Shown here: positions 1 through 58,693 of the stretch, piece after piece
Layout of the letters: the number at the start of each line of letters is the position of its first letter
Position numbering within the stretch: position 1 is the stretch's first letter
Source: a virus
Reading direction: 5' to 3' (one strand)
Length of the DNA: 58,693 nt
Virus record (IMG/VR): IMGVR_UViG_3300035698_012504
Span: 1-58,693 of that record
The notes under the pieces: model-generated
Told to the model about the DNA's origin: nothing
The model's input: the letters and a program-made list of their open reading frames with translations, nothing else
Databases searched by the model: none
Program-made: the position numbers and the translations under genes

Positions 1-18
1 AGAGGAATCTGTATATAG
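1..18 (+). CDS. 3' end of an upstream small-ORF array member (partial; ends ...RGICI*)
   Basis: The frame ends in RGICI followed by TAG. The same GGAGGA-spacer-ATG junction recurs throughout the array, so the array continues upstream of the window. Confidence 0.4.
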   Translation, partial: RGICI

Positions 19-26
19 GAGGATGT

Positions 27-389
27 ATGTTAGGATTAGACCCATATGTTATGGATCGATTAATTCCTATATTAAAAGATAATTTGTTCTTCAAGTATAT
101 AGTAGATAATATGGATTATAAGGAAATGGGGTGGGTTCATAATTCTATAACGTTTAGTTTCTCTACACTAGATGGCACCCTTGACATACTTATGGGAGTT
201 CATGATGAGGCAATAAGAATTGTAATCTATATGACATATTTGGATACTTTTTTAATAAAAGAAAACAATATACATTATGAAATTAGTATAAAATTCGCTG
301 ATGAGCATATGCCTGAAACAGGATTTACAATTGCTACTAATGGGTATATACATATATTAGACATTATAAGAAAAGGGATATCAATATGA
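27..389 (+). CDS. hypothetical small protein, tandem-array member (C-term RKGISI)
   Basis: 120-aa ORF with a GGAGGA Shine-Dalgarno sequence 6 nt upstream. Its stop overlaps the next start as ATGA. Confidence 0.5.
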   Translation: MLGLDPYVMDRLIPILKDNLFFKYIVDNMDYKEMGWVHNSITFSFSTLDGTLDILMGVHDEAIRIVIYMTYLDTFLIKENNIHYEISIKFADEHMPETGFTIATNGYIHILDIIRKGISI

Positions 390-808
390 TAATGGATATG
401 ATTGATACTGAAGTTAATAATGGATACCTTATTAGGCGTACATTAAATCAAACCTTAACGAAGAGTCAGATATTTAAATGGATAGCAACATATATAGAGG
501 TTGAATCGACTAGAAGTGTAAAAGTATATACTTCATTTAATAATATAGATATTATATTAACCGGCATGAAAGGACTTCATCACATAACAGTGAGTATTAC
601 TGGGAAAACTTATATAGTCGATAGATATAATCACCCTAGATTTGCACCAGATAAGATTAATCCTATTAATATTATTATGGAGTTTTATTATACAAGCCCC
701 CCTCATAAATTATTTGTTGTTAGAGATAGATGGTTTAAATACGATGTGACCCCTTCTCAACATTCAATAAATTTAACTGATATGTTAATGGGAGGAATCT
801 GTATATGA
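386..808 (+). CDS. hypothetical small protein, array member (C-term GGICI)
   Basis: ATGA-coupled at both ends. The junction is GGAGGAATCTGTATATGA. Confidence 0.5.
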   Translation: MIMDMIDTEVNNGYLIRRTLNQTLTKSQIFKWIATYIEVESTRSVKVYTSFNNIDIILTGMKGLHHITVSITGKTYIVDRYNHPRFAPDKINPINIIMEFYYTSPPHKLFVVRDRWFKYDVTPSQHSINLTDMLMGGICI

Positions 809-1116
809 TAGTTGATATGTTGACAATCGATTCATCGATGTTTGTATCCACTATGACAGAACACAGCTATAGTCTATACTTAGATAACTTAATTATATCG
901 TTTAGACCAGATAATCCTAGATATCCCCACCACCTCGTATTATCCCTCTGTTCATATGATTATGACGGAATAGATATAGAATTAATCAAATATGCAAACT
1001 TTCACTATGTTTATGAGGTAGATGTATTTGATAATATTACATTTGAACATGTAAATAATATATGTAAATCTATAATATGTACGTTGGATATTATCAGGAG
1101 AGGGATATCAGTATGA
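805..1116 (+). CDS. hypothetical small protein, array member (C-term RRGISV)
   Basis: ATGA-coupled, with the conserved junction. Confidence 0.5.
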   Translation: MIVDMLTIDSSMFVSTMTEHSYSLYLDNLIISFRPDNPRYPHHLVLSLCSYDYDGIDIELIKYANFHYVYEVDVFDNITFEHVNNICKSIICTLDIIRRGISV

Positions 1117-1535
1117 TGGGTTATGTCGGACCTATGTCAAAACAAGATAGGAAATATTTAAGCTCTTTCCCACATGATCTAAGAACTAATTTTATAGCAA
1201 GTACGCTAATACGATTTGGATTTAAAAGGAAAACAATTGAAGATATGGATAGGACTGTTTTAAATCTATCTAGTAGTTTTTATGTACCTGGATCAACATA
1301 TAGTAGAATTGTATCGATTCGTATTAATGGTAGAATGTGGAACGGATACACATATAGCCCTATACCTGAAGGGTATCATGCTAGAATAAAAATAACACTT
1401 AATGATGATGTCATGTATATAACGAGGCGAGATAGCCCGTATGTATACATATTTAGTGCTCCTCCGTGGCCTAAGAAAGGAAAAGATAAACAAATTCATT
1501 TGTTAAATATACTAAAGTTAGGAATCTGCATATGA
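1113..1535 (+). CDS. hypothetical small protein, array member (C-term LGICI)
   Basis: The start was moved to the ATG at 1113, which overlaps the previous TGA. The track's start at 1077 lies inside the preceding gene. Confidence 0.5.
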   Translation: MMGYVGPMSKQDRKYLSSFPHDLRTNFIASTLIRFGFKRKTIEDMDRTVLNLSSSFYVPGSTYSRIVSIRINGRMWNGYTYSPIPEGYHARIKITLNDDVMYITRRDSPYVYIFSAPPWPKKGKDKQIHLLNILKLGICI

Positions 1536-1759
1536 ATTACCCATCTATGAGGGAACTAAGTAGATATATAATGGATAATATAGCGATTGATGGATATAGA
1601 ATATCTAGCAATAGTAAAAATGGAATAATAGTTAATATGAATGAAACTAAGATCTCTATTTTAGATAGTGAACATTATTGGATTAGACTAGAGGATTATA
1701 ATAATAAACCTAAAAGAGTCTATCTCTTGGATATATTATCCCAAGGAGTAGTGATATGA
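1532..1759 (+). CDS. hypothetical small protein, array member (C-term QGVVI)
   Basis: ATGA-coupled. Confidence 0.5.
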   Translation: MNYPSMRELSRYIMDNIAIDGYRISSNSKNGIIVNMNETKISILDSEHYWIRLEDYNNKPKRVYLLDILSQGVVI

Positions 1760-1965
1760 AGCTTGCTCTGTTACGTGCTCTATATAATATTAATTTCACT
1801 GAGCACCTAATGGAGAATGGTGGTAATGATGTAATCTTTAAATATACAAAACCAGAAATTGATGATGATAGTAAACCATGTAGAGTATATGTTAGTGTCA
1901 CTGAGCCAAGCTATACTGGATTAGGTGGGATAAAGTGGCATTGGGACCACCAATTGATAGAGTAG
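1756..1965 (+). CDS. hypothetical small protein, array member lacking the usual tail (possible 5' half of a frameshifted gene)
   Basis: ATGA-coupled at its start. It ends ...HQLIE* without the G-x-x-I tail, and it overlaps the next ORF by 31 nt. Confidence 0.35.
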   Translation: MKLALLRALYNINFTEHLMENGGNDVIFKYTKPEIDDDSKPCRVYVSVTEPSYTGLGGIKWHWDHQLIE

Positions 1966-2126
1966 TTGTAGAACTATATCGAGATTGGGATCTATTAAGA
2001 TGTTCGTATATGTCTCTTGTAGGTATGAGTAAATTTGGATATATTTATCAGGTTACAGATGTTGATTTTAAAATCACTAAAGATATATTCATTATGGACG
2101 TCCTAAAGAGAGGAATAGTAATATGA
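1935..2126 (+). CDS. hypothetical small protein, array member (GTG start; C-term KRGIVI)
   Basis: GTG start inside the previous ORF. It may be the 3' half of one gene, 1756..2126, split by a frameshift. Confidence 0.35.
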   Translation: MALGPPIDRVVVELYRDWDLLRCSYMSLVGMSKFGYIYQVTDVDFKITKDIFIMDVLKRGIVI

Positions 2127-2329
2127 TCTTTGATAACGATAATAAGATACCATTTGAACATCAATCAAGAGTATATGAAGTTTATTTAGATGTCTATGAT
2201 ATGTTTCATGGTGGGCACGCAGTTCATCCCCTAATTATAGCAGGACTCCCATTTCATATTAACCCTTCCCACTTCAACTTTGGAAGAATAGCGAATTGGA
2301 TATATCATACAGGAGGAGTTGTAATATGA
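2123..2329 (+). CDS. hypothetical small protein, MIFDN(D/G)N subfamily (C-term TGGVVI)
   Basis: The N-terminus MIFDNDNKIPFE..VYEVY is shared with the ORFs at 3962, 6807, 7429 and 8556. Confidence 0.55.
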   Translation: MIFDNDNKIPFEHQSRVYEVYLDVYDMFHGGHAVHPLIIAGLPFHINPSHFNFGRIANWIYHTGGVVI

Positions 2330-2688
2330 GCGTCCAGCAAAGAGAAGAAGAACTATTCGATTTATTACAACGTTCAGGATTTAAGAAAAGAAGTCATCGC
2401 ACATCTATGATGGATTTTAGAGAAGAATCGTTTGATTTTGGTAACTATGTAGTAATTACTCTAAATGAAAATGGGTATATTGATGTGGAGATAGTAGATA
2501 AATTAGATATAGATAAATCGAGATACTACTATGTTAAAAGAATGGATAAAAGTAGTTTTAAAATGAGAATATATGCGAGTACTTATCCCGTGGCACCAGA
2601 ACGTATATTCGAATTTAAAATAGGAATAGATAAATTAGGAAAATTAATAAATACGTTTGATGTATTTAAACAAGGAGCAATATTATGA
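2326..2688 (+). CDS. hypothetical small protein, array member (C-term KQGAIL)
   Basis: The start was moved to the ATG at 2326, which overlaps the previous TGA. Confidence 0.5.
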   Translation: MSVQQREEELFDLLQRSGFKKRSHRTSMMDFREESFDFGNYVVITLNENGYIDVEIVDKLDIDKSRYYYVKRMDKSSFKMRIYASTYPVAPERIFEFKIGIDKLGKLINTFDVFKQGAIL

Positions 2689-2876
2689 TATACATAGATA
2701 CTATGGATCGTTATATAATTAAGAATTATGATGAGTATGTTAGTAAAATACATACAGACATACTTACCACAATCCAACATAAACTTAATAAAGGTTATGA
2801 TGAGTGGACACACTATGAATACTTTCTTAGTCGTCATCTTATAAGATCTATTAATAGCTCGAACATATGTAGTTGA
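2685..2876 (+). CDS. hypothetical small protein, array member
   Basis: ATGA-coupled at its start. There is no conserved tail, and a 26-nt spacer follows. Confidence 0.4.
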   Translation: MIYIDTMDRYIIKNYDEYVSKIHTDILTTIQHKLNKGYDEWTHYEYFLSRHLIRSINSSNICS

Positions 2877-2902
2877 ATATTTGCAAAACAAGGAGTTGTG
2901 GT

Positions 2903-3361
2903 ATGACTGAAAGAGGTATAATTAATGTATTAGATTCTTTACAATTCAACAACTCTAAAATATCTGGATCTTTTGCTGCCCCTATTAATGGAAGGGGATT
3001 TGCTCATATGAATCCAGGTCCTCCAACAGCACGATTTACATTCAGAGATAAAAATAGAATATCACTATCAACTACAATTTCAAAACCACAGATGATTGAT
3101 GTAGTATCAAGAAGAACCCATTTACTCGGAGGAATATCAAGACGTGGCCTAGTTGTAGAATGTTGGTTATACATACACTCTGATATAAATGATTATTATC
3201 TTTACTTTGTCGTACCATTTAATGAATCGACATTCACTGTTTATTTCACTCATAAATATAATGAGAAGGATAAAGATCATATTGATAGGGTTGGAACATT
3301 GTTTAGTAGATCAAAACCTATATTCATTCTAGATGTATTGAAGCGAGGAGTCGTGATATGA
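2903..3361 (+). CDS. hypothetical small protein, array member (C-term KRGVVI)
   Basis: The start was moved to the ATG at 2903, which has an AAGGAG Shine-Dalgarno sequence 7 nt upstream. Confidence 0.5.
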   Translation: MTERGIINVLDSLQFNNSKISGSFAAPINGRGFAHMNPGPPTARFTFRDKNRISLSTTISKPQMIDVVSRRTHLLGGISRRGLVVECWLYIHSDINDYYLYFVVPFNESTFTVYFTHKYNEKDKDHIDRVGTLFSRSKPIFILDVLKRGVVI

Positions 3362-3687
3362 TGTATACAGATGGATCAGATATGCTATATACATTTACAT
3401 TATCTGACGTAATAACTGGTGTAAAGGGTAGATCGTTTGATTTCATTATAAAAATAGATGAATACCCAGACTTTGTTAACAAAGGGCATACAAGATTAAA
3501 AAAAGTATCTCTTTATTTCTCAGTGTTTGGTAAAACATGTACTATTGATTGTATGTTAAACTCTAAATTCCCAAATATATTCTTATTTAATAATCTCCAT
3601 TATATTGTGTTAGTATATAACAATGGAGTTACTATGCCAACTTCAGTTAACACATTTAATATAATATCTCATGGTATCGTAATATGA
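3358..3687 (+). CDS. hypothetical small protein, array member (C-term SHGIVI)
   Basis: ATGA-coupled. Confidence 0.5.
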   Translation: MMYTDGSDMLYTFTLSDVITGVKGRSFDFIIKIDEYPDFVNKGHTRLKKVSLYFSVFGKTCTIDCMLNSKFPNIFLFNNLHYIVLVYNNGVTMPTSVNTFNIISHGIVI

Positions 3688-3965
3688 TTGTAGATACTAC
3701 TGATATGAAAGAGCTAGGTATTGGTGTATGTATCTCAGAAGGGTTATGGGTAGATACATTTCACACCAAAGATATAATGCTAACTTTATACCGTTATATA
3801 GATGGAGGATCAATTACATCCATAACTAGAGATCAGGCTGAATTGGTCAGACATCATGGTAGAGTATATACATTTGATTTATTTGATACGCATATTATAT
3901 CATCTGCTCATCATAATGGATTAATTACTCCACTCAACATGATAAAGAGAGGGATTGTAATATGA
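3684..3965 (+). CDS. hypothetical small protein, array member (C-term KRGIVI)
   Basis: ATGA-coupled. Confidence 0.5.
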   Translation: MIVDTTDMKELGIGVCISEGLWVDTFHTKDIMLTLYRYIDGGSITSITRDQAELVRHHGRVYTFDLFDTHIISSAHHNGLITPLNMIKRGIVI

Positions 3966-4189
3966 TATTTGACAACGGCAACGAGTTATTATTTGAAGAT
4001 TGTCTACCAGTGTATGATGTGTATTTTAAAATATCTGATGTTTTTGGTATACCCCTCCGTATTAAATTTCCCCTTCCAAAAAATAAATATGGAAATCCCA
4101 AAGTTTTATATTACCTTCCGACGCTCCCTAGAATACATATCTCAATAATATTTAAGTTGATATATTATAGTAAAGGAATTAATATATGA
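3962..4189 (+). CDS. hypothetical small protein, MIFDNGN subfamily (C-term SKGINI)
   Basis: MIFDNGNELLFEDCLPVYDVY. ATGA-coupled. Confidence 0.55.
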   Translation: MIFDNGNELLFEDCLPVYDVYFKISDVFGIPLRIKFPLPKNKYGNPKVLYYLPTLPRIHISIIFKLIYYSKGINI

Positions 4190-4488
4190 TATATGAAGAT
4201 ACTACAGATGCCCTAATGGGGGTGGAATATAATCCCGCAGAAGAATGTATTAAACTTAGCTATGGTAAGGAATCATTTTCACATGTAGATGTTGCTCTTT
4301 ATAGTGATGGTGGATTCGGATTTAGAATATCTAGATACCATTATATGAATATGTTGTCGTGTGTTACAGTAAAACGATCATACCGACAAAGGTTCGAATA
4401 TATATTTAAGACTGGATGCCATGAGCAATTTAGAAAGAAGCGATATGTTAATCTGATGGATATCTTCAACAGAGGAGTTCCTATATAG
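4186..4488 (+). CDS. hypothetical small protein, array member (C-term NRGVPI)
   Basis: ATGA-coupled. Confidence 0.5.
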   Translation: MIYEDTTDALMGVEYNPAEECIKLSYGKESFSHVDVALYSDGGFGFRISRYHYMNMLSCVTVKRSYRQRFEYIFKTGCHEQFRKKRYVNLMDIFNRGVPI

Positions 4489-4712
4489 TGTATGTAGATG
4501 TAAAAGTTAATATGATGCTTAGTGCCGTAATGTACAAAGATGCTGGAGATTTTCGCGACTTGTGTGTTCATAATTATACTAGACCACTAGCCATTAAACC
4601 AATTAGATATAGTGGATATGGTAGGGATATGGGTTATACAGCATACATTAGAGGTTTTAGATTTAAGGACGTATTTAACCAAGTAATGAAGAGAGGAATA
4701 GTATGGAAATAG
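4488..4712 (+). CDS. hypothetical small protein, array member (GTG start; C-term KRGIVWK)
   Basis: GTG at 4488 lies 10 nt after an AGAGGAG motif. Its stop overlaps the thyX start. Confidence 0.4.
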   Translation: MYVDVKVNMMLSAVMYKDAGDFRDLCVHNYTRPLAIKPIRYSGYGRDMGYTAYIRGFRFKDVFNQVMKRGIVWK

Positions 4713-5485
4713 TAGAACCGAAAGTATTTTTAATAGCAGAAACTAAATTAGATAATGAGGGCCTTCTTGAATATCTCAAGGATCTTAACGTATTAGATTA
4801 TAGCTGGAGTGCCCCGTCTGATTCAGAGGCGCTATGTGAGATGATGGGAAGATTGTGTTATAGATCATTCAAGCCTGGTCTTAATCCCAATGTTACAAAA
4901 GTAAGGACCGGTAATGATGTATACTTAAAGAACATTATAAACACTGGGCATGGGTCAGTTTTAGAACATGCTAGTGTAAGTTTTATATTCAAAGACGTAT
5001 CTCGAGTATTCACGCATGAGCTTGTTCGACATAGATCAGGGGTAGCTATATCTCAAGAGTCTCTTAGATTCGTTAGGTTAGATAAGCTTAGTGCGTATGT
5101 CCCGATACAGATAGAAGAGAATGAAGAAGCAATGTCTTTGTTCATGGATACGTTTGATAAACTTGAAGAGGTGCAAAAACAACTCGCTGACATTTACGAT
5201 ATAGAGAACACTGATGACTTTGCTAGGAAGAAAGAATTAACCTCTGCATTCAGGAGAGTTGCCCCTATTGGATTAGCAACTACCATAGGGTGGACATGTA
5301 ATATGCGAGCACTAAGACACATAATCGAATTAAGAACTAGCCCACATGCAGAGATAGAACTTAGAGTAGTATTCGCAAAAGTATTTGATATAGTGAAAGA
5401 TAAATACCCTAATATATTTGGAGATTATAAAGTAGAGATGGTAGATGGTATACCGTGGGTGCATACTACGGAGGAGAAGATCTAA
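4703..5485 (+). CDS. thyX: flavin-dependent thymidylate synthase ThyX
   Basis: Carries the ThyX signature RHRSGVAISQESLRFV (RHRxxxxxQxSxR) and is 260 aa. Confidence 0.9.
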   Translation: MEIVEPKVFLIAETKLDNEGLLEYLKDLNVLDYSWSAPSDSEALCEMMGRLCYRSFKPGLNPNVTKVRTGNDVYLKNIINTGHGSVLEHASVSFIFKDVSRVFTHELVRHRSGVAISQESLRFVRLDKLSAYVPIQIEENEEAMSLFMDTFDKLEEVQKQLADIYDIENTDDFARKKELTSAFRRVAPIGLATTIGWTCNMRALRHIIELRTSPHAEIELRVVFAKVFDIVKDKYPNIFGDYKVEMVDGIPWVHTTEEKI

Positions 5486-5501
5486 CATAAGGTAGTGAAT
5501 T

Positions 5502-5702
5502 ATGATATATGTTACTGGATGTATAAACTCAACGTTTTCTGAAAAGTTGATACATGAATCATTTAATAACATCTTAATATTATTAGACTTCATAGATGAT
5601 GATGATTATATGAATTATATCCTTGAGTATGGTATTAAGATTTATCCAATTTGTCCCATTCGATTTGAACTCTATTTAATTATAGACACTCCCCTCAGAT
5701 AG
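5502..5702 (+). CDS. hypothetical small protein
   Basis: 66-aa ORF directly downstream of thyX. Confidence 0.35.
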   Translation: MIYVTGCINSTFSEKLIHESFNNILILLDFIDDDDYMNYILEYGIKIYPICPIRFELYLIIDTPLR

Positions 5703-5828
5703 ATATTCATTTCACACAAAGTCCAAAAATATCTGTAGTGTATACTAGTAAAGGTATACGTGTACCAGTCATTAGCTTTCATTTAATTGATATATTTAAG
5801 AGAGGGATAGCCATATAAAGGAGATAGT

Positions 5829-6077
5829 ATGCACATAGATGAAGACGGATTATACAATGAAGTTGCTCGTTATATTAGAACAAGGAATGATTTATCATTA
5901 GGACTTACTGTTATGAATATAACAAATGGTAAATTATTAATAGTAGTAGTTAATGACCCATCTAATAGAGGAACGCGGTTTAATCATGTAGATAATCTTA
6001 AAGAAATACTACCCAAAGTAATTCATTATTTCATATTAGTGTATATGGATGTTATGAAGGAAGGAATAAATATCTAA
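5829..6077 (+). CDS. hypothetical small protein, array member (C-term KEGINI)
   Basis: Preceded by AGAGGGATAGCCATATAAAGGAG. This restarts the array after a 126-nt spacer. Confidence 0.5.
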   Translation: MHIDEDGLYNEVARYIRTRNDLSLGLTVMNITNGKLLIVVVNDPSNRGTRFNHVDNLKEILPKVIHYFILVYMDVMKEGINI

Positions 6078-6451
6078 TGGATATGTATATGAGAACTCCT
6101 TTAATAAGACCATGTAGAGAAGAATATGATCATAGTTTTAGTACGAGAATATGTCACGCATGGATAAGAACTAAAACTAATTCATTTATTCACTTCCAAG
6201 TATCTGTTTCTCCAACTAACTCTACAGACAAATTCAAGCTGATGATGTTTTTGACAACAGATGATAAAATCAATGAAATAGGGACACGGGCATGGGTAGA
6301 AGAAAAACAAATATTAAGTATAGGAGCATCTAGGATGTTTGAATTATACTATGGGACCAGACTACAAAATCCTCTTATCATTCAGGGAATTTTTAAAAAA
6401 GGGGTATGTATCAATTCGAATGATTTTTTAAACGGAGGAATCGATATATGA
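6077..6451 (+). CDS. hypothetical small protein, array member (C-term NGGIDI)
   Basis: TAATG-coupled. Confidence 0.5.
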   Translation: MDMYMRTPLIRPCREEYDHSFSTRICHAWIRTKTNSFIHFQVSVSPTNSTDKFKLMMFLTTDDKINEIGTRAWVEEKQILSIGASRMFELYYGTRLQNPLIIQGIFKKGVCINSNDFLNGGIDI

Positions 6452-6810
6452 TATTTATATCTCCACCAGAAGATGGATTATATTCAGACTCAATTGTTAG
6501 GATAGAGCTTGTACCACACTCATCTAATCGCAGATATAAATTTATTGCTAATATTCCATCTAAACTAGATGATGTTTTATGTTCAATTTACGTCAGAAAA
6601 AAATCCCCATGGTGCCGAGACGATATAATAATAATATCATTCAAGCATCATAGATGTTATTTTCAAATATCTACTTTTAGTGGGTATGAACCAACTAAAG
6701 TATTTACTAAACCTAAAGTACAAACACTAATAACTAAACAGGGATGCAAATCAGAAGAAACTTATAGGGATATGGGTAGAATGTTTAGATGTGGAGGAAT
6801 CTCAATATGA
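6448..6810 (+). CDS. hypothetical small protein, array member (C-term CGGISI)
   Basis: ATGA-coupled. Confidence 0.5.
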   Translation: MIFISPPEDGLYSDSIVRIELVPHSSNRRYKFIANIPSKLDDVLCSIYVRKKSPWCRDDIIIISFKHHRCYFQISTFSGYEPTKVFTKPKVQTLITKQGCKSEETYRDMGRMFRCGGISI

Positions 6811-7037
6811 TATTCGACAACGGTAATAAATTGTTATTTAAAGATTGCTCGTTAGTATATGACTATCTTAAATTATATAATTACATTCACCTTCACCCTC
6901 ACCTTCACCCTCACCTTCACCTTCACCCTCACCCTCACCCTCACCTTCGCCCTCACTCCCGCCTTCCCCTTCACCCTCACCTTCAACCCGAAAAATTATT
7001 TAACTGGGTGTATAATAAAGGAGGAGTTGTGATATGA
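6807..7037 (+). CDS. hypothetical His/Pro/Leu-repeat protein, MIFDNGN subfamily (C-term KGGVVI)
   Basis: MIFDNGNKLLFKDCSLVYDYLKLY followed by HLHPHLHPHLHLHPHPHPHLRPH. It is a near-identical paralog of the ORF at 8556. Confidence 0.55.
   Translation: MIFDNGNKLLFKDCSLVYDYLKLYNYIHLHPHLHPHLHLHPHPHPHLRPHSRLPLHPHLQPEKLFNWVYNKGGVVI
6886..6988. repeat. hexanucleotide microsatellite (CACCTT/CACCCT)n, about 16 units, inside the CDS at 6807
   Basis: Direct reading shows cac ctt cac cct cac ctt ... repeated about 16 times. Confidence 0.9.
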
Positions 7038-7432
7038 TATTTGATACGACGTGTGAATATAACATGTATCAGTATGCATATGGAATGACTACACGTAAGA
7101 ATACAGTGACTAGAGAACATACTAGAATTACTATCCGTTCTCTTAGAGGTTATTGTTTCACATTCGAAAATCTAAGACATCCTCCGAAAGAATATGAAGG
7201 GCATTTTATATCGAGGGACGTTGAAGAGTTTTTAATAATTTATAAAGTAGATAGGATTACAGATGTTTATTACGATTTTATAAGAATAGGGAAAGTAGTG
7301 AGAGGGAAGAATCATTTAGTACGAAATGGAAAGAGAGAAATAATAATAACAACTGGTGTAAATCATACTACATCTGTTCCCAATGTATGTACAATTATAT
7401 TGGCGCTTTGTAGGAAAGGAACAGTCATATGA
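7034..7432 (+). CDS. hypothetical small protein, array member (C-term RKGTVI)
   Basis: ATGA-coupled. Confidence 0.5.
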   Translation: MIFDTTCEYNMYQYAYGMTTRKNTVTREHTRITIRSLRGYCFTFENLRHPPKEYEGHFISRDVEEFLIIYKVDRITDVYYDFIRIGKVVRGKNHLVRNGKREIIITTGVNHTTSVPNVCTIILALCRKGTVI

Positions 7433-7647
7433 TATTTGATAATGATAATAAAATGTTGATCGGAGATCCTACTAAAGCTTATAATACATATTGTTATATT
7501 AATACTCACACATGGGCAATTCAATATCTTAGTATGCATCTTCATACTAAATATCTTAATCTTACTCTTTTCCCACATTCTCGATTCCATCCTAGATTAG
7601 GAACCACATACAAATGGATAATTGAAAATAAAGGGGTCGTGATATGA
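7429..7647 (+). CDS. hypothetical small protein, MIFDNDN subfamily (C-term NKGVVI)
   Basis: MIFDNDNKMLIGD. ATGA-coupled. Confidence 0.5.
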   Translation: MIFDNDNKMLIGDPTKAYNTYCYINTHTWAIQYLSMHLHTKYLNLTLFPHSRFHPRLGTTYKWIIENKGVVI

Positions 7648-8006
7648 TATTTGAATCGGTTAACATTGATTTGTTTTGGAGAGATGGATTACATTTGAGA
7701 ACATTAAAACATGGTTATACCCACTTCTTTAGAGAAACTTACGTTGATAAAATATTTATGCATGATACATTTATAGGAGATTTATTACTCGAATGTATCC
7801 TTGTCAACCATATAGATTATATAAGAATACGAATTCCAACATTTCCATATAGATCCATGACATATAAATTTGATATGGGTACCGAGATACTCATTCGATT
7901 TGGATCTGGTAATATATTCTGTACGCAGACAAGTAAAAAAGAAGAAAAAATTAAGTGGTTTCAATTTGGAACTTTAGATATCATGACTAGAGGGGTAGTT
8001 ATATGA
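7644..8006 (+). CDS. hypothetical small protein, array member (C-term TRGVVI)
   Basis: Its MIFESV N-terminus is shared with the ORF at 9960. Confidence 0.5.
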   Translation: MIFESVNIDLFWRDGLHLRTLKHGYTHFFRETYVDKIFMHDTFIGDLLLECILVNHIDYIRIRIPTFPYRSMTYKFDMGTEILIRFGSGNIFCTQTSKKEEKIKWFQFGTLDIMTRGVVI

Positions 8007-8251
8007 TTTATGTATATGATGCATCAGATTCATTACAAGGTATAAGATTAGATGATATTGAATTTTATATATCATCGGATGCAGTATGTGATATGTGTAA
8101 GAGAACAGATATTATGTGTGATAATCAATGTGCTATTTACTTTAATTCATGGCCATTTACAGAGGTGACCAAAGAGTTTTATGTTCCACCACGACCAACC
8201 ATCCCTCTTATGTATAATTGGGTGAGGAGACAGATAGGAGCTGTTGTATGA
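8003..8251 (+). CDS. hypothetical small protein, array member (C-term QIGAVV)
   Basis: ATGA-coupled. Confidence 0.5.
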   Translation: MIYVYDASDSLQGIRLDDIEFYISSDAVCDMCKRTDIMCDNQCAIYFNSWPFTEVTKEFYVPPRPTIPLMYNWVRRQIGAVV

Positions 8252-8559
8252 TATATTTTACAAATGACACCCAGGGCGGGATGCAACAACATAATATAGA
8301 TGTCTACGTTAAAGATGTGTTACAGTTTTATAGACAAATCTATGATTTTGAACCTTACTATAATATACTAGATCCTATATTAAAGTATGCCCCAATATGT
8401 AGATATACTAGAGATGCTATATTATTTACACAAGAGGTATCCCCTGGTCTTTTTGGGGTTGTGATTAAAGAAGAACATCAAGAATTTCATGGAGTTAAAG
8501 TTACATTGTCTTTTATATGTGGATGGGTAATGCATCAACAACAAGGAGTAATTATATGA
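8248..8559 (+). CDS. hypothetical small protein, array member (C-term QQGVII)
   Basis: The start was moved to the ATG at 8248, which overlaps the previous TGA. Confidence 0.5.
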   Translation: MIYFTNDTQGGMQQHNIDVYVKDVLQFYRQIYDFEPYYNILDPILKYAPICRYTRDAILFTQEVSPGLFGVVIKEEHQEFHGVKVTLSFICGWVMHQQQGVII

Positions 8560-8786
8560 TGTTTGATAACGGTAATAAATTGTTATTTAAAGATTGCTCG
8601 TTAGTATATGACTATCTTAAATTATATGATTACATTCACCTTCACCTTCACCTTCACCCTCACCTTCACCCTCACCTTCACCTTCTCCCTCACCTTCTCC
8701 CTCACCCCCGCCTTTCCCTTCACCCTCACCTTCAACCCGAAAAATTATTTAACTGGGTGTATAATAGAGGAGGAGTAATAATATAA
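8556..8786 (+). CDS. hypothetical His/Leu/Pro-repeat protein, MIFDNGN subfamily (paralog of 6807)
   Basis: MMFDNGNKLLFKDCSLVYDYLKLYDYIHLHLHLHPHLHPH... The ends are near-identical to 6807..7037 and the repeat count differs. Confidence 0.55.
   Translation: MMFDNGNKLLFKDCSLVYDYLKLYDYIHLHLHLHPHLHPHLHLLPHLLPHPRLSLHPHLQPEKLFNWVYNRGGVII
8634..8738. repeat. hexanucleotide microsatellite (CACCTT/CACCCT/CTCCCT)n, second copy
   Basis: Direct reading. The unit order and count differ from the 6886..6988 copy. Confidence 0.9.
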
Positions 8787-8881
8787 TGTATGTAGATTGT
8801 ATGGATAAGGATATTTATCCAGAAGCCATTTAATTAGGATGTTCAAATACATATGATAAGAGTGGAGATACATGCGATCTA

Positions 8882-9139
8882 ATGTTTTGCAACTTCAGTG
8901 AAAAACATCCATATGAATTTCTTATGAAATTAGGAATATCTGATATAAGAATAAAAATATCATATCCAGTTGGAGAGCGAAGAGTAGTTAATTTAATGAT
9001 ACTTGGACTAAAGAGCGGTGATGGAATATATGTAAAGTTCAGCGCACTGAAGACAATAACAATTATGTCTGAAGATGGGGAACGCAAATGGAATGATTAC
9101 ATGGGTTGGTTTTTACAGCAAGGTATATATATTAAATAG
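8882..9139 (+). CDS. hypothetical small protein (C-term QQGIYIK)
   Basis: 85-aa ORF that follows a 95-nt spacer containing the small hairpin GGATAAGGATATTTATCC. Confidence 0.4.
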   Translation: MFCNFSEKHPYEFLMKLGISDIRIKISYPVGERRVVNLMILGLKSGDGIYVKFSALKTITIMSEDGERKWNDYMGWFLQQGIYIK

Positions 9140-9692
9140 TGACAGAAGGAATCTATTTCACACAACCAAAAAGGAGAGAAGTGTGAAGAATATTCATTGG
9201 CCCAAGGCGTGCATCTATATTTTTCTTTTACTGTTTTTATTACTTGCTAATGGGGAAATTGTAGGCGAGTTGAAAAGACCTATAATAGAATCCCAATTGA
9301 GTGCTGCGATAACAATTCCAGTTGTTATATTAGGTTTAAGTCAGAGCATATTCTTGGGATGGCTCATCGGGGCCATCGTCTGCTCATCTATAGGATTTAT
9401 GAATAATCCAATTGAACGTGTAATTGAAGAATTTGATAAAAAAGGAATACGAGCATATTATACAAATATGATATCTTTTTACGGGCTCATTATATTAACA
9501 CCATATAATTTATTTCTGTACTTTTGGCCAGTAGACGCAACTACTACGTTTATATTTGGAAACATTATGTTTTGGGCTGTATCTAGTATTATAATTTATA
9601 AGAATCTATGGGAGAACGTGAAGATTGACAACTTGGTTAAGGAGTGGTTCTTATGCAAGCCCTATCAGATATGTTTAAAATCTCAAAGCTAG
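9075..9692 (+). CDS. small integral membrane protein (4 to 5 predicted TM segments)
   Basis: Hydrophobic stretches IYIFLLLFLLLA, ITIPVVILGLSQSIFLGWLIGAIV and FYGLIILTPYNLFLYFWP. The start is uncertain; a GTG at 9183 follows AAGGAGAG. Confidence 0.5.
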   Translation: MGNANGMITWVGFYSKVYILNSDRRNLFHTTKKERSVKNIHWPKACIYIFLLLFLLLANGEIVGELKRPIIESQLSAAITIPVVILGLSQSIFLGWLIGAIVCSSIGFMNNPIERVIEEFDKKGIRAYYTNMISFYGLIILTPYNLFLYFWPVDATTTFIFGNIMFWAVSSIIIYKNLWENVKIDNLVKEWFLCKPYQICLKSQS

Positions 9693-9949
9693 CAGTCGCT
9701 GTATTCATTCTAATAAATGTACTACATGTATTGATGTTTGTTGTAGCTATACCTATAGTAGTTATGTTGTACACTAAACTTAAGCTTATGGGAACTATCC
9801 CAGAGGATGGGATTATACCACTTATAGTATTATTTGGGGGTGGTGCTACTGTTGGCTTAGCATTTTCGTCTATGAAAAAGAAAATTTTAGAGTGTGTGGT
9901 ACCTGAATCTATGCATAATGAAAATAACCCGATAGTGGATGAACTATAA
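9653..9949 (+). CDS. small membrane protein (2 to 3 TM segments)
   Basis: AAGGAG Shine-Dalgarno sequence, then ATG at 9653. Hydrophobic stretches LAVAVFILINVLHVLMFVVAIPIVVML and IIPLIVLFGGGATVGLAF. Confidence 0.5.
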   Translation: MQALSDMFKISKLAVAVFILINVLHVLMFVVAIPIVVMLYTKLKLMGTIPEDGIIPLIVLFGGGATVGLAFSSMKKKILECVVPESMHNENNPIVDEL

Positions 9950-9959
9950 GGATAAATCC

Positions 9960-10289
9960 ATGATATTTGAATCTGTTAAATCTATTAGCCCATTTAATAG
10001 TAGTAATATAACTAAATACCCATTTGGAGAATCTTTAGTAACATGTCAAGTAGATTATAATCTTAGAAAGAAGTTTAGGATAGGGATAACTGTAATAAAT
10101 CATAACACATATTATAAAGAAAAGGTAATTGTGATTTCCTATTTCCAAACAGATGGTAAGATTAGAAGTGCTGAAATAGGGCCTATACAAAAATCATCAT
10201 TTAGATCCTATTTTACCACTAAAATTATTACACATGGTGAAATCATTAATGCTTTTCTTAAACTGACGGGTAATGGAATAAGTATATGA
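9960..10289 (+). CDS. hypothetical small protein, array member (MIFESV...; C-term GNGISI)
   Basis: Start at the ATG at 9960 after AAGGA. Ends in the conserved junction. Confidence 0.5.
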   Translation: MIFESVKSISPFNSSNITKYPFGESLVTCQVDYNLRKKFRIGITVINHNTYYKEKVIVISYFQTDGKIRSAEIGPIQKSSFRSYFTTKIITHGEIINAFLKLTGNGISI

Positions 10290-10414
10290 TAGTAGATGGG
10301 TTAATCATGGGATCCAACTCATCAGAAGTTAGACTTCAAAAAATGATAATATCTGGTAGCCTCAAACCAGGACAAGAATATATATCTATTATTGATCTTA
10401 CAAAAAAAGAGTAG
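10286..10414 (+). CDS. hypothetical 42-aa peptide, array member (MIVDG...)
   Basis: ATGA-coupled to the ORF at 9960. Too short to appear in the ORF track. Confidence 0.3.
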   Translation: MIVDGLIMGSNSSEVRLQKMIISGSLKPGQEYISIIDLTKKE

Positions 10415-10482
10415 TATTTTTCATTAGATTTTATGGTGCGCTGGTCTCAGGGCCATTTGATCCACATCAATCCTATATCTCG

Positions 10483-10611
10483 GTGAGCAGATACATAGAG
10501 ATCGTAGATGTAGACGGTGGATTTAAATTAAAATATATACGAGAAAAATTTAAAACACTATTGATTGGAAATCTATACATTATGATATCGAAACGAGGGA
10601 TTCTAATATAA
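10483..10611 (+). pseudogene. decayed array member (GTG start, no Shine-Dalgarno sequence; ends SKRGILI*)
   Basis: 42-codon frame that ends with the array's tail motif immediately before AAAGGAGAGAAAATG of the next gene. Confidence 0.25.
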
Positions 10612-10621
10612 AGGAGAGAAA

Positions 10622-11548
10622 ATGACAGGCCGTAATGTAGATATCGCGGAACTATTATCTAGAGTAAAATCAACACTCTCTACTAATGTAGATGAGACTA
10701 TTGACATTCCTACCATTGCTGAACCAGAACCACCGAGGGCAAAGAAGTCTACAATTTCTAGAATTAAAGATAGTGGGTTATCCATAATATTAAATCCAAA
10801 GAATATATTGGGTCGATATAGAGTTAGACCAAATCATAGATTGTCTGCTTTGGGAGTAGATGCCGAGGATATACCATCTGTTAATAAATTTGAAAGAATA
10901 GATAGTATTTTTAGAAATGATAATGAGCACGATAGAATTGATATTGAGCTACTTCAATTAAAGATGGATCTCGCAGCAGGTACAGTAAAAGCAGTTGAAC
11001 CCAAATCATCAGAGAAGGTGATATATTTATCCCCTACTGTCCCTAGTGAACTTGATAGCTCATTATACTCATATGATGATCAAGAAGATCAATTAATGGA
11101 ATTTTCAAAATACTATTGCGAATGCGCCATTGAGAATGGATGGAAGATATTATTAAATACATCAAGTGCTGATCCAATAATATGGAGAAAACTTAGAGAT
11201 ATGTTTGGAGATAATATAATCCTAGCAGATGGTAATAGTCTGCGTCAAAGTGTAGTAGATAATGGATGTAAAATATTATTCATTGCAGGAGGAAGTACAG
11301 GAGCAGTTAACGATATTGAACGGATATATGATGAATGGAATACATATCAGTGTGGAAGCACAATTATATATCATGCCGTTTCATTTGGCGGAGTATATGA
11401 TGTGAATGGCGAAATAATTTATTCTCTTGGAGGAGAAGGAGTAGAATATATAAGGGACATTACAGATTCTCGTCATAGATCTCCAATGAGTAGAGCTATT
11501 ATGAGTAAGTTTTTTGAATTTGTCACAGAAAGATACTCTAGGTTTTAG
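10622..11548 (+). CDS. hypothetical protein with a C-terminal Rossmann-like segment (GCKILFIAGGSTGAVNDIER)
   Basis: 308-aa ORF with an AAGGAGAG Shine-Dalgarno sequence. Its GC content is visibly higher than the flanking sequence. Confidence 0.5.
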   Translation: MTGRNVDIAELLSRVKSTLSTNVDETIDIPTIAEPEPPRAKKSTISRIKDSGLSIILNPKNILGRYRVRPNHRLSALGVDAEDIPSVNKFERIDSIFRNDNEHDRIDIELLQLKMDLAAGTVKAVEPKSSEKVIYLSPTVPSELDSSLYSYDDQEDQLMEFSKYYCECAIENGWKILLNTSSADPIIWRKLRDMFGDNIILADGNSLRQSVVDNGCKILFIAGGSTGAVNDIERIYDEWNTYQCGSTIIYHAVSFGGVYDVNGEIIYSLGGEGVEYIRDITDSRHRSPMSRAIMSKFFEFVTERYSRF

Positions 11549-11560
11549 GAGAGAAACGCA

Positions 11561-12328
11561 ATGAGAAGGAAAGAAGTGTTTGTCATAGGGCTTGGAAATC
11601 CTGGGAACGCGGCCTCAATAGATTCTAGGCATAACGTTGGACAACTTGCCGTCGGTAGAGCACTTGCAATATATGGTGACTTACGTCCTCCAGGATCTGA
11701 GTCTCATAGGGACCGAATACAAAATGAAGATATTAAATTAAAATTGAGAAGAGCACCTATGTCAGTAAAAGATACAAGTATATTAAAATTTGGAGAGAAT
11801 CGAAGATCATATAAATATTACAGATCAACCGTGCTGCTCTATGGAATGACCATCAATTTTATAGAACCGGTTAATGTATATATGAACAGTTCTGGAAGAT
11901 TTATACGTGCGCTTAGATTAGATACAGATGAGTTTCTAGAAAATTTACTTATTATTCATGATGATATAGATTTACCAATTGGACGAGTGAGATTCCGTAC
12001 TGGGGGAGGGGACGGGGGACACAATGGAATAAAGAATATACGAGTAAATTTAGGAGATGATTTCTCTAGATTAAAAGTAGGAGTTGGAAGACCAACAGAT
12101 GATACAGTAGAACAATATCTAACTAGAGAAATGTCACTTAAACATAGGAAGCATATTAATAAGGTAATAGATACTATATTGAAAAAGTGTATGCTCGATT
12201 GGGCATTATATGGAACAGCGCATTGTTCTGTTAAGTACAACAAACTATTTGTTAATGGAAGTGGTAATGTTACTACATGGAAGAAACATCAAAAGGAGCT
12301 TGAAGAACTTGTGCGAAAAGAAGTCTGA
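11561..12328 (+). CDS. pth: peptidyl-tRNA hydrolase (Pth family) with an internal ~40-aa insertion
   Basis: GLGNPG...SRHNVG (Pth motif 1), VYMNSSG, IIHDDIDLPIGRVRFRTGGGDGGHNGIKNI (compare E. coli [28 protein letters not shown]) and LKVGVGRP. Confidence 0.85.
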   Translation: MRRKEVFVIGLGNPGNAASIDSRHNVGQLAVGRALAIYGDLRPPGSESHRDRIQNEDIKLKLRRAPMSVKDTSILKFGENRRSYKYYRSTVLLYGMTINFIEPVNVYMNSSGRFIRALRLDTDEFLENLLIIHDDIDLPIGRVRFRTGGGDGGHNGIKNIRVNLGDDFSRLKVGVGRPTDDTVEQYLTREMSLKHRKHINKVIDTILKKCMLDWALYGTAHCSVKYNKLFVNGSGNVTTWKKHQKELEELVRKEV

Positions 12329-12839
12329 AGACACACCAACTAATGCATTAAAAGAAATGATTGAAAAACGCGGGGAGATATCTGGAATGGCCCAAAAGAG
12401 CTCCAATGTAATAAGAATAATGATGTCTCTATTGGCATCAAGAGCATTGGATGTTTCAAATTCTATGGCAGCCCTTCATGCAGTGAATGATTTGTATGAC
12501 GGCGACACAGAAGAAGCTATGAAAAGTAGACGGAATGAGTATGTGAAACAATATCTATTAGCAGTTAAGTCATTTAAATCATTAGAAAGAAAAATACATG
12601 ACGATGTTGCTCCAACATTTTTTGATAATGTTGCAGTGCTTTTTCCAGATGAAATATTCACGTTGTTCCGAGATGAGATGTTAGTATATAAGGAAAGAGA
12701 ATTAGGGTTACCTGTTGACCCATCAGAAGTCCCATCACTTGATGAAATGAGAGCATTCTTTAATGTATTTCCAGAAGAGTCATTACGAAGTAGTATAAAT
12801 GATAGTTTTAGTCCACTTACTGGATCAGATGAAGATTAA
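12210..12839 (+). CDS. hypothetical protein (true start probably near 12358)
   Basis: The ORF overlaps the 3' end of pth. The internal start MIEKRG at 12358 lies after the pth stop. Confidence 0.4.
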   Translation: MEQRIVLLSTTNYLLMEVVMLLHGRNIKRSLKNLCEKKSEDTPTNALKEMIEKRGEISGMAQKSSNVIRIMMSLLASRALDVSNSMAALHAVNDLYDGDTEEAMKSRRNEYVKQYLLAVKSFKSLERKIHDDVAPTFFDNVAVLFPDEIFTLFRDEMLVYKERELGLPVDPSEVPSLDEMRAFFNVFPEESLRSSINDSFSPLTGSDED

Positions 12840-12854
12840 GAAGTAATTATTCGT

Positions 12855-12886
12855 GTCTGGGGCTCTCTAGTTAGAGGGTCCCAGAC
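12855..12886 (+). terminator. candidate stem-loop terminator (GTCTGGGGCTCTC-TAGTTA-GAGGGTCCCAGAC)
   Basis: Imperfect inverted repeat of about 12 bp directly after a stop codon. The T-tract is weak. Confidence 0.35.
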
Positions 12887-12995
12887 ATAATTAGCAGTAT
12901 CAACAATAAATATATTATTTTTTATTGTTGAAAATATAATGAGGACAAACTATTAGATGTATGATAGTTCGAAGTTACAATGTGAGGAGAGTAAA

Positions 12996-13595
12996 ATGAA
13001 AAGAATCTTAGCAAGTTTTCTTATTGTAATCGCCAGTATATTTATACTATCTGGTTGCAAAACGCCATCAGCGGTCCAAGATGCGAATCAGGTATCGATA
13101 ATGTATCTACATTTAATTCAAGAGGATGTAAATATTACAATTGATGCATTGTCTGAAGCAGCTAAAGAAGAATCTACAAGATATTATGATTTATGGTTAG
13201 AGGGTACTGAGAAATTAATTATCAGCAATTCAATGACTCCACAAGAAGCCATAGATGATTATAAAACAGCATTAGAGAGCGCAGCCACTCAGGTAGATGC
13301 CGCCAGTGACACGTATGACGATCTATCAAGAGAAATAAAGAGCGAAATTCAGAATAAAATAGTTAGAGCACAGAAATTAGCAGAGAAAATAGCAGAATAT
13401 CATCAAAGTGGTAGCATTTCGGCTGAAGATTTTGATGAAATTCTAAATGAAAGTGCAGAATTTGCAATTGAGATGGCAGAAGTAAGAAAAAATAGAGAAA
13501 AAGCCGTTGAATCTGCAAATGATGGCAAAGGTAGTGATTTATTGAATATTATTAAAAATAATGTGCTAAAAGGAATGGTTCCTAAAGAAAAATAG
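12996..13595 (+). CDS. lipoprotein (signal peptide with lipobox LSGC), predicted coiled-coil
   Basis: MKRILASFLIVIASIFILSGCKTP, with GAGGAGAG as Shine-Dalgarno sequence. Confidence 0.65.
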   Translation: MKRILASFLIVIASIFILSGCKTPSAVQDANQVSIMYLHLIQEDVNITIDALSEAAKEESTRYYDLWLEGTEKLIISNSMTPQEAIDDYKTALESAATQVDAASDTYDDLSREIKSEIQNKIVRAQKLAEKIAEYHQSGSISAEDFDEILNESAEFAIEMAEVRKNREKAVESANDGKGSDLLNIIKNNVLKGMVPKEK

Positions 13596-13611
13596 GAAAA
13601 AGGAGTAGAAA

Positions 13612-13911
13612 ATGGATGAAAGTTTAGTTGATTTAATTGCTGAATCTCTTATTGCAGTGGCCAAGGGCGTCGCCGTAGAAGAAAAGAAGGTAGTAGCTGA
13701 TAAGAGCTATCTAAATGCTCCTGAGTGGACTCCACCGGCCTCTGTGGTGAACGTAAAGCTAACAGAAGACCCTTTGTCAAAAGAGGAATACCAGGGATTA
13801 CTAGATAGGGTGGACGTTGCTATCGAACAAGAGACAGCACTGAAGGAAGGTCTATCAATCGCTGCTGAAGTACTAAATAAATTAAAAACAGTACTCCCAT
13901 TATTTATATAA
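13612..13911 (+). CDS. hypothetical acidic protein
   Basis: 99-aa ORF with an AAAGGAG Shine-Dalgarno sequence. Confidence 0.45.
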   Translation: MDESLVDLIAESLIAVAKGVAVEEKKVVADKSYLNAPEWTPPASVVNVKLTEDPLSKEEYQGLLDRVDVAIEQETALKEGLSIAAEVLNKLKTVLPLFI

Positions 13912-13925
13912 CTGAGGTAAGTAAT

Positions 13926-14189
13926 ATGTATGTATCCGAACAATTCATAAATAATTTACAAGAGAAGGGGCGCTTTGTTAGGGTTGCTAAGAAGCTATTC
14001 AAAAAGAAAAAACCTGAAGCACCACCTCCACCAAAAGGCATTAAAGAAAAACTTCAGCGTAAGTTTGCATCAATGAAAAATAATGCTGCTGAAAAAGCGA
14101 AAAAGAAAAAGAGAAAAAATACTATGCATGCGACAGCTGGAGTCGGAGTAGTTGGGATGGCTGCATTAGGAGCCCAAGACAGGCACTAA
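13926..14189 (+). CDS. small Lys-rich basic protein with a Gly/Ala hydrophobic C-terminus and an MYVSEQFI N-terminus
   Basis: KKLFKKKKPEAPPPPKG...KKKKRKN, then ATAGVGVVGMAALGA. Confidence 0.5.
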   Translation: MYVSEQFINNLQEKGRFVRVAKKLFKKKKPEAPPPPKGIKEKLQRKFASMKNNAAEKAKKKKRKNTMHATAGVGVVGMAALGAQDRH

Positions 14190-14211
14190 AATATTAAGGT
14201 AGGATTTTAAA

Positions 14212-15132
14212 ATGAGTAATGATTATAGAATATTTATTCACGTTGATGGAAATAGTCCTGGAGAATATACATATGGAGATTTATATTTTGAATATAAACC
14301 ATATTATATAGAGCGGACTAATAATGGTAAAACATTATTTGCACAAACCGCATCAGTAGAAGGAAAGTCTGCTTACTTAGATCCAGGCCATCCTGATAGA
14401 TCGTCTATTACAAATTATACAATTGAAGATAGAAGCTCTGTTAAAACCCTACGAGTTAGAGCATCTAGATCAGATGATGGATTGAGGTTGGAAAAACATA
14501 TCACAATACATCCCCCAAAATCCAGCAGTCTCGATAAAGGACAATATCATCGAGGTGCTCATGTAAAAGTATCTATAAATTATGACAATACAAAATATTC
14601 ATTAGTTGGTTGGAAAAAAGATGGAATTTTATGGTTAGAAACAACTGGGGATTCATCTAGTGTATACACTAACGACAATATCAAAATAGAGATGAATAGT
14701 AATATAACATTAGAGGCCTTATTTGTAGAGCAACCGGAAGCGGTGTTAAATAATAATGGGTCAATTACACAGACAGACACCCACTCTACAAGCGGTGTCT
14801 TAAATAAATTAGGTACGTTTGATTCTGGAGGAGTAGTTGTAGATCAACTGATGGCATCAGTGTCATCAAATGTGTTTGATCATCCTGGAACAGTAATTAG
14901 AAGTCCGTTAGTTCTAAACTATCAAGGTCCATATACTGCACTCGAATCATTAAGTATAAAAGAAGAAATAGTTCAAACGATAGGTAGAAAAAATAGTACA
15001 GCTGGTGGACCACTAATTAATAGGGGCGATCTAACTGTACTTGAAACAAGAGAACAATCTTGTAGACTGCTATATCCCGCTAGTGAAAGTGAATTTAGAT
15101 CCTGTATGGGTGACTTATACAATCAACTTTAG
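14212..15132 (+). CDS. hypothetical protein
   Basis: 306-aa ORF. Confidence 0.45.
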   Translation: MSNDYRIFIHVDGNSPGEYTYGDLYFEYKPYYIERTNNGKTLFAQTASVEGKSAYLDPGHPDRSSITNYTIEDRSSVKTLRVRASRSDDGLRLEKHITIHPPKSSSLDKGQYHRGAHVKVSINYDNTKYSLVGWKKDGILWLETTGDSSSVYTNDNIKIEMNSNITLEALFVEQPEAVLNNNGSITQTDTHSTSGVLNKLGTFDSGGVVVDQLMASVSSNVFDHPGTVIRSPLVLNYQGPYTALESLSIKEEIVQTIGRKNSTAGGPLINRGDLTVLETREQSCRLLYPASESEFRSCMGDLYNQL

Positions 15133-15142
15133 GAGGAATTTA

Positions 15143-16684
15143 ATGAGTTGGGTTTCACATAGACTAATTATGCATAATGACCCTAATACGTCCTTATCGC
15201 TCAATGTCTATCTCGAATCAGGAGTATTTGTTGAGAACGTTGGATACGAAAAGAAAAACTATGTTCCTGTTCGGTTAATGTTTCAAATAGTAGAATTTAA
15301 GAAAGAAACTAATTACTCTAAAATAGAACTTAATTATCCTGAACTAGTAGAATTGAATAGTAAAATTAGTAGGGCGTTGAGAAAACTTGACATCCTCTAC
15401 GATAATAAAGAAAAAATAACTATTGCGAAGTATACAGCGAAAGCTAAAAAACTTTTAACATTCACATTTAAAAGAAATCAAAATAAAGAGGGTGGAATAT
15501 CTATTAAGATAGATGACCAGAATGGTTCATTTGAAATAATGTTATCATTCACTACATTCCTGACTATAACTGAAGCGTTATCATCCATGGTAAGCAACTT
15601 CCCAGTTGTCTCTACAAATATGATGATAATTTCAAATCAAGAAAGAATACTAGAGTCGTTAGATAGGTTAGGATCCATACAACCAATCGCTACACCTCGA
15701 CCCGAACGACAACAAGAAAAAGTAATAGCAACCTCTAGTGCTGATGACTTCGATATAGTTAAAGAAGAGCCTAAAGTTGCAGCATCCTCTGGATTTGATG
15801 TGGAGGGGTTAGACCTCGACGCACTTAAAACTCAAATCACTGACGGGATAACCGATGGGATAGAGGACGAAGTATCTGATGACCGGTTTTTTCGGGTAGT
15901 ACTTAAAAATGATTTAACTAATCTAAAAAGTTGGACGACTTCTGTGCTCTGTACAGGAAAAGACACAGAAGCTATCATGTTTAGTCCATTATATGCATTA
16001 TTACGCAGTTCAATGAGTTTTAAAGATTTTAGTGAGCTTGAATTTAGAAAATCCTTCTTTAGTTATCAAGCAACACTACTAAAAGAAATTAAAGATCGTT
16101 CATTAAAGTATGTTTCGGGGGAATCTAAAGGATTTGGTATAATTCCCAACTATTCATTGAATTTTACAACTTCAGAATCGAAAAAAGTTTTTAGAACTGC
16201 ATTAGAATTATTCACTACCTTAGTAATTTATAGTAAAATAGCAATAGAAATATCTAGAATTAACAACTATGAAGTTAAAAATGATGCAGATGGTTATATC
16301 ATCGCACAATTTATACTAAATTCGACATTATCCCCACTAATAAAATCAATTTCAGAGAATTATAGAGATAAATTCTTAATGGATGCACTAAATCAGTTCA
16401 TTAGCATAAATGAATCAAGTATCATGACTAAAATTAGTACCGAATTTAATCAAATAACTGGTAAAAATTTATCAATTTCTGTCAAAGAATTCGAAATTAT
16501 GGCTGAAAAGCTAATCAATTCAGCTGAAAATAACAAAGATATAGAAGTTTTTCAAGAAAATATAACAAATATCGAAGATGTAAGGGATTTCTTTAATTCT
16601 ATTGAAGAAATAGAAGAAGATGATGTCCCTGAAGAAGAATTTCAAGTAGATACAATGGAAATTTTAAAAATAATGGATGAATAA
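15143..16684 (+). CDS. hypothetical large acidic protein
   Basis: The start was moved to the ATG at 15143 after TAGGAGGAATTTA. The C-terminus is an acidic tail. Confidence 0.45.
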   Translation: MSWVSHRLIMHNDPNTSLSLNVYLESGVFVENVGYEKKNYVPVRLMFQIVEFKKETNYSKIELNYPELVELNSKISRALRKLDILYDNKEKITIAKYTAKAKKLLTFTFKRNQNKEGGISIKIDDQNGSFEIMLSFTTFLTITEALSSMVSNFPVVSTNMMIISNQERILESLDRLGSIQPIATPRPERQQEKVIATSSADDFDIVKEEPKVAASSGFDVEGLDLDALKTQITDGITDGIEDEVSDDRFFRVVLKNDLTNLKSWTTSVLCTGKDTEAIMFSPLYALLRSSMSFKDFSELEFRKSFFSYQATLLKEIKDRSLKYVSGESKGFGIIPNYSLNFTTSESKKVFRTALELFTTLVIYSKIAIEISRINNYEVKNDADGYIIAQFILNSTLSPLIKSISENYRDKFLMDALNQFISINESSIMTKISTEFNQITGKNLSISVKEFEIMAEKLINSAENNKDIEVFQENITNIEDVRDFFNSIEEIEEDDVPEEEFQVDTMEILKIMDE

Positions 16685-16690
16685 TTACAA

Positions 16691-17314
16691 ATGTCTTTCA
16701 AATCGAAAATATTAAACATAAAGTTATCCCCAATGTGTAACAGGTCTCTTGTTTATACTACGTACCCTGCTGGTGTTCCAGTACATTTCTCTGTTAAGTT
16801 TCACAAAACTAACCCAGGGATTCAATTTGACGTTGGGAATAAAAACAAGGTTATAGAATCAGGAGAGGCAGTTGTTCGGATGTTTAGAAATCTGAACAAC
16901 TGTCTGTTCTGTAACATATTCTTAGATCTTGAGACTATACAGACAGGTAAACATGACTATAAAAATAGGTTTTCTTCGGTAAGGAAGCACTATAAAGATA
17001 AAGTCTTTAGATTCATAAATGAAAGATTAGATTTACATAGTAGTAATAATGGAAAAAATAGTTATCATAATAGTATAGGTGTATCGGGATGGAAAATCCA
17101 TGGGCTGGAGGATGACCTACTTTTTTATTTCGTTCAAAGAAACTTTTTCAATAAGATAACTGCAACAAATATAATAAGAACTGCAGGATTACAGTTCTCC
17201 ACGGCTAGAGGATTGAAATCTTTAGAAAATTATAAAGATGACTCTGAAAACTTCTTTAGAAAAGTTAATGAAAGTGATAATATGCAATTTCTTAATGAGG
17301 CTTTCAAAGAATAG
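16691..17314 (+). CDS. hypothetical protein
   Basis: 207-aa ORF. Confidence 0.45.
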   Translation: MSFKSKILNIKLSPMCNRSLVYTTYPAGVPVHFSVKFHKTNPGIQFDVGNKNKVIESGEAVVRMFRNLNNCLFCNIFLDLETIQTGKHDYKNRFSSVRKHYKDKVFRFINERLDLHSSNNGKNSYHNSIGVSGWKIHGLEDDLLFYFVQRNFFNKITATNIIRTAGLQFSTARGLKSLENYKDDSENFFRKVNESDNMQFLNEAFKE

Positions 17315-17323
17315 GAGAATATA

Positions 17324-18589
17324 ATGGCAGAAGAACCACTAAATCACCACATATCACCAAACATGGCGCATCACTATTATATTAATAATGTATTTAGTGC
17401 TTTTATACGTGGGATCGCAGATTATTTTAAAACAGAATGGTTTGATGGTAGAAATAAAGATATTGTAATATCTACATATGAAAAAGCAGTAGAACATTTT
17501 AGAAACCGTCAGAACTTTGGAGGAGAGAAATTTTCTCCCAAATATCCATTTATAACATTCAATCCAGAGATTGACTTCGAGCCAGATGACCCTATGGGGA
17601 AATTCTTTCACAATTATCCAATATACAAAGGTTATTCTTCACAAATAGCTGCTAATTTATATAGTCCTTATATTTTTGAAGATGATAATGTGACTATTTC
17701 TGCAGTTATGAATAGATATAAAGGAAACTTTGAAATGATATTGTGGGCTAGTTCTGTATATGAGCTAATAGATTTTAAGGCGTATACATATCAGTTTTTT
17801 GGTGGTATGAATCGCCCAATATATCCTGCTATAATCGAATCATACCTTACTCTACCAGATGAATTTATATATTATACATATGATAACCCATATACAGCAG
17901 AAAAATACAATCTAGATTGGGAAAAATCAACTGGAGAAATAAATCTATTTAAAAACATCAACCAGAACAAGATGGTGTTTCCCTTTGTTCTGAGACCTTG
18001 GATTAAACTAACTGGTGCCAGCGATGGTTCAGAAAAGTATGGTGGTTCTGGAGATGAAATCGGAGATCATAGATTAGTTATTAATATGGAATGGGAAGTA
18101 ACATTACCGACCCATATGATAATGAGAGCAAGGAAGTTTCCAGATAGGTGTCATAAATTTCAGATGGATATACAAGTATCATCAAGATATATTCCACTAG
18201 CAAATGATTCAAGTACCCAGTATCCTGTAGCAGATGAAGTGACCGTTGTTTATGATGACATGATTGATTCGACTGCATCAGCTGAAGAAGCAATGGTATC
18301 AGTTGACCTAATTTATCACGATGCATATCAGTATGTTTGGACACAAGAGGATTACGATCTAGCAAATTCAACTACAGTGGCCGACAAGGATAAAAAGATC
18401 TCTTTAGATATTCCGAGAGAACCAACGGACTGTGTGTATCTAAAAGTGTATGGTAAGTATGGGGAGCTAGTTCGAGACTTCTATTGGAATGTGGTATCAC
18501 AAAACCAATTAGAATTGGTAGCATTTAATTTAAATTCATTAGAAGTAGATGATATATTAATGATTGTATATTATACAGAAAATGATTAG
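17324..18589 (+). CDS. hypothetical protein
   Basis: 421-aa ORF with an AGGAGAATATA Shine-Dalgarno sequence. Confidence 0.45.
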   Translation: MAEEPLNHHISPNMAHHYYINNVFSAFIRGIADYFKTEWFDGRNKDIVISTYEKAVEHFRNRQNFGGEKFSPKYPFITFNPEIDFEPDDPMGKFFHNYPIYKGYSSQIAANLYSPYIFEDDNVTISAVMNRYKGNFEMILWASSVYELIDFKAYTYQFFGGMNRPIYPAIIESYLTLPDEFIYYTYDNPYTAEKYNLDWEKSTGEINLFKNINQNKMVFPFVLRPWIKLTGASDGSEKYGGSGDEIGDHRLVINMEWEVTLPTHMIMRARKFPDRCHKFQMDIQVSSRYIPLANDSSTQYPVADEVTVVYDDMIDSTASAEEAMVSVDLIYHDAYQYVWTQEDYDLANSTTVADKDKKISLDIPREPTDCVYLKVYGKYGELVRDFYWNVVSQNQLELVAFNLNSLEVDDILMIVYYTEND

Positions 18590-18610
18590 GAGAGATTTGG
18601 AGAATAAATA

Positions 18611-19177
18611 ATGTCTAAAAAACTTTCATATGAATATGTAAAGCAATATTTTGAAGAAAATAGTTGCGAATTATTAGAAAGGGAATATGATAATTGTATG
18701 ATTAAAATGAAATATAAATGTTCTTGTGGAAGAATAAGTAAAATAAGTTTTAATAATTTTAAAAGTAAACATAGATGTAGTGATTGTGGTGGGAATGAAA
18801 AACATTCTTATGAATATATAAAACAATATTTTAAAGATAATAATTGTGAATTATTAGAAAAAGAATATATTAATAATAAAACTAACATGAAATATAAATG
18901 TGAATGTGAAATATTACTAGGATATTCTAGAAAAGATATTTTAGAGTATCTTAAGAAGGATCCAAATTTTGATAACTGGGTAAAGAATTCATCCAGCTGG
19001 CACATAGATCATATTATTCCAATAAAAGCATTTGTAGAAAATGAAATAACTAATCCGAAAATAATAAACGCTTTAGATAATTTAAGAATTATACACTGGA
19101 AAGAAAATTTACAAAAAGGTGCTACATTTAATAAGAATGAACTTCAAAGTTATGTGCAATCGAAAGGTATATTATGA
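18611..19177 (+). CDS. HNH homing endonuclease with a duplicated N-terminal Cys4 zinc module
   Basis: Two copies of YEYVKQYF..NCELLE.EY...MKYKC.CG...HRC..CG, then SSWHIDHIIPIKAF...LDNLRIIHWKEN (HNH). Confidence 0.8.
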   Translation: MSKKLSYEYVKQYFEENSCELLEREYDNCMIKMKYKCSCGRISKISFNNFKSKHRCSDCGGNEKHSYEYIKQYFKDNNCELLEKEYINNKTNMKYKCECEILLGYSRKDILEYLKKDPNFDNWVKNSSSWHIDHIIPIKAFVENEITNPKIINALDNLRIIHWKENLQKGATFNKNELQSYVQSKGIL

Positions 19178-19704
19178 TAAAATATGTCAAAGGTGATTTG
19201 TTCCTAACAGACTGCAATTCTATTTGCCATGGCGTGTCGTGCGCTGGTGTGATGGGAGTCGGGGTTGCTAAGAGAATGAAAGAAAGATACCCTGCTAATT
19301 TCAAATACTATCATAACCAATATAAATTTAAAAAATTGAAACCAGGTGAAGTATATATCTTTGCAGGATATCCTAGAAAAATTATAAATCTTACAACTCA
19401 AAGTCAATATGGTAGAAAGAGAATTAAGTATGCGACATTGGAAAATATTAAATCTTGTTTTTTGAAACTTAAATTATTACTACCAGAATATAATAAGGTG
19501 ATAGTTAAAAAGGGAAGCGGACCCATACAAAGTATTGCTCTTCCTAGAATAGGATCTGGATATGGCGGACTTAATTGGAAAGATGTTAAAAATCTTATAG
19601 ATACTCATCTCTCTGATACAGTACCCATAGTAGTATTTGAAGATTTTAAATATGGAATGAAGGCAGAAGAAGAAAATGAATTTCTGTCAAAGGAGCTGAA
19701 TTAA
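19174..19704 (+). CDS. macro-domain protein, TARG1/OARD1/DarG-like (ADP-ribose glycohydrolase)
   Basis: [37 protein letters not shown] matches TARG1 YVKGDLF...[48 protein letters not shown] matches TARG1 LSMPRIGCGLDRLQWENV. Confidence 0.65.
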   Translation: [176 protein letters not shown]

Positions 19705-19708
19705 AAAA

Positions 19709-20176
19709 ATGGGTGCAAGTAAAAGAATAGTTCAGATTTTAGAGGAAGCATTTAAGGCAGCAGTAGTTGATGCTATTGTATGCGATGAGACTGAAACCAA
19801 AGGTAGTTCTTGGATAAGGATCACCCTAAAAGATAGTGGGCCTTTCTTTATATTATGTAGAGCACTAGGCATTAATGATAACATGCGATCTAAAAAGGGT
19901 GGAATTCTTCATATTTATGTATCTCATAATCCGTGTCAAGAACAAAATAGAGCATATGCAAAAGCTTTTACCAAGATTTTAAATGATCATGATATTACTG
20001 CAACTGTAGAAGATCCAGAATCTGGATCAATTCCAGAAGAAGTAAAGAAGCAGTTAAAGAAAAAAATACAAGAGGCTCAGGAAATACATAAGAGACTCGG
20101 AAAAATAAAAGACGAGGACCTGGAAGATTTTCAAGAGGACGAGTGTTATGAAGATACAGAAGAGGACGATGAATAG
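19709..20176 (+). CDS. regA: RegA-like translational repressor homolog with an extra N-terminal segment and an acidic C-terminal tail (tentative)
   Basis: IRITLKDSGPFF..LGI aligns with T4 RegA IEITLKKPEDFL..MGI. SKKGGILHIYVSH aligns with QKKGLYYIVHFKE. T4 RegA sequence is quoted from memory. Confidence 0.4.
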   Translation: MGASKRIVQILEEAFKAAVVDAIVCDETETKGSSWIRITLKDSGPFFILCRALGINDNMRSKKGGILHIYVSHNPCQEQNRAYAKAFTKILNDHDITATVEDPESGSIPEEVKKQLKKKIQEAQEIHKRLGKIKDEDLEDFQEDECYEDTEEDDE

Positions 20177-20185
20177 AAAGGACGA

Positions 20186-20374
20186 ATGATGGTTACTCAA
20201 AGTGTACAAGAAATTCTTGATGCGATGGAGAAAGTCAAAGACGTAGATTTTAGACCATTAGGTCCGCCACTTGACGCAGAGGAACGTAGGAAGCGTGTAC
20301 TGGATCTATGTGAGAGATGGAAAGATGCGCCATATATTGGTGAAGATGAATTTTTAAAGTTGGAAGGAAGATAA
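20186..20374 (+). CDS. hypothetical small acidic protein
   Basis: 62-aa ORF, coupled by TAATG to the next gene. Confidence 0.4.
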   Translation: MMVTQSVQEILDAMEKVKDVDFRPLGPPLDAEERRKRVLDLCERWKDAPYIGEDEFLKLEGR

Positions 20375-20727
20375 TGAACAGGGAAGAACTCAATAAAATA
20401 TTTGAGGAGACAGTACAAGAATGCCGGGAAATTTTATTTTCTAAGAATATGGAATATAGTAGAGATTCGAATGCTCTTGAAAACTTTGATGTTACATCGG
20501 CTGCGGCTGGTATAACAGAACTTCAGGCTCTGTACGTTTTCCTCAGAAAGCATATAAATAGTATAGAAACATATATAAGAGAAGGTGAAACATATTCAGA
20601 TGAAACTATACAAGGTAGAGTGTACGATTGTATCAATTACCTAATTTTATTCAATGCACTTCTTAAAAGAGAAGAATTAAGAAATAAAACTGAGAAAGTA
20701 GAGAAGGATAAGATATTATTAGAATAA
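20374..20727 (+). CDS. all-alpha NTP pyrophosphohydrolase, MazG-like (tentative)
   Basis: Contains an EExxxExxE acidic cluster (FEETVQECRE) and a C-terminal D..IN.LILFNAL segment, in the usual MazG pattern. Confidence 0.35.
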   Translation: MNREELNKIFEETVQECREILFSKNMEYSRDSNALENFDVTSAAAGITELQALYVFLRKHINSIETYIREGETYSDETIQGRVYDCINYLILFNALLKREELRNKTEKVEKDKILLE

Positions 20728-20746
20728 ATAATATTAATTAAAAATT

Positions 20747-21434
20747 ATGGGTAAAAAATTAACTTATGAATATGTTAAACAATACTTTAAAGATAATAAT
20801 TGTGAATTGTTAGAAGATGAATATATTAATTCTAGGACTAAAATGAAATATAAGTGTTCATGTGGGAATACATCTGAGATTAGATTTAGTGATTTTAAAA
20901 ACGGTCATAGATGTAATAAATGTGGGACTAAAAGGACCCGTGATAAATTAAGTCATAGTTATAAATATATAAAGCAATTATTTAAAGATCAGGGGTGTGA
21001 ATTATTAGAAAAAGATTATGTTGATAATCATACTAATATGAAATATATATGTTCTTGCGGTAACTCTGCAGAAATAACTTTTAACAGATTTCAATATGGA
21101 CATAGATGTATGAGATGTGGAAATGATAAGATATCAGGTCATAATCATCATAATTGGAACCCTGATAGAAATGTTGTTAGGAAGACAAAAGAGATACACA
21201 ACTTAAGTGCGTCATATAAAAATAACTACAGAAAGAAACATAACATCTAAAGACGTGCATATAGATCATATAATTCCGGTAAAAGCATTTGTGGAAAATG
21301 GGATATTTGATTTAGATATAATCAATGATGATAAAAATTTACAGTTGCTTTCCAGTAGGGAAAATTTAAGTAAAAGTGGTAAATATAATCAGGAAGATCT
21401 TGTAATATTTTTAAAGGAAAGGGTATCGGTATAA
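20747..21434 (+). pseudogene. disrupted paralog of the zinc-finger HNH endonuclease family
   Basis: The 20747..21250 fragment carries the duplicated Zn modules and HNWNPDR. The 21207..21434 fragment is in another frame and carries VHIDHIIPVKAF...LSSRENL (HNH). The LGYSR linker found in the intact paralogs is missing. Confidence 0.6.
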
Positions 21435-22388
21435 ATGAGAGTTGAGAATACATTATTTGTTGAGAAGTATAGACCTAAATCATTAGATGAAATGATTCTT
21501 AGTGATGATTATAGAAAAATATTTGAAGAGTTTATAAATAAGAAAGAAATTCCAAATCTACTTTTATTTGGTCCGCCGGGCGGCGGAAAAACTACGATTG
21601 CTAGAATTTTAATTCATGAGATAATGCCAGATAATATTGACGTTCTATTTTTAAACGGGAGTGTCACCACTGGAGTGGACGTGCAGAGAGACCTTGTGGA
21701 AGAATTTCTTTCCGTTGCGAGTATAAGCGGATGCAATTATAAAATAGTATTTATAGATGAGGCTGAGATGCTCAGTATAAATGCACAAAAAGCATTGAAG
21801 AGTATCACGGAAGAATTTACGGCGTATGGACGTTTTATATTCACTACAAATGACCCATCAAAAATAATAGACCCGCTACATTCACGATTCCAAGCATTTC
21901 AATTCAATAGTTTGAATAAAGAGTTTGTAAAATATCATGTGTTTACTGTATTATCTGCAGAAGAAATTACATATGATGTAGAGGTAGTAGAAAAAACAAT
22001 AAACACATTTTATCCTGATGTTAGAAAAATTCTAGGGACAATACAATCTAGAATAGTTAATAAAGAATTAATTATAAATAAAGAAGATTTAAATTCCACA
22101 GAATTATTAATTGTAGAAAAAGTTAAAGTCATGGTAGATCGAATCTTGAATGGGAATAGTGCAAGTGAGTCAGCTATACAAAAAATAATTTCTGAAGAAG
22201 ATGTTGATTTCTTTAATTTGTATAGAGAGTTGTTTAAATCACCCGATATTCCTCCGTATATAAAAATTGTTGTAAATAAATATGCAATTTCTCATATGAA
22301 TGCTATGATATCAGAGATGAATTTTATGTCTTTTGTTTATGAAACTATGAAAATCGCGTCTCACGTAAAATCACTGAAAGGGAAGTAG
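21435..22388 (+). CDS. 44: sliding-clamp loader ATPase subunit (T4 gp44 / RFC small-subunit-like)
   Basis: LLLFGPPGGGKTT (Walker A), IVFIDEAEML (Walker B) and SRFQAFQF (sensor 1). Confidence 0.85.
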   Translation: MRVENTLFVEKYRPKSLDEMILSDDYRKIFEEFINKKEIPNLLLFGPPGGGKTTIARILIHEIMPDNIDVLFLNGSVTTGVDVQRDLVEEFLSVASISGCNYKIVFIDEAEMLSINAQKALKSITEEFTAYGRFIFTTNDPSKIIDPLHSRFQAFQFNSLNKEFVKYHVFTVLSAEEITYDVEVVEKTINTFYPDVRKILGTIQSRIVNKELIINKEDLNSTELLIVEKVKVMVDRILNGNSASESAIQKIISEEDVDFFNLYRELFKSPDIPPYIKIVVNKYAISHMNAMISEMNFMSFVYETMKIASHVKSLKGK

Positions 22389-23380
22389 TGGTATATAAGA
22401 ATCTGGAAAAGTTAAGGTCTTTTTTAGACAAGAAGACCGGCTTAGCATATTTTAATGGATCGCATAGTGAATTAATTTGTAGATGTCCTTCTTGCGAACC
22501 AGATTCTAAAAGAAGACATGGACATTTATATATTAGTACACACGAACCACTTTTTAACTGTTTTAAATGTAATTATAAGGGGCTTGTAACCAAATTATTA
22601 AGACTTTTGGACGAAAATCCAGAAGATTACCTATATTTAGACAAAATTAAGATAAAAAATAGTGAATTTTCATTAAATCGCCCCATTTTTGAAGTAAAAA
22701 CTTATGATATTCCAGAAGACACTAAGCTATCTAAAATAAAACGGGCGTATTTAAAGACGAGATTAGGGGTTGATTTAGATGAGGCGAAGGTGCCGAATCT
22801 AATAATTGATCTTGAGCGGTTCATAAACATTAACAATCTTAGTATACCTGATTCGGTATTGGGACTATATCCATACTTATGTGAGAACTTTATTGGATTC
22901 TTATGCAATAGAGGTACACTAATAATATTAAGAAATGTAGACTGTAATGCTAAAATATCCCATTTTCGGTTAAAAATAGGAGAAATTGGTATTTTTAGTG
23001 ACTTTTATGGGTTAAAAATAGGACCAAGGCGACCAAATCTTAATAAAATCGTACTTTGTGAAGGAATCTTTGATGTTTTATCGTCGAAGTCAAGGACTGA
23101 ACTTGATAATATACTTGGTGGTACTCATTTCCTTTCTGCGGTATTAGGAAGACATTATTATAATACCTTCACATCTATTTTAGATTATTGCAAATTAACG
23201 ATGGCGGACGTAGTTATTCTTGGGGATAATGATGTCCCAATAAAAGAATACGATTTTATAAGAAATCATCCATCTGTAGTAGGATTTAATCTATATATAA
23301 ATAAAATTGGTCATGATTTTGCAACTAAAAATATAGAACCATTGAAAGTAGTTACTGGAAAACCAAATAGGAGAGTGTAA
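22388..23380 (+). CDS. DNA primase-like protein (N-terminal zinc ribbon plus TOPRIM; T4 gp61-like)
   Basis: CRCPSCEP...CFKCNYKG, VLCEGIFDVLS (TOPRIM Glu) and ILGDNDVP (DxD). GTG start overlapping the upstream TAG. Confidence 0.5.
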   Translation: MVYKNLEKLRSFLDKKTGLAYFNGSHSELICRCPSCEPDSKRRHGHLYISTHEPLFNCFKCNYKGLVTKLLRLLDENPEDYLYLDKIKIKNSEFSLNRPIFEVKTYDIPEDTKLSKIKRAYLKTRLGVDLDEAKVPNLIIDLERFININNLSIPDSVLGLYPYLCENFIGFLCNRGTLIILRNVDCNAKISHFRLKIGEIGIFSDFYGLKIGPRRPNLNKIVLCEGIFDVLSSKSRTELDNILGGTHFLSAVLGRHYYNTFTSILDYCKLTMADVVILGDNDVPIKEYDFIRNHPSVVGFNLYINKIGHDFATKNIEPLKVVTGKPNRRV

Positions 23381-23781
23381 TGAGTAGTGGACCAAATCTA
23401 CATAAGATTATAAATGTCTTTACCCAAACGAAAGTTGATGGTAAAGAAGTGGAGTTTGAGAAAACTCCTATCGAACTTGTTAAGTTTGCAAAGGAGAACG
23501 ATGAATTATATAGATTTAAAAAAGATATATGGTTTTGTTGTTACCTCACCAAATATAACAAAGAACCGTCTGTAGTACTTCTATTTACTATGAAACTACC
23601 AGGATCCCTATCTGGATCTAGCAGTTCAAGTGAAATTGTTATGAACCTAGTACATATACTAGAAAACTTTCTAACCCCGATAGATGAATTTCATTTTGAA
23701 AGGAGCATAGATGAGAACAAAAAAGAAAATATTGCTATTTTAAGAATTACTAAGATAATAAGAGAAGATAATATAATTTAA
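23380..23781 (+). CDS. hypothetical protein
   Basis: 133-aa ORF, TAATG-coupled. Confidence 0.45.
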   Translation: MSSGPNLHKIINVFTQTKVDGKEVEFEKTPIELVKFAKENDELYRFKKDIWFCCYLTKYNKEPSVVLLFTMKLPGSLSGSSSSSEIVMNLVHILENFLTPIDEFHFERSIDENKKENIAILRITKIIREDNII

Positions 23782-23792
23782 TAGGTAATATA

Positions 23793-24305
23793 ATGGAAAC
23801 AAAAAATATTAATGGCAATCAAACTCCGAACGGTTGGACAGAATGGGGCAAGTATGTTCTCAAAACACTTGAGAGTATTACTAATAGATTAGATGATCTG
23901 CAAAAGGAATTGCAGGAGAATAGACTTGAACTAAATGATTATGGACATAAAGTAAAAGAAGAGATTAAAAAAGAAGTAGAAGGTTTTTATAAGAATTGTG
24001 ATTTAAAATGTGGCGGACTCTCAAAAGATATATTATCAATCACATCAACTGTTACTGAGAAAATAGCAGGAGATATTGAAAAATCAAATATGGTTTTTGA
24101 AGAAAAGATTAATATTACATCTAAAAAAATAGATAAATTTATTGCAGAAACTAATACTTTAGACGACAAGGTCGCTGCCGTCGATAAAGAAGTCACAATA
24201 TTAAAAGTTAAAGCTGGATTTATAGGAGGAATTGCTGCGCTTATAACCTCTGCTTTGGTATCTATTGTGCTCATGCTTTTAAAAGGATACTTCTTTGGAG
24301 GTTAA
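23793..24305 (+). CDS. coiled-coil protein with a C-terminal transmembrane anchor
   Basis: Heptad-like Lys/Glu-rich body, then GFIGGIAALITSALVSIVLMLL. Confidence 0.5.
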   Translation: METKNINGNQTPNGWTEWGKYVLKTLESITNRLDDLQKELQENRLELNDYGHKVKEEIKKEVEGFYKNCDLKCGGLSKDILSITSTVTEKIAGDIEKSNMVFEEKINITSKKIDKFIAETNTLDDKVAAVDKEVTILKVKAGFIGGIAALITSALVSIVLMLLKGYFFGG

Positions 24306-24308
24306 TAT

Positions 24309-24476
24309 ATGCTTACCAAAGCCGACACCACCCGAAGTATGATTAAAGATAGGATTGAATTCTTAGTCTCAGGAGAAACTAAGATTGTTAGTATTAGAGA
24401 TACTGTCGCAGGAATAATAGATACTGTAAAAATATTTAACGATTCAGATTTTTTAAAAAATTTATCAGACGAATAA
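24309..24476 (+). CDS. hypothetical 55-aa protein (absent from the ORF track)
   Basis: GGAGG Shine-Dalgarno sequence 8 nt upstream of the ATG at 24309. Confidence 0.35.
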   Translation: MLTKADTTRSMIKDRIEFLVSGETKIVSIRDTVAGIIDTVKIFNDSDFLKNLSDE

Positions 24477-24499
24477 TAAATATTTGGGAGGGTGACACC

Positions 24500-24640
24500 G
24501 TGAAAGATTTTGAGTGTTCGTCTTGTGGTTGGTGGGATATAGCTATGAAATATTCTCCCACTGTTATTAAATGTACCAAATGTGGATGTGTACTCCTAAA
24601 AAAGAAATTACAATATGTAGTTAAAATAAAGTGGCATTAA
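24500..24640 (+). CDS. small zinc-ribbon protein (46 aa; GTG start)
   Basis: GGGAGGG lies 7 nt upstream of the GTG. Contains CSSCGW...CTKCGC. Confidence 0.35.
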   Translation: MKDFECSSCGWWDIAMKYSPTVIKCTKCGCVLLKKKLQYVVKIKWH

Positions 24641-24653
24641 AAAGGAAGATAGT

Positions 24654-26315
24654 ATGACGTATAAACCATCATTTAGAAAATACAAAGCCCTTAAAGTTAA
24701 AAAACCAAAAAGAAATATTAGGGCCACTGATAAGCGAGGGCAAGTAACTATAAAAGGAAAATCTATATCAATTACTGAAGTTGAGAAGCTACATCAAAAT
24801 AAAAAGGTAAGGAAACCTAAAACTATATATAGAAATAGAACAAGATCTGATGAACACAGACATTATCCATTAAATATAGTGGTTGTTGCATATAATGAAT
24901 TAGAATATACTATGAAATGTGTAGAATCTATCAGAAAGAATACAAAAGGATCATATGCCCTCTATTTAGTAGACAATGGGTCAGATGATAAAACATATAA
25001 ATACTTTAGGACTGTTAAAAATGCAAATATTATAAGGATTGATAAGAATCGGGGATATGCATATGGATGCAATGAAGCATTGCGTAAGATATTTCGTGGT
25101 GATGTGATTATATTAAATAGCAATATAATTGTTCCAAAAAATTGGACCACCCACCTTTTAAATGTTTTAAATTCTAATGAAAATATAGGTATGGTTGGTC
25201 CAGTGTCCAATGATATTAAAGGGGCACAGAATATAAATGTAGATATTAATTGTTCGCCTCAGGAGATTAATAAATTATCTGATAAGATTCAGATGAGTGC
25301 AGGAACTGCCAAAATTAAAGTAGATAATATTTGTGGACATTGTGTTGTTATACGTGGAGATGTATTTAAACAAATTGGATTATTTGATCCCGTATTTGTA
25401 TGTGATACCTTCGGAAATAATGATTACTGTAAGAGAGTAAAACTAATGGGGAAAGAGATAGTAATTTCAAAGGGATCGTTTGTTTACCATTGCACCAACG
25501 AATCACCTATTAGTATTGATGAAAAAGAATATACAAAACGGTTCGAATTTAACACAGGATTAACTCAAAAGAAATGGAATAATAAAGGAGTTGATCTTGA
25601 TAGTACGTTAATATTAGATATGGATGAATACGAGGACCTTGTATCTATTATAACACCATGCTTCAATAGTCATAACTTTATAGAAGCATGTGTAAATTCT
25701 GTCCTTACCCAAACTCATAAAAATATTGAAATGATAATAGTTGATGATGGATCTAATGCAGAGACAAAAAGAAAACTAAAGATGTGTGTTGATAAAAGCG
25801 AGCGTATTAAGTTAATAACTAATCCTATAAATAAGGGGAGATCGTTCTCTAGGAATAGAGCTATAGAAAATGCTAAAGGAAAATATATCCTCCCTCTTGA
25901 TTCTGATGATCTTATACATAGACAGTGTGTTGCAATATTAGTGAAGCATATGAAAGAAAATGATGATGCGAAAATTTGTTATCCTTTAACAAAGGAATTT
26001 GGAAATTGTAATAAAATATGGTTTTATCCTTATAGAAAAGATTTACTAGTTCAACAAAATTTATTACCATGCACCTCTATGTTCTTAAAGGATGCTTGGA
26101 TAAACTGTGGTGGGTATGATATAAGGGTGGATGGATACGAAGACTGGGACTTTTGGTTGAGAATGTATGATAGTAATACAAGGGCAATTGGTGTACCAGA
26201 ACCAATATTTTTTTATAGAAAACACAATACTAATTCTGCCAATGGTATAGATAGAAAACATGGGCACGATATAGTAACCAAAATTAAATCATTCCACCCT
26301 AAATTATTTGGATAG
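24654..26315 (+). CDS. bifunctional family-2 glycosyltransferase (two GT-A domains)
   Basis: VVVAYNELEYTMKCVESI...LVDNGSDDKT plus a DxD motif, and IITPCFNSHNFIEACVNSVLTQTHKNIEMIIVDDGSNAET...LPLDSDD. Confidence 0.8.
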   Translation: MTYKPSFRKYKALKVKKPKRNIRATDKRGQVTIKGKSISITEVEKLHQNKKVRKPKTIYRNRTRSDEHRHYPLNIVVVAYNELEYTMKCVESIRKNTKGSYALYLVDNGSDDKTYKYFRTVKNANIIRIDKNRGYAYGCNEALRKIFRGDVIILNSNIIVPKNWTTHLLNVLNSNENIGMVGPVSNDIKGAQNINVDINCSPQEINKLSDKIQMSAGTAKIKVDNICGHCVVIRGDVFKQIGLFDPVFVCDTFGNNDYCKRVKLMGKEIVISKGSFVYHCTNESPISIDEKEYTKRFEFNTGLTQKKWNNKGVDLDSTLILDMDEYEDLVSIITPCFNSHNFIEACVNSVLTQTHKNIEMIIVDDGSNAETKRKLKMCVDKSERIKLITNPINKGRSFSRNRAIENAKGKYILPLDSDDLIHRQCVAILVKHMKENDDAKICYPLTKEFGNCNKIWFYPYRKDLLVQQNLLPCTSMFLKDAWINCGGYDIRVDGYEDWDFWLRMYDSNTRAIGVPEPIFFYRKHNTNSANGIDRKHGHDIVTKIKSFHPKLFG

Positions 26316-26319
26316 TAAA

Positions 26320-27300
26320 ATGAAAATTTTATTCTGTACATATGAAATGTCTGATTATGGATTAGATCTATTATATGATGGATTGTGTAAATTATTAGGA
26401 CCTGATAAAATATTCGAGTATCCAGTAAAACCATATTATCATGGCACAAGAGACGGAAGGTTTGCAAGATACCCTCAGTTTTTCAAATACCCATTAAAAC
26501 ATTCAAATGCTGATATAGATCGTAAACTAAGAAGAGATTTTTTCGATGTTATATTAGTAGGGTGTAGATCAAAAAATGATTTCACATATCCCGATGCGGT
26601 TAATGTAAATCATGAATATGTAATGATCAAAGAATTAATAAAACTGAAGTCAAAAAAGATACCTACTTTCTTAGTAGATCAAGATGACTTCCCACCAATT
26701 AATAACACTCTCTTTAAAAAAGAGATACCTAATTCTCTTGCTTATTTTAAGCGAGAGTATAGAAAGGATGTACACCATCCTAATAACATACACCCCCTCC
26801 CATTTTCTTTTTCTACAGATTTTATGCCAAACAGTAGATCTAAAATAAAAAATAGGATTTTGTTCTGGGCAGGGGATATAAATACAGATCATAGACGACA
26901 ATATATTGAGAGAATGAAACAAGAACTCAAGTTAGATTACAATAAGAAGTTTCCCCCTAATGAGTTCCATTCAATTTTAAGTAAATCTAGAATGGCTTTA
27001 AATCTTTTTGGATTTGGAAACGATACTGTTAGATATTATGAGATACCAGTATATGGTGCTATGTTATTCTCTATGAAATCAAACAACTTAATTCAACATG
27101 ATTTTATTAACAATAAATCTGCTATTCTTTTTTCGTCCCCTCAAGAAATGGTGGATAAATTTAAATTTTATAGGAAGAAGCATCTTCTTATAGAGAAGAT
27201 ATCAACTGAAGGGTTTAAACATGTTAGAAGATATCATAATAGTAAAACAAGGGCTGAACAGTTTATGAAAATAGTTAGGAATTATAATGGAAAGAAATAA
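26320..27300 (+). CDS. glycosyltransferase, GT1/CgeB-like C-terminal domain (tentative)
   Basis: LFWAGDINTDHRRQYIERM...RYYEIPVYGAMLFS matches the GT-B E-x7-E-like C-terminus. The start was moved to the ATG at 26320. Confidence 0.4.
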   Translation: MKILFCTYEMSDYGLDLLYDGLCKLLGPDKIFEYPVKPYYHGTRDGRFARYPQFFKYPLKHSNADIDRKLRRDFFDVILVGCRSKNDFTYPDAVNVNHEYVMIKELIKLKSKKIPTFLVDQDDFPPINNTLFKKEIPNSLAYFKREYRKDVHHPNNIHPLPFSFSTDFMPNSRSKIKNRILFWAGDINTDHRRQYIERMKQELKLDYNKKFPPNEFHSILSKSRMALNLFGFGNDTVRYYEIPVYGAMLFSMKSNNLIQHDFINNKSAILFSSPQEMVDKFKFYRKKHLLIEKISTEGFKHVRRYHNSKTRAEQFMKIVRNYNGKK

Positions 27301-28108
27301 AATATCAGTAGTTATACCTTGTTATAATTATGGGAGATTTATTGTTAGGTGTGTTAACTCAGTATTAATGCAGACATATAAAAATTATGAAATTATTATC
27401 GTGGATGATTACTCAGATGAGAAAACACGAACACTAATAAAACAACAAAGAGCTAAGAACAAAAAAATAATAAAAACTATTTTTAATTCTAAAAATTTAG
27501 GAACAGCTACATCTAGAAATAAAGGAATTGAACGAGCATCTGGTGATTATATTTTGCTATTAGATGCAGATGATTACCTTCTTACAAGATGCTTAGAAAA
27601 ATTAATAGTTGCTCATAAAAAGTATGAAGAAGACATAATATACTCTAAAAATATTAGATTATCTGCTACAGGTACTAGAACTGGTGTGGAGGGACAAAGC
27701 TATTCAATTGAGAGATTAAAAAATTATGAATGTGTTATGTTCGTAACATCATTATTTAAGAAAGAGCATTGGAACGAGGTCGGTAGATTTGATACATCTA
27801 TGGTAGCATGTGAAGATTGGGAATTCTGGATTAATATGGCGAAACATAGTCATTATGGTAAGTTGATAGACGATATACTATGGTGTAGAACAGATCATAA
27901 AACTTCTAAATTTGAAACAACTGATTCACATCGTATGGATGAGGTAGTAAGACAACTCAGAGAAAAACATCATCCTGGTTTTTTAAATGAGCAACGAAAT
28001 TGGAAAAAGAAAAATAGAAGAACTATAAGTACACCTATCAATAAACAACGAAGTTTATTGATCAAAAAATATGAAATAACTTCTAGAAATAAAGAAAGGG
28101 TAAAATAG
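27287..28108 (+). CDS. family-2 glycosyltransferase
   Basis: ISVVIPCYNYGRFIVRCVNSVLMQTYKNYEIIIVDDYSDEKT...LLLDADD. Confidence 0.8.
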   Translation: MERNKISVVIPCYNYGRFIVRCVNSVLMQTYKNYEIIIVDDYSDEKTRTLIKQQRAKNKKIIKTIFNSKNLGTATSRNKGIERASGDYILLLDADDYLLTRCLEKLIVAHKKYEEDIIYSKNIRLSATGTRTGVEGQSYSIERLKNYECVMFVTSLFKKEHWNEVGRFDTSMVACEDWEFWINMAKHSHYGKLIDDILWCRTDHKTSKFETTDSHRMDEVVRQLREKHHPGFLNEQRNWKKKNRRTISTPINKQRSLLIKKYEITSRNKERVK

Positions 28109-28962
28109 TGTTTGATAAAAAATATTCATCTTTGAAAAAAAGACATCTACAATTAAGAGAACATCTTGGAATAAGAACAGGAGTAGTTAAAAAAATAGAG
28201 AAAAACTCAACTAATACAGTAGGTATTATTATTCCTGCATTTAATCAATTAGCTTATTGTAAGAAATGTATTAACTCTGTGATTCACAATACTAAACAAT
28301 CATATAAATTAATTTTGGTAAATAATGGGTCTACCGATGGGATAGCACATTATTTTGATACAATAGAAGATGCAGAGGTAATACATTCATCTAAGAATCT
28401 AGGGTTTCCTGCAGGAGTTAACCTAGGTATAAAAAGACATCTTGCTCTAGGCTTAGGGCACTGTGTATTATTAAATACTGATACAGTTGTAACTCCTGGA
28501 TGGCTGAAGCGGTTAACTAGCTACTTCCCTTCTGATCCAAAGTTAGGAATGATTGGCCCTAGAACAAATTGTGCTGGATCAAAGCAACAATTACATGGTA
28601 TTGGGGAGTTAAACAAACCTAAAGAAATTAATGATTTTGGAAAACAATTAAGATTAAATCATGCTGGGCAATTAGAAGATATAAATGTTCTTATAGGATT
28701 TTGTGTAGTAATAAGAAAAAATGTATTGAGAGAAGTTGGACTACTTGATGAAAGATTTGGGTTAGGTAACTGTGATGATGACGATTATTGTAAAAGAGTA
28801 AAGATGGCAGGATATGACCTCAAAATGGCTAAGGATGTATATGTTCATCATTATGGAAGTAAAACATTTCAAGCAATGAAAGTAGATCGTGGGACTTTGA
28901 TTAAAGAAAATAGAAAGAAATTTCAAGAGAAGTGGAAAAAAGGAATGAAGAATGAAAAATAG
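28108..28962 (+). CDS. family-2 glycosyltransferase
   Basis: VGIIIPAFNQLAYCKKCINSV...LILVNNGSTDG and DDDDYCKRV. GTG start. Confidence 0.75.
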   Translation: MFDKKYSSLKKRHLQLREHLGIRTGVVKKIEKNSTNTVGIIIPAFNQLAYCKKCINSVIHNTKQSYKLILVNNGSTDGIAHYFDTIEDAEVIHSSKNLGFPAGVNLGIKRHLALGLGHCVLLNTDTVVTPGWLKRLTSYFPSDPKLGMIGPRTNCAGSKQQLHGIGELNKPKEINDFGKQLRLNHAGQLEDINVLIGFCVVIRKNVLREVGLLDERFGLGNCDDDDYCKRVKMAGYDLKMAKDVYVHHYGSKTFQAMKVDRGTLIKENRKKFQEKWKKGMKNEK

Positions 28963-29773
28963 AGCAATAGTAACTGTTACAGGAGGCGAGCCGTCATATA
29001 ATGAGTTAGCAACAATAACCCATTTTTTCATGAAACTTTATGCTAAAAAAGTTAATGCTGATTTTATTGTTTGGAATAATGTAGAGCAGCATAAATTTCC
29101 TCATTATAAAAAATTATTTATAGGGGATTTATTAGAACATTATAATCGGGTATTATATTTAGATACAGATATACTAGTTAAACTAGATTCGCCAGATATA
29201 TTTAATATAGTTCCCCCAGAAAAATTGGGGATGTATAATGAAGGTAGAGAATATAACGATCTTATCTCACAAAAAAGAATAGGGTCCTTTACGCAAGAAT
29301 ACAATAAAGTATTACTGGCGCATGGATTCCCTCCTGCAGACATTAGTAATTGGAGTGGAAAAAGTGAATTTAATACTGGGGTAATCGTTGCATCAAAAAA
29401 ACACATAACTTTATTTAGAGCACCCCTTAAAGAAATGATGGTTAAGGGTCTAAGAGATCAATCATATATTAACATGCGAGTAATATCTAGGAAGGTTCCT
29501 ATGATGGATATAGGGATCGATTTTAATTGTAAGTTCAATCATAAGAAGCCTGCTGAAAAGGCACACTTTATACATTTTATACATGTTATTGGGTATAAAG
29601 CAAGACAAGAAGAATTAGAGAAATTTGTTAAGGTCCAATATGGGGAAAAAAGGGTCCGCGAAATATACTGTGGAAAAATCGGTCAACCCCTAAAGGAAAT
29701 CGCTCCACCAAAAGAAGAAGAAGAGAAAAATATAGAAGAAGGAAATTCATCGGAAGAAAAAGATAATGAATAA
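28952..29773 (+). CDS. nucleotide-diphospho-sugar transferase, GT8-like (tentative)
   Basis: YLDTDILV matches the GT8 DxD motif (LgtC-like). Confidence 0.4.
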   Translation: MKNRAIVTVTGGEPSYNELATITHFFMKLYAKKVNADFIVWNNVEQHKFPHYKKLFIGDLLEHYNRVLYLDTDILVKLDSPDIFNIVPPEKLGMYNEGREYNDLISQKRIGSFTQEYNKVLLAHGFPPADISNWSGKSEFNTGVIVASKKHITLFRAPLKEMMVKGLRDQSYINMRVISRKVPMMDIGIDFNCKFNHKKPAEKAHFIHFIHVIGYKARQEELEKFVKVQYGEKRVREIYCGKIGQPLKEIAPPKEEEEKNIEEGNSSEEKDNE

Positions 29774-30293
29774 ACTTTTTTGTATTGGGCTCTCTAGAAC
29801 AGGAACAACCAGTATTCATAAAGCTTTAAATATATTAGGAATAAATAGCTTTCATTTTCCTACTAACAATAGGCAAATAAAATCTCATAAAGCATTATCA
29901 GATATTACAATTTCATATAGATTTGAACAGTTAGATAAAAAATATCCAAATTCTAAGTTTATATTTACGACAAGGGATATAGAAGGTTGGTTAAAATCAT
30001 GTAAATATCACTTCGAAGTAAGATCAAGTATGTCTAATATAAAATCTGGAAAATGGAAAAAAATATTATCAAAAGCAAGGAAGGATATGTATGGGATAGA
30101 TTTTTATAATGAAAAAGTTTGGAGAGATGTATGTATCAGGCATACTGATTATGTTAAAGAATATTTTAAAAATAGAGGCGATGATTTATTAATTATAGAT
30201 ATATGCTCTGGTGAAGGATGGAAAAAAATCTGCCCATTTTTGAATTGTAGCATACCAAATAAGGAGTTTCCGCATGCCTTCAGAACAAAATAA
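29766..30293 (+). CDS. sulfotransferase-family protein (Stf0-like)
   Basis: GLSRTGTTSI matches the 5'-PSB loop and FIFTTRDIEGWLKS matches the 3'-PB motif. Paralog of the ORF at 33584. Confidence 0.55.
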   Translation: MNKLFCIGLSRTGTTSIHKALNILGINSFHFPTNNRQIKSHKALSDITISYRFEQLDKKYPNSKFIFTTRDIEGWLKSCKYHFEVRSSMSNIKSGKWKKILSKARKDMYGIDFYNEKVWRDVCIRHTDYVKEYFKNRGDDLLIIDICSGEGWKKICPFLNCSIPNKEFPHAFRTK

Positions 30294-31056
30294 GAATTTT
30301 GCTATAATCTTTCCCGGAAGGACAGGATGCACGTTTACTATGCACTCTATAAATAAAAATAAAAATGTATCTATTCTATTAGAACCATTGCCAAATAATG
30401 CTAGAGAAATAATAGAGCAATATAATAAGGAATCAAATACTGATTACAAGTTGATAAACATTAAGCGTGCTGTGGAGAGCAACACCGTACCATATGGTAT
30501 GTCTCTTCTTATGAAACTAATAGCCAAGAGTCAAGAAAATATACTGAGAGATTTCTACTCTAGAAAAAGACCCACGACCGAAGTATGTGGAACAAACATT
30601 CAACTAGCAGATGTAATGGACCATGATAAATTTATAAAAATGATGCAAGAATATAATGTACAAATTATAGTATATACTCGTCAAAATATTATTAAACATT
30701 ATGTATCGTGGAGAAATCTTAGAATAAGAATAAAACACGGAAACAAACAAGTTGAACCATATACTGTGGATATAGATCACTTAAAATTATACTTAGCTAA
30801 AGAAAACGTTAATGATAAACATGTTAACTTTGTTAAAAAAATAGGTAACCCGTATATGGTTACTAGTTACGAAGAATTTTTAGAGAACAAGAAAAGAAAT
30901 ATACGAAATATATGTAATTTTGTAGGATTTAAACACTGTGGCGAACTATCTAAAATGACAAAGAAAACTAATGATGATTTAAAAAAATCAATTAAAAATT
31001 ACGAAGAAGTTGCACAAGTATTAAAAAATACTAAATTTGAATGGATGCTAAAATAG
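30274..31056 (+). CDS. sulfotransferase-family protein (Stf0-like)
   Basis: FPGRTGCT (P-loop-like) and IVYTRQNIIKHYVSW (R..N....YVS, 3'-PB-like). Confidence 0.5.
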   Translation: MPSEQNKNFAIIFPGRTGCTFTMHSINKNKNVSILLEPLPNNAREIIEQYNKESNTDYKLINIKRAVESNTVPYGMSLLMKLIAKSQENILRDFYSRKRPTTEVCGTNIQLADVMDHDKFIKMMQEYNVQIIVYTRQNIIKHYVSWRNLRIRIKHGNKQVEPYTVDIDHLKLYLAKENVNDKHVNFVKKIGNPYMVTSYEEFLENKKRNIRNICNFVGFKHCGELSKMTKKTNDDLKKSIKNYEEVAQVLKNTKFEWMLK

Positions 31057-31082
31057 AAAGGCTAGGGATAGAGAAATATTAA

Positions 31083-31970
31083 ATGAATATAGAAAAACAT
31101 TTGAGTGAACATACAAAAATAATGTTTGGACCATTCTTTGGAGAGTTTGGATGGGAAGTACTAAAATGGGCACCATTTATAAAATGGTATCGTAATAAGT
31201 ACCAATCTAAAAAAATAGCAGTTTCCACTAGAGGAGACCGATTTGACTTATATTATAATTCAGCTGATTTTATCCACACATTCAAGATAAAAGGAGACTA
31301 TAAACGATTCAAACCCACTGGAGTCGAATGTAATTTACCAGGTGAGATAAGAAAAAATATTATGAATGATATAAGAAATAAATATCCAAATTGGTATATA
31401 TTTAATCCATCATGGAGTATTTCCCCAGGTAAGTCTATCAATAAACATAATTCATTATATCATTTCGAACCTAGGCCATCGAACTCTAAAAAAATATTGG
31501 ATAGACTAGATGGTAAAATTCCAATAGTTATTAGCTCAAGACATAGACTAGATAATAATCTTCGCAATTGGGGAAGGAAGCGTTGGATAAATCTTTTTAG
31601 ATTAATCGAAAAAGAAGACAAGTATGTAGTTTTTGTGGCCGGTAAATCTCCATCATACATCAAATCTTCAAATAATAATTTTTACAACCTAGAAAGTCTT
31701 GTGGATGAACAAACATCAGAGGTAGGATTATCTATAGCAGCAATCAACGCATCTCGACTTGTAGTGTCCTCCCAATCAGGAATAGTATTATTGACAAATA
31801 TATTAAAGACCCCTATTATATTTTGGGGGGATCAAATAAGGAGACATAGTTGTAAGGATAATCCTCTAAATAATAATGTAATTGGAATAGAAGATCTAAA
31901 CTATAATATTCGTCCGAAGGTAATATTAGAAGAGATCTCTAAGTTTTTTAAGGAGTTAACACATGAATAA
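31083..31970 (+). CDS. glycosyltransferase family 9-like (heptosyltransferase fold)
   Basis: IVISSRH...KRW...VVFVAGKS and EVGLSIAAINASRLVVSSQSGIVLLTNILKTPIIFWG match the GT9 C-terminal signature. Confidence 0.5.
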   Translation: MNIEKHLSEHTKIMFGPFFGEFGWEVLKWAPFIKWYRNKYQSKKIAVSTRGDRFDLYYNSADFIHTFKIKGDYKRFKPTGVECNLPGEIRKNIMNDIRNKYPNWYIFNPSWSISPGKSINKHNSLYHFEPRPSNSKKILDRLDGKIPIVISSRHRLDNNLRNWGRKRWINLFRLIEKEDKYVVFVAGKSPSYIKSSNNNFYNLESLVDEQTSEVGLSIAAINASRLVVSSQSGIVLLTNILKTPIIFWGDQIRRHSCKDNPLNNNVIGIEDLNYNIRPKVILEEISKFFKELTHE

Positions 31971-32628
31971 TTTTTCAGTAGTTTCTGTGCCAAGAAGTGG
32001 TTCCCATTTCTTGGCAAAAATGTTAAATAAAAGTCCAAGTTGGACAGTTATCCCAGAGCACGACGATGACTTCGGAAGAGAGATCGGAAAGGGATTTTCT
32101 AAAAAAGAGAAATGGCTTAGAAGGATAAATAAAAGGCTTCAACAAGACTTTTATGGGGAAGTGTCTCCACAACATATATTTCATCTTGATGAAATTAATG
32201 CAAATAAAAAAGTATGTTTGTACCGACACCCATATGATTTTATGCTGTCTACTTTCAATAGAAAAAACCAATATATTACTCAGTTCCCAATGGCATATGG
32301 CCTCTGGTATATCCCATTCTATTTTACAATAGATAGATATATTAGAGAAGGTATATACTCTATGAAATTTGAGAAGATGATTAATAATAAAAAAGTTATA
32401 TTAAATTTGTGTGATTATTTAGGAATAAATGATATCGATTCAGATAAAATTAATATGAATAAAAAAATAAACAGTTCGGAGTCTCATAATCAAAAAAAAC
32501 AGTGGAAATCCTTATCAATGTTAACCCCGATTCAATTTGAAAAATTAAAAGCTATGGATTGGTTTTGTAAGAAGTATTACGGAGACACAATGCAAAAACA
32601 CCATAATAAAAGATTAGAAGTTGAGTAA
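31963..32628 (+). CDS. sulfotransferase-family protein
   Basis: VSVPRSGSHFLAKML (5'-PSB) and LYRHPYDFMLS (3'-PB RxPxDxxxS). Confidence 0.6.
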   Translation: MNNFSVVSVPRSGSHFLAKMLNKSPSWTVIPEHDDDFGREIGKGFSKKEKWLRRINKRLQQDFYGEVSPQHIFHLDEINANKKVCLYRHPYDFMLSTFNRKNQYITQFPMAYGLWYIPFYFTIDRYIREGIYSMKFEKMINNKKVILNLCDYLGINDIDSDKINMNKKINSSESHNQKKQWKSLSMLTPIQFEKLKAMDWFCKKYYGDTMQKHHNKRLEVE

Positions 32629-33085
32629 TATGTTAGATGTAAATATGAAAGATCTTGTAGAAAAAGTAAAGGATGCGTTGTATCGTACCCATTTTGTTTT
32701 TGGACCTTCTGATAAAAGATTACATATTGGTAAAAATGTAAAGGTTTGGAATACTCTTTTCAATGTAGTATCTGGGCATGTTTATATAGGAAATAATTCA
32801 TTTTTTGGACATAATTGTATGGTTCTTACTGGTAGACATAAATGGGTTGATGGTAAACGTGCAAGATTATCTGGTAAAGATGAAATTCCTAAAAAAGGAT
32901 TTGATATAAATATAGGTAAAGGGTGTTGGATTGCATCAGGCGCTATAATTTTAGGAGGGGTTAGTATTGGAGACCACTCAATTGTAGCAGCAGGTTCAGT
33001 AGTTACTAAGGATGTCCCATCCGGAATGGTTGTGGCTGGAAACCCCGCTAGAATTATAAAATCAGTAAATGAGTTGAGTGTATAA
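32621..33085 (+). CDS. hexapeptide-repeat (left-handed beta-helix) O-acetyltransferase
   Basis: IGKGCWIASGAIILGGVSIGDHSIVAAGSVVTKDVPSGMVVAGNPARII. Confidence 0.8.
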   Translation: MSNMLDVNMKDLVEKVKDALYRTHFVFGPSDKRLHIGKNVKVWNTLFNVVSGHVYIGNNSFFGHNCMVLTGRHKWVDGKRARLSGKDEIPKKGFDINIGKGCWIASGAIILGGVSIGDHSIVAAGSVVTKDVPSGMVVAGNPARIIKSVNELSV

Positions 33086-33087
33086 AT

Positions 33088-33573
33088 ATGATAAAATTAA
33101 ATGTTGGTTGCGGCACAGATATAAAGGAAGGGTATGTTAATATTGATGTTCGTAAAACTCATCCAAGTGTTAAAATAGCAGATGTATGTAAATTACCATA
33201 TAAAAATGGTACTGTAGATGAGATAGTTGCAAAAGATGTGTTTGAACATATATCGTTTCATGACACTCAGAAGCTTTTGAAACATTGGGTTTCTAAATTG
33301 AAGAAAGGGGGAAAATTATTCATTAAATGTCCTTCGATTAATATGATTGCAAAAACGATTATAAAGAACAATAATAACCTAGAAGAAATGGAGGATATGA
33401 TAAGAAGAATTTTTGGTGGTCAAAATTACCCAGAAAACACTCATTTGACAATAGGCCATCCAAAGTTAATGAGAAAATATTTGAAGGGTTTGGGCATTAA
33501 ACATAAAAACATTAAAATACAAAATGGTGGATTCGGAAACGGTACTAATATGAAAGTTTGGGTTGTAAAATAA
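33088..33573 (+). CDS. class I SAM-dependent methyltransferase
   Basis: LNVGCGTD (motif I) and GGKLFIKCP. Confidence 0.7.
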   Translation: MIKLNVGCGTDIKEGYVNIDVRKTHPSVKIADVCKLPYKNGTVDEIVAKDVFEHISFHDTQKLLKHWVSKLKKGGKLFIKCPSINMIAKTIIKNNNNLEEMEDMIRRIFGGQNYPENTHLTIGHPKLMRKYLKGLGIKHKNIKIQNGGFGNGTNMKVWVVK

Positions 33574-33583
33574 GGATATAGTT

Positions 33584-34114
33584 ATGAAAATATTTGGATT
33601 AGGGTTAGCAAAAACAGGGTCAAATAGTTTAAACAATGCTTTAAAAGTATTGGGATATTCTTCTATACATGGTCCAAAAAATTGGAAACAAATAGATGAT
33701 CATGAAGGAGTGACAGATGTCGTAATATTATTTCCATTTGAAGATATTTATAAACGATATCCACATGACAAATATATCTTAATGGTTAGGGATAATGATA
33801 AATGGATAGATTCATTAGAGTACCAATATTTTAAGAATTTGGGAGGACGTCCACAAATTCAGATAGATAGAATGATTGAATTTTATGGAACATATAACTT
33901 TAATCGAACCACATGGATAAATAGAAAGATTAAACATGAACACGATGTGAAAGAATCTTTTAAAGGTAATCCTAATTTTATAACTATGGATATATGTGGG
34001 GGAGTTGATGGATGGGACATTCTTTGTAATTTTTTAGATAAGGATGTTCCGGATATAATATTTCCTCATTCAAATAAAAGAAAAGTAAATAGGAAGAAAA
34101 AACTGACAGCATAG
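33584..34114 (+). CDS. sulfotransferase-family protein (paralog of 29766)
   Basis: GLAKTGSNSL. MDICGGVDGWDILCNFL matches IDICSGEGWKKICPFL in the 29766 protein. Confidence 0.55.
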   Translation: MKIFGLGLAKTGSNSLNNALKVLGYSSIHGPKNWKQIDDHEGVTDVVILFPFEDIYKRYPHDKYILMVRDNDKWIDSLEYQYFKNLGGRPQIQIDRMIEFYGTYNFNRTTWINRKIKHEHDVKESFKGNPNFITMDICGGVDGWDILCNFLDKDVPDIIFPHSNKRKVNRKKKLTA

Positions 34115-34128
34115 GAGTATTAGAGGAT

Positions 34129-34914
34129 ATGAAAATAAACTACTACATAATGTCAGCATTTAATGTATGGTTTGATTATTTCAATTTAGCAATTCCTACA
34201 AATGAATGGACTAAAAGAAGATTAGATATTTTTGAGAAAACTACTTTAAGGTCTATTGGAAATCAGACTAATAAGAACTTTAAATATATTGTTTTCTTTT
34301 ACAAACCTGCATGTGACGAAGATGATATAGTAAGAATAGACGGCTATAGTGATATAACTCCTATCTTTTTAGATGAACCATTTAACTCTAAGATTCATTT
34401 GAAGCCCATACTTGAGAAAGATACAAAAGATGGTGATGTTGTAGTAGTGACAAAAATTGATTCTGATGATATATTATATCCTACGTTTGTTGATGTAGTA
34501 TATGGGTTGGTTGATACTGACTTTCTGGATAGAAATAAAGCATTTTATTGTTTTCCAAAAGGGTATCGTTATAGATTGTATGATTATTCTCTTTGGAAAG
34601 AAAAATGGACAACATGTTCTATTTTTACGATTGTTGAAAGAATAATTGATGGTGAATTACAATCTGCTTTTAGAGGATATGACTATAAGCATACTGAAGT
34701 GTCTAGAATGTTTAAATCTCAAAAACTTCAAAGACCAGTTAAGGGTATTGGAGCTATGTGGTTAAAATATGATAGTGAAGTATCTATGAATGTAAGAAAT
34801 AAAGATAAAATGTTAGCCAATAAGATTAAGCATAAATTTATAAAACTAGTTGATGATGATTTAGCTAGGCGCGTGTGTGATGATTTTAATATTCCTATAG
34901 ATAGTTTAAAATAG
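34129..34914 (+). CDS. DxDD-motif protein, possible GT-A glycosyltransferase (paralog of 48960)
   Basis: NQTNKNFKYIVFF and VVVTKIDSDDILYPTFVD match NQTNQNFEWFTFF and FIFTKLDNDDALNKTFID in the 48960 protein. Confidence 0.35.
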   Translation: MKINYYIMSAFNVWFDYFNLAIPTNEWTKRRLDIFEKTTLRSIGNQTNKNFKYIVFFYKPACDEDDIVRIDGYSDITPIFLDEPFNSKIHLKPILEKDTKDGDVVVVTKIDSDDILYPTFVDVVYGLVDTDFLDRNKAFYCFPKGYRYRLYDYSLWKEKWTTCSIFTIVERIIDGELQSAFRGYDYKHTEVSRMFKSQKLQRPVKGIGAMWLKYDSEVSMNVRNKDKMLANKIKHKFIKLVDDDLARRVCDDFNIPIDSLK

Positions 34915-34924
34915 AGGATTCAAT

Positions 34925-35473
34925 ATGAAACAGAAAATGTCTGGTCGAGGTCGTAAAGATAGTAGAATTGCTTTACGAAAATATATAGAAGTGCTTCCTG
35001 GTGGAGTAATGGTGGAGGTTGGTAGTTGTAAAGGAGAGTCAACTGTACTGTTTGCAAAGAAGTTTAAGTTAGTGTTTGCAATTGACCCATGGGAAGGATT
35101 TTATCAATATGGAGATAAGAAAGATCAATTTCTAGATGCAGGAATGTTAAAAGAGGAAAGAGATTTTGATAAAGCTGTACATGGGGTTAGCAATATAGCT
35201 AAGATATGTTCTAAGAGTAATTTAGTTGTAGATAAGTTTGATGATAAATCTTTGGACTTTGTTTATATAGATGGATGCCACACCTATGAATCAGTTCGTG
35301 AAGATATATCCATTTGGCTTCCAAAAATTAAACCAACTGGTATGATTGGTGGACATGATTATAATCTTAAGGGTTGGCCTTTGGTTGTGAAAGCTATACA
35401 TGAATCTTTTGGAAAACCACCAGATATACGAATGAATGGGGCAAACTGGGCATATAGGAAGGTGGAATTATGA
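34925..35473 (+). CDS. class I SAM-dependent O-methyltransferase (TylF/CmcI-like)
   Basis: VMVEVGSCKGES and FVYIDGCHTYESV. Confidence 0.5.
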   Translation: MKQKMSGRGRKDSRIALRKYIEVLPGGVMVEVGSCKGESTVLFAKKFKLVFAIDPWEGFYQYGDKKDQFLDAGMLKEERDFDKAVHGVSNIAKICSKSNLVVDKFDDKSLDFVYIDGCHTYESVREDISIWLPKIKPTGMIGGHDYNLKGWPLVVKAIHESFGKPPDIRMNGANWAYRKVEL

Positions 35474-36213
35474 ATGAAGTAGATTTTTTAGAAGAGGTAT
35501 CCCATACATATGTATCCCCAGATGATCCACAATATGAAAAAATGGATGAATTATCTGTTGCAACATTTAAACCATTCCTAAAAAAAGATTATAATGGATT
35601 AATGCTAGGATATTTTAATGGTAGAGATACTGATAAATTGTATCCTCTTTTGAAAAGACTTGATGTGGTAGAAGGGTGTAAAGAGTTTATTGGAAGAGGA
35701 CTTGCTAAAGGATATCCTAATGTGTACTTCTTCAATTCCTTATTCGAAGACTTTGAGCTACCTGAAGACACTAAACCATATGATTGTGTATTTGCTTTAT
35801 ATGTAATGGAACATGTATTAGATGTTGATAAGTTTTTGGATATGATTAGTAGAGTAATATCTAAAGATGGATTACTTTTTATTGTTGTTCCAAATTCTAG
35901 ATCGTTATCTAGACAATTGGCAAAGCATATGGAATTAATTGATGACTTAAAAACATTGACTGAGAATGATCTCAATCATGGCCACCGACGAGTATATGAT
36001 AGAGTTGAATTGAATAGAGATTTAGAGAGAAATGGATTTGAAGTTATTTCACAAGGTGGAATAATGCTGAAGATACTTGCAGATTTTCAAATGAGTAAGA
36101 TGATTGAATTAGGCATTTTAGGTGATGCTCAGTTGGAAGGGTTGTATAAATTGGGACTTGAATATCCAGATCTATGCGGATCTTTGTTTTCCATATGTAA
36201 ACAAAAGGATTAG
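35470..36213 (+). CDS. methyltransferase-like protein (type 11/12; tentative)
   Basis: YDCVFALYVMEHVLDVDKFLDMISRVISKDGLLFIVVPN, matching post-motif II/III of class I methyltransferases. Confidence 0.4.
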   Translation: MNEVDFLEEVSHTYVSPDDPQYEKMDELSVATFKPFLKKDYNGLMLGYFNGRDTDKLYPLLKRLDVVEGCKEFIGRGLAKGYPNVYFFNSLFEDFELPEDTKPYDCVFALYVMEHVLDVDKFLDMISRVISKDGLLFIVVPNSRSLSRQLAKHMELIDDLKTLTENDLNHGHRRVYDRVELNRDLERNGFEVISQGGIMLKILADFQMSKMIELGILGDAQLEGLYKLGLEYPDLCGSLFSICKQKD

Positions 36214-36215
36214 TT

Positions 36216-37487
36216 ATGACAAACGTTTTAGTATTTCCGTGTGGTAGTGAAATTGGATTAGAGATACATCGCGCACTTCAATATGAAAAAGATATAAGTC
36301 TATATGGGTTATCTAGTGTTGATGATCATGGAAAATATGTTTACGCTAATTATATCGATGGGATACCTTATGTATCAGATGAAGAATTTATACCAAAAAT
36401 AGTAGAAGTTATTAAAAAATATAAAATAGATGTTATTTTTCCTGCACATGATAGTGTCCTTTTAGAATTATCTAATCACGATCTACCATGTGAACTTATA
36501 GGGTCGTCATATAACACAAATTATATATGTAGAAGAAAAAGTGTATCTTATAATACATTCGAATATATGATGAATGTCCCAAAAATGTATAGTAGGGATT
36601 ATGTAAATTATAATGATTTCCCTATATTTTTAAAACCAGATATAGGGCAAGGATCAGTAGGCACGGTTCTAGTTAATAATAGGAAAGAATTGAATGCTGA
36701 ATTATATAAAGACTCATCTCTATTAATATTAGAGTATTTACCTGGAAAAGAATATACTGTAGATTGTTTCTCAGATAAAGATGGGGTATTGAAATTTTGT
36801 GGCTCCAGGGAAAGAAAGAGAATAAAGAATGGTATATCTGTTAACTCTTCTCCAGTACATAACGAAGAGTTTCAAAATATAGCAAAAATTATTCAAGAGA
36901 AATTAAAATTCATAGGGCCTTGGTTCTTTCAATTGAAAGAGAATAAGGATGGGTATTTATCTTTACTTGAGATTGCTTCGAGAATAAGCGGAACAATGGG
37001 ACTGAATAGAAATCTGGGTGTTAATTTTCCATTGTTAAGCATCCACGTTGCCCTTGGGCGGGATATAGATATTATTCCAAACACATATGATATTGAAGTA
37101 GATAGGGCATTGATTAGTAGATACGATATAGATATTGATTATGAAAATGTTTATGTGGATCTTGACGATACGTTAATAATCGATAAGAAAATAAATGAAT
37201 TCCTATTAGCTTTTTTATATCAATGTCAAAACAAAAATAAAAATATTTATTTAATATCAAAACATATTAAAGATCCATATATAACTCTTATGAATAAACA
37301 TATAGATTATAAATTCTTTAAAACAATCATTCATATAGAAACGACTGACAACAAATACAAATATATTAAACCCAATTCTATTTTTATAGATGATTCATTT
37401 GCAGAAAGAAGAGATGTGTATGAAAACTGCAATATTCCCACATTCTCTACAGATGGGGTAGAAGGGTTATTTGATTGGAGAAGATAA
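36216..37487 (+). CDS. ATP-grasp enzyme with a C-terminal HAD-like segment
   Basis: FLKPDIGQGSVGTVLV...LILEYLPGKEYTVDCF (ATP-grasp), and C-terminal YVDLDDTLII (HAD motif I, DxDxT). Confidence 0.5.
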   Translation: MTNVLVFPCGSEIGLEIHRALQYEKDISLYGLSSVDDHGKYVYANYIDGIPYVSDEEFIPKIVEVIKKYKIDVIFPAHDSVLLELSNHDLPCELIGSSYNTNYICRRKSVSYNTFEYMMNVPKMYSRDYVNYNDFPIFLKPDIGQGSVGTVLVNNRKELNAELYKDSSLLILEYLPGKEYTVDCFSDKDGVLKFCGSRERKRIKNGISVNSSPVHNEEFQNIAKIIQEKLKFIGPWFFQLKENKDGYLSLLEIASRISGTMGLNRNLGVNFPLLSIHVALGRDIDIIPNTYDIEVDRALISRYDIDIDYENVYVDLDDTLIIDKKINEFLLAFLYQCQNKNKNIYLISKHIKDPYITLMNKHIDYKFFKTIIHIETTDNKYKYIKPNSIFIDDSFAERRDVYENCNIPTFSTDGVEGLFDWRR

Positions 37488-37659
37488 TATGAATTATTTA
37501 TATTTGGTCTAAAAGCTTGAGGACAAAGTTTTAAACTATAACAATACTCAGCTTAAAAATTTAACAAAAACTGACATTAAAACAATTAACTCAGTTTTTA
37601 ATAATTATAAAAATGAGATGGATTTTTTTGGATATGTTAAAATATAATAGGAGAAGTAA

Positions 37660-38478
37660 ATGAAATCGATTAGCGACAAGTTATTAGAAAATTATTTTAA
37701 TAGTGGTGGTCTAGCTATACCCCAAAAACATTGGTTGAGAAATAAACCAATTGCACATAAAGGTTTATGGACACCAGATAATCCAAGTAATATTCCAGAG
37801 AATAGTCTTCCTGCAGTAGAAAATGCGATTAGACATAAATATGCAGTTGAAGTAGATATACAGTTATCATTAGATGGAGAATTAGTAGTATTTCATGACT
37901 TATTTTTAAATAAACTATGTGGAATAGGTGGGACAATTTCTCAATATACTCTGAAGCAATTAAAAGAATTCAAACTTTCAGAAACAGAATATACAATTCC
38001 AACATTAGAAGAAGTATTAGAACTTACATCTAAAAAAACACCCGTTCTTGTAGACATTAAAGGAGATGTTATGGGGAAGCAAGGAACTGCAAAATTATTG
38101 GCGCACGAGTTAAAAAATTATAAAGGGCATGCTGCCATGCATTCTTTTAACTTTAGTGACTTAAATTACTTCAAACGAGTTGCCCCCAATATTCTTAGGG
38201 GACAAATAATATCTGACTTCAATAAACAAGATGTATCGTTCATTCTTAAATTATTATTAAGAGGAGCAGCCAATTTATTTGAGGCCAAAGGAGATCCTCA
38301 TTTTATTTCATTGGATGTAAGGTCTAAAGTGCAAAGAATCATTAAGTCAGTATGGGCTAATAAAAGAGGCGGAGTAATATTGGCCTGGTTGGTTGATACT
38401 AAAACAATGGAAGCAGTATCAAGGGGATTTGCAGATAACATTATATTTGAAAGAATTAATCCCAAACAACCGTGGTAA
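37660..38478 (+). CDS. glycerophosphodiester phosphodiesterase (GDPD family)
   Basis: IAHKG...ENSLPAVENAIRHKYAVEVDIQLSLDGELVVFHD. Confidence 0.75.
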   Translation: MKSISDKLLENYFNSGGLAIPQKHWLRNKPIAHKGLWTPDNPSNIPENSLPAVENAIRHKYAVEVDIQLSLDGELVVFHDLFLNKLCGIGGTISQYTLKQLKEFKLSETEYTIPTLEEVLELTSKKTPVLVDIKGDVMGKQGTAKLLAHELKNYKGHAAMHSFNFSDLNYFKRVAPNILRGQIISDFNKQDVSFILKLLLRGAANLFEAKGDPHFISLDVRSKVQRIIKSVWANKRGGVILAWLVDTKTMEAVSRGFADNIIFERINPKQPW

Positions 38479-38495
38479 TAAAAACGAAAGGAACG

Positions 38496-39032
38496 ATGAT
38501 GTCAGTAGATTATAAAATGTTTGTAGCGATGGATGAAAATAATTTAATAGGAAAGAATGGACGCGCTCCATGGAATCTTGGGAAACATACGAAAAGATTC
38601 AAAGGCCTTACTGAAGGTAAAGCAATATTGATGGGAAGAAAAACTTTTGAATGTTTGGGAAATAAGCCCTTGGCAAAACGTGTTAACATAGTCATGTCTC
38701 GTGATCCAAATTACAAAGCACCTCAATATGTATATGTCGTTCACTCCCTAGAGGAAGTGGATGAGTTAGCTGAAAAAAACAATATAGGCGAAATTTTTGT
38801 TATTGGCGGTGCGGAGCTATATAGGTTATATTTTATGAAAGTGTCTAGATTATATATAACTAAAGTAAAAGATAAAATTGAACCAGGAAAAGATAGTGCC
38901 TACTTCGATTGGAATGCTGGAGCAGATGTATATAAGCATAGAATGTGGATAGAACTTAATAAGGATGAGTACGAAAAAGATGAAGAAAATACTCACGATT
39001 TTGAGCTTTTGGAAATGGAACCTTACGAGTAG
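38496..39032 (+). CDS. frd: dihydrofolate reductase
   Basis: MFVAMDENNLIGKNGRAPWNL...FKGLTEGKAILMGRKTFE and VIGGAELY. The start was moved to the ATGATG at 38496. Confidence 0.85.
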   Translation: MMSVDYKMFVAMDENNLIGKNGRAPWNLGKHTKRFKGLTEGKAILMGRKTFECLGNKPLAKRVNIVMSRDPNYKAPQYVYVVHSLEEVDELAEKNNIGEIFVIGGAELYRLYFMKVSRLYITKVKDKIEPGKDSAYFDWNAGADVYKHRMWIELNKDEYEKDEENTHDFELLEMEPYE

Positions 39033-39558
39033 AATTCTAAATAAAATTTTATATAGTGTGCTCGATATTATCAAATATGTGTTTATTAACAAACACAAAA
39101 AAATTGATTACTCTCAGCAACGATGGGATAGACACTATCTGAAGATGGCTAATTTTGTTGCAAGTAAGTCTAAAGATAATAGTACTCAAGTTGGTTGTGT
39201 TATTGTCGGCCCCTCGCATGAAGTAAGATCGACTGGGTATAATGGTATGCCTAGAGGCGTAGAAGATTCTATTAGTAAAGTTCCAAAAAGATTTGAGAGA
39301 CCAGAAAAGTATAAATGGTTTGAACATGCTGAACGAAATGCTGTTTATAATGCAGCTCGTTGTGGTACACCCCTCGAAGGATGTATAGCATACATAGAAT
39401 ATTTTCCTTGTACAGACTGTGCCAGATCATTAATTCAATCAGGTATAATTAGAATAGTGGTTACTCATCATCCAGACTTTGAAGAAAGATATGCTGAGGA
39501 AATGAAAACGTCTAAGGTAATGTTATATGAAGCAGGAGTAATTATAGATGTCTATTAG
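38965..39558 (+). CDS. cd: dCMP deaminase (start uncertain; overlaps the frd 3' end in another frame)
   Basis: W..HYLKMANFVASKSKDNSTQVGCVIVG and HAERNAVYNAARCG...YFPCTDCARSLIQSGI match the zinc-dependent CDA fold motifs HAE and PCxxC. Confidence 0.8.
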   Translation: MSTKKMKKILTILSFWKWNLTSRILNKILYSVLDIIKYVFINKHKKIDYSQQRWDRHYLKMANFVASKSKDNSTQVGCVIVGPSHEVRSTGYNGMPRGVEDSISKVPKRFERPEKYKWFEHAERNAVYNAARCGTPLEGCIAYIEYFPCTDCARSLIQSGIIRIVVTHHPDFEERYAEEMKTSKVMLYEAGVIIDVY

Positions 39559-40033
39559 TAATCAGTTTTTAAATGAGTTAAGCACCTCTGATTTCAGAGT
39601 TCTACCTGCCACAGAAGAACTAGTCAAAAAAGTATTTGATAATAAAATACATGCTGAAGATTATGTGAATATGTTGAAAGAGGGAGATACTGGAAAGTTT
39701 GTATTCAGTAATAAGAATGATGATTATATAGGACATATAATGGTTAAGGTTAATGAACACAAACACAGAGAATTATCAGTACTATTTATACAAAAGAAAT
39801 ATAGAAGAAGTGGATACGCCCAGTTCCTTATAAATCTATACCCAAAACTTCAAGTGTTATATACAGAGGTAGATAATAAAGAATCTCAACGATTGTATAC
39901 CAAACTCGGGTGGGTGAATAGTGGAATAAAAGGACATTTTGATTCTAAAAATTATGATCATATATGGATCTTATTTTATAAAAAGAAATATATAAAGATA
40001 AAAGAATTAGATGTGTATGAAAAAGGAGTTTAA
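39548..40033 (+). CDS. GNAT-family N-acetyltransferase (tentative)
   Basis: LFIQKKYRRSGYAQFLI matches motif A and QRLYTKLGW matches motif B. Confidence 0.45.
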   Translation: MSISNQFLNELSTSDFRVLPATEELVKKVFDNKIHAEDYVNMLKEGDTGKFVFSNKNDDYIGHIMVKVNEHKHRELSVLFIQKKYRRSGYAQFLINLYPKLQVLYTEVDNKESQRLYTKLGWVNSGIKGHFDSKNYDHIWILFYKKKYIKIKELDVYEKGV

Positions 40034-40554
40034 TGATGAAGCGGGATGTAATTGTTTTGAATAGCAACTATATGCCAATAAATTGTGTCGGTTGGAAAGA
40101 CGCAGTGAATTTGATTTTTAGAGGTATAGTTGAGCCAGTAGGAAACGCGGTATATAATATAAGAACCGTAGCTGAAGACTATCTACTTCCTAAGGTTGTG
40201 AGGTTGGTGAAGTTTGTGAATGTCATTTATAAACATAATTTACCATACTCTAAAAAACACGTATTAGTGAGAGATGGATTTAAGTGTCAGTATTGTGGAA
40301 GAAAGCATAAGAATTTGACTATCGATCATGTTCTGCCAAAGAGTAGAGGAGGCAAAGATGAATTCTTAAATACAGTTGCCGCATGTAGCCAATGTAATAG
40401 CTATAAAGGTGACAAGTTACCAGAAGAGATTAATTTACCTTTGATTAAGAAACCAACAGAACCAACGATAGCAGATTTTATTTTTTTGCGTTTAAAAAAC
40501 GCTGGAACATTAGAAGTACTTAGAGATGTTTTTGAACAAGTCTCAAACTCTTAA
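40033..40554 (+). CDS. HNH endonuclease
   Basis: CQYCGRKHKNLTIDHVLPKSRGGKDEFLNTVAACSQCNSYKGDK. Confidence 0.8.
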   Translation: MMKRDVIVLNSNYMPINCVGWKDAVNLIFRGIVEPVGNAVYNIRTVAEDYLLPKVVRLVKFVNVIYKHNLPYSKKHVLVRDGFKCQYCGRKHKNLTIDHVLPKSRGGKDEFLNTVAACSQCNSYKGDKLPEEINLPLIKKPTEPTIADFIFLRLKNAGTLEVLRDVFEQVSNS

Positions 40555-40572
40555 AGATAACCAGGAGAAAAT

Positions 40573-43500
40573 ATGACAAAAGTTGACATGAGTGATTGGG
40601 TTTTTCCAATCAGGGAAAAGTTTAATTTGACAGAGAATTTTTTAGATCAATATACAAACGAGCAACCTAATTGGGGACCAGTTGGAGCTATTACATATAA
40701 AAGAACGTATAGTCGATATATTGAAAAAGAAGATAGATATGAAGAATTTTGGGAGACTCTCAAACGAGTAGTGGAAGGATGTTATACAATTCAACTAAAT
40801 CATTGTAAAAATTTAAGATTGTATTGGAATGCACATAAAGCACAGAAATCTGCTCAAAAAATGTTTGAGTTGATGTGGAATTTTAAATTTCTTCCTCCAG
40901 GGAGAATGTTGTGGACCCTTGGAGAAGATGTTGTTTGGAAAAAAGGAGTAGCTGTTTTATTAAATTGTGGATTTTGTTCCACTGAAGATCTACATTATGA
41001 TTTTAGTGGACCTTTTTGTTGGTTAATGGACGTTGCTTTATTGGGGGTAGGGTGCGGATTCGATCTAAAAGGGGCAGGAAAAGTTAAAATTCAAGAACCT
41101 AAGGTTGGAGATTATGTTTTTACTATAGATGATAGTAGAGAAGGTTGGAGAGATGCTGTGGAAGTAGTATTAAACTCTTATGTTCATAAATCAAAAATGC
41201 CCAGAGAATTTGATTTTAGTAAAATAAGACCTAACGGAAGTTTTATAAAAACATTTGGAGGCATTGCTCCCGGACCAGGTCCATTAAAATTATGTATAGA
41301 AGAGATAAAACTGGTTCTTAATAAATGTGTAGATAAATATATTACATCTGTAAATATAGTTGATATTTTCAATATAGTTGGGAAATGTGTAGTAAGCGGT
41401 GGACAAAGAAGGTCTAGTGAAATAGCAATAGGAGAATATGATGATATTGATTTTTTGAATATGAAAAATCCTGAGAAATATGAAAAGGAATTAAAGGATT
41501 GGAGATGGAATTCAAACAATTCAGTATTTGCTGAAGTTGGTGCAGATTATACACAATTAACCAAGCACATTATTAATAACGGTGAACCAGGAATAGTGTA
41601 TTTAGATAATATGAGAAAGTATGGGAGGATAAAAGATGGAGAGAAATGGGAAGATGAGGGAGTTTGTGGATTAAATCCCTGTGCTGAAATGTCACTATCA
41701 AAATATGAAATGTGTTTATTGTGTGAAACATTTCCAGCTAATCATGAAAACGAAGAAGAATTTTTAGAAACTCTTAAATATGCTTATCTTTTAGCTAAAA
41801 GTGTTACATTAGTACCATCTCATGATGAACGCACAAATCAAGTTATGCTTAGAAATAGAAGAATTGGGTTATCTATGTCAGGAATAACAGATGCTATTTA
41901 TAAATTTGGTAGACGTAGGTTTCTTAATGAGTTTTGTGATTCTGGATATAATAATATTAGAAAACTGGATAAATTATATTCTAGGTGGTTATGTGTACCG
42001 AAAAGTATAAAAGTAACTACGACAAAACCGAGTGGTTGTAGACCGGGTAGATCGTTAACTTCGACAGATAGAGGGATTTTATCTCTAGATGAATTATTAG
42101 AAGAACATCCTGAAGATTTGGAGTGGAACAACGATCACAGTGATAGTTATGTATACCAGAAAAATAGTAAAAATAAAATATTAAGAACATATAGAAATAG
42201 TACTTCTAAAATAATTAAAATTAAAATGAACTACAATTTAGATTTTGAATGCACCCCGAATCATATGGTGTTTGTTAGTGAACATATGAATGCTAGTAGT
42301 GAAAAAGGAGGATATAAGAGAATAGACGTCAACAAATGGATATGTGCCAATGATGTTCGAGCTGGCGATATTATTCATATTAGTATGAATTCTTATAGAA
42401 AAAATATTTGTTCAAAACTATCCCATTCAGCAATACCAGATACTTTTATTGGTGCTCGTGGAAATATTATAACTCAACCTGAATATATGAATAATGATCT
42501 TGCTTGGATTATAGGATATTTATATGGAGACGGTTGTTTGAGTAGACATAAATTTAGAACTAGATTTATAGATGAGAATAAATATAATCTGGAAAAAGCA
42601 AAAAAAATAATATATGATTTATTTGGATTAGACTCTAATATAAAACCTGCAAGTCAAGATAGAAACGCGTTTGTGCTTGAAATTGGGTCTCGGCATCTTT
42701 GGGACTTTTGGAATATTAATGGAATAACTAAATATGATGAACAGGGCAATATATCGGTAATTCCAAGAATTGTAAGAGAATCATCTAAAGAAAATATTTT
42801 AGCATTTATTTCGGGATTAATTGATTCGGATGGTTGTGTATTTGTTCGTGACGGCGATGTGGGAATATGTATTTCAACCGCCTATGATAATTTTGCAAAA
42901 AATATACAAGAAGTTGGATTTTCTGTTGGATTATGTTTTGGAAGATCTTTGAATACAGAAGGGGAGAACAAACAAGAAATTAAACATATATGGAATTTAA
43001 CATTAAATTCCCACACAGATATTAATTCTCTCCATGTATTATTAAAAACATCCAATAAATTAATAAAAATAAATGACATGCGAAATCCACCACATGATAT
43101 ATCATTTAAGTGTCTGACTGAATCTCAAAATGTTTTAATTTTAGGTAAAGTAGTAAGTGTACATGAATTAGAAGGGTATGAAGAAACGTATGATTTAGAA
43201 GTCGATAAAGATCATTGGTATTATTCCGGAGGTATAAAAAGTCATAATACTGTATCATTATTACCAGGAAGTAATCCGGGTATTCATTTTCCACACTCAG
43301 AATATTATATTCGAAGAATAGAATTTCAAAAAAACTCTCCTTTTATTAAACCACTAGAAATTGCCGGATATAAAAAAGAGCAGTCTTATTATAAAAAAAA
43401 TTCGTGGATTTTTGAATTTCCAATAAGAACTAAAAATTTCTTTAAATCCAAGAGAGATATTACTATATGGGAACAAATGGCTCTTCACGCAGATATACAA

Positions 43501-43803
43501 CACTATTGGTCTGATAATGGTGTATCACAGACTGTAACATTTAACGAAAATGAATCTAATTCGATTAAAGATGTGTTAGAAGTATATGAAGACAAAATAA
43601 AAGCTGTATCATTTTTACCTCTTGATGTGAAATCATATAAACAAATGCCATATGAAGAAATTACAAAAGAAAAATATGAATTATATATATCAACCCTAAA
43701 ACCTTTAAAATTATCGAAGATAAAAATGACTAAAGAAGAAGAGATAGAATCAAAAGAAACGCTAAAATTCTGCGATAATGGTAGTTGTGAAATTAAAAAA
43801 TAG
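40573..43803 (+). CDS. ribonucleotide reductase (large monomeric, class II-like), interrupted in frame by an intein
   Basis: 1076-aa ORF. The extein has an RNR-like active-site region (GLNPCAE). A ~400-aa in-frame insertion carries the LAGLIDADG motifs. Confidence 0.75.
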   Translation: MTKVDMSDWVFPIREKFNLTENFLDQYTNEQPNWGPVGAITYKRTYSRYIEKEDRYEEFWETLKRVVEGCYTIQLNHCKNLRLYWNAHKAQKSAQKMFELMWNFKFLPPGRMLWTLGEDVVWKKGVAVLLNCGFCSTEDLHYDFSGPFCWLMDVALLGVGCGFDLKGAGKVKIQEPKVGDYVFTIDDSREGWRDAVEVVLNSYVHKSKMPREFDFSKIRPNGSFIKTFGGIAPGPGPLKLCIEEIKLVLNKCVDKYITSVNIVDIFNIVGKCVVSGGQRRSSEIAIGEYDDIDFLNMKNPEKYEKELKDWRWNSNNSVFAEVGADYTQLTKHIINNGEPGIVYLDNMRKYGRIKDGEKWEDEGVCGLNPCAEMSLSKYEMCLLCETFPANHENEEEFLETLKYAYLLAKSVTLVPSHDERTNQVMLRNRRIGLSMSGITDAIYKFGRRRFLNEFCDSGYNNIRKLDKLYSRWLCVPKSIKVTTTKPSGCRPGRSLTSTDRGILSLDELLEEHPEDLEWNNDHSDSYVYQKNSKNKILRTYRNSTSKIIKIKMNYNLDFECTPNHMVFVSEHMNASSEKGGYKRIDVNKWICANDVRAGDIIHISMNSYRKNICSKLSHSAIPDTFIGARGNIITQPEYMNNDLAWIIGYLYGDGCLSRHKFRTRFIDENKYNLEKAKKIIYDLFGLDSNIKPASQDRNAFVLEIGSRHLWDFWNINGITKYDEQGNISVIPRIVRESSKENILAFISGLIDSDGCVFVRDGDVGICISTAYDNFAKNIQEVGFSVGLCFGRSLNTEGENKQEIKHIWNLTLNSHTDINSLHVLLKTSNKLIKINDMRNPPHDISFKCLTESQNVLILGKVVSVHELEGYEETYDLEVDKDHWYYSGGIKSHNTVSLLPGSNPGIHFPHSEYYIRRIEFQKNSPFIKPLEIAGYKKEQSYYKKNSWIFEFPIRTKNFFKSKRDITIWEQMALHADIQHYWSDNGVSQTVTFNENESNSIKDVLEVYEDKIKAVSFLPLDVKSYKQMPYEEITKEKYELYISTLKPLKLSKIKMTKEEEIESKETLKFCDNGSCEIKK
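42052..43248 (+). mobile_element. intein with a LAGLIDADG homing-endonuclease domain inside the RNR gene
   Basis: Block A-like S-LTSTDRGI, block B TPNH, LAWIIGYLYGDGCL and ISGLIDSDGCVFV (two LAGLIDADG motifs), and C-terminal VHN|T. Boundaries are approximate. Confidence 0.6.
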
Positions 43804-43874
43804 TTTTTTTTAGTGAGGACAAATTAGTATAAGATAGTACCTCGTGTACAAATTAATTAAAAAGGAGAGAAACC

Positions 43875-43961
43875 ATGAGTGTTTTAGAAATTATCACAGC
43901 GATTATTAACTTTTTGTCAATGATACTGTCAATTCTAGCTGGGTTGGACATATCTATTTAA
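43875..43961 (+). CDS. possible 28-aa hydrophobic peptide
   Basis: AAAGGAGAG, then ATG. The peptide is MSVLEIITAIINFLSMILSILAGLDISI. Confidence 0.2.
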   Translation: MSVLEIITAIINFLSMILSILAGLDISI

Positions 43962-43962
43962 T

Positions 43963-44340
43963 ATGAACAGTTCTAAATCCTTTATAGAAGCGAATCTACG
44001 CAAGGTCGCAGCTGCTGAAGATAAGATGGGTGGGTTTAATAAAACTACTCAGTCTGATCAAATTACTATGAATATTAAGACGGCTATCAATCGACAATCT
44101 GATAGATTAAAAGTATGTAGTGGTAGAAGTAATCCTATTGCTAAACTAGAATGTGAGGTCAAGATATATAGACGGCTTGTCGGATTCATAGGAGGCCTAT
44201 CTGGGAAGTGTAATAGAGACGCTAATCCAGATAGATGTAAAGAAAAAGTTTTAAAGTTTAGAGATAATTATCAAGAAACTTTGAAACAACGTGAGTTGAA
44301 ATTAAATACTTTAAAAGAAAAGGCAAGGAAAGGTAACTAA
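43963..44340 (+). CDS. hypothetical basic protein
   Basis: 125-aa ORF. Confidence 0.45.
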   Translation: MNSSKSFIEANLRKVAAAEDKMGGFNKTTQSDQITMNIKTAINRQSDRLKVCSGRSNPIAKLECEVKIYRRLVGFIGGLSGKCNRDANPDRCKEKVLKFRDNYQETLKQRELKLNTLKEKARKGN

Positions 44341-44344
44341 CTTA

Positions 44345-45505
44345 ATGCCAGACCCTAAAAATATTCTCTCATTCAAACCACCTGGTGAGCTTGAAAAGAG
44401 AATAGATGAACAATGTCCAGACGAATTAAATGTTTATATCGATTTTAAAAATATTGCAACAGCTCTATACGTAGAGGACGTTGCAAAAGATATAGTCTTC
44501 AATTCTACAGGAACTAAATTTTTAGATAGCACTATATTTCAAGCAGTATTATATACTATTTCATGGTGGAAGAAGTATTCTAAGGAAAGAGGTCTAAAAT
44601 GTAATCTATATTTTTTCTCCGATTTTGGTAAATCGGCGTATCATAGAGAGATACATACAGGATATAAAGAAAATAGAGCTATCGCTAACCTCAAAGATCC
44701 AGAACTATATGAAGATTTATTTAAGATCAGAATGAAAAATTCTGAATTATCTGAGAAGGTAATTAATAAAATACCAGGATGTCATTTCTTTTATTTAAGC
44801 TATCTAGAATCTGATTTCGTACCATACTATCTGATAACTAGAAAGATAACTAATAAAAATGCTATAAATGTAATTTGTTCTAATGATAAGGATATGTTTC
44901 AAATTTTAGAAGAAGATAATATTGTTCAGATATATACCATGAGAGGCAATAGGCATTTAGTAGATAAAGATAATTGCCTAATTTCATATACGAAGCTCAG
45001 CAAATCGTCTGAGAAGATTCAACAAGATCTAATATATCAAATATCTAAATTGGAAATAGCTGATATACCTATGGTTATGGCACTCGTTGGAGATAAGAGT
45101 GATGACATTCCTGGCGTAAAAGGCATAGGTCCTAAGAATGCTGTTAGAATGATATCTGAATCAGATACAGTTGAAAAAACGATAGGATCTGGGCTTATAG
45201 ATAGAGTAGCAAGCGGAGGAAATGTATTTATAGATACAGACCCAGAGCATGCTACTTCTAAAAAATGGGAAGCAGCTTTAGAATCTAACGAAACTGTTAC
45301 TAAAGCTTATAAAATGATATCATATGAATGCTTATCTCGATGGTTGGAACTTAAAAATTCAATTGAGAAAATAAATTGGATTAAGTACATGGATGATATA
45401 CTGAATAAAAAAGATGACATTAATAAGAATTCATTTATAGACGCATTATCTAAGTTAGATGATATATATCTTGAGTTAGAAGATGTTGAAAATATTTTTA
45501 TATAG
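44345..45505 (+). CDS. rnh: 5'-3' exonuclease / flap endonuclease (T4 RNase H-like)
   Basis: ALVGDKSDDIPGVKGIGPKNAVRM matches the FEN H3TH motif, and the N-terminus has an acidic metal-site region. Confidence 0.7.
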   Translation: MPDPKNILSFKPPGELEKRIDEQCPDELNVYIDFKNIATALYVEDVAKDIVFNSTGTKFLDSTIFQAVLYTISWWKKYSKERGLKCNLYFFSDFGKSAYHREIHTGYKENRAIANLKDPELYEDLFKIRMKNSELSEKVINKIPGCHFFYLSYLESDFVPYYLITRKITNKNAINVICSNDKDMFQILEEDNIVQIYTMRGNRHLVDKDNCLISYTKLSKSSEKIQQDLIYQISKLEIADIPMVMALVGDKSDDIPGVKGIGPKNAVRMISESDTVEKTIGSGLIDRVASGGNVFIDTDPEHATSKKWEAALESNETVTKAYKMISYECLSRWLELKNSIEKINWIKYMDDILNKKDDINKNSFIDALSKLDDIYLELEDVENIFI

Positions 45506-45515
45506 GAGGATTATT

Positions 45516-45842
45516 ATGACTGGAAGAGATCTGTTGAATCAGTTACAAACTCATCCAGAGCTTCTTGACCAAGAAATAGATGGAATCTGGATCAAGCCTA
45601 AGTGTTACGAACGAGAAGGGTATAGAAGTAATACTTGTGTCTGCACAGGATATAAACTTTCTTATAATATTGGGGATCACCCTCTTGCTAGTATTTTCAA
45701 CTTCCGTCCGAGAATAATCGAGTTATTTAATACTCCTATTTTCGCTACACCTAAAACAGAAAACTCTATTGTAATAGGAGTAGATATCATTAGCCCATTG
45801 GACGAACCATCAGACTGGTTTGACGAACAAATAGGAACGTAA
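45516..45842 (+). CDS. hypothetical protein
   Basis: AGGAGG Shine-Dalgarno sequence, then ATG at 45516. The track's start at 45483 lies inside rnh. Confidence 0.4.
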   Translation: MTGRDLLNQLQTHPELLDQEIDGIWIKPKCYEREGYRSNTCVCTGYKLSYNIGDHPLASIFNFRPRIIELFNTPIFATPKTENSIVIGVDIISPLDEPSDWFDEQIGT

Positions 45843-45844
45843 AA

Positions 45845-46570
45845 ATGCTAACCTGGAATCAAGTTTTAACATATGTAAAAGGTAGATTGGCTCTTCCATC
45901 ATCCTTCATAGAGAAGACAGATGAAGAGATCAAAGATTGGTGTAAGCTCACATCTCTTAAAGAGTTTAGTCAATACTATCCAGATTCAGAACGTACAAGT
46001 GTACTTCCTCATATAGCAGAGTATCAACACGATACTAGAAATAGTTGGTATTATTTCTTCGATGAAGAAAACAGTGAGATTCTGGGGATTAAAGAATGCT
46101 ATTGGCCATGCACTGATAATTTTATCTCAGGCCACCCACCTACAGGAGCAACTAGTTTTGAAGGTATGAAATGGTGGTCTTTGTCTGTATTTAAAGCAAG
46201 ATTTTTTTCACCTTTCTCTGCATGGAGTAAGACATATAGATTTAGAGCTCCTAATATTGTAGAGGTATTAGGAGACGATAGTATAAGTACATTAGCTACT
46301 AATTTTGTTGTTGAATATGAAAGAGTTCATCCCGATGATCTTAGAAAGATCCCAGTATCTCTTCATAGAGTGTTTATGGATCTTTGCCTAGCTGATACAA
46401 TGATTATGATAGGAAGTATTCGCAGAGGATATACTGAGATTAATACCCCATTTGGTCAAATTCCATTAAATGCTGACGCTCTCCTAAGTGAGGGACAAGA
46501 AATGCGAAGAGATTTGATAGAAAAAATGGAAAGAGGTAGTTTGCCAGCCGTTATAATCGATATTGGATAA
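45845..46570 (+). CDS. hypothetical protein
   Basis: 241-aa ORF. Confidence 0.45.
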   Translation: MLTWNQVLTYVKGRLALPSSFIEKTDEEIKDWCKLTSLKEFSQYYPDSERTSVLPHIAEYQHDTRNSWYYFFDEENSEILGIKECYWPCTDNFISGHPPTGATSFEGMKWWSLSVFKARFFSPFSAWSKTYRFRAPNIVEVLGDDSISTLATNFVVEYERVHPDDLRKIPVSLHRVFMDLCLADTMIMIGSIRRGYTEINTPFGQIPLNADALLSEGQEMRRDLIEKMERGSLPAVIIDIG

Positions 46571-46573
46571 GTT

Positions 46574-48415
46574 ATGATAAACTGTAAAATATGTGATAAA
46601 GAATTTAAGAATTTAGTTCAACTATCAGGACATATCCGTAGTTTTCATAAAATAAATATTATGATATACTATTTAAAATATATTAATTCTAATAATAAAT
46701 GTCCTATATGTGGCCAGTTATGTAACTTTAAAGGACTTGGCAAAGGATTTACTAAAACTTGTTCGGCGTCGTGCGGCGGAAAACACGGGGTAGAAAAACG
46801 AAAACGAAGCAGTCTTGAACGATATGGTGTTGAATGCACATTGCAAGCTGAAGAGACTAAAATTAAAACTAAAAAAACATTTCAAAAAAGGTATGGTGTA
46901 GATCATGTATCGAGATCTAAAAAAATCAGAGATCGTGCTAAACATACTATGATAGAAAAATATGGTGTAGAATATTCCGGCCAGTCATCAGAGATAAGAA
47001 CTAAAATGAAACAAACTAACCTGAAACGATATGGTGTTGAAAATCCACTACAATCTAAGGAAATAAGAGATAAGATTAAGAAAACTAATTTAGAACTATA
47101 TGGTGTTGAAAATGTTGGTCAGAATAAAGATATTAAATCTAAGATTAAAAAAACTAATTTGAACCGACATGGTGTTGAATGTGTTTTCCAATCTGAAAAA
47201 GTGAAAGAAAAAATTAAAAATACAAATCTAAAAAAATATGGTGTAGAACACGCTTCTAACTCTAAAGAAATTAGAGACAAAATTGAGAAAACTAATTTAA
47301 AGAAATATGGTGTAAAAACAATTCTGCAATTAGATGAAATAATATATAATACTACACAAAAAAGAAGAAGCAAATTTTTCACTAATCTTATTAATTCTGA
47401 TCGACTTAAAAATAAATGCGCTCCAAATTTCACAGAGAATGATTTTCAAGGGGTTGATTTTGAATATTCTTGGAACTGCATTAAATGTGGAAATGATTTT
47501 AACGATAGTGTAGACAATGGCAAAATCCCAAGATGCTCAAATTGTTATCCTAAATTGAATAGTTGTTCCAAAGGTGAGAAAGAGATTTTTGATTTTTGTA
47601 GATCAATCTTAACCGACGATATTGAAATAATAGAGAATGACCGCTCTGTATTAATCGGTAAGGAACTCGACGTCTACATACTATCCAATAACCTTGCTAT
47701 CGAATATAATGGTTTATACTGGCATTCGGATCTTAATGGTAAAAATAAAGATTATCACTTGGATAAAACTTATAAATGTAAAGAAAAAGGAATAAATCTT
47801 TTACATGTCTTCGAAGATGAATGGATTGATAAGCTAGAAATTGTTAAGTCTATAATCAAAAATAAACTAGGGTTAACTAAATATCGGGTATTTGCTCGTA
47901 AATGTACTATTAAAGAAGTTGCAAATGATAATGCCCAATTATTTTTATTTGATAACCACATTCAGGGTTCTATCAAAGGAACACAATATGGACTATATTT
48001 CGAAGACGAATTAGTTTCTATTTTAACCATTGGTAAATCCAGATATAATAAAAAATACGAATATGAAATATTAAGATTTTGTAATAAGATTAATACTAGT
48101 GTTGTTGGTGGGTTCTCTAAATTATTAAAGTATTTTAAAACTAAATATAATCCTAAATCAATTATCACATATTGTGATTTAAGATATGGAACTGGTGAAG
48201 TTTATTTAAAGAATGGATTTAGTTTTACTTCTAAATCTAAGCCTTCTTATTATTATGTTAAGAATGGAGATAGATCCTCTAGAATTAAATTTCAGAAGCA
48301 TAAATTAAAAAATTTATTAGAATCATTTGATTCAAATTTAACTGAGTGGCAGAATATGCAACTCAATGGGTATGATCGTATTTGGGACTGTGGTTGTAAT
48401 GTGTACACATTATAA
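46574..48415 (+). CDS. putative homing endonuclease: N-terminal zinc fingers, eight 23-aa KYGVE repeats and a C-terminal Vsr/PD-(D/E)xK-like nuclease domain
   Basis: CKICDKEF...HIRSFH (C2H2-like), repeats of the form YGVEN..Q..EI..KIKKTNL.., and ILSNNLAIEYNGLYWHS...HVFEDEW (Vsr-like). Confidence 0.55.
   Translation: MINCKICDKEFKNLVQLSGHIRSFHKINIMIYYLKYINSNNKCPICGQLCNFKGLGKGFTKTCSASCGGKHGVEKRKRSSLERYGVECTLQAEETKIKTKKTFQKRYGVDHVSRSKKIRDRAKHTMIEKYGVEYSGQSSEIRTKMKQTNLKRYGVENPLQSKEIRDKIKKTNLELYGVENVGQNKDIKSKIKKTNLNRHGVECVFQSEKVKEKIKNTNLKKYGVEHASNSKEIRDKIEKTNLKKYGVKTILQLDEIIYNTTQKRRSKFFTNLINSDRLKNKCAPNFTENDFQGVDFEYSWNCIKCGNDFNDSVDNGKIPRCSNCYPKLNSCSKGEKEIFDFCRSILTDDIEIIENDRSVLIGKELDVYILSNNLAIEYNGLYWHSDLNGKNKDYHLDKTYKCKEKGINLLHVFEDEWIDKLEIVKSIIKNKLGLTKYRVFARKCTIKEVANDNAQLFLFDNHIQGSIKGTQYGLYFEDELVSILTIGKSRYNKKYEYEILRFCNKINTSVVGGFSKLLKYFKTKYNPKSIITYCDLRYGTGEVYLKNGFSFTSKSKPSYYYVKNGDRSSRIKFQKHKLKNLLESFDSNLTEWQNMQLNGYDRIWDCGCNVYTL
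46811..47365 (+). repeat. eight tandem ~69-nt (23-aa) coding repeats (x-Y-G-V-E-x-x-x-Q-x-x-E-I-R-x-K-I-K-K-T-N-L-x)
   Basis: Read directly from the translation. Repeats 3 to 7 are exactly 23 aa each. Confidence 0.8.
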
Positions 48416-48420
48416 ATATA

Positions 48421-48947
48421 TGAGAAGTAGCAATGGAGAAGTAGCAATGGAAAAGAAAACATATGTAAGTGAACGGAAAATTGAAGAACTTCTAAGTCCA
48501 GAAGTTTTAAAAGAAGGTAGTTATTATGGAGGGGGTACTATCATTCAGGCAGAAGATAGATCAAAAAAAGTAGGTTGGCAGCTGTTGGCTGGTGCTGCTA
48601 CATCGTATATGCTTTTTGATTCAGGATTACCTAAAAAGAAGGGAGAAATGTTAGGGGCAAACATAGCACTTTTTCCAAAGGGTGGGCTCTCAAGTAAGGT
48701 GGTCGCCGATGCAAAAGGAGTTAAAAATATAGATTGTAATGTTAGATGGAATTCTGGTTCCAATCCATATCATAAGTTTACCGTAGAAGTTAAAGGGGCA
48801 ACATATGAAATAGTTGCTGATGCAGATGCAGGGAATGCTATGAAATTTTGGGGGCCAATATTTACTGGGATGTTTCTCACCTTGTTTTGGAGCATTCCAT
48901 TAGCAGCATTTCTATCGTACACTGGAACTATAACAAGAATAAAATAG
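48421..48947 (+). CDS. hypothetical protein with a C-terminal transmembrane helix
   Basis: GPIFTGMFLTLFWSIPLAAFL. The start is set after the upstream stop, and a 14-nt tandem duplication sits at the start. Confidence 0.4.
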
Positions 48948-48959
48948 AAAGATACATAA

Positions 48960-49862
48960 ATGAATCCAGTCTGGTTTGAGAACAATAAAAAATATCAGGA
49001 CGAACTAAAGTCCCTTAGAAAGTTTAGAATAAATCCAAACGATATATGTCATATTGTCATAACCCATTTCAATATTAATCTAAGTAAAAACGTAGGGCAT
49101 ACTGGAAGAGAATATAAACGAAATTGGCAAAAGCCAATTCTTAAACAAGGAATTGGTAAAAAATGGATGCAACAAAGAACAGAATTATTTGATCAAATTT
49201 GTTATCCATCTATGTTAAATCAAACGAATCAGAATTTCGAATGGTTTACTTTTTTTGATAAGGATACAACTGATATAAAATCATACAGAAAATATAATCG
49301 AATGCATCCAATGCTTATACCATATAAGGATCCATTTAGATATCAGACACACATAATACAAAATCTCCTTATTGATCGAGGCATTAAAAAGAAGTGGTTT
49401 ATATTCACAAAGTTAGATAATGATGATGCTCTTAACAAAACATTTATAGATAGACTACAAAACATTTGGCTTCCGTATTGTATAAAACATAATAGAGAAT
49501 TTTCTATGGTTTGTTTTACAAGTGGCGTAATGGCCCTAAAGAGACCCGATGGAAAAAGTAAACTCATGACCAAAGAAGATAGATATGGACCATTCGTAAA
49601 TACAATAGAGAAATTTAATAAAGATTACAAGAAGTTTAAAACATGTTGGCATAGCTATCATACTACTATGCATGACAAAGCTTTTCCAGAGAGTGTAGTT
49701 AGATACACAGATAAGAGTGATCCTATGTGGTTTATATACGATCACGAATTTAATTTGTGTGATAGAGATCCAAGATTAAAGGAAAAGACCGATTATACTG
49801 GGACAGAGAAAGACCTAATAGAAAGGTTTAATATTAATCCTAAATACGTGAGGTTAAAATAA
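48960..49862 (+). CDS. DxDD-motif protein, possible GT-A glycosyltransferase (paralog of 34129)
   Basis: See the 34129 feature for the matching segments. Confidence 0.35.
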   Translation: MNPVWFENNKKYQDELKSLRKFRINPNDICHIVITHFNINLSKNVGHTGREYKRNWQKPILKQGIGKKWMQQRTELFDQICYPSMLNQTNQNFEWFTFFDKDTTDIKSYRKYNRMHPMLIPYKDPFRYQTHIIQNLLIDRGIKKKWFIFTKLDNDDALNKTFIDRLQNIWLPYCIKHNREFSMVCFTSGVMALKRPDGKSKLMTKEDRYGPFVNTIEKFNKDYKKFKTCWHSYHTTMHDKAFPESVVRYTDKSDPMWFIYDHEFNLCDRDPRLKEKTDYTGTEKDLIERFNINPKYVRLK

Positions 49863-50158
49863 TGTATATATCTGAGAAGTTTATAGAGAACACAGTAAAT
49901 TCTTATTTTTCTTGGAGGTATGTCGGAACCTCTGTAAGAAAGGCGAAGTCTGTTTGTAATAAATATAAAAGTAATCCCTCAAAGTATAACTCATGTATGG
50001 TAAGAGGATTGAGCCATTATAGACGTACAGTTAAATCCAATGTGAGTAAACATTGTGGTAAAGGAAAAACTCCCCAACATAAAAGAAGCTGTATAAACGT
50101 GGCTAATAAAATCATCTCTAGTTTTACCAATAAAATTGAAAAATATAAAGGTAGATAA
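49862..50158 (+). CDS. small basic Cys-containing protein with an MYISEKFIE N-terminus
   Basis: 98-aa Lys/Arg-rich ORF, TAATG-coupled. Confidence 0.5.
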   Translation: MYISEKFIENTVNSYFSWRYVGTSVRKAKSVCNKYKSNPSKYNSCMVRGLSHYRRTVKSNVSKHCGKGKTPQHKRSCINVANKIISSFTNKIEKYKGR

Positions 50159-50159
50159 A

Positions 50160-50720
50160 ATGAACTCTAAGGAAAAAGGTGGACGGTTTGAACGAAAAGT
50201 TGCTAGAGACCTTTCTAAGCTTTGGAGTGATGGGAAGCGGGATGATCTTTTTTGGCGTTCTCAATCTAGCGGTGGAAGACATACTATCAGAGCTAAGAAA
50301 GGGTTAGTTACTGAAGGGCAAGCTGTAGATATAGCATCCACATCTAAAGAGACAGCTATTTTTTCTGAAAAAGTAATTGTAGAGTGTAAACATTACAAAG
50401 AAATTAATTTATGGGACCTCATTACTGGTAGTGAGGAGACAGGGCTTCGGGGATGGTGGAATGGGACTAAAGAGATAGGATTGTCAGAACGTAAACATCC
50501 TATACTTATTGCAAAACAAAATTATAGACCAGAATTGTTTATATGTGAAAGTACTCTCACTTGTAATCTAAAAGAATATATTACTCTTGATATAAAAGCG
50601 ATGTTTTTAGATAAATGGAAAGACACAGTAGATATATATTTATTTGAAGATATCCTTAAGTGTAGTTCAGAAAGTTTTAAAGATATGATTAATATCATAG
50701 GAGAAAATAACAATGCATGA
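50160..50720 (+). CDS. Holliday-junction resolvase-like PD-(D/E)xK nuclease (Hjc-like; tentative)
   Basis: KGGRFERKVARDLSKLW...SGG...DIAS...VECKHYK matches the Hjc pattern KG..ER.....L...G...R...SG...D.......E.K. Confidence 0.45.
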   Translation: MNSKEKGGRFERKVARDLSKLWSDGKRDDLFWRSQSSGGRHTIRAKKGLVTEGQAVDIASTSKETAIFSEKVIVECKHYKEINLWDLITGSEETGLRGWWNGTKEIGLSERKHPILIAKQNYRPELFICESTLTCNLKEYITLDIKAMFLDKWKDTVDIYLFEDILKCSSESFKDMINIIGENNNA

Positions 50721-50859
50721 ATCTAATATGTTTATAGATTATTTAGAAGAGAAATCGGCGGTAATAGTAGGAGTGGGAGGGGCGGCAGTGGCGGCAGGTG
50801 GTGCTGGATATCTAGCATATAGAAGTATGAAAAAGAAACAAGCAGCGAAAAAGAAATAA
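50713..50859 (+). CDS. 48-aa membrane peptide (Gly/Ala-rich TM segment, KKK tail)
   Basis: ATGCATGA overlap with the upstream stop. A locally GC-rich GxxxG-like tract encodes VGGAAVAAGGAGYLA. Confidence 0.3.
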   Translation: MHESNMFIDYLEEKSAVIVGVGGAAVAAGGAGYLAYRSMKKKQAAKKK

Positions 50860-50870
50860 GGAGTATATTT

Positions 50871-51131
50871 ATGTTTGGGTTTCCAACTACTAGAGTCGGT
50901 AATGGACTTCAAGTTAAGAATGGAATTATTGTTAAAACCGGTAGGTATAATATACTTAATCTTAGAGAAGAAGGGGTTAATGTTGAGTTAGGAGATGTTA
51001 AAATTGAAGACGGGTTTCTTATAATCAATAATATTCCGATTGTTCCCCCGATTCCATTAGCGATATTACCACCAGGTACTATATATGCTCTTCCGTCTGG
51101 TGTAGTGATGGTTAAACTTCCGTCATCATAA
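50871..51131 (+). CDS. hypothetical protein (Pro/Ile-rich C-terminus)
   Basis: AAGGAG Shine-Dalgarno sequence 8 nt upstream. Confidence 0.45.
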   Translation: MFGFPTTRVGNGLQVKNGIIVKTGRYNILNLREEGVNVELGDVKIEDGFLIINNIPIVPPIPLAILPPGTIYALPSGVVMVKLPSS

Positions 51132-51155
51132 TTATTAAAATAGAGGAATATAAAA

Positions 51156-51482
51156 ATGAAAAGATCTATTTCGGATATATTTTTAAATGAAGGATTACAG
51201 ACTTCAAAAGTATCAATAGAGTTAGCAGAATTTGATAACATCTCAAAGGCTGTTAGTAAATTAAAAAAAGTTGCAGATAAATATACAAAGCAAGAAGAGC
51301 AGTTAAATTCTGGTGGGGCTGATGATTTACCAGAATTTGAATTACAAATCAGTAAGCCTATGTTTAAAACTAAATATAAAGGTAATAATGAACTATTAAT
51401 AACTTTAGTTCGGTTAGTAGATATTACCAATCATAAATTAGTTTATGAGGAAAGAGTTATTACGAAAATAAAGGTAATATAG
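51156..51482 (+). CDS. hypothetical protein
   Basis: GAGGAA Shine-Dalgarno sequence upstream. Confidence 0.45.
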   Translation: MKRSISDIFLNEGLQTSKVSIELAEFDNISKAVSKLKKVADKYTKQEEQLNSGGADDLPEFELQISKPMFKTKYKGNNELLITLVRLVDITNHKLVYEERVITKIKVI

Positions 51483-51493
51483 AAGGGGTAATA

Positions 51494-51940
51494 ATGGCTA
51501 GATTTTTACCATATATTTTACACGATCATTATAGTATGGGACGAGCAAAGCATCACTATGATCTTAGAATTAAATATCCTAATAGATTAAGTGTAGCTTC
51601 TTGGGCACTTCCTAAACATAGAATTCCTGACGTTCATGAAAAAACTTTAGCTATGCAAGGACACGACCATGATATGTGGTGGCTTAAAGCTGACCACTAT
51701 GTAATTCCTAAAGGGGAGTTTGGAGAGGGAATAGTTAAGGTACTACAGAAGGGAATGATTGAGCTTAGGGGATGGGGAAAGTTTCATATTACATTTGTAG
51801 TAGAAGGTCCTATTATGGATGGAAAATTTACTTTAATACGGCCTCCGGCTTTTGTTAGTCAAGATAGAAAAAGAATAAAGAAGAATCCGAGGTCGGGGAA
51901 GTCCTGGTTATTTATAAAAGCAAGACCAGAGAAAGATTAG
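51494..51940 (+). CDS. LigD-type 3'-phosphoesterase (PE) domain protein
   Basis: HHYDLRIKY...SWALPK...AMQGHDHD...IPKGEFGEGIVKVL..G matches the LigD-PE pattern HYDFRLE...SWAVPKG...EDHPLDY...IPEGQYGGGTVMIWD. Confidence 0.55.
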   Translation: MARFLPYILHDHYSMGRAKHHYDLRIKYPNRLSVASWALPKHRIPDVHEKTLAMQGHDHDMWWLKADHYVIPKGEFGEGIVKVLQKGMIELRGWGKFHITFVVEGPIMDGKFTLIRPPAFVSQDRKRIKKNPRSGKSWLFIKARPEKD

Positions 51941-51941
51941 T

Positions 51942-52190
51942 ATGCATAAACGTATAAGAGAAATTAAAAGAGTTATTCATGGCGCAACTGGAGTTACTAA
52001 ATCCGTTACGGGAATAAGTCTTGCATCTGAAGAAGAAATTAAAAGAAGAAGAAAAATTTGTTCAAACTGTGAATTTGCTTTAAAATATAAACAAAGTACA
52101 ACTAGAGTACATAAATGTAGTGCATGCGGGTGTATTTTGCGCCACAAGACGAGACTGAAGAATGAATCGTGCCCAAAAAATAAGTGGTAG
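51942..52190 (+). CDS. small zinc-ribbon protein
   Basis: CSNCEF...CSACGC. Confidence 0.4.
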   Translation: MHKRIREIKRVIHGATGVTKSVTGISLASEEEIKRRRKICSNCEFALKYKQSTTRVHKCSACGCILRHKTRLKNESCPKNKW

Positions 52191-52199
52191 AGAGAATAT

Positions 52200-53009
52200 A
52201 TGAATAGAAAATATAATCAAAAATATGTTGAAGAATATTTTAAAAAATATGAATGTAAACTAATTGATACCTATAGAAGTACTAAATATCCGATAAAATT
52301 TAGGTGTTCCTGTGGAAATATATCATTTATAAAATTTCTTCATTTTAAAAAGAAACATAAATGTAAAAAATGTAATTATGCAGAAACTAATAAATATAAA
52401 AAACATACTCAGGATTATGTTGAAGGGTATTTTAAAGAAAATGGGTGCGAATTATTAGATAACTACAGGAATGATAAATCTACATTAATTTACATCTGTT
52501 CTTGTGGAAACACTTCAAATATAAGATTTTCAGATTTTAAGAAAGGTCAGAGATGTATGAAATGTGCTATAAAAAAGAGATCGGGAAAGAATCATTATAA
52601 TTGGAATCCAGATAGGCAAAAAATAGAAGTAAGGAGAAAAGTAGACGTAGCATGCAGGTCTCTAATATATTGTACATTAAAAGCAACAGGTCATAAAAAA
52701 ACATGCAAAACAGAAAACATGCTTGGATATTCTAGAGGTGACTTTTTAAATAAACTCAAAAGAGATCCATTATTTGAGAATTGGAAGAATAACTCTTATA
52801 ATTATCATATAGATCATATATTTCCAATAAAATCATTTATAGATGAAAAAATATATGATCCTAAAATAATAAATGCCCTTGATAATTTACGCATATTACC
52901 AAGTCATAGTAATTGGAAAAAGAGTTCAAAATGCGATAAACTTTTGTTTAATAAATATTTAAAAAATACCACCACAGATTATATCGAGGAGGAAATCATA
53001 TGTACATAA
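52200..53009 (+). CDS. HNH homing endonuclease, zinc-finger family paralog
   Basis: Duplicated Zn modules, then HYNWNPDR...LGYSRGDFL...YHIDHIFPIKSF. Confidence 0.8.
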   Translation: MNRKYNQKYVEEYFKKYECKLIDTYRSTKYPIKFRCSCGNISFIKFLHFKKKHKCKKCNYAETNKYKKHTQDYVEGYFKENGCELLDNYRNDKSTLIYICSCGNTSNIRFSDFKKGQRCMKCAIKKRSGKNHYNWNPDRQKIEVRRKVDVACRSLIYCTLKATGHKKTCKTENMLGYSRGDFLNKLKRDPLFENWKNNSYNYHIDHIFPIKSFIDEKIYDPKIINALDNLRILPSHSNWKKSSKCDKLLFNKYLKNTTTDYIEEEIICT

Positions 53010-53728
53010 GTGAAAGTTTTTTGATGAGCGTAGAATTTAAACGCGCTCTAGGAGATCTTATGGAAGCTCTAGTCGGAGAAGAACTAGATGAGCCAGGATC
53101 CATTCAAGAAATTTATGAGATTAGCATAAATAAAATTGTAACAGATGATACAGTTAGTACAGAAGAAATGATAGATAGATTAAACATCTGTGAAAATTTA
53201 TTTGATACCTTTACCGAACACATTCAAGAACTATTATTAACAGAGACATCTAGAGAGGGGTTAATGAGTAGAATTGATGATAGGCAATCTCAGATAGATG
53301 TTCTAAGTGGTCCTTCTAAAGGTAAGATAAGAGATATTCCTAGGATGGGTACAAAATTTGTTGATACAATGGATCTAGTCATGGCAAAAGTTAATGATAT
53401 AAGTAAAAGAGCAAAAGAAATTCACGGGGATTGGAAACATATTAAAGGTACTGCTGCACTAGTATCTTCTATAGCAGTAATTGGTATTATAGCATTAGTA
53501 ACTAGAAAATTATATAGGAAGCATGTACATGGTGAGTGCCAGAAATATAGTGGTAAGGATTTATATATTTGTAAAATACAAAGATCAAAAGAAATAGAAG
53601 AAGCATTATTATCTCAGATGTCAAAATGCGATAAAACAGATAAGCCTAAATTATGTAAACGTAAAATAGAAGACACAATGAAGAAAATCAGAAAAGATAG
53701 AGATAAATGGGAAAAGAAGTTATTATAA
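53000..53728 (+). CDS. hypothetical protein with an internal TM helix and an MYISESFL N-terminus
   Basis: TAALVSSIAVIGIIALV. The C-terminus is basic. Confidence 0.45.
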   Translation: MYISESFLMSVEFKRALGDLMEALVGEELDEPGSIQEIYEISINKIVTDDTVSTEEMIDRLNICENLFDTFTEHIQELLLTETSREGLMSRIDDRQSQIDVLSGPSKGKIRDIPRMGTKFVDTMDLVMAKVNDISKRAKEIHGDWKHIKGTAALVSSIAVIGIIALVTRKLYRKHVHGECQKYSGKDLYICKIQRSKEIEEALLSQMSKCDKTDKPKLCKRKIEDTMKKIRKDRDKWEKKLL

Positions 53729-53729
53729 A

Positions 53730-54476
53730 ATGATTAGACATTTAGTTTCTGTTATAATTCCCTGCTTTAATCATGGTAAATTTTTAGGGGAATGTATAAA
53801 ATCAGTATTAGCACAAAAATATCAAAATTTTGAAATCATTATTATAAATGATGGGTCCACTGATAATACAAGTGATGTAATTTCTAAATGGAAAAAAATA
53901 GATAAAAGAATACGATCAATAAATAATAAAGATACTAAGGGTCCCGCCATATCTAGAAATAAAGCAATTAGACAATCGCGGGGGAAATATATTTTACCAC
54001 TAGATGCGGATGATAAAATAGATGCAAGATTTATTTCAAAATGTTATCCGTTTATAACTCCAATGGGAAGACATGATATAGTATATACCGATGTACAATT
54101 TTTTGGAGCATTTAATGAGATAAAAATAATGGGTAAATATAATTATAAAAATTATGCTGCTAAAAATCAATTTGTAAATACAGCACTATATCATAAAAAA
54201 GATTTTAGGGAAGTAAAAGGATATAATACAACACTGGAAGGGTATGAAGACTGGGAGTTCGGTATAAAACTAGGGGAAGCAGGACACTATGGAATAAGGG
54301 TCCCAGGCCCGTTGTTTTACTATAGGAGGACAAGAGGATCTAGGAACGATCAGGCTCACAAGAAAGAGTTTGAGATATGGAATAAAATATCAGAGTTACA
54401 TCCTCAATTCCAACGGTTTGATAAAAATAAAAAAAGAATTGACAAGTATATAAAAGAGAATGATAGAAGAAAATGA
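53730..54476 (+). CDS. family-2 glycosyltransferase
   Basis: VSVIIPCFNHGKFLGECIKSVLAQKYQNFEIIIINDGSTDNT...ILPLDADD. Confidence 0.8.
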   Translation: MIRHLVSVIIPCFNHGKFLGECIKSVLAQKYQNFEIIIINDGSTDNTSDVISKWKKIDKRIRSINNKDTKGPAISRNKAIRQSRGKYILPLDADDKIDARFISKCYPFITPMGRHDIVYTDVQFFGAFNEIKIMGKYNYKNYAAKNQFVNTALYHKKDFREVKGYNTTLEGYEDWEFGIKLGEAGHYGIRVPGPLFYYRRTRGSRNDQAHKKEFEIWNKISELHPQFQRFDKNKKRIDKYIKENDRRK

Positions 54477-55291
54477 ATAAAAAATATACAATAGAATATA
54501 TACGAAAATATTTAGAGGATAAGGGATGCAAATTATTAGAAGAAATTTATGTTAATCCGCATACTAAAATAAAATGCATTTGTTCTTGCGGAAAAGAAAA
54601 AAATAGTTCTTGGAATACATTACGACGGTCTCCTTATTGTAGAAGTTGTTCTGCTAAAAATAGAAAAGATTTACATAAGTTTAATTATGAGGATATTAAA
54701 AAGATTTTTTTCGATAAGGGTTGTGAACTCCTTGAAAAAGAATATATTAATAATAAAACAAAAATGAAATATAGATGTAGATGTGGGAATATATCATCTA
54801 TAACTCTATCTCATTTTATCAGCAAAAGAAGAAATAATGGAAAAGGTAGTTTGTGTAAACAATGTAGAAAAGAAAGAACAAGCGGTAAAAATAGTAAATC
54901 GTGGAATCCAAATAGGGAAGAAGTCGAAGATAAACTACGGATTCATATATTATGTAAATCTCTTTTATTTTGTACCACGAAGGCAACAGGAAAAAGAAAG
55001 TCTCGAAGTACAGAAAAAACTTTGGGTTATTCTCGACAAGATTTACTAAAACATTTAAAGAAGTGTAAAAATTATAATCTTTGGAAAGAAGATACAACCA
55101 ATTATCATATTGATCATATTATTCCAATAAAATCTTTTGTTGAAAATGGAATAGATGATCCTAAAGTTATAAATTCTTTAGATAACTTACAAATATTATC
55201 AGCTGAGGAAAATCTAAAGAAAAGTGGAGTATATGAAAAACAAGCATTAGAGAATTTTTTAGAAAAGAAAGGTATTATTTTATGCGTATAG
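54473..55291 (+). CDS. HNH homing endonuclease, zinc-finger family paralog
   Basis: Duplicated Zn modules, then SWNPNRE...LGYSRQDLL...YHIDHIIPIKSF. Confidence 0.8.
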   Translation: MNKKYTIEYIRKYLEDKGCKLLEEIYVNPHTKIKCICSCGKEKNSSWNTLRRSPYCRSCSAKNRKDLHKFNYEDIKKIFFDKGCELLEKEYINNKTKMKYRCRCGNISSITLSHFISKRRNNGKGSLCKQCRKERTSGKNSKSWNPNREEVEDKLRIHILCKSLLFCTTKATGKRKSRSTEKTLGYSRQDLLKHLKKCKNYNLWKEDTTNYHIDHIIPIKSFVENGIDDPKVINSLDNLQILSAEENLKKSGVYEKQALENFLEKKGIILCV

Positions 55292-55788
55292 CATTTTCGG
55301 GTTCACATTCGGTTGGGAAAACCACATCTGTATTAGAAAAAGCACATGAGATGAAAATGATACACCCTACTAAATCTGTAGGTATTTTTATGGAGAACGC
55401 TAGACACTCCCCATTTAAAATTAATAAAGATGGAAACTCAAAAAGTCAAATGTGGATATTTTGTTCACAACTACAACATGAATTATTTTTAGAAGCAAAT
55501 TATGATATTGTTATATGTGATAGAACTATCATTGATTCAATAGCATATACTAGAATAAATGGTGGTGGAGATGATGAATTAGCGTTGGCTATGATAGAGA
55601 TGGCCAAACATCATATTGAGTCATATGACAAAATTTATTTTAAAACAATAATAAATAATGATTATTTGGTAGAAGATGGGGTTAGAGATGGAGTAGATAG
55701 GTCATATAGGATGACTGTAGAGCACCATATGGTAAATATTTACGATGAACTATTAAAGTGTAGAGAAGTCAACATAGAGTATATTTAA
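55282..55788 (+). CDS. P-loop NTPase (kinase-like)
   Basis: IAFSGSHSVGKTT (Walker A) and a downstream hhhhD Walker B-like segment, DIVICD. Confidence 0.5.
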   Translation: MRIAFSGSHSVGKTTSVLEKAHEMKMIHPTKSVGIFMENARHSPFKINKDGNSKSQMWIFCSQLQHELFLEANYDIVICDRTIIDSIAYTRINGGGDDELALAMIEMAKHHIESYDKIYFKTIINNDYLVEDGVRDGVDRSYRMTVEHHMVNIYDELLKCREVNIEYI

Positions 55789-55789
55789 A

Positions 55790-56155
55790 ATGACACTAAG
55801 ACATCAAGAAGACGTAAGACACATAAAGAGTAGGTTGCGAATCTTAGAAAAAGATAAACACCCACCTATATCTGTTAGTACATTTGACGCTGGCGATATA
55901 ATGGATCAGTTAACATTAATAAATAATAGATTAATGGAAATAGTAGGAATAATGAAAGATCCATCAGTAACATACACATCTACTGGAAAAGGAAATGAAA
56001 AAAATGAGGACAAATTAAAGAAGGGCTCTAGTCCTACGTATATACCTGAGCCAGATATATCAGATATTACTTCACGTACAAACAAAGTTAGTAAACGAAC
56101 AAAGACTGTTGATATTGCATCACAATTAGATAAACTAGGAGAATTAGAAAGGTAA
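55790..56155 (+). CDS. hypothetical protein
   Basis: 121-aa ORF. Confidence 0.4.
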   Translation: MTLRHQEDVRHIKSRLRILEKDKHPPISVSTFDAGDIMDQLTLINNRLMEIVGIMKDPSVTYTSTGKGNEKNEDKLKKGSSPTYIPEPDISDITSRTNKVSKRTKTVDIASQLDKLGELER

Positions 56156-56157
56156 GC

Positions 56158-57222
56158 ATGGATATAAAACATTATTATGGGTATGATTTAGGTACAATGA
56201 ATCAAGTTTCCGCCTGTCAGGCAACTGAAGGTAAAATTACTATAAATACAGTAAGAAATATGTTCTCAGAGATTGATACTGATGTTATAGCAATAGAAGA
56301 ATTAGAAAATACAGATTTAGATTACATAGTTAGTAATGAGGACGATGTGGAAAGAGTCTTTATTATTGGTGAAGATTGTTTTAGATTTTCCCAGATATTT
56401 GGTATTACTCCAAGACGTCCTATGGAAGGAGGCGTCATCTCCAGCAAGGACATAGATGCTATAGATATACTCACTGTGATGGCTAAGAAGCTAGTCAAAA
56501 CGCCTCCTAAGGGACAAAGAGGCTATTGTGTATACTCAGTGCCAGCAGACACAGTAGACGCTGACAATCCTCCTGTGCTGTATCATGAACAGGTGTTCTC
56601 AAAGGTTTTAGATTCTATCGGATATGATGCTAAACCTTTAAATGAAGGAATGGGGATAATTTTTTCAGAGTGTGCAGATACGAACTTTAGCGGAATAGGG
56701 ATCAGTTGTGGATGTGGTTTAATTAATGTAGCGTTTTCTTACAGAGGAATTATGAGTCTAGCATTTGCTATCAAGAGAGGAGGAGACTGGATTGATAAAC
56801 AAGTGTCTGATTCTATTAATGTTCCTGTAAGTAGAGTTACAAGATTAAAAGAGAGTAAATTAGATTTAGATAATCCTATTATATCAAAGAAAAAAGCAGA
56901 GAAACGAGCATTAGAGTGTCTGGTTTTCTTCTATAAAGATATGATAGAATATATATTAAAAACATTTTGTAAAGAATTTGAAAAATCTTCTGATGCTCTC
57001 GAAATAGGAGAAGATATTCCGATCATTGTATCGGGTGGAACATCTTTACCCAATGGGTTTATAGAATGTTTTACAAAAGTTTTCGATGAAAACTATAGAG
57101 ATATATTCCCATATAATGTCTCTGATATAAGAAGAGCAAAAGACCCATTAGCGGCTGTAGCAACAGGAAATTTAATTTATGCCCTCCACTCCAAAAAACA
57201 AAAAGAAAAAAAATCAAAATAA
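56158..57222 (+). CDS. actin-like ATPase (ASKHA superfamily; MreB/ParM-like)
   Basis: All five actin-fold motifs are present: YGYDLGTMN (phosphate 1), GIGISCGCGLINVAF (phosphate 2), IIVSGGTSLPNGF (adenosine) and DPLAAVATG (connect 2; compare MreB DPLTCVARG). Confidence 0.65.
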   Translation: MDIKHYYGYDLGTMNQVSACQATEGKITINTVRNMFSEIDTDVIAIEELENTDLDYIVSNEDDVERVFIIGEDCFRFSQIFGITPRRPMEGGVISSKDIDAIDILTVMAKKLVKTPPKGQRGYCVYSVPADTVDADNPPVLYHEQVFSKVLDSIGYDAKPLNEGMGIIFSECADTNFSGIGISCGCGLINVAFSYRGIMSLAFAIKRGGDWIDKQVSDSINVPVSRVTRLKESKLDLDNPIISKKKAEKRALECLVFFYKDMIEYILKTFCKEFEKSSDALEIGEDIPIIVSGGTSLPNGFIECFTKVFDENYRDIFPYNVSDIRRAKDPLAAVATGNLIYALHSKKQKEKKSK

Positions 57223-58075
57223 TTATTATGTATATATTTATCTAGATCCCCGAAAACCTGGAAAATATGTTTATCCTAATTTGGGATTTGGATTATTATA
57301 TGAACCATTTTATGTTGGCGCAGGTCATGGTCGGAGATATAAATCCCATCTATCTGAAGCAAGTCGATGTTTTTCTAAAAGAAACCAATTAAAACTTAAC
57401 AAAATTAGAAAGATTTTTAGGTATGATCTTGAACCTATTATAATTAAATTAAAAATTGAGATGAATAAATTAAATGCATTTAATGAAGAAAAACATATAA
57501 TAAAAAATATAGGCAGATATGATTTAGGAAATGGTCCTCTCACAAATTTAACAGATGGTGGAGAGACACCAATAAATCAAAAATGGTCAAAAGAGAGAAG
57601 AAAAAACCATAGTAAAATTTTTACTGAGTTAAATAAAAACAAAGAATATAAAGAAAAAGTTTCTAGAGGTTTAAAGAATTTTTGGTCTATTGAAGAAAAT
57701 AGAAGTAAAAGAATAAAAGAAATTACTGATTCTCTAAATAGACCTGAAGTAAAGAAAAAGATATCCAAAATACAGACAGAAATTTGGAAAAATAGAAGTG
57801 ATGAAAAGAGATTAGAACACAAAAACAAGATAAAATCTGCATGGAATAATGATGAGTTAAGGAACAAAATATCTGATATTAATAAAGGAAATACATATGG
57901 AACAAAAAATAAATATAAAATAATTGATCCAACTGGAAAAATATATATTGTAGATAACTTATCTAAATTTTGTGAAGAAAATAATTTAAACGTAGTTGGA
58001 ATGAATCATGTGGCATTCGGTCGACAGAAAAGCCATAAAAATGGTTGGAAATGTTCTAAAATAGGAAAGAAATAA
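57179..58075 (+). CDS. GIY-YIG homing endonuclease with NUMOD3-type repeats
   Basis: YYVYIYLDPR...PFYVGAGHGRRY matches GIY...YIG plus Arg. Later motifs of the form xSxExRxKxS recur four times (KERRKNHSKIF, KEYKEKVSRGL, ENRSKRIKEI, DEKRLEHKNKIKSAW). There is no in-frame ATG after the upstream stop, so the gene overlaps the actin-like gene by 44 nt. Confidence 0.7.
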   Translation: MPSTPKNKKKKNQNNYYVYIYLDPRKPGKYVYPNLGFGLLYEPFYVGAGHGRRYKSHLSEASRCFSKRNQLKLNKIRKIFRYDLEPIIIKLKIEMNKLNAFNEEKHIIKNIGRYDLGNGPLTNLTDGGETPINQKWSKERRKNHSKIFTELNKNKEYKEKVSRGLKNFWSIEENRSKRIKEITDSLNRPEVKKKISKIQTEIWKNRSDEKRLEHKNKIKSAWNNDELRNKISDINKGNTYGTKNKYKIIDPTGKIYIVDNLSKFCEENNLNVVGMNHVAFGRQKSHKNGWKCSKIGKK

Positions 58076-58089
58076 AAGGAGGATGTGTC

Positions 58090-58230
58090 ATGGCACTATT
58101 CGTAGACGGAAATGGAAATGAAGTAGGAATTAACTTTATTGATGGTATGTTTTATGTAAACGGTGGAACTACATACAATAACCTTAGTGAAGTTCAAGAA
58201 TATCTCACAGCAAGAGCAGAACCTGCGTAA
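58090..58230 (+). CDS. hypothetical 46-aa protein (paralog of 58285; absent from the ORF track)
   Basis: AAAGGAGGA Shine-Dalgarno sequence 7 nt upstream. GTTYNNLSEVQEYLTA matches GNTFNNITEVETYAAT in the next ORF. Confidence 0.45.
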   Translation: MALFVDGNGNEVGINFIDGMFYVNGGTTYNNLSEVQEYLTARAEPA

Positions 58231-58284
58231 AGAATATAATTATATAATTATACAAAGTACTTAACATTTAGGAGGAAATACATC

Positions 58285-58497
58285 ATGATGATTATAGCTG
58301 CTAGTACAGGATTAGCATTAAATATAACATGGGCCGATGGCTTATGGCAAGATTGTTATGGAAATACATTTAACAATATTACTGAAGTAGAGACTTATGC
58401 TGCTACATATACCCACGATGGATATATGACACCAGACATTCATGTCTCAAGTTTAGAACTAACTGATATTGTTGGTGATTTTATAGCACATAGTTAA
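58285..58497 (+). CDS. hypothetical small protein (paralog of 58090)
   Basis: TAGGAGGAAATACATC, then ATG. Confidence 0.45.
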   Translation: MMIIAASTGLALNITWADGLWQDCYGNTFNNITEVETYAATYTHDGYMTPDIHVSSLELTDIVGDFIAHS

Positions 58498-58520
58498 TCT
58501 AGTTAAAATAAACGACTATT

Positions 58521-58547
58521 AGCTAGCGCGGCTTGTCTGCGTTAGCT
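58521..58547 (+). terminator. candidate stem-loop terminator (AGCTAGCGC-GGCTTGTCT-GCGTTAGCT), followed by TTAGTTGTTT
   Basis: Inverted repeat with 8 of 9 positions paired, followed by a T-rich run, directly after a stop codon. Confidence 0.4.
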
Positions 58548-58609
58548 ATTAGTTGTTTACAGAGAAATAAAGGAAGTGGAAGTAGTGTTGGTTATAATAG
58601 GAGAGAAAA

Positions 58610-58693
58610 ATGGAAGAAGATAAAAAAGGTAAAGTAAATAGACCGTTTGGTGGATGTGATCATGCAGTAGATCCATATATAACTGGATTCTTT
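58610..58693 (+). CDS. 5' end of a CDS running off the window (MEEDKKGKVNRPFGGCDHAVDPYITGFF...)
   Basis: GGAGAGAAAAATGG Shine-Dalgarno sequence and start. The frame is open to the window end. Confidence 0.4.
   Translation, partial: MEEDKKGKVNRPFGGCDHAVDPYITGFF

Follow-up and report, generated by a model that had tools for sequence, protein, structure and literature searches.

The DNA analysed (the window, 58,693 nt) belongs to an uncultured large phage whose AT-rich genome carries T4-like replication genes and which probably infects a member of Hydrogenedentota. Positions 1-10611 and ~950 nt upstream form an 11.6-kb same-strand chain of ~35 tiny orphan genes. Within 1-10611 every gene lies on the + strand, and neighbours overlap or are separated by gaps of 0-10 nt (Table 1). 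More than 35 ORFs had been counted here in an earlier note; the window holds ~32 genes of the array, and ~37 is reached only as ORF pieces, when six members disrupted by frameshift or nonsense mutation are counted as fragments. The same note expected the array to continue upstream, since the window opens with ...RGICI*. It does, but only for the ~950 nt, which contain three further members, one of them cut by an in-frame stop. The array starts ~70 nt downstream of a strong terminator (L001:8924-8962, 17-bp stem), with the first member at L001:9032. All other contigs are 98-100% identical and represent a single genotype.

Stop and start codons overlap as ATGA at 22 junctions of the array; a few junctions read TAATG or TAGTG instead. 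A scan for ATGA overlaps with ≥ 30 open codons on either side gave 21 in 386-10286 and 8 in the remaining 48 kb, and the 22nd is found at 2903, behind a premature stop. Only three of the 8 overlaps outside the array (19174, 35470, 54473) are among the 52 control gene starts. The ATGA frequency is 22/32 for array junctions, with the denominator of ~32 taken from our own count, compared to 3/52 for control junctions (Fisher p = 9.5e-10). Open frames of ≥ 25 codons in the whole window were scanned for the ending G[IVAT].[IVL]*: 26 of 26 on the + strand are within 389-10611 and none is in the other 48 kb, while the - strand has one. Five genes start with MIFDN[GD]N (2123, 3962, 6807, 7429, 8556) and two with MIFESV (7644, 9960), in agreement with the sub-families described before, and the frame 10483-10611 ends SKRGILI* as stated.

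Table 1. Array members and further genes at window positions 1-10611 (asterisk, stop codon).
Feature	Position	Strand	Remark
3' end of upstream member (L001:9657-9992), ...KRGICI*	1..18	+	next gene with own SD GGAGGA after stop
class-1 member, 120 aa, tail IHILDIIRKGISI	27..389	+	
class-1 member, 140 aa, MIMD..., tail LTDMLMGGICI	386..808	+	ATGA overlap at both ends
class-1 member, 103 aa, MIVD..., tail TLDIIRRGISV	805..1116	+	
class-1 member, 140 aa, tail LLNILKLGICI	1113..1535	+	
class-1 member, 75 aa, tail LLDILSQGVVI	1532..1759	+	
frameshifted class-1 member, tail IMDVLKRGIVI	1756..2126	+	frames overlap at 1905-1965
class-2 member, MIFDNDN sub-family, 68 aa, tail NWIYHTGGVVI	2123..2329	+	
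class-1 member, 120 aa, tail TFDVFKQGAIL	2326..2688	+	
member MIYIDTMD..., in-frame TGA 2874-2876	2685..2906	+	original end ...KQGVVV* overlaps ATG at 2903
class-1 member, 152 aa, tail ILDVLKRGVVI	2903..3361	+	
class-1 member, 109 aa, tail TFNIISHGIVI	3358..3687	+	sole GGT Gly codon
class-1 member, 93 aa, MIVDTTD..., tail PLNMIKRGIVI	3684..3965	+	
class-2 member, MIFDNGN, 75 aa, tail YYSKGINI	3962..4189	+	
class-1 member, 100 aa, tail LMDIFNRGVPI	4186..4488	+	variant junction TAGTG, 1-nt overlap
class-1 member, 74 aa, altered tail ...VMKRGIVWK*	4488..4712	+	its AGAGGA is the SD for thyX
thyX (flavin-dependent thymidylate synthase), host-like, non-family	4703..5485	+	inserted exactly at junction
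frameshifted class-1 member (overlap 5669-5702), tail LIDIFKRGIAI*	5502..5818	+	separate SD after stop
class-1 member, 82 aa, tail YMDVMKEGINI	5829..6077	+	TAATG overlap
member, 124 aa, tandem double tail ...IFKKGVCI-NSNDFLNGGIDI*	6077..6451	+	
member, 120 aa, MIFISPP..., tail MFRCGGISI	6448..6810	+	
class-2 member, MIFDNGN, 76 aa, (H[LP])n repeat	6807..7037	+	D1 copy A (6805-7043)
member, 132 aa, MIFDTT..., tail LALCRKGTVI	7034..7432	+	
class-2 member, MIFDNDN, 72 aa, tail KWIIENKGVVI	7429..7647	+	
class-1 member, 120 aa, MIFESV..., tail TLDIMTRGVVI	7644..8006	+	
class-2 tail member, 82 aa, tail NWVRRQIGAVV	8003..8251	+	
class-2 tail member, 103 aa, tail GWVMHQQQGVII	8248..8559	+	
class-2 member, MMFDNGN	8556..8786	+	D1 copy B (8554-8792), 92% nt identity to copy A
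member MYVDCMD..., in-frame TAA 8831-8833, tail-like end GWFLQQGIYIK*	8786..9139	+	
two hydrophobic non-family proteins, ~199 and ~98 aa, start codons uncertain	9093..9949	+	embedded in array
class-1 member, 109 aa, MIFESV..., tail FLKLTGNGISI	9960..10289	+	own SD after upstream TAA
last member, frameshift at A7 run 10402-10408, tail IMISKRGILI*	10286..10611	+	separate SD for 10622

Conservation at the junctions

Start-anchored logos were compared between 21 array junctions and 52 control starts. The information content was 15.9 vs 1.9 bits upstream (-33..-1) and 5.5 vs 0.8 bits downstream (+4..+18), which is more than GGAGG plus ATG. The conserved junction is thereby confirmed, although the ~25 nt given previously are too short: the module comprises ~42 nt (14 codons) upstream of ATGA and ~10 nt downstream. 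Its Shine-Dalgarno (SD) core starts 11-12 nt upstream of the ATG in 20 of 22 array junctions, whereas controls spread over 4-17 nt. These data support a real module which is specific to the array and has a fixed SD-to-ATGA geometry. SD sequences and ATGA overlaps are both common in prokaryotic operons (PMC6728339), and the genome is AT-rich; that the pattern is merely a strong SD plus ATGA of independent origin at each boundary, or results from chance or base composition, is nevertheless scarcely credible. The logo and the tail endings confined to the array on the + strand already contradict it, as do the fixed frame and spacing and the conserved D/N, hydrophobic and basic positions 5-14 codons upstream of the stop.

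Nearly all members carry a shared 14-residue C-terminal tail of at least two classes, namely phi-x-phi-phi-[DN]-phi-phi-[KR]-x-G-phi-x-I (class 1) and [NG]-W-phi-x3-4-G-phi-phi-[IV] (class 2). All 26 of 26 tails have the Gly and a hydrophobic end. The N-terminal consensus is M-I-[FYV]-[DE]. According to the earlier note, the SD forces the tail, which holds for part of it. Codon -5 encodes nine different residues, yet 24/26 junctions have A at its third base (p = 4e-9) and 24/26 a purine at its second. The tail Gly codon is GGR in 25/26 compared to ~0.64-0.66 in codon usage (p = 3e-4), and the same-codon fraction at -6..-4 is 0.538 vs 0.382, an excess reached in 13/2000 simulations. Nucleotide-level constraint is confined to the x-Gly codons (SD), where it is clear, and to the final NNA codon (ATGA). 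At positions -14..-7, the same-codon fraction is 0.458 vs 0.492 expected for random synonymous choice; at -3..-2 it is under expectation, i.e. synonymous codons are over-dispersed. Along the junction, information content varies with a period of three bases and is weak at third positions. Contrary to the forcing claim, the tail is also kept at three junctions where the SD of the next gene follows the stop (window 1-26, 5818, 10611). Random synonymous codons and the retention of the tail ahead of genes with an SD of their own mark it as a protein motif. The codon evidence favours selection on the protein, beyond the SD buried inside it, as was suggested secondarily before, and the shared tail would then be a functional protein element. 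The conservation of the junction is best read as a superposition of nucleotide-level and amino-acid-level constraints, the latter on the 14-residue tail and also on the N-terminal consensus of the next product.

No homologues of the array family were found among 1.84 billion representative proteins, and no known signal or family matched the tail in database searches. Leave-one-out HMMs did not detect homology between the bodies of members, and a cross-validated motif test for related bodies gave a Fisher p = 0.29; the earlier description of the bodies as unrelated or weakly related agrees with this. Since body homology is undetected, the data fit a single family that has diverged as well as unrelated bodies with common termini. 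AlphaFold models of two members had low confidence (pLDDT 57.6 and 47.2). They contain a short helix, which covers the LDIIRK-type segment in both, followed by the Gly and the hydrophobic end; a fold search gave no match.

A sharper version of the protein-level reading takes the tail as a specific sorting or turnover tag, which seems rather improbable. Such a tag might direct packaging or ejection, as a C-terminal counterpart to the capsid-targeting sequence found in T4 internal proteins, or act as a C-terminal degron or adaptor-binding peptide setting the lifetime of an early effector set. The amino acids conserved with random codons, the invariant Gly and hydrophobic end, the retention where the SD function is not needed and the freely varying bodies would fit such a tag. 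C-terminal recognition peptides of AAA+ proteases resemble basic residues followed by a hydrophobic C-terminus, an analogy which may point to turnover. However, no partner, protease or structural gene linked to the tail is present in the window, no known signal was matched, the helix lies over the LDIIRK-type segment in both low-confidence models, and the same conservation would be expected if the C-terminus were a buried structural element in a single diverged fold. The T-even internal-protein (IP) locus is a variable phage locus of polymorphic small proteins with unrelated bodies and a shared capsid-targeting sequence; this signal is N-terminal, has ~10 residues and ends in a prohead-protease site. 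Small polymorphic proteins with unrelated bodies and a short conserved terminal peptide are common to both systems, but the long conserved element of the array is C-terminal and the N-terminal one has ~4 residues. The array peptides have no L/I-x-E cleavage motif, and packaging would be a putative role.

Transcription and proposed translational coupling

Neither promoter-like sites (62 found vs 78.6 expected) nor terminator-like sites (2 vs 4.4) are enriched in the array, and no recurrent stem-loops or inverted repeats were found in it. The array may be transcribed as a single polycistronic unit, starting just past the strong terminator, with no internal promoter- or terminator-like signals. 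An analogy to the PeSL (promoter-early stem-loop) of T4-type hyperplastic regions, drawn before, is not borne out in its defining parts. PeSL are intergenic, ~100 bp long, and contain a sigma-70-type promoter and a terminator stem-loop, so that cassettes are transcriptionally insulated (PMC2839356, PMC4122927); lacking promoters, terminators and recurrent stem-loops, the module in the array is therefore not a PeSL. Both are repeated short modules that flank orphan ORFs of large phages in variable regions, provide expression signals to the following ORF, and show gain or duplication of cassettes with breakpoints in the module. In contrast to PeSL, the array module is coding (tail of gene n, head of gene n+1), would link expression at translation, and exists in copies which are ~48% identical and conserved mainly as amino acids.

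RBS windows at the junctions are structured like the interior of coding regions and more than free-standing starts (-10.0 vs -6.8 kcal/mol, p = 1e-4). For ATGA pairs, strict coupling is typical and the SD often contributes (PMC6728339). As proposed earlier, translational coupling would be the natural reading of the fixed SD-to-ATGA geometry. Since the SD (RAGGR) is placed at 11-12 nt within the last codons of the upstream gene, it would be expected to hold the ribosome terminating on UGA, which may then restart on the overlapping AUG. Under strict coupling, premature stops and frameshifts in six members would silence downstream cistrons, which implies de novo initiation at the SD or tolerated polarity. 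The 4-nt overlap, the SD within the upstream gene and an RBS which is not intrinsically open are shared with known ATGA-coupled cases, but those mostly involve two genes or a short operon, often with products that are subunits of the same complex (PMC6728339, PMC10666635, PMC12548453), whereas the array has 22 consecutive-type junctions with one stereotyped geometry and a conserved peptide. Peptide and geometry exceed what coupling requires.

Copying, capture and decay of cassettes

The cassette at 6805-7043 is duplicated at 8554-8792 (D1, 92% identical) in a non-adjacent slot. Identity runs from ATATGAT to GGAGGAGT, and both breakpoints are within junctions. Another repeat pair (D9, 2104-2206 and 3943-4045) starts 19 nt upstream of the ATG; in the pair D17 (7644 and 9960), identity falls off sharply past MIFESV. 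The thyX product aligns collinearly over its full length with ThyX of Hydrogenedentota (63-68% identity), and the ATG of the gene lies ~8 nt downstream of AGAGGA in the upstream member, which supports thyX as a foreign, probably host-derived (Hydrogenedentota-like) gene captured exactly behind the family SD. Copying or insertion of whole cassettes at junctions is shown by one family cassette and by the host thyX. The proposed duplication or capture of cassettes together with the junction stands to this extent; the junctions, however, are poor substrates for homologous recombination, as pairs are 48% identical on average and 68% at most, with a longest exact run of 16 nt.

All these events would suit a junction that acts mainly as a recombination linker at the DNA level, PeSL- or integron-like but within coding sequence. 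With it the phage could remove, copy and take up unrelated ORFs while keeping the coupled chain in frame, and the shared termini would be the hitch-hiking linker. The presence of at least two tail classes, membrane proteins and thyX in one chain and the bodies without detectable homology point in the same direction, and T4-type recombination is able to use short homologies (PMC2839356). Yet we consider such a linker unlikely. Frequent recombination or gene conversion between junctions should lead to the opposite of the randomised synonymous sites found in the tail, with no shared-codon excess at -14..-7 and a deficit at -3..-2. The low identity of junction windows also stands against it, no structural variants of the array occur among the independent contigs compared, and no relatives displaying shuffling are at hand.

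The explanation we hold to be probable, with some reservation, is a birth-and-death family of orphan genes in a variable region of the phage, which is translated by termination-reinitiation and shares a functional protein tail. The array would be a lineage-specific multigene array, and the region probably an early one. The tail may serve as a common docking, assembly or handling signal joined to variable bodies, which would give specificity as expected of host-takeover or anti-defence effectors. Whole cassettes would be copied or inserted, breakpoints lying within junctions, and decay would proceed by frameshift and nonsense mutations. In large DNA viruses, multigene families with 'accordion'-type evolution grow and decay in variable genome regions, and their members are recognisable along the whole protein. 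Like these, the array lies in a variable region, holds tandem or dispersed paralogues that diverge fast, and contains pseudogenes as well as a recent duplicate beside old ones, but its members are recognisable by their termini only and are welded through overlapping stop and start codons.

Junction pattern and limits of the array

The chain of small orphan genes on the + strand at positions 1-10611, whose members share a C-terminal tail, had been described in the earlier note as an array of coupled ORFs; this observation was confirmed, and its interpretation was supported in part. The G+C content of the window is ~31%, every substantial ORF is encoded on the + strand, and from 27 to 10611 this strand is packed with small ORFs. 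ATGA stop/start overlaps flanked on both sides by 30 or more open codons were found 21 times in 386-10286 versus 8 times in the other 48 kb, three of the latter being control gene starts (as controls, the 52 gene starts of the window outside the array were used). One more overlap, the 22nd, lies at 2903 and is masked by a premature stop. With ~32 array junctions by our own count, ATGA is present at 22 of 32 versus 3 of 52 controls (p = 9.5e-10); TAATG occurs twice and TAGTG once. Neighbouring array genes share 4 nt or 1 nt or are separated by gaps of at most 10 nt. All 26 open frames of the + strand which end in G-[IVAT]-x-[IVL]-stop lie within 389-10611, and none was found elsewhere on this strand.

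A start-anchored logo of 21 array junctions contains 15.9 bits at positions -33 to -1 and 5.5 bits at +4 to +18, compared to 1.9 and 0.8 bits for the 52 control starts. The core of the Shine-Dalgarno sequence (SD) begins 11-12 nt 5' of the ATG in 20 of 22 array junctions, whereas the controls are spread over 4-17 nt. Given this excess of information upstream of the start and the fixed SD spacing, the junctions do not resolve to GGAGG plus ATG alone, the outcome which the earlier note had named as contrary to its claim. The conserved module proposed there is real, but longer than stated, comprising 14 codons before the stop and ~4 after the start. It sits within coding sequence.

The same DNA is carried by a metagenomic contig of 74.8 kb (L001) and by several shorter contigs, and 10 kb upstream of the window were taken from L001. 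The array runs on upstream of the window as had been expected, but just for ~950 nt. Its first member starts at L001:9032, ~70 nt past a very strong intrinsic terminator (L001:8924-8962; 17-bp stem and T run), and the motif is absent from the genes on L001 farther upstream than this member. In total, ~35 genes in ~11.6 kb form the array, with a 3' limit at 10611, and within the genome it is a compartment with sharp borders. A 9-codon ORF is located between the terminator and the first member. The genes at L001:1-8500, upstream of the terminator, are by eye more G+C-rich and have neither the tail nor the ATGA pattern.

Upstream ends of array members, disrupted members and phage genes of replication and nucleotide metabolism located downstream of the array. 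Coordinates without prefix are window positions; those with the prefix L001 are positions on the contig.
Feature	Position	Remarks
End of upstream array member	L001:9319	IHILNILKRGICI
End of upstream array member	L001:9660	FNVLRGGICI
End of upstream array member	L001:9992	LNVLKRGICI
Frameshifted array member	1756/1935	
Frameshifted array member	5502/5738	
Frameshifted array member	10286/10483	
Array member with in-frame stop	2874	
Array member with in-frame stop	8831	
Array member with in-frame stop	L001:9412	
Peptidyl-tRNA hydrolase	11561-12328	950 nt after the array; Pfam PF01195, E = 6e-34
Class II ribonucleotide reductase	40573-43803	Downstream of the array; interrupted by an intein with LAGLIDADG domain
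Homing endonuclease gene		Downstream of the array, near the ribonucleotide reductase; DUF7487/HNH-type, 613 aa; 46574-48415
Clamp loader		Downstream of the array; best matches 33-36% identity, full length, to jumbo phage and T4-like cyanophage gp44; one partial match 45%
5'-3' exonuclease		Downstream of the array
Glycosyltransferases		Downstream of the array

Ribosome-binding and protein constraints at the junctions

Two classes of tails were distinguished, in which phi denotes a hydrophobic residue. Class 1 (~18 members) follows phi-x-phi-phi-[DN]-phi-phi-[KR]-x-G-phi-x-I and class 2 (~8 members, five MIFDN[GD]N genes among them) follows [NG]-W-phi-x3-4-G-phi-phi-[IV]. Glycine is found at codon -4, counted back from the stop, in 26 of 26 tails.

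Codon choice within the motif was judged against the window's own codon usage. Codon -5 encodes nine different amino acids, yet its third base is A in 24 of 26 tails (p = 4e-9), and its second base is a purine, likewise in 24 of 26. The glycine codon is GGA or GGG in 25 of 26 cases versus a fraction of ~0.64-0.66 in the codon usage (p = 3e-4). For pairs with the same residue at codons -6 to -4, codon identity was 0.538 versus 0.382 expected, a value reached in 13 of 2000 simulations. This bias is a Shine-Dalgarno constraint. The respective values were 0.458 versus 0.492 expected at codons -14 to -7 and 0.283 versus 0.394 expected, i.e. below expectation, at codons -3 to -2; the information content of the junction follows a three-base period in which the third positions are weak. 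Because codon identity is at or below expectation and this period is present, the residues at -14 to -7 and -3 to -2 are conserved as amino acids, for long enough to allow synonymous randomisation.

The tail is also intact at three junctions which have a separate post-stop SD for the next gene (1-26, 5818 and 10611), as well as at the TAGTG and TAATG junctions. At the N-terminus, the codons of M-I-[FYV]-[DE] are shared slightly more often than expected (0.656 versus 0.532), with isoleucine encoded by ATA in 14 of 17 cases, and MIFESV is retained at 9960 despite the lack of an overlapping stop there. According to the codon-level and retention evidence, the junction is therefore an SD/ATGA signal superposed on conserved protein termini. 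The array represents an unusually clean natural case of a ribosome-binding signal and a protein motif in the same nucleotides, and the two constraints are separable codon by codon.

A variant junction, ATATA(G/A)TGTATGTAGAT, is present at 4486-4499 and 8784-8797 (82% identity over 28 nt); here, TAG or TAA overlaps GTG or ATG by one base and the N-terminus is (M/V)YVD. The gene at 6077-6451 has two tandem tail motifs at its end (6395-6451), ...IFKKGVCI-NSNDFLNGGIDI followed by the stop, which looks like the loss of a stop codon and subsequent fusion to a nearly deleted next cassette.

Gene bodies, cassette copying and decay

In pairwise BLAST comparisons, the members have little similarity past the tails, except for the MIFDN[GD]N sub-family and a few class 1 pairs, e.g. 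27-389 and 805-1116 (E = 5e-4, small database). Leave-one-out HMMs with the termini removed performed no better than shuffles. An (H/Y)Y hairpin derived from a MAFFT alignment was dropped, since neither the leave-one-out HMMs nor a cross-validated PSSM supported it beyond a hand-picked subgroup (Fisher p = 0.29). Two AlphaFold runs with paralogue alignments gave beta-meander models of low confidence (pLDDT 57.6 and 47.2), in which a short helix spans the LDIIRK-type segment. Foldseek against viral models returned no match below E = 0.01, and a PDB profile search found nothing. These HMM, motif and fold results are compatible both with a single diverged fold and with unrelated bodies.

For 20 array proteins, no match above noise was obtained in Pfam and PHROGs. 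An exhaustive HMM search with an 18-member profile against 1.84 billion representatives returned 13 proteins, all with lengths equal to those of query members. Word-indexed profile searches for relatives, and megablast and tblastn against phage records, returned none beyond the same phage, whose other contigs are 98-100% identical. The 308-aa protein of the flanking gene 10622-11548 matched itself only. No matches were found for thyX in IMG/VR or for the MIFDNGN alignment in IMG/VR and the JGI metagenomes. The junction DNA pattern gave single chance matches in IMG/VR, two matches in L040 also being due to chance, and a degenerate tail-plus-ATGA DNA pattern gave 0 and 10 chance matches in IMG/VR and metagenomes, respectively, and no arrays. 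Judged from these searches, the array genes are an orphan family of one sampled genotype. It is a large family, with ~26 tail-bearing members, for which 1.84 billion representative proteins yielded no homologue, and the shared tail could be used as bait for binding partners of its members.

The cassette 6805-7043 recurs five genes apart at 8554-8792 with 92% identity. Since the identity begins in ATATGAT and stops in GGAGGAGT, both within junctions, the copied segment corresponds to precisely one cassette, with a junction at either end. In a second, weaker pair (2104-2206 and 3943-4045), the similarity likewise begins ahead of the ATG, by 19 nt. Both duplicated MIFDNGN genes contain a hexanucleotide repeat, TTCACC/CTCACC (~16.7 copies; 6886-6985 and 8635-8734), which encodes (H-[LP])n. 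A contig from another sample (L131) is 12 nt shorter at this repeat, which seems to be polymorphic in copy number.

The product of the thyX gene at 4703-5485 has 63-68% identity to ThyX of Candidatus Hydrogenedentota MAGs; the proteins are equally long (260 aa) and collinear over their entire length. The ATG of thyX is ~8 nt downstream of the AGAGGA of the upstream member, the tail of which is altered to ...KRGIVWK before the stop. From collinearity and position, it follows that a host gene was taken up at the exact site of a junction and makes use of an SD of the family. As thyX is a recent-looking host-derived gene, its sequence suggests that the phage may infect Hydrogenedentota, a barely studied candidate phylum.

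Average identity between junctions is just 48%, exact runs do not exceed 16 nt, and synonymous codons are not shared more often than expected except in the SD; frequent homologous exchange between junctions is therefore unlikely. The observed cassette events fit rare recombination at microhomology.

Six array members are disrupted, three by frameshifts and three by in-frame stops. Reassignment of a stop codon was ruled out, as both TGA and TAA occur among the in-frame stops, and 22 junctions use TGA as their functional stop. Programmed frameshifting of the three one-base-shifted members was rejected as well: a slippery run was found only at 10402-10408 (A7), and all three were taken as decay. 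The last member consists of two frames (10286-10414 and 10483-10611), and this A7 run is located exactly within their 19-nt overlap; it could be a homopolymer indel, a site of transcriptional slippage or a -1 frameshift site.

Translation of the array and relation to known systems

In 1-12500, 62 promoter-like sites were found versus 78.6 +/- 8.7 in shuffles, none recurring at junctions, using a sigma-70-like search which may not match the host's promoter type. Inside the array, 2 terminator-like sites were found versus 4.4 expected, and no recurrent inverted repeats or stem-loops were found at the junctions. Because neither promoters nor terminators are enriched internally and junction stem-loops are lacking, the data fit one long transcript beginning past the upstream terminator. 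An RNA element at the junctions was ruled out, there being no notable Rfam matches, no tRNAs and no junction stem-loops.

Tested bacterial and archaeal ATGA pairs are nearly always strictly coupled, often with a contribution of the SD, and independent initiation is blocked by local structure (PMC6728339). The ribosome binding sites at the array junctions are as structured as random coding positions and more strongly structured than free-standing starts (-10.0 versus -6.8 kcal/mol; p = 1e-4). Therefore, the array is most likely translated by termination-reinitiation. [quoted passage not shown] The six premature stops, however, weigh against a strict dependence of downstream on upstream translation; hence, ribosomes must also be able to initiate de novo at the embedded SDs.

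The array is best described as an orphan multigene family that undergoes gene birth and decay and belongs to a variable region of the phage, its genes being welded into a chain, which we infer to be translationally coupled, with a shared protein tail. It is kin to phage variable-region gene families and to termination-reinitiation operons.

The earlier note had likened the array to PeSL cassettes, which are defined by an intergenic promoter and a terminator stem-loop (PMC2839356). Both have a repeated module which flanks orphan ORFs and provides expression signals, but the analogy fails as both defining features are absent from the array. The PeSL is an intergenic element of ~100 bp, whereas the array module is coding and its genes overlap or are at most 10 nt apart. 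[quoted passage not shown] Recombination between PeSL copies shuffles orphan ORFs, as seen from differences between close relatives and from mini-circles; in the single genotype of the array, one cassette duplication with junction breakpoints and the thyX capture may be of a similar kind.

The capsid-targeting sequence of T-even internal proteins is an N-terminal leader of ~10 residues ending at a prohead-protease site. As in the array, a terminal peptide is attached to variable bodies, but the long conserved element of the array is C-terminal and its N-terminal conservation is limited to M-I-[FYV]-[DE]. Integron gene cassettes are marked by attC-type imperfect inverted repeats at their ends and by an integrase; unlike these, the array has no recurrent inverted repeats. 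Neither an integrase nor a reverse transcriptase, as a diversity-generating retroelement would have, was seen in the part of the window's proteins that was scanned, and the bodies of the array genes are not alignable. The array proteins belong to no described family according to Pfam, PHROGs and PDB profile searches, none of which gave a significant match.

A bolder and rather improbable reading is that the junction is a dual-purpose "coding linker", consisting of C-terminal tag, embedded SD, ATGA and N-terminal cap, and that the array is a translation-level cassette platform which recruits, duplicates and discards effector genes. Placing an ORF between two linkers would then suffice both for its translation within the chain and for its tagging with a shared handling signal, and the thyX capture and the junction-to-junction copy would be two snapshots of the platform at work. 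Should the tail prove to be a tag for sorting or turnover, or the junction a platform for cassettes, the array would be a translation-level counterpart to the promoter-terminator cassettes of T4-type phages; if neither applies, it would be a striking but ordinary fast-evolving gene family in a phage variable region.

The phage-encoded peptidyl-tRNA hydrolase may possibly be tied to peptidyl-tRNA drop-off on many short cistrons.

What the first reader, a model, noticed from the sequence alone, without database searches (positions are those of the whole stretch)
6807..8786. Hexanucleotide microsatellite (CACCTT/CACCCT)n encoding HLHPH tracts, in two paralogs with different unit counts
Two array members (6807..7037 and 8556..8786) have near-identical 5' (~95 nt) and 3' (~60 nt) ends. 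Between them is a perfect-to-imperfect hexamer repeat, about 16 units in the first copy and about 17 in the second, with differing unit order. It translates as HLHPHLHPHLHLHPHPHPHLRPH. A unit length of 6 keeps slippage in frame, so copy number can drift without gene loss. That is a classic contingency or length-variable design. His-rich tracts could also bind metal. The two copies are ~250 bp of near-identity 1.7 kb apart, which is a ready substrate for deleting the five intervening ORFs.
Basis: seen in the sequence. Interest (0 to 1): 0.55.

Follow-up and report, generated by a model that had tools for sequence, protein, structure and literature searches.

The report
In-frame His-rich hexamer repeat, duplicated phage gene
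Two copies of a tiny, phage-specific gene each carry the same-length imperfect (CAC-CYT) six-base repeat that encodes a histidine/leucine/proline stretch. The repeat is real, but it shows no length variation and looks like an ordinary, now-stable coding microsatellite rather than a switch.

Summary
The repeat is real. All 23 matches to CACCYTCACCYT in the 58.7-kb window fall in the two tracts, against 0.57 expected by chance. Both tracts lie inside 231-nt ORFs (6807-7037 and 8556-8786) that align without gaps at 92% identity.

They differ by 17 point differences, 8 of them in the tract.

The H-L/P frame is the coding frame. It alone joins the N- and C-terminal modules shared with three non-repetitive paralogs (2123, 3962, 7429). 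The 3' "degenerate units" match paralog 7429 (PHSR) through synonymous third-position differences.

All 25 His codons in the tracts are CAC, which makes up 20% of His codons genome-wide. That points to origin by slippage.

The tract is interrupted: at most 4 identical units in a row. It is identical in nine contigs from seven assembly or run accessions, but that population is clonal. No homolog exists anywhere else searched.

Verdict: a frozen coding microsatellite forming a His-rich linker in a duplicated ORFan cassette of a 28-gene translationally coupled array. The contingency reading is unsupported, metal binding is untested, and deletion between the copies is plausible but not observed.

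The parts
6807..7037 (+). Copy A: 76-aa ORF MIFDNGNKLLFKDCSLVYDYLKLYNYI-(H-L/P tract)-QPEKLFNWVYNKGGVVI. Its ATG overlaps the upstream stop (ATGA) and its TGA overlaps the next ATG.
   Evidence: The exact protein was called as a gene in JGI contig L120. The SD GGAGGA lies at 6793-6798, 8 nt before the ATG.
6888..6947 (+). Copy A, pure expanded part: 10 units of CACCTT/CACCCT in the order T C T C T T C C C T.
6948..6989 (+). Copy A, 3' 'degenerate units' (CGCCCT CACTCC CGCCTT CCCCTT CACCCT CACCTT CAACCC = RPHSRLPLHPHLQP). This is probably ancestral non-repeat sequence that seeded the expansion.
   Evidence: It aligns with paralog 7429 'FPHSRFHPRL'. The PHSR codons differ only at third positions.
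8556..8786 (+). Copy B: 76-aa ORF, 84% amino-acid and 92% nucleotide identity to A. It ends in TAA, which overlaps the ATG of a 15-codon remnant ORF.
   Evidence: The SD AAGGAG lies at 8543-8548.
8637..8738 (+). Copy B tract: 8 pure units (T T T C T C T T; 8637-8684), then CTCCCT CACCTT CTCCCT CACCCC CGCCTT TCCCTT CACCCT CACCTT CAACCC.
7429..7647 (+). Non-repetitive paralog of 72 aa (MIFDNDNKML...MHLHT...LFPHSRFHPRL...KWIIENKGVVI), lying between the two copies.
   Evidence: P0002.
2123..2329 (+). Non-repetitive paralog of 68 aa with 7 His (10%).
   Evidence: P0003.
3962..4189 (+). Non-repetitive paralog of 75 aa, Pro-rich centre, 1 His.
   Evidence: P0001.
7034..8559 (+). The five intervening array ORFs: 7034-7432, 7429-7647, 7644-8006, 8003-8251 and 8248-8559. 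All are joined by ATGA overlaps.
   Evidence: They are present and unchanged in every contig that spans both copies.
1..10611 (+). Context: an array of 28 small + strand ORFs that starts 969 nt upstream of the window. They share a C-terminal motif (...LDILKRG[IV]x[IV]*) and stop/start overlaps. The array is interrupted by thyX (4703-5485).

Best explanation
The tract is a protein-coding, in-frame, imperfect hexanucleotide repeat, (CAC-CYT)n.

Origin (inferred). It arose by replication slippage or 12-nt unit duplication inside the already His/Pro/Leu-rich central linker of a 68-76-aa small protein. The expansion replaced about 60 nt of linker without changing overall protein length.

The protein (shown). 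It has a conserved 27-aa N-terminal module (MIFDN[GD]N[KE]...) and a conserved 15-aa C-terminal module (...NW[IV]Y..GGVVI). The family has five paralogs and is found only in this phage genotype. The paralogs sit in a 28-gene array of translationally coupled small ORFs in an uncultured phage with T4-like replication genes and about 31% GC.

Duplication (boundaries shown, mechanism inferred). The expanded gene cassette was copied as a unit, from one SD/ATGA gene junction to the next, giving copies A and B. They now differ by about 7%.

Present state (shown). The tract is a 'frozen' microsatellite. It is interrupted, it has equal length in both paralogs, and it is invariant in every available assembly.

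Product (inferred). A roughly 33-residue segment of alternating His and Leu/Pro, probably disordered, that acts as a spacer between the two terminal modules.

Function (speculative). Weak divalent-metal binding or pH sensitivity is possible.

It is not an on/off or length-switching contingency device.
For: - Non-random repeat: 23 pattern hits against 0.57 expected by chance. TRF scores are 109-135.
- Frame: only the H-L/P frame joins the ATG/SD to the stop that overlaps the next gene. Only this frame joins the N- and C-terminal modules shared by five paralogs of 68-76 aa.
- Other frames: the (PS)n frame and the minus-strand (GE)n frame have no start codon. A third minus-strand frame contains a stop.
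- The 3' part of the tract is homologous to paralog 7429. PHSR is kept through synonymous third-position differences.
- Slippage origin: all 13 and all 12 His codons in the tracts are CAC, while the genome uses CAT 80% of the time. The tract is 57-60% GC, against about 31% for the window.
- His enrichment predates the repeat: 7 of 68 residues (P about 9e-4) and 5 of 72 in non-repeat paralogs, against a 2.3% background.
- Stability: gapless alignment of A and B at equal length. Perfect runs reach at most 4 units. Nine contigs from seven accessions are 100% identical to the window.
- Logan contig breaks at 6988 and 8597 are exactly what k=31 predicts from the exact stretches shared by A and B.
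- Cassette-level duplication: identity starts and stops at the junction motifs, and the flanking genes are unrelated.
- ORFan status: the profile search of 1.84 billion representatives returned only the window's own paralogs. Nothing was found in Pfam, PHROGs, 50,697 phage records, or the viral and metagenome scans.
Against: - All 8 tract differences between A and B are non-synonymous and mostly radical in the H-L/P frame (L/P x4, H/L, R/L, S/P, P/S). There are no third-position changes. The residue identities in the tract therefore look unconstrained.
- Gene callers disagree. The ENA annotations call nothing at A or B. JGI called a 35-aa minus-strand ORF in two contigs.
- The AF2 model is uninformative: pLDDT 48.7.
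- There is no expression or peptide evidence.
- The same 35-nt block lies 12 nt further 3' in B than in A. A +12/-12 pair of slippage events (4 events in total) explains the first 11 units as well as 6 substitutions do. Some slippage since the duplication cannot be excluded.
- Invariance among assemblies comes from a clonal population, with 0 SNPs in 18 kb.
Confidence: 0.7

Rival explanations
1. Contingency or length-variable locus. The hexamer tract slips frequently, so the phage population carries many protein-length variants that selection can draw on.
For: - A unit of 6 keeps the frame.
- Unit order differs between A and B.
- A 12-nt register shift of a 35-nt block is compatible with past slippage.
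Against: - A and B have equal length after about 7% divergence.
- Perfect runs reach at most 4 units at period 6 and 2.9 units at period 12.
- The sequence is identical in nine contigs from seven accessions. Contig breaks are explained by the A/B duplication, not by heterogeneity.
- The tract lies in mid-ORF and cannot switch expression.
- Classical contingency tracts act by frameshift or by changing promoter spacing (PMC5320596).
Confidence: 0.08
2. Decaying or functionless cassette. A and B are non-functional leftovers of cassette duplication, and the tract is neutral junk kept open only because a 6-nt unit cannot break the frame.
For: - All 8 tract substitutions are non-synonymous and radical.
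- Gene callers often skip the ORFs.
- It is an ORFan with no homologs.
- A truncated 15-codon remnant sits immediately after copy B.
Against: - After 17 substitutions both copies keep the start codon, the SD, the full frame and the stop/start overlap.
- The flank substitutions are 4 synonymous and 4 mostly conservative replacements, plus a stop-to-stop change.
- Five paralogs keep the same terminal modules and a length of 68-76 aa.
Confidence: 0.13
3. Nucleic-acid-level element. The C-rich, G-poor tract would act as RNA (repeated UCACCU resembles the 16S 3' end and could mask SD sequences or bind a protein) or as DNA (i-motif or G-quadruplex on the complementary strand, or an array of protein-binding sites). 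On this view its coding is incidental.
For: - Extreme composition: C 56-58% and G 1-2%, in a window of about 31% GC.
- The residue identities appear unconstrained.
- The minimum-free-energy folds pair part of the tract with the downstream GGAGGAG.
Against: - The folds are no more stable than shuffled sequence (z +0.44 and -0.04).
- There is no Rfam match.
- There is no promoter or terminator signal above chance.
- C3 runs are irregularly spaced and differ between A and B.
- Copy B is followed only by a 15-codon remnant, so there is no downstream gene to regulate.
Confidence: 0.06
4. The tract is read in another frame. Candidates are (PS)n after a -1 frameshift, the nested (TF/TL)n ORF at 6859-7032 and 8608-8778, or (GE)n on the minus strand, as in most other viruses that carry this DNA repeat.
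For: - In 119 viral contigs with the same hexamer, the longest ORF through it reads (GE)n in 61 and (PS)n in 51, and H-L/P in only 3.
- 6 of the 8 A/B tract differences are synonymous in the PS and GE phase (my reading).
- The TF-frame ORF has an ATG in both copies.
Against: - The PS and GE frames are only 40-43 codons long, lack any start codon, and PS is closed by a TAA 8 nt before the tract.
- I see no canonical slippery heptamer (read).
- There is no SD before the TF-frame ATG.
- Nearly all genes are on the + strand.
- Paralog homology on both sides of the tract, and within its 3' part, is in the H-L/P frame.
Confidence: 0.03

Closest known systems
Coding microsatellites and low-complexity regions in prokaryotic and phage proteins (survey: PMC6821194)
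   Same: An in-frame tandem nucleotide repeat makes a low-complexity segment of about 33 aa. That equals the mean length of phage low-complexity regions in the survey. Codon homogeneity points to slippage.
   Different: Phage low-complexity regions are typically rich in Ala, Gly and Pro, and hydrophobic residues such as Leu are depleted in them. This tract is 36-39% His, 24-36% Leu and 18-24% Pro. It sits in a 76-aa ORFan.
Bacterial contingency loci (SSR-mediated phase variation; e.g. Neisseria, PMC5320596, PMC5084427)
   Same: A simple sequence repeat inside a coding region, and in principle slipped-strand mispairing.
   Different: A unit of 6 cannot shift the frame. The tract is interrupted. 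No length polymorphism was found. It is a phage gene, not a bacterial surface or restriction-modification gene.
His-rich metal-binding tails and loops (Hpn, SlyD and HypB tails, CobW-type His/Asp regions, (HX)n loops of ZIP/CDF transporters). From my own knowledge and PMC6821194.
   Same: High His density with an alternating H-X pattern, as in (HX)n loops.
   Different: There are no acidic residues in the tract. The partner residues are Leu and Pro. There is no sequence relationship to any such family. Metal binding is untested.
Hyperplastic regions of T4-type phages, where conserved inter-gene motifs (PeSLs) mediate cassette shuffling (PMC2839356, PMC4122927)
   Same: A dense array of small ORFan genes next to nucleotide-metabolism and replication genes. 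A short motif recurs at every gene boundary, and the duplication endpoints of A and B coincide with those motifs.
   Different: The junction here is SD + ATATGA, a stop/start overlap for translational coupling. It is not an early promoter plus stem-loop. No promoter or terminator signal exceeds chance.
(GE)n and (PS)n linkers encoded by the same DNA hexamer in other viral contigs
   Same: The same (CACCYT)n DNA repeat.
   Different: No flank homology. A different reading frame or strand is used in 112 of 119 contigs.

Membership tests
Coding (in-frame) microsatellite / low-complexity region | Tandem short-unit repeat far beyond chance | tested here: met
   TRF finds 16.7 copies with scores 109-135. 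There are 23 pattern hits against 0.57 expected.
Coding (in-frame) microsatellite / low-complexity region | Lies inside an ORF, in the frame that joins conserved flanking protein sequence | tested here: met
   The N- and C-terminal modules are shared with three non-repeat paralogs in the same frame. Start and stop overlap the neighbouring genes.
Coding (in-frame) microsatellite / low-complexity region | Codon homogeneity, indicating a nucleotide-level origin | tested here: met
   All 25 His codons in the tracts are CAC, against 20% CAC genome-wide.
Contingency locus (SSR phase or length variation) | Long uninterrupted repeat tract prone to slippage | tested here: not met
   The longest perfect run is 23-24 nt (about 4 units) at period 6 and 35 nt (2.9 units) at period 12.
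Contingency locus (SSR phase or length variation) | A change in tract length switches expression, by frameshift or promoter spacing | tested here: not met
   The unit is 6 nt and the tract is in mid-ORF.
Contingency locus (SSR phase or length variation) | Length polymorphism among genomes or within populations | tested here: inconclusive
   No variation between the paralogs, or among nine contigs from seven accessions. Those assemblies are clonal consensus sequences, and reads were not available.
His-rich metal-binding low-complexity tails | His fraction of roughly one third or more over 20 or more residues | tested here: met
   13 of 33 and 12 of 33 residues are His.
His-rich metal-binding low-complexity tails | Acidic co-ligand residues (Asp/Glu) typical of Co/Ni-binding low-complexity regions (PMC6821194) | tested here: not met
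   There are no D or E residues in either tract.
His-rich metal-binding low-complexity tails | Homology to a known metal-handling family | tested here: not met
   No Pfam or PHROGs hit at E <= 0.1. The profile search finds only self.
His-rich metal-binding low-complexity tails | Demonstrated metal binding | not testable with these tools
   Needs a peptide plus ITC or IMAC.
T4-type hyperplastic-region cassette flanked by PeSLs | Early promoter plus stem-loop motif at the cassette boundaries | tested here: not met
   56 promoter-like sites against 72 expected, and 1 terminator-like site against 3.3 expected. The junction logo is SD GG + ATATGA.
T4-type hyperplastic-region cassette flanked by PeSLs | Cluster of small lineage-specific ORFs beside conserved core genes | tested here: met
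   28 small ORFs lie next to thyX, with a clamp loader and RNR downstream. The clamp loader is about 33-36% identical over the full length to T4-like cyanophage homologs.

The most novel reading that the evidence does not exclude
The alternating (His-Leu/Pro)n segment is a functional, length-constrained module. It could be a Zn/Ni-binding or pH-responsive 'histidine ladder', perhaps self-assembling like designed LHLHLRL-type Zn-binding peptides (my own recollection, not checked here). It would sit in a phage-specific family of early small proteins. The equal length of A and B would then reflect compensated +12/-12 slippage under stabilising selection. This would be a previously undescribed class of phage host-interaction factor generated de novo by microsatellite expansion.
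Probability: 0.08. Interest if true: 0.5.

Novelty: new member of a known kind. Interest (0 to 1): 0.2.

Why it matters
It matters little beyond being a tidy example. It shows microsatellite expansion writing new protein sequence into a fast-evolving ORFan family of phage small genes. It also shows the same DNA hexamer, which other viruses mostly read as Gly-Glu or Pro-Ser linkers, being read here as His-Leu/Pro. If the His tract did bind metal or sense pH, it would be a new kind of small phage effector, but nothing here shows that. The surrounding 28-gene coupled array with a shared C-terminal motif is the more unusual feature of this region.

Tried and rejected
1. Looking for relatives to compare tract length. 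All of these found nothing beyond the same genotype:
- megablast and tblastn against 50,697 phage records;
- a DNA flank pattern and peptide-pattern scans of viral contigs;
- the word-based protein search;
- the exhaustive profile search of 1.84 billion representatives.

2. The hexamer pattern itself hit at least 119 viral contigs. They share only the repeat, with no flank homology, and mostly use another frame. They are unrelated.

3. RNA structure and RNA family. The folds are no better than shuffles and there is no Rfam hit in the tract.

4. Promoter and terminator scan: nothing above chance.

5. Structure prediction from the five-paralog alignment gave pLDDT 48.7, too poor for a fold search.

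6. Contig ends as a sign of heterogeneity.
- The ends at 6988, 8597 and 6848 are explained by k=31 overlaps with the exact stretches shared by A and B.
- The shared end at 8516 in L124 and L127 is most simply the same reads at low coverage.

7. More tract copies upstream: none in the 10 kb before the window.

8. The sample identifiers were not found in the paper library, so the environment remains unidentified.
Full report
**1. What is there**

- The window is AT-rich (about 31% GC), and nearly all ORFs of 150 aa or more are on the + strand.
- It encodes ThyX (4703-5485), a clamp loader, a class I-like ribonucleotide reductase and an HNH/homing endonuclease.
- The clamp loader is only 33-36% identical over its full length to those of T4-like cyanophages, a Pelagibacter myophage and a Ralstonia jumbo phage.
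- No phage record matches at the DNA level.
- It is therefore a large, uncultured phage with T4-like replication genes.
- Contig k141_424224 overlaps the window only up to position 18657 and runs 56 kb further upstream. The genome is therefore at least about 115 kb.

**2. The observation**

- ORFs 6807-7037 (A) and 8556-8786 (B) are both exactly 231 nt.
- They form a 239-nt direct repeat, 6805-7043 against 8554-8792. It is 92% identical, has no gaps, and the start-to-start spacing is 1749 nt.
- TRF reports a period-6 array of 16.7 copies in each: 6886-6985 and 8635-8734.
- The pattern CACCYTCACCYT with up to 1 mismatch occurs 23 times in the window. All hits are in the two tracts, and 0.57 are expected from shuffles.
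- The tracts are 57-60% GC, with C at 56-58% and G at 1-2%.
- The repeat and the paralogy are therefore real.
- The stated difference in unit number (about 16 against about 17) is not real. The copies have the same number of units and differ by 17 substitutions: 4 in the 5' 81 nt, 8 in the 102-nt tract and 5 in the 3' 48 nt.
- Written as T = CACCTT and C = CACCCT:
  - A begins T C T C T T C C C T;
  - B begins T T T C T C T T, followed by CTCCCT.

**3. Which frame is read**

- The H-L/P frame starts at an ATG that overlaps the upstream stop (ATGA). An SD precedes it by 8 nt (GGAGGA at 6793-6798; AAGGAG at 8543-8548).
- In A, this frame ends in a TGA that overlaps the next ATG.
- Three further ORFs of the same array are paralogs of 68-75 aa: 2123-2329, 3962-4189 and 7429-7647.
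  - They share the N-terminal MIFDN[GD]N[KE]..F..D....VY module.
  - They share the C-terminal ..NW[IV]Y..GGVVI module.
  - They lack the repeat.
- Since both modules are in one frame, the tract between them must be read as H-L/P.
- In the DNA alignment, the 3' 'degenerate units' of A (CGC CCT CAC TCC CGC CTT...) align with FPHSRFHPRL of paralog 7429. The four PHSR codons differ only at third positions.
  - That part is therefore ancestral sequence, not decayed repeat.
  - The true expansion is the 10 pure units at 6888-6947 in A, and 8 pure units in B.
  - It replaces a stretch of about equal length in the paralog.
- The alternatives are weak:
  - the + strand (PS)n frame (40 codons) and the minus-strand (GE)n frame (43 codons) have no start codon;
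  - a third minus-strand frame has a stop inside the tract;
  - a nested (TF/TL)n ORF (6859-7032, 8608-8778) has an ATG but no SD.
- The minus-strand 35-37-aa KVRVK ORF, which JGI called in two contigs, is an artefact of the repeat.

**4. Origin**

- All 13 (A) and all 12 (B) His codons of the tract are CAC. In 27 long ORFs of the window, His is CAT in 80% of cases.
- Together with the GC content, this points to a nucleotide-level expansion of a CAC-CYT seed, by slippage or 12-nt duplication. It does not point to selection for His residue by residue.
- His enrichment nevertheless predates the expansion:
  - paralog 2123 has 7 His in 68 aa (binomial P about 9e-4 at the 2.3% background);
  - paralog 7429 has 5 His in 72 aa;
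  - paralog 3962 has 1.
- Identity between A and B begins and ends at the gene junction motifs, and the genes on either side are unrelated. One cassette was therefore duplicated as a unit.

**5. Is it length-variable?**

- Exact-protein look-ups recovered contigs from seven accessions:
  - ENA ERZ27315536, ERZ27315667 and ERZ27316076;
  - JGI 3300022890 and 3300023257;
  - Logan SRR5581654 and SRR7528472.
- Nine of these contigs (L120-L127 and L129) were compared with the window. All are 100% identical over their whole length, up to 18 kb.
- Copy A (6 contigs) and copy B (5 contigs) each show 0 mismatches and the same flank-to-flank distance.
- The three contigs that span both copies keep all five intervening ORFs.
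- Logan contig ends at 6988, 8597 and 6848 fall exactly k-1 = 30 nt into the 60-nt and 51-nt exact stretches shared by A and B. They reflect the duplication, not heterogeneity.
- The tract is interrupted. The longest perfect run is 23-24 nt at period 6 and 35 nt at period 12.
- Caveats:
  - the population is clonal, so this is a weak test of long-term stability;
  - how many distinct biological samples the seven accessions represent is unknown;
  - the identical 35-nt block lies 12 nt further 3' in B than in A. A +12/-12 pair of indels plus 2 substitutions explains the first 11 units as well as 6 substitutions do.
- Either way, net length has been conserved.

**6. Selection**

- In the flanks, the A/B differences are 4 synonymous and 4 mostly conservative replacements, plus TGA to TAA.
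- In the tract, all 8 differences are non-synonymous in the H-L/P frame, and none is at a third codon position.
- Four are simple swaps between the two unit types.
- The identity of the non-His residues therefore seems unconstrained. This fits a spacer whose length matters more than its exact sequence: the paralogs are 68, 72, 75, 76 and 76 aa.

**7. Other levels of function**

- RNA folds of both copies are no more stable than shuffles (z +0.44 and -0.04).
- Rfam finds nothing in the tracts.
- Promoter-like and terminator-like sites are at or below chance.
- AF2 on the five-paralog alignment is unreliable at pLDDT 48.7. It shows helices at 14-28 and 61-71 and coil for the tract.

**8. Comparison with what is known**

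- The family is an ORFan.
  - An exhaustive profile search of 1.84 billion representatives returned only the window's own three non-repeat paralogs and two unrelated repetitive proteins.
  - Pfam and PHROGs gave nothing.
  - tblastn of the phage collection gave nothing at E <= 1.
  - Four peptide-pattern scans of the viral and metagenome collections gave nothing.
- The same DNA hexamer is common in viral contigs, in at least 119 of them. There it has no flank homology. It is read as (GE)n on the other strand in 61 contigs, as (PS)n in 51, and as H-L/P in only 3.
- Compared with surveyed phage low-complexity regions (mean 33 aa; rich in Ala, Gly and Pro; Leu depleted; PMC6821194), this tract has a typical length and an atypical composition.
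- Compared with His-rich Co/Ni-binding low-complexity regions (about 53% His, 23% Asp, 9% Glu; PMC6821194), it lacks acidic residues altogether.
- Compared with contingency loci (PMC5320596), it fails on three counts: tract purity, switching logic, and polymorphism, as far as polymorphism could be tested.
- The array resembles the hyperplastic regions of T4-type phages. Its junctions are SD + ATATGA overlaps, not PeSL promoter/stem-loop motifs (PMC2839356, PMC4122927).

**9. Verdict**

- This is a real but ordinary feature: a frozen, in-frame, imperfect hexanucleotide repeat that forms a His/Leu/Pro linker in a duplicated ORFan cassette.
- The contingency interpretation is not supported.
- Metal binding is an open and weakly motivated possibility.
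- Deletion of the five intervening ORFs by recombination between the copies is mechanistically plausible but not observed.

Noticed in passing
window 1-10611, starting 969 nt upstream of the window (L130 about 9005-20363): There are 28 small + strand ORFs (about 63-162 aa), almost all joined by ATGA stop/start overlaps. All end in ...[LF][DN][IV][LI][KR][RK]G[IV]x[IV]*, and many start MI[FYV][DE]. No ORF in the remaining 48 kb has this C-terminus. The junction logo is GG (SD) at -14/-13 plus ATATGA. The upstream 'LDIL' part is conserved at the protein level. thyX interrupts the array. This family and its coupling are more unusual than the microsatellite.
   Followed up: partly
window 8786-8833: A 15-codon ORF (MYVDCMDKDIYPEAI*) lies directly after copy B. 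Its start region is 82% identical over about 30 nt to the start of the 74-aa gene at 4488-4712. It looks like a truncated cassette left by the rearrangement that placed copy B. The regular array is broken from here to about 9939.
   Followed up: partly
L124 811-918 (-), L125 1024-1131 (-); gaps in L121 at 8808-9032 and 10557-10922: Public gene calls handle the tract genes inconsistently. JGI called copy A as a 76-aa + strand gene in one contig. In two other contigs it called a 35-aa minus-strand (KVRVK) ORF. The ENA annotations call nothing at A or B. These genes are therefore mostly absent from protein databases.
   Followed up: yes
L001-L119 (IMG/VR contigs): The same (CACCYT)n hexamer occurs in at least 119 unrelated viral contigs, including giant-virus MAGs. 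The longest ORF through it reads (GE)n on the opposite strand in 61 contigs and (PS)n in 51. H-L/P is used in only 3 (L001, L034, L112).
   Followed up: partly
window 6859-7032 and 8608-8778: A nested + strand ORF with an ATG in both copies encodes alternating Thr-Phe/Leu (MTILNYIITFTFTLTF...). In this frame the A/B tract differences are conservative (F/L, T/S, A/S) or synonymous. There is no SD upstream, so it is probably not expressed.
   Followed up: partly
window 11561-12328: A 255-aa ORF carries a precomputed Pfam hit to peptidyl-tRNA hydrolase (PF01195) in the public annotation of the matching contig. I think this is an uncommon gene for a phage.
   Followed up: no
window 40573-43803 and 46574-48415: The ribonucleotide reductase ORF is 1076 aa, but the PHROG match comes in two stretches, the best covering only residues 22-488. 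A 613-aa HNH/homing-endonuclease ORF lies nearby. This may indicate an intein or a mobile-element insertion.
   Followed up: no
window 8516 (ends of L124 and L127): A JGI contig and a Logan contig both stop at exactly window position 8516, 40 nt before copy B. They may come from the same sample. k-mer sharing between A and B does not explain this. The likeliest cause is the same low-coverage reads, but a minor structural variant there cannot be excluded.
   Followed up: no

What the first reader, a model, noticed from the sequence alone, without database searches (positions are those of the whole stretch)
10620..14200. GC-rich compositional island carrying a phage-encoded peptidyl-tRNA hydrolase
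By eye, roughly 10620..14200 runs at about 40 to 45% GC against roughly 27 to 30% for the flanks. It encodes a bona fide Pth, with motifs GLGNPG / RHNVG / HDDIDLP..GGGDGGHNGIKNI and a ~40-aa insert after motif 1. It also encodes a Rossmann-like hypothetical, a lipoprotein and small acidic and basic proteins, followed by a hairpin terminator. Pth is a core bacterial enzyme and is rare in phages. A phage copy could rescue tRNA pools from peptidyl-tRNA drop-off. Drop-off is the mechanism of lambda bar minigene toxicity, and an array of more than 35 mini-ORFs such as this phage carries is exactly what provokes it. It could also counter host defences that stall translation. The composition argues for recent acquisition from a higher-GC donor.
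Basis: partly seen in the sequence, partly recalled or inferred. Interest (0 to 1): 0.6.

Follow-up and report, generated by a model that had tools for sequence, protein, structure and literature searches.

The report
Divergent phage-encoded peptidyl-tRNA hydrolase (Pth1)
A large T4-like phage known only from metagenomes carries a very diverged but apparently intact copy of the bacterial enzyme that frees tRNAs from aborted peptides; this is rare in phages but has precedent, and the "GC-rich island" said to carry it is a mild bump caused by amino-acid composition, with no sign of recent gene transfer.

Summary
The Pth call is correct. ORF 11561-12328 (255 aa) passes the Pfam PF01195 and NCBIfam TIGR00447 equivalog cut-offs. 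It keeps all catalytic and substrate-binding residues and models as a Pth1 fold (TM 0.88 to solved Pth1s). It carries a ~40-aa basic, low-confidence insert after helix alpha1 and a ~28-aa C-terminal extension.

The "island" is overstated. GC is 35.6% against 31.3% for the rest of the window, not 40-45% against 27-30%. The excess sits at first codon positions. The Pth gene's GC3 (0.239) equals the window mean (0.237), and its synonymous codon usage ranks 42 of 94 genes. No protein in two multi-billion-sequence libraries exceeds ~37% identity, and Pth has the longest branch among its best hits. This is an old, ameliorated gene, not a recent import.

The minigene rationale fails. The upstream "mini-ORFs" are 63-152-aa genes with Shine-Dalgarno sites, and bar-like minigene strings are no more frequent than chance (21 observed, 30.5±5.1 expected).

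Bacterial-type Pth1 is very rare in phages, though one case was published in 2021. I found about six more in large phage contigs, lying beside tRNA arrays, Thg1, RNA ligase or peptide deformylase.

Best reading: an active tRNA-recycling enzyme that supports phage translation. A counter-defence role remains possible. This is a new member of a known kind, of moderate interest.

The parts
10415..10621 (+). 207-bp non-coding gap upstream of the three-gene block. Probably the promoter region, but no promoter is established.
   Evidence: Sequence read. The sigma-70 consensus scan is no better than shuffles (36 found vs 33.4 expected). A 40-nt element at 10585-10624 resembles 5792-5831 (73%, family D11).
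10622..11548 (+). 308-aa acidic ORFan (pI 5.0) with a strong SD (AAAGGAG). It ends 12 nt before pth.
   Evidence: No Pfam, PHROG, NCBIfam or PADLOC hit. Only itself among 5.8 billion proteins. AF2 pLDDT 39. Codon usage is typical (z=-0.69).
11561..12328 (+). Peptidyl-tRNA hydrolase, bacterial type (Pth1), 255 aa, pI 9.8.
   Evidence: PF01195 E=6e-34. TIGR00447 115.5 bits vs cut-off 100. Residues N13, H24, N109, D134 and N155 align with E. coli N10, H20, N68, D93 and N114. AF2 pLDDT 82.6, pTM 0.81. Foldseek finds solved Pth1 structures at E~1e-16, TM 0.88.
11675..11800 (+). Segment encoding the lineage-specific insert (res ~39-80). It is basic (the wider 38-86 stretch has pI ~10), mostly low-confidence or disordered, and ends in one extra beta-strand.
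   Evidence: Alignment gap against 10 and 59 bacterial Pth1s. pLDDT <50 for res 46-55 and 62-64, helix 56-62, strand 69-77. Charge. Absent from all other viral-contig Pth1s.
12242..12325 (+). Segment encoding the C-terminal extension (res 228-255). Predicted as a small beta-hairpin plus a helix.
   Evidence: Alignment. AF2 strands 229-231 and 237-239, helix 240-254, pLDDT 65-79.
12309..12839 (+). Acidic ORFan of 160-176 aa. The start is GTG 12309 (overlapping the pth stop by 20 nt) or ATG 12357. It is the last gene before the hairpin.
   Evidence: Sequence. Gene calls on identical contigs. No family hits. pI 4.65.
12853..12888 (+). Perfect 16-bp stem-loop with no U-tract. It is a likely transcript-end or RNA-stability element and closes the ORFan-pth-ORFan block.
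   Evidence: RNAfold -28.1 kcal/mol, z=-6.87, 0 of 200 shuffles as stable. Strongest 44-nt hairpin in the window. Unique in the window. Not scored as an intrinsic terminator.
12996..13595 (+). Predicted lipoprotein, 199 aa (MKRILASFLIVIASIFILSGC...). The mature part is acidic and helical.
   Evidence: Sequence, with SD GAGGAG before ATG 12996. Only sub-threshold family hits.
13612..13911 (+). 99-aa acidic ORFan (pI 4.43). It is the GC-richest gene of the block (41.8%, GC1 0.61).
13926..14189 (+). 87-aa lysine-rich basic protein (pI 10.69) with a hydrophobic C-terminal segment (ATAGVGVVGMAALGA).

Best explanation
ORF 11561-12328 encodes a catalytically competent bacterial-type peptidyl-tRNA hydrolase (Pth1). 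It has been resident in this deep-branching T4-like phage lineage for a long time. It is probably made from a three-gene transcript (ORFan, pth, ORFan) that runs from the 207-bp gap at 10415-10621 to the strong hairpin at 12853-12888.

During infection it would add to the host's Pth capacity. It would hydrolyse the ester bond of peptidyl-tRNA and N-acyl-aminoacyl-tRNA released from aborted or stalled translation, so that tRNAs return to the pool and phage protein synthesis continues. This places it among the translation and tRNA-maintenance auxiliary genes of large phages, alongside tRNAs, peptide deformylase, Thg1, RNA ligase and PTH2.

Shown here: family membership, intact active-site residues, the fold, compositional amelioration, and extreme divergence. 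Inferred: enzymatic activity, the operon structure, and the benefit to the phage.

The 'GC island' is not a transfer island. It is a run of genes whose amino-acid composition raises first-codon-position GC.
For: Family and fold:
- PF01195 E=6e-34; TIGR00447 equivalog passed.
- N13/H24/D134 correspond to E. coli N10/H20/D93, the residues shown by mutagenesis to be crucial (PMC4929431). N109 and N155 match N68 and N114. R146 and K172 are conservative replacements of the 5'-phosphate clamp K105/R133.
- AF2 pTM 0.81; Foldseek top 50 are all Pth1/CRS2, TM 0.88.

Real and long-resident gene:
- Identical DNA in 5 independent assemblies, so it is not a chimera.
- GC3 0.239 vs window mean 0.237; synonymous codon-usage z=0.58, rank 42 of 94.
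- Best identity anywhere ~37%, and the longest NJ terminal branch, 0.72 vs median 0.30.

Phage setting:
- T4-type clamp loader, primase, ThyX, RNR; all genes on one strand; SD-led genes.

Context of other phage Pth1 genes:
- Overlapping a peptide deformylase gene (L007).
- Next to Thg1 (L006).
- Inside tRNA arrays (L009, L010).
- About 3.8 kb from an RNA ligase (L008).
- With Ro60 and tRNAs (L014).

Literature: Iyer et al. 2021 assign the same role to jumbo-phage PTH2 and Pth1 (PMC7824862).
Against: - No activity data exist.
- The protein is far more diverged than any cellular Pth1 sampled, and carries a 40-aa insert and a C-terminal extension of unknown effect.
- In this window pth is flanked only by ORFans. 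There is no tRNA gene in 58.7 kb, so the tRNA/translation neighbourhood seen in other phages is absent here.
- The host is unknown, so whether host Pth is limiting cannot be judged.
- There are no sequence variants of this phage, so purifying selection could not be measured.
Confidence: 0.6

Rival explanations
1. Same chemistry, but selected as a counter-defence. The phage Pth would undo host abortive-infection or toxin activities that load tRNAs with blocked acyl groups, such as GNAT toxins of the TacT/AtaT/ItaT type that N-acetylate aminoacyl-tRNA. Or it would clear peptidyl-tRNA left on ribosomes or 50S subunits after defence nucleases cut mRNA or tRNA. The basic insert and C-terminal extension would provide extra RNA or ribosome contacts.
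For: - N-acetyl-aminoacyl-tRNA is the minimal Pth substrate (PMC11994314).
- Pth detoxifies TacT-acetylated tRNA in Salmonella and M. tuberculosis (PMC4942678 and PMC9241777).
- Pth releases nascent chains in bacterial RQC (Svetlov 2024, cited in PMC11994314).
- Iyer et al. propose phage PTH for ribosomes jammed by cleaved tRNAs.
- The window also encodes a macro domain (19174-19704) and a LigD-type 3'-phosphoesterase (51494-51940). Other phage Pth1 genes sit near RNA ligase or Thg1.
- The insert is basic, and some bacterial Pths carry basic inserts at the same site (P0134).
Against: - No defence system or host is identified.
- No PADLOC hit for pth or its neighbours.
- No RNA ligase or Pnk was found next to pth in this window.
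- The insert is predicted disordered, with no recognisable domain.
- The idea rests entirely on analogy.
Confidence: 0.2
2. One reading: a recently imported island from a higher-GC bacterium, with Pth needed to cope with peptidyl-tRNA drop-off provoked by the phage's own array of mini-ORFs (lambda bar-like).
For: - The region has the highest GC of any 3.6-kb stretch in the window (35.6%).
- Gene-level GC is higher inside than outside (p=0.006).
- Lambda growth is known to depend on Pth because of bar minigenes (background in PMC8012679 and PMC2490762).
Against: - GC3 is not elevated (p=0.25), and pth GC3 equals the window mean.
- Codon usage is typical. Dinucleotide delta* is exceeded by 9.5% of same-size windows.
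- No homologue above ~37% identity exists in 5.8 billion or 1.84 billion protein libraries. The neighbour is a complete ORFan.
- There is no tRNA in the window, and no repeat pair brackets the block among the 20 largest direct-repeat families and 6 inverted pairs shown for 1-20000.
- The small ORFs are 63-152 aa.
- Minigene-like strings number 21 vs 30.5±5.1 expected.
Confidence: 0.04
3. A Pth-derived protein that has lost hydrolase function and acts as an RNA-binding or chaperone factor, like chloroplast CRS2, which promotes group II intron splicing.
For: - Long branch, insert and extension.
- CRS2 structures are among the sequence and fold hits.
- The phage carries homing-endonuclease-type genes.
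Against: - All catalytic and substrate-binding residues are retained.
- It passes the equivalog cut-off.
- No intron or any other Rfam family is detected in the window at gathering threshold.
- CRS2 scores lower than bacterial Pths (E~1e-14 vs 1e-23).
Confidence: 0.05

Closest known systems
Bacterial peptidyl-tRNA hydrolase Pth1 (E. coli Pth; Pfam PF01195, NCBIfam TIGR00447)
   Same: Profile scores are above the curated cut-offs. It keeps the Asn10/His20/Asp93 catalytic set and Asn68/Asn114, has basic residues at the K105/R133 positions, and has the same alpha/beta fold.
   Different: It is 255 aa rather than ~185-200. It has a ~40-aa basic insert between alpha1 and beta2 and a ~28-aa C-terminal extension. 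It is only 27-37% identical to any cellular Pth1 and has the longest branch among its hits. It is encoded by a phage and lacks the usual bacterial neighbours.
Pth1 of a metagenomic group-2 jumbo phage (AXH72886.1; Iyer et al. 2021, PMC7824862) and the Pth1 genes of IMG/VR contigs L006-L010 and L014
   Same: A bacterial-type Pth1 carried by a large, mostly low-GC phage genome and sporadic in distribution. It presumably supports tRNA recycling or ribosome rescue.
   Different: The window protein is only 25-32% identical to the IMG/VR copies. Those copies form their own small clusters (L006/L007 49%, L008/L010 44.5%), are 162-214 aa, and lack the insert. They lie beside tRNAs, Thg1, RNA ligase or peptide deformylase, whereas here the neighbours are ORFans and the window has no tRNA. 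AXH72886.1 itself could not be retrieved for comparison.
PTH2 (archaeo-eukaryotic type) of Rak2-like and other jumbo phages
   Same: Same reaction and the same proposed role in phage-infected cells (PMC7824862; PMC3622015).
   Different: An unrelated fold and family. PTH2 is the usual phage choice, and Pth1 is the exception.
CRS2, chloroplast group II intron splicing factor derived from Pth
   Same: A Pth1-fold protein outside its housekeeping setting. It is recovered by both sequence and fold searches.
   Different: CRS2 is a splicing cofactor. Here the active site is intact and no intron RNA was detected.
Phage translation-support auxiliary genes (peptide deformylase, tRNA arrays, Thg1, RNA ligase/Pnk repair)
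   Same: A host-like translation or tRNA-maintenance function carried by large phages. Pth1 is physically linked to these genes in other phage contigs.
   Different: There is no such linkage in this window.

Membership tests
Pth1 (PF01195 / TIGR00447) | Profile-HMM score above the curated family thresholds | tested here: met
   PF01195 117.9 bits vs 27. TIGR00447 equivalog 115.5 bits vs 100.
Pth1 (PF01195 / TIGR00447) | Catalytic residues Asn10, His20, Asp93 (E. coli numbering; PMC4929431) | tested here: met
   N13, H24 and D134 lie in invariant columns of alignments A1 and A2. The E. coli sequence used was verified identical to PDB 3vjr/2pth.
Pth1 (PF01195 / TIGR00447) | Substrate-binding Asn68 and Asn114, and the basic 5'-phosphate clamp (Lys105, Arg133) | tested here: met
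   N109 and N155 are conserved. R146 aligns with K105 and K172 with R133; these are conservative swaps also seen in bacterial homologues.
Pth1 (PF01195 / TIGR00447) | Single-domain alpha/beta fold of solved Pth1 structures | tested here: met
   AF2 pLDDT 82.6, pTM 0.81. Foldseek vs PDB: 7y52_B E=1.7e-16, TM(target) 0.88. The insert (res ~39-68) is low-confidence.
Pth1 (PF01195 / TIGR00447) | Compact length (~185-200 aa) without insertions | tested here: not met
   255 aa, with a ~40-aa insert and a ~28-aa C-terminal extension. A few bacterial Pths also carry inserts at this site (P0134, P0157, P0171).
Pth1 (PF01195 / TIGR00447) | Hydrolysis of peptidyl- or N-acyl-aminoacyl-tRNA; complementation of pth(ts) | not testable with these tools
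   Needs a wet-lab assay.
Recently transferred compositional (genomic) island | Deviant base composition at synonymous (third-codon) sites | tested here: not met
   GC3 is 0.267 inside vs 0.236 outside (p=0.25). The pth gene's GC3 is 0.239 vs a mean of 0.237. The excess is in GC1.
Recently transferred compositional (genomic) island | Deviant synonymous codon usage or dinucleotide signature | tested here: not met
   pth z=0.58, rank 42 of 94; the 308-aa ORF z=-0.69. Delta* of 0.085 is reached by 9.5% of same-size windows.
Recently transferred compositional (genomic) island | Close homologues in a plausible donor | tested here: not met
   The best non-self hit is ~31-37% identical across 5.8 billion and 1.84 billion protein libraries. 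The 308-aa neighbour has none.
Recently transferred compositional (genomic) island | Boundaries marked by tRNA, integrase or flanking repeats | tested here: not met
   No tRNA in the window. No repeat pair brackets the block among the 20 largest direct-repeat families and 6 inverted pairs shown for 1-20000. No integrase-like Pfam hit among the proteins scanned.
Lambda bar-type minigene load | SD-led ORFs of 2-4 codons, enriched or arrayed | tested here: not met
   21 such strings vs 30.5±5.1 expected. They are scattered, and the arrayed ORFs are 63-152 aa.
Phage tRNA/translation-maintenance module (Iyer et al. 2021) | Pth co-located with tRNA genes, RNA repair or other translation genes | tested here: not met
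   In this window there is no tRNA and the neighbours are ORFans. In other phage contigs the feature is met: L006 Thg1, L007 PDF, L008 RNA ligase, L009/L010/L014 tRNAs.
CRS2-like splicing factor | Presence of group II (or other) introns to act on; loss of Pth function | tested here: not met
   No Rfam family at gathering threshold in the window. Catalytic residues are retained.

The most novel reading that the evidence does not exclude
The basic ~40-aa insert and the C-terminal hairpin-helix extension retarget this Pth1. It would act on ribosome- or 50S-bound peptidyl-tRNA, or on defence-modified tRNAs such as N-acetylated aminoacyl-tRNA from GNAT toxins or peptidyl fragments of nuclease-cleaved tRNAs. 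That would make it a dedicated phage anti-defence enzyme rather than a housekeeping supplement, and the flanking ORFans (308 aa and 160-176 aa, apparently in the same operon) would be its partners.
Probability: 0.15. Interest if true: 0.65.

Novelty: new member of a known kind. Interest (0 to 1): 0.35.

Why it matters
Pth1 is essential in bacteria and is being pursued as an antibiotic target. Phages almost never carry it, and when they need this chemistry they usually carry the unrelated PTH2. A phage lineage that has kept a Pth1 long enough for it to become the most diverged member of the family, with its active site intact, argues that tRNA release from aborted peptides can limit phage growth.

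It also provides a natural variant for asking what the alpha1-beta2 insert and the C-terminal extension do. Together with the six or so other phage Pth1 genes found here next to tRNA arrays, Thg1, RNA ligase and peptide deformylase, it supports the view that large phages assemble tRNA and ribosome-rescue toolkits. If the counter-defence reading were right, it would be a new class of anti-toxin strategy.

The compositional-island and minigene arguments should not be propagated.

Tried and rejected
- Close relatives of the phage were sought so that synteny and selection could be examined. Megablast of 10000-15000 against GenBank phages found nothing. IMG/VR scans with Pth, the 308-aa ORF, the clamp loader and the 421-aa ORF as single queries all found nothing. 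All contigs carrying the exact Pth are 100% identical in DNA to the window, so dN/dS was impossible.
- The best non-self hit of the exhaustive HMMER search (P0121, 566 aa) turned out to be a tandem-duplicated bacterial Pth whose score is inflated by its two domains. It is not a relative with the insert.
- The single-sequence AF2 model of the 308-aa neighbour, run to test 'Rossmann-like', gave pLDDT 39. No fold search was run on it because the result would be meaningless.
- The PADLOC scan of the block gave no credible defence or anti-defence hit. The only hits were sub-threshold ZorA matches to the lipoprotein.
- The sigma-70 promoter and intrinsic-terminator scan of 9000-16000 was no better than shuffles, so no promoter is claimed.
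- A literature search for the sample accessions, to learn the habitat or host, found nothing.
- I considered whether the window could be from a eukaryotic giant virus or an archaeal virus, because of a Volactin-family actin and many glycosyltransferases. I rejected this because of ubiquitous Shine-Dalgarno sites, overlapping ATGA junctions and T4-type replication genes.

Full report
**1. Composition**

The stretch 10620-14200 has 35.6% GC. The rest of the window has 31.3%, and the 5-kb flanks have 32.5% and 31.5%. Among all windows of the same length it is the maximum (mean 31.6%, SD 1.4%), so a bump exists. Only one 200-bp bin exceeds 40%. Values of 34-36% continue to about 16 kb, and single 1-kb windows elsewhere are as high (4501-5500 at 36.9%; 45501-46500 at 36.6%).

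Splitting by codon position shows where the excess lies. First positions are 0.496 inside and 0.401 outside (Mann-Whitney p=0.006). Third positions do not differ significantly (0.267 vs 0.236, p=0.25). The pth gene's GC3 is 0.239, against a mean of 0.237 over the 91 ATG-started ORFs scored in that call.

Synonymous codon usage was scored on a curated set of 94 genes, conditioned on each gene's amino-acid content. It is ordinary for pth (z=0.58, rank 42 of 94) and for the 308-aa neighbour (z=-0.69). The dinucleotide-signature distance of the region is reached by 9.5% of same-size windows. The bump therefore reflects amino-acid composition (Gly/Ala/Asp/Glu/Val-rich proteins), not foreign mutational history.

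**2. The Pth gene**

ORF 11561-12328 (255 aa) matches Pfam PF01195 at E=6e-34. It also passes NCBI's equivalog model TIGR00447, with 115.5 bits against a cut-off of 100.

I aligned it with ten Pth1 sequences, including E. coli Pth. I checked that the E. coli sequence is identical to PDB 3vjr/2pth. In this alignment the following residues correspond:

| Phage residue | E. coli residue | Role |
|---|---|---|
| N13 | N10 | catalytic |
| H24 | H20 | catalytic |
| D134 | D93 | catalytic |
| N109 | N68 | substrate binding |
| N155 | N114 | substrate binding |
| R146 | K105 | 5'-phosphate clamp (conservative swap) |
| K172 | R133 | 5'-phosphate clamp (conservative swap) |

Asn10, His20 and Asp93 are the residues shown by mutagenesis to be crucial (PMC4929431).

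An AlphaFold2 model built on 59 homologues has pLDDT 82.6 and pTM 0.81. Foldseek against the PDB returns only Pth1 structures and CRS2 in its top 50, with a best E of 1.7e-16 and TM 0.88 normalised to the target.

Two features are lineage-specific:
- A ~40-aa insert (res ~39-80) lies between helix alpha1 and the first strand of the beta2/beta3 hairpin. It is basic (the wider 38-86 stretch has pI ~10) and mostly below pLDDT 60. It contains a short helix and one extra strand.
- A ~28-aa C-terminal extension is modelled as a small hairpin plus a helix.

The insert starts at the far end of alpha1, about four helical turns from His24. By inference it should not block the active-site cleft. A few bacterial Pths also carry inserts, some of them basic, at the same site (P0134, P0157, P0171).

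**3. How old is the gene?**

A search of about 5.8 billion proteins finds only the identical sequence. Below that come ordinary 185-200-aa bacterial Pths at about 31-37% identity. An exhaustive HMMER scan of 1.84 billion cluster representatives gives the same picture. Only the protein itself scores below 1e-30. The next hit (P0121) is a tandem-duplicated Pth whose score is inflated by its two domains.

Among its 59 best hits, the phage protein has the lowest mean identity (31.6%; the others average 40.4% to each other). It also has the longest neighbour-joining terminal branch (0.72 vs a median of 0.30). Combined with the fully ameliorated synonymous sites, this contradicts recent acquisition from a higher-GC donor. 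The gene is an old resident, or it has evolved fast within the phage.

The same DNA, 100% identical, occurs in five independent assemblies from ENA, Logan and JGI. This rules out an assembly chimera. It also leaves no variation with which to measure selection.

**4. What carries it?**

The window encodes a T4-type clamp loader. Its best match is 36% identity to Ralstonia jumbo phage RsoM2USA, followed by cyanomyophages and pelagimyophages. It also encodes a primase, ThyX, ribonucleotide reductase and a homing-endonuclease-like protein.

All substantial ORFs are on one strand. Genes have GGAGG-type Shine-Dalgarno sites and frequent ATGA stop/start overlaps. There is no tRNA gene and no Rfam family. 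No close relative exists in GenBank phages or IMG/VR. This is a deep-branching T4-like phage of a bacterium, and possibly a very large one (see section 10).

**5. The local gene block**

The block starts after a 207-bp non-coding gap (10415-10621). It contains three genes:
- A 308-aa acidic ORFan (10622-11548).
- pth, 12 nt downstream and with its own SD.
- A 160-176-aa acidic ORFan, which starts at GTG 12309 (overlapping the pth stop) or at ATG 12357.

The block ends at a perfect 16-bp stem-loop at 12853-12888. This hairpin scores -28.1 kcal/mol with z=-6.9. It is the most stable local hairpin in the whole window, and it is not followed by a U-tract.

Downstream of it are a lipoprotein gene (12996-13595, lipobox LSGC), a 99-aa acidic protein and an 87-aa lysine-rich protein with a hydrophobic tail.

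None of these neighbours matches any Pfam, PHROG, NCBIfam or PADLOC family above threshold. The 308-aa protein has no homologue at all. Its 'Rossmann-like' label cannot be tested: the single-sequence model has pLDDT 39, with only a suggestive beta-alpha-beta pattern in its C-terminal half.

**6. Rarity in phages**

- tblastn of the phage Pth against 50,697 GenBank phage records finds nothing at 1e-5.
- A typical bacterial Pth1 (Liberibacter) finds 21 records. All are multi-contig 'phage' assemblies or faecal 'Bacteriophage sp.' fragments at 34-49% identity. They look like co-assembled host DNA.
- The BFVD library of viral protein structures has no match at E<=1e-3.
- Iyer et al. (PMC7824862) report that jumbo phages typically carry the archaeo-eukaryotic PTH2, as first noted for RaK2 (PMC3622015). 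They found a single metagenomic group-2 jumbo phage with a bacterial-type Pth1.
- A motif-based scan of 2.9 million IMG/VR contigs with the Pth alignment returned 14 loci. Five of these look bacterial; for example, L017 is 77% identical to E. coli Pth.

About six of the IMG/VR loci are plausibly phage, and their contexts are informative:

| Locus | Contig | Context of Pth1 |
|---|---|---|
| L007 | 190 kb, with a jumbo-phage RNA polymerase beta subunit | pth overlaps the start of a peptide deformylase gene |
| L006 | 86 kb | a Thg1 tRNA-His guanylyltransferase lies two genes downstream |
| L008 | 313 kb, 21% GC | an RNA ligase lies about 3.8 kb upstream |
| L009 | 545 kb | pth lies between tRNA-Tyr and tRNA-Lys in a six-tRNA stretch |
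| L010 | 94 kb | seven tRNAs lie upstream |
| L014 | 25 kb | Ro60-like protein, RNR, terminase and three tRNAs |

These copies are 162-214 aa and lack the insert. They are only 25-32% identical to the window protein. They form two small clusters of their own (L006/L007 at 49%; L008/L010 at 44.5%). This suggests several independent captures.

**7. The minigene idea**

The first 10.3 kb of the window holds about 30 small genes of 63-152 aa. Each has a Shine-Dalgarno site. Many are paralogues that share N-termini such as MIFDNG. These are ordinary early-type small proteins.

Lambda bar toxicity comes from 2-3-codon ORFs (background: PMC8012679 and PMC2490762). Strings of SD, ATG, 0-3 sense codons and a stop number 21 on the coding strand. 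Composition-matched simulations give 30.5±5.1, and the observed strings are scattered. Nothing in the sequence suggests a self-inflicted drop-off load.

**8. Mechanism**

The best-supported reading (confidence ~0.6) is an active Pth1 that raises the infected cell's capacity to hydrolyse peptidyl-tRNA and N-acyl-aminoacyl-tRNA. This would keep tRNAs available for phage translation. It is the same logic as for phage tRNAs, peptide deformylase, Thg1, RNA-repair enzymes and PTH2.

Family membership, intact active-site residues, the fold and long residence are shown. Activity, co-transcription with the flanking ORFans and the fitness benefit are inferred.

A more specific variant (~0.2) is counter-defence:
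- N-acetyl-aminoacyl-tRNA is the minimal Pth substrate (PMC11994314).
- Pth reverses the action of tRNA-acetylating GNAT toxins (PMC4942678 and PMC9241777).
- Pth releases nascent chains from obstructed 50S subunits in bacterial RQC (Svetlov et al. 2024, cited in PMC11994314).
- Iyer et al. proposed phage PTHs for ribosomes jammed by cleaved tRNAs.

The basic insert and the extension could add RNA or ribosome contacts, but this rests on analogy alone.

A CRS2-like non-catalytic role (~0.05) is disfavoured by the intact active site and by the absence of any detected intron RNA. The recent-island and minigene reading (~0.04) is contradicted as described above.

**9. Verdict**

The Pth, its motifs, the insert and the neighbouring small proteins are real. 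The GC contrast is much weaker than stated and does not affect synonymous sites. The hairpin is misplaced.

A genuine and rare phage Pth1 is present. It is neither recently acquired nor linked to minigenes.

It is a new, unusually diverged member of a known kind: phage-borne translation and tRNA-maintenance genes, with bacterial-type Pth1 already reported once in a jumbo phage. Interest is moderate (0.35). It would rise to about 0.65 if the insert-bearing enzyme proved to be a dedicated anti-defence factor.

**10. Other things seen**

- An actin-like protein of the Volactin family lies at 56158-57222 (PF25216, E=1.3e-61). Its only phage matches are two huge uncultured phages of 485 kb and 595 kb.
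- There are large sets of glycosyl-, sulfo- and methyl-transferases.
- A macro domain lies at 19174-19704 and a LigD-type 3'-phosphoesterase at 51494-51940.
- A 239-bp duplicated segment (6805-7043 and 8554-8792, 92% identical) carries small genes that are the real compositional outliers of the window: GC3 0.43 and 0.37, codon-usage z 8.7 and 5.6.

Noticed in passing
window 1-10300: About 30 tightly packed small genes (63-152 aa), each with a GGAGG-type SD and often an overlapping ATGA stop/start. Several paralogue families share conserved 5' ends (e.g. MIFDNG...; repeat families D2-D7). 14 of 94 genes have ATA as the second codon. They look like a diversifying early-gene array, not minigenes.
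   Followed up: partly
window 6805-7043 and 8554-8792: A 239-bp direct duplication (92% identity) covering two small genes (about 6807-7037 and 8517-8786). These are the true compositional outliers of the window: GC 41% and 39%, GC3 0.43 and 0.37 vs a mean of 0.237, synonymous codon-usage z=8.7 and 5.6. They are possibly recently acquired or mobile.
   Followed up: partly
window 56158-57222: 354-aa actin-like protein matching Pfam Volactin (PF25216) at E=1.3e-61 over its full length. Among 50,697 GenBank phage records only two huge uncultured phages (LR745208.1, 485 kb, 36% identity; LR756511.1, 595 kb, 28% identity) encode a relative. This hints that the phage belongs with huge phages and may build a cytoskeletal structure.
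   Followed up: partly
window 24654-37500 and 48960-55300: An unusually large complement of glycan and small-molecule modification enzymes: several GT2 glycosyltransferases, rhamnosyltransferase-like proteins, two sulfotransferases, methyltransferases, a hexapeptide acyltransferase, ATP-grasp (Ter-operon type), GDPD and GNAT. The target (DNA, virion or host surface) is unknown.
   Followed up: no
window 19174-19704 and 51494-51940: A macro-domain protein (PF01661, 3e-09) and a stand-alone LigD-type 3'-phosphoesterase (PF13298, 6e-15). Both could belong to nucleic-acid end-healing or ADP-ribose counter-defence functions, which bears on the counter-defence reading of Pth.
   Followed up: no
window 40573-43803 and 46574-48415: The ribonucleotide reductase ORF is 1076 aa and matches the PHROG RNR profile in two stretches, which suggests an inserted element. 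A 613-aa homing-endonuclease-like protein lies downstream and has a 43%-identical homologue next to the Pth1 locus of IMG/VR contig L007.
   Followed up: no
window 58513-58556 and 16865-16908: Two further very stable hairpins (-25.1 and -24.7 kcal/mol), second only to the one at 12853-12888. The second lies inside ORF 16691-17314.
   Followed up: no
window 5792-5831 and 10585-10624: A 40-nt element (73% identity; ATAT..GAGGGAT..ATATAAAGGAGA..ATG) precedes both gene 5829-6077 and the 308-aa ORF that heads the pth block. It may be a shared regulatory or translation-initiation region (family D11).
   Followed up: no
L007 7842-8974; L009 7485-9231; L010 2644-8390; L006 7989-9841; L008 3037-8423: In other large phage contigs, Pth1 overlaps a peptide deformylase gene (L007), sits inside tRNA arrays (L009, L010), lies next to Thg1 (L006) or lies near an RNA ligase (L008). 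This is a recurrent tRNA/translation-maintenance neighbourhood that appears not to have been described for Pth1.
   Followed up: partly
L008 (IMG/VR contig of 313 kb): The 16-kb locus has only 21% GC, extremely low for a phage contig of this size. I did not check whether the contig is a phage or a reduced symbiont genome, beyond an RNA-ligase PHROG hit.
   Followed up: no

Follow-up and report, generated by a model that had tools for sequence, protein, structure and literature searches.

Why do several different proteins of one phage begin with the same few residues? This question is raised by the gene at 13926–14189 of a 58,693-nucleotide stretch of viral DNA, which was analysed at its whole length and is referred to as the window hereafter. 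The original prediction was that this open reading frame (ORF) and those at 49862 and 53000 share the start MY[IV]SE.F[IL], that this start resembles the capsid targeting sequence (CTS) of phage T4, and that the three proteins are candidates for packaging in the head and injection with the DNA.

Occurrence of the N-terminal peptide

The common start was confirmed at all three positions. The pattern Y[IV]SE.F[IL] occurs three times in the 117,382 six-frame codons of the window, and every copy lies right behind an initiator Met; none is internal and none is on the minus strand. From the amino-acid frequencies of the window one would expect 0.004 copies in the whole proteome, and 2.4e-5 copies at the N-termini of the 102 genes. 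Each of the three ORFs has a GAGG-type ribosome-binding site 7–8 nt upstream, and the combined DNA pattern of this site and the motif gave 0 matches in 100 shuffles. A control with random internal 7-mers gave a mean of 0.14 similar pairs.

A search for further MY.SE.F starts added no other window gene in the strict form and three genes in a looser form. The looser pattern, M..S..F[ILMV], heads six of the 102 genes (13926, 39548, 43963, 49862, 50713 and 53000), where its internal frequency would predict 0.11 (Poisson P about 1e-7), and it heads none of the 121 ORFs on the minus strand. The consensus of the tag is M-[YSNH]-[IVSE]-S-[ENK]-x-F-[IL]. In leave-one-out PSSM scoring, 13926 reached 20.6, 49862 18.8, 53000 13.2 and 39548, a GNAT acetyltransferase gene, 12.5; the best score at any other N-terminus was at most 1.5 (1.3 in the 13926 run), and the 99.99th percentile of the internal positions was about 9–10. 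The score of 39548 exceeds those of all 15,505 internal positions, and this gene ranks fourth when the PSSM is made from the three strict tags only. The scores of 43963 (4.8) and 50713 (1.7) are weaker, yet each is the best among the remaining N-termini; that of 50713 is not significant against the internal positions. Judged by these scores, four memberships appear firm (13926, 49862, 53000 and 39548), and two are probable (43963) or possible (50713). The same short peptide heads at least four, and probably six, otherwise different proteins. A strict-looking ORF just upstream of the window (L013:9651, MYMSEHMF; score 4.9) was left uncounted on account of its ambiguous start.

The tag is followed by a Glu. 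All six tagged proteins have a Glu at residues 9–13, as compared with 29 of the 96 other genes (p=0.0012), and in five of the six this Glu belongs to a hydrophobic-x-Glu, as compared with 18 of the 96 others (p=0.002). The candidate sites are LQE, FIE, LNE, FIE and LEE; the P3 residues are Leu, Phe, Leu, Phe and Leu/Tyr, and in 53000 the P3 residue before Glu12 is Ser, which is not hydrophobic. An alternative site, [IV]-S-E5, is present in the strict members only (13926, 49862 and 53000). It is in this form that the predicted (I/L/V)-x-E sites hold in the three strict ORFs, whereas at the downstream Glu the P3 residue is Phe in two proteins and Ser in 53000. The tag is therefore real, confined to the N-terminus and followed by Glu, and it is modular, since one type of tag precedes a GNAT fold, proteins with a four-cysteine (Cys4) module and proteins with a hydrophobic tail.

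The tagged proteins and their genes

The six genes lie on the + strand, and five of their products are basic (pI 9.2–10.7). The 87-aa protein of 13926–14189 has the tag MYVSEQFINNLQE at 13926–13964, a Lys-rich body with PPPP, and then a Gly/Ala-rich hydrophobic C-terminus, ATAGVGVVGMAALGA. The identical protein occurs on nine contigs (eight among the matches listed) from ENA, JGI and Logan samples. The possible sixth member, 50713–50859 (48 aa; N-terminus MHESNMFIDYLEE at 50713–50751), looks like its miniature: it has a Gly/Ala-rich hydrophobic segment and a Lys tail, and this type of C-terminus is common to the two proteins. It was also called as a gene in independent assemblies.

The gene at 49862–50158 encodes 98 aa beginning with MYISEKFIENT (tag MYISEKFIENTVN at 49862–49900) and has its Cys4 module at 49955–50092. 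Among 1.84 billion representatives it has no credible homologue; besides itself, two marginal partial matches were found (E 1.8e-4 and 8.2e-4). The description of two of the three proteins as small and very basic proved right (pI 10.69 for 13926 and 10.25 for 49862). The gene at 53000–53728 encodes 242 aa with the start MYISESFLMSVE (tag MYISESFLMSVEF at 53000–53038). Its body is acidic and helical, and the predicted transmembrane (TM) helix and basic tail are there as a hydrophobic stretch at about residues 150–168 and a basic region after it, with the Cys4 module at 53537–53656. This protein matches only itself among 5.8 billion proteins, as does the adjacent 306-aa protein, and tblastn with 53000 against 50,697 phage records gave nothing. 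In the single-sequence AF2 model of 53000, the C-terminal 70 residues alone are confident (helical, pLDDT 70–90); outside the Cys4 tail the model is too poor for use, as is that of the GNAT protein.

The probable fifth member, 43963–44340 (125 aa, pI 10.0; N-terminus MNSSKSFIEANLR at 43963–44001), is counted as tagged mainly because it has, at 44116–44238, the Cys4 module in common with 49862 and 53000. Upstream of it, at 43875–43961, lies an unannotated hydrophobic mini-ORF of 28 aa, MSVLEIITAIINFLSMILSILAGLDISI, with a strong ribosome-binding site; its stop is one base before the start of 43963, and 43963 has no ribosome-binding site of its own.

The gene at 39548–40033 encodes the acetyltransferase (161 aa; tag MSISNQFLNELST at 39548–39586). 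Pfam gave Acetyltransf_1 (1e-08) and Acetyltransf_10, the latter aligning residues 23–127 with profile positions 7–112, and the alignment with PDB 3bln begins at query residue 41 and chain residue 31. These alignments put the GNAT fold from about residue 16 onward, and the tag is thus an appended extension of about 15 residues.

In 43963, 49862 and 53000 the C-terminal pattern is C-x10-12-C-x18-19-C-x8-11-C. It sits in Lys/Arg-rich helices, often with an internal N/K/T-P. In per-protein shuffles, the pattern, which was defined after the proteins had been seen, arose in 0.2–0.5% of the trials, and the pairwise BLASTP similarities among the three proteins are marginal. Because two of the three strict proteins (49862 and 53000) share this module, to call all three unrelated was an overstatement; the body of 13926 has a different architecture. 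The cargo comprises about three architectures and an enzyme: the proteins are paralogous in part, and the tag is reused on them as a module.

Comparison with known systems and alternative explanations

Mullaney and Black reportedly described the capsid targeting sequence of the T4 internal proteins in 1996. The T4 prohead protease gp21 cleaves after (Ile/Leu)-x-Glu. The T4 CTS is present on IPI, IPII, IPIII and Alt, and related propeptides are present on gp24 and gp22 (PMC9026906, PMC5694885); in the CTS, residues 4 and 7 are important for targeting, whereas processing involves residues 8 and 10 (PMC9026906). The N-termini, taken from NC_000866, are MKTYQEFIAE (IPII/IPIII), MKTFKEFTST... (IPI), MELITELFDE (Alt), MAKINELLRE (gp24) and MLKEQLIAE (gp22). 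When the N-terminal-sharing statistic was applied unchanged to 132 kb of T4, ipI, ipII, ipIII and gene 61.1 were obtained, together with two spurious pairs of non-gene ORFs. Since ipI, ipII and ipIII are found in this way, the heuristic behind the original prediction is sound. T4 gene 61.1 (NC_000866, 18966–19130) encodes the 54-aa hypothetical gp61.1, which has a CTS-like start, MKTFKEFIKE.

The tag resembles the T4 CTS in several respects. One is that the tag is a peptide of about 10–20 residues directly behind Met1. Another is that it is borne by differing bodies, namely small basic proteins and an enzyme (Alt in T4, the GNAT protein here). The third is that acidic residues are followed, in five of the six proteins, by a hydrophobic-x-Glu, which may be a cleavage site of the gp21 type. 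The last is that F7-[IL]8 stands at the same positions as F7-I8 of IPII and IPIII, L7-F8 of Alt and L7-L8 of gp24, the exception among the T4 propeptides listed being gp22, which has no hydrophobic pair at positions 7–8. The sequences themselves, however, are different: M-Y-I-S-E-x-F-I here, as against M-K-T-Y-Q-E-F-I-A-E. The tag lacks the T4 residues Lys2-Thr3 and Glu6 as well as an aromatic residue at position 4; Tyr is at position 2 instead of 4, and Glu at 5 instead of 6. The invariant residue is Ser4, which has no T4 counterpart, while in T4 it is Glu6, and the Glu after the tag varies in position between residues 9 and 13. Compared with the consensus of ipI, ipII and ipIII, M-K-T-[YF]-x-E-F-[IT], only Phe7 and Ile/Leu8 coincide. 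The proposed resemblance to MKTYQEFIAE is thus limited to this pair and the acidic character, and fails at all other consensus positions; the rendering of the T4 motif as Y-x-x-E-F-I was mistaken, as T4 has Y-Q-E-F-I and this phage has Y-x-S-E-x-F-I. In addition, several of the cargoes here contain hydrophobic, membrane-like segments or the Cys4 module, neither of which, to our knowledge, occurs in the T4 internal proteins. On paper, the tag may act like a CTS, yet by its sequence it stands outside the T4 CTS family.

Two other systems may be compared. Short peptides of bacterial microcompartments (encapsulation peptides) and encapsulins (cargo-loading peptides) place cargo inside a protein shell; those of encapsulins are usually C-terminal, and neither kind is proteolytically removed. 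The likeness, a short terminal peptide that docks unrelated cargo in a shell, is an analogy of principle only. Unlike in those systems, no shell gene of either kind was seen here, and the tag is not measurably amphipathic (no more than the other N-termini, p=0.13). The phiKZ-like giant phages (phiKZ, 201phi2-1 and SPN3US), with a gp21-like protease and S/A/G-x-E sites, also have large genomes (at least 155 kb here); many of their head-internal proteins are processed after Glu, and some of their ejection proteins have a transmembrane segment. SPN3US gp53 and gp54 are diverged proteins with identical N-termini (PMC5694885). However, the phiKZ-like propeptides mostly exceed 100 residues, while the conserved region here is at most 13 residues, and their P3 residues are small (Ser, Ala or Gly), while those here are mostly hydrophobic (Leu, Phe or Tyr; Ser in 53000). 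The phiKZ-like combination of S/A/G-x-E with a long propeptide is therefore not that of the tag, and neither a phiKZ-type RNA polymerase nor another phiKZ marker gene was found in the window.

Our verdict is that the peptide is probably a sorting tag at the N-terminus, specific to this lineage. Of the mechanisms considered, targeting to the capsid with subsequent release by proteolysis is the best supported; we prefer it tentatively, with a confidence that stops short of even. The preference is due to T4, which provides the sole documented phage system with this anatomy, and to the T4-type replication genes of the present phage, which include those of a clamp loader of the gp44 type (phrog_168, 1e-61) and of a UvsX-like recombinase. 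We infer a capsid destination, cleavage and injection in the following form. The tag would bind the scaffolding core during prohead assembly and thereby bring the cargo inside; a prohead protease specific for Glu would next release it by cutting at hydrophobic-x-Glu; and, on infection, the cargo would exit along with the DNA. The cuts would be expected after Glu13 in 13926, Glu9 in 49862 and 43963, Glu10 in 39548 and Glu12 in 53000. The basic tagged proteins might then act like the T4 internal proteins, and the acetyltransferase like T4 Alt, as a pre-made enzyme delivered into the host.

The proposal that these proteins are packaged and injected is favoured by the modular N-terminal tag, the Glu site and the T4 control, and weakened by the mismatch with the CTS consensus and by the missing head genes. 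None of the roughly 40 proteins scanned in the window and its flanks (about 71 kb were read, out of at least 155 kb) was recognised as a capsid, portal or scaffold protein or a prohead protease; unlike in T4, genes for gp21, gp22 and gp23 were not seen among them. If the capsid-targeting explanation is right, the head module must lie elsewhere in the genome. The gene at 45845 matches a "virion structural protein" PHROG, the family of which is also present in phiR1-37 and Listeria phage LPJP1. The T4 late-promoter sequence TATAAATA showed neither a strand bias nor a placement before genes. Should capsid targeting be correct, a T4-style short, removable address peptide with a different code would exist in a very distant lineage. 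The tag would mark, from sequence alone, proteins injected ahead of gene expression; the tagged proteins, including the GNAT protein, would be prime candidates for anti-defence or host-takeover effectors; and phage heads could be loaded with foreign proteins by means of a second naturally occurring tag.

The membrane-like hydrophobic segments in three of the cargoes fit a membrane destination at least as well as the capsid. The tag may be a short linear motif for another destination or partner, read by one common factor of phage or host: for instance a protein that assists membrane insertion, an export pathway, a chaperone, a protease (as a degron) or the structure of a phage actin-like protein, and the proteins would act in the infected cell and not in the capsid. 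We regard this as somewhat unlikely. The hydrophobic ends (Gly/Ala-rich) of 13926 and 50713 and the transmembrane-like helix of 53000 are consistent with it, as are the Cys4 module, which could be disulfide-bonded and would then suggest an extracytoplasmic location, the Volactin-type actin homologue that the phage encodes, and the lack of head genes near the tagged genes. The lipoprotein gene 12957 is located two genes upstream of 13926, and as a hairpin and a promoter-like stretch precede it, the three genes from 12957 to 13926 may form one unit. Nevertheless, the tag is polar and acidic, with three to four hydrophobic residues, and contains no hydrophobic core, twin-arginine or lipobox, in contrast to the lipoprotein signal of 12957, which ends in LSGC; it is therefore not a Sec, Tat or lipoprotein signal. 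The soluble GNAT protein and the non-hydrophobic 49862 and 43963 are tagged as well, the basic tails past the hydrophobic helix contradict the positive-inside rule for an N-in topology, and the tag fits no known class of N-degron. If the destination is not the capsid, the tag would be a new phage sorting signal.

Alternatively, the tag may be a relic of common ancestry: the proteins would be diverged paralogues in which the N-terminal helix is best kept, for example for oligomerisation, without a sorting role, and the GNAT gene would have gained its tag by a chance 5′ gene fusion. This appears unlikely, although it accounts for the Cys4 module in 43963, 49862 and 53000 with its low shuffle rates, the Gly/Ala hydrophobic tail shared by 13926 and 50713, and a faint BLASTP similarity that reaches past the tag; the genome is, moreover, rich in paralogous small-gene families with conserved N-termini (e.g., MIFDNGNK...). 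Against it, the tag precedes at least three unrelated body architectures, including a genuine GNAT fold. The nucleotide identity is 50–75% over codons 1–8 and falls to the chance level in codons 9–16; such a drop is typical of an independently constrained motif and not of uniformly decaying paralogues, and the true paralogue families in the window are similar over their whole length.

A broader version of the sorting idea is that this deep-branching phage has evolved a sorting code of its own, in which the N-terminal octapeptide picks effectors (the acetyltransferase, the Cys4 DNA-binding-like proteins and the small membrane proteins) that are to be delivered together with the DNA or sent to some other compartment made by the phage. 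We consider this distinctly improbable; if it were true, the injected-effector repertoire of an uncultured lineage would be readable from sequence.

It is very improbable that the signal acts at the RNA level, as a translational operator, a downstream box or an AU-rich initiation enhancer. RegA-type operators overlap AUG start codons in T4, the tagged genes all start with AUG-UAY/NNN and AU-rich codons, and the strict three have their GAGG sites at equal spacing. However, the conservation is seen only in translation. For Ser4, codons of the TCN as well as the AGY family are used (TCC, TCT, AGT, AGT, TCT and TCT across the six genes), synonymous or conservative codon differences exist at all of Tyr2, Ile/Val3, Glu5, Phe7 and Ile/Leu8, third positions vary at almost all conserved codons, and codons 1–8 are only 50–75% identical. 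The 40 nt upstream of the tagged genes are 20–53% identical, which is about the chance level. Since the codons differ and the upstream DNA is unrelated, selection is on the peptide; on these grounds, explanations by a DNA cassette or by an RNA operator were rejected. An accidental likeness between a handful of protein starts in an AT-rich genome, for which one may cite the scattered, unrelated starts with MYISE.F in IMG/VR and metagenome contigs at about the chance rate, is negligible in view of three occurrences in the window against 2.4e-5 expected and six against 0.11, the 0.14 similar pairs of the 7-mer control and the empty minus strand.

Lineage and genome surroundings

The window is AT-rich (about 31% GC), with essentially all genes on the + strand. 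They include the T4 gp44-like clamp loader, a primase, a class II ribonucleotide reductase with an intein, a FEN/RNase H-like nuclease, DHFR, dCMP deaminase, peptidyl-tRNA hydrolase and, by precomputed Pfam annotation, ThyX. The phage is uncultured, and metagenome contigs are its only record: its sequence was met again in assemblies of several samples at ENA, JGI and Logan. The source may be Antarctic saline lakes (samples such as JGI 3300023257, 3300022890 and 3300025669). In one ENA sample (assembly ERZ27315536), the contigs k141_424224 (74,849 bp) and k141_105526 (80,343 bp) meet at about 18.7 kb, the latter starting at window position 18,842, which gives a genome of no less than about 155 kb; k141_105526 continues for about 40 kb beyond the end of the window.

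Degenerate DNA scans for the tag gave 41 matches in IMG/VR and 90 in metagenome contigs, nearly all of which were short or out-of-frame ORFs or scattered unrelated starts; 'MYISEKFLENTV', for example, was out of frame within a 188-aa gene and was discarded. No DNA-level similarity of the window to phage records was found, and neither the 513-aa protein nor the clamp loader revealed a close relative in IMG/VR. The nearest relatives, found via the clamp loader (41–49% identity), share synteny with the phage. Full-length comparison of the clamp loader with its counterparts in T4-like cyanophages and jumbo phage RsoM2USA gave no more than 36% identity, and its best partial match is Microcystis phage Mel-JY01 (45% over 69% of the query). 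In the loci of the relatives that were read, the tag was not found; the tag-like NENFLNFISE, at the syntenic spot in the relative L150, belongs to a doubtful 29-aa ORF and was too weak to use.

The phage and its relatives have a conserved gene order, consisting of proteins of 513–711 aa, about 173–211 aa and about 392–421 aa, the clamp loader, and a protein of about 332 aa. The first three form a block upstream of the clamp loader (15143–18589 in the window, and 366–4114, 4543–7998 and 4326–8304 in the relatives L148, L150 and L151, respectively), which adjoins the clamp loader or is separated from it by a few inserted genes. The third protein is 42–50% identical across the phage and its relatives. 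For the block proteins (513, 207 and 421 aa in the window), neither single-sequence nor profile searches gave a PDB match, no Pfam family was found among the members scanned, and the PHROG search with the window proteins and five of the nine homologues from the relatives gave only a marginal match (0.0021) to an unannotated family. The block is a core module of the lineage. The lipoprotein genes 12957–13595 (lipobox LSGC) and L150 3050–3748 (lipobox LVGC), each with a signal peptide, occupy the same position relative to this block, the latter being one gene and a gap away from it and the former two genes upstream of 13926. A strong hairpin at 12853–12888 precedes 12957.

Several other features were observed in the window. 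At 386–10414, about 20 small packed ORFs, many with ATGA overlaps, start with M-I-[FYV]-[DE] (MIFDNGNKLLF, MIFDNDNK, MIYEDTTD and MIVDTTD are examples); they appear to form one large family of paralogues, encoding small proteins of the early type. The island at 24654–37487 (13 kb) contains GT2, GT8 and GT1-like glycosyltransferases, sulfotransferase- and methyltransferase-like proteins and an ATP-grasp enzyme, and is unusually large for a phage. The window is also dense in mobile endonuclease genes (18611–19177, 20747–21250, 52200–53009 and 54473–55291; 40033–40554, 46574–48415, 57179–58075 and 40573–43803): four endonuclease paralogues start with M.KK.[ST]YEYVKQYF, and there are an HNH gene, a DUF7487/C2H2 homing endonuclease, a GIY-YIG gene and the LAGLIDADG intein of the ribonucleotide reductase. 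The break between the two ENA contigs falls inside 18611–19177. The actin homologue is a 354-aa protein (56158–57222) with a full-length match to Pfam Volactin (PF25216, E 1.3e-61); Volactin is an actin homologue described in haloarchaea.

Two observations concern the flanks. In L013 1–7000 (k141_424224, about 3–10 kb upstream of the window start), the GC content rises from about 31% to 45–54% with the gene orientation unchanged, which could reflect a mosaic segment or a chimeric assembly; other contigs break near this transition. On the other side, at about 59.8–61.5 kb in window coordinates (L009 11484–13139), lies a partial protein of more than 552 aa. Its ends are UvsX/RecA-like and its centre matches terminase, helicase and primase PHROGs, probably via a shared intein, which suggests an intein-interrupted recombinase.
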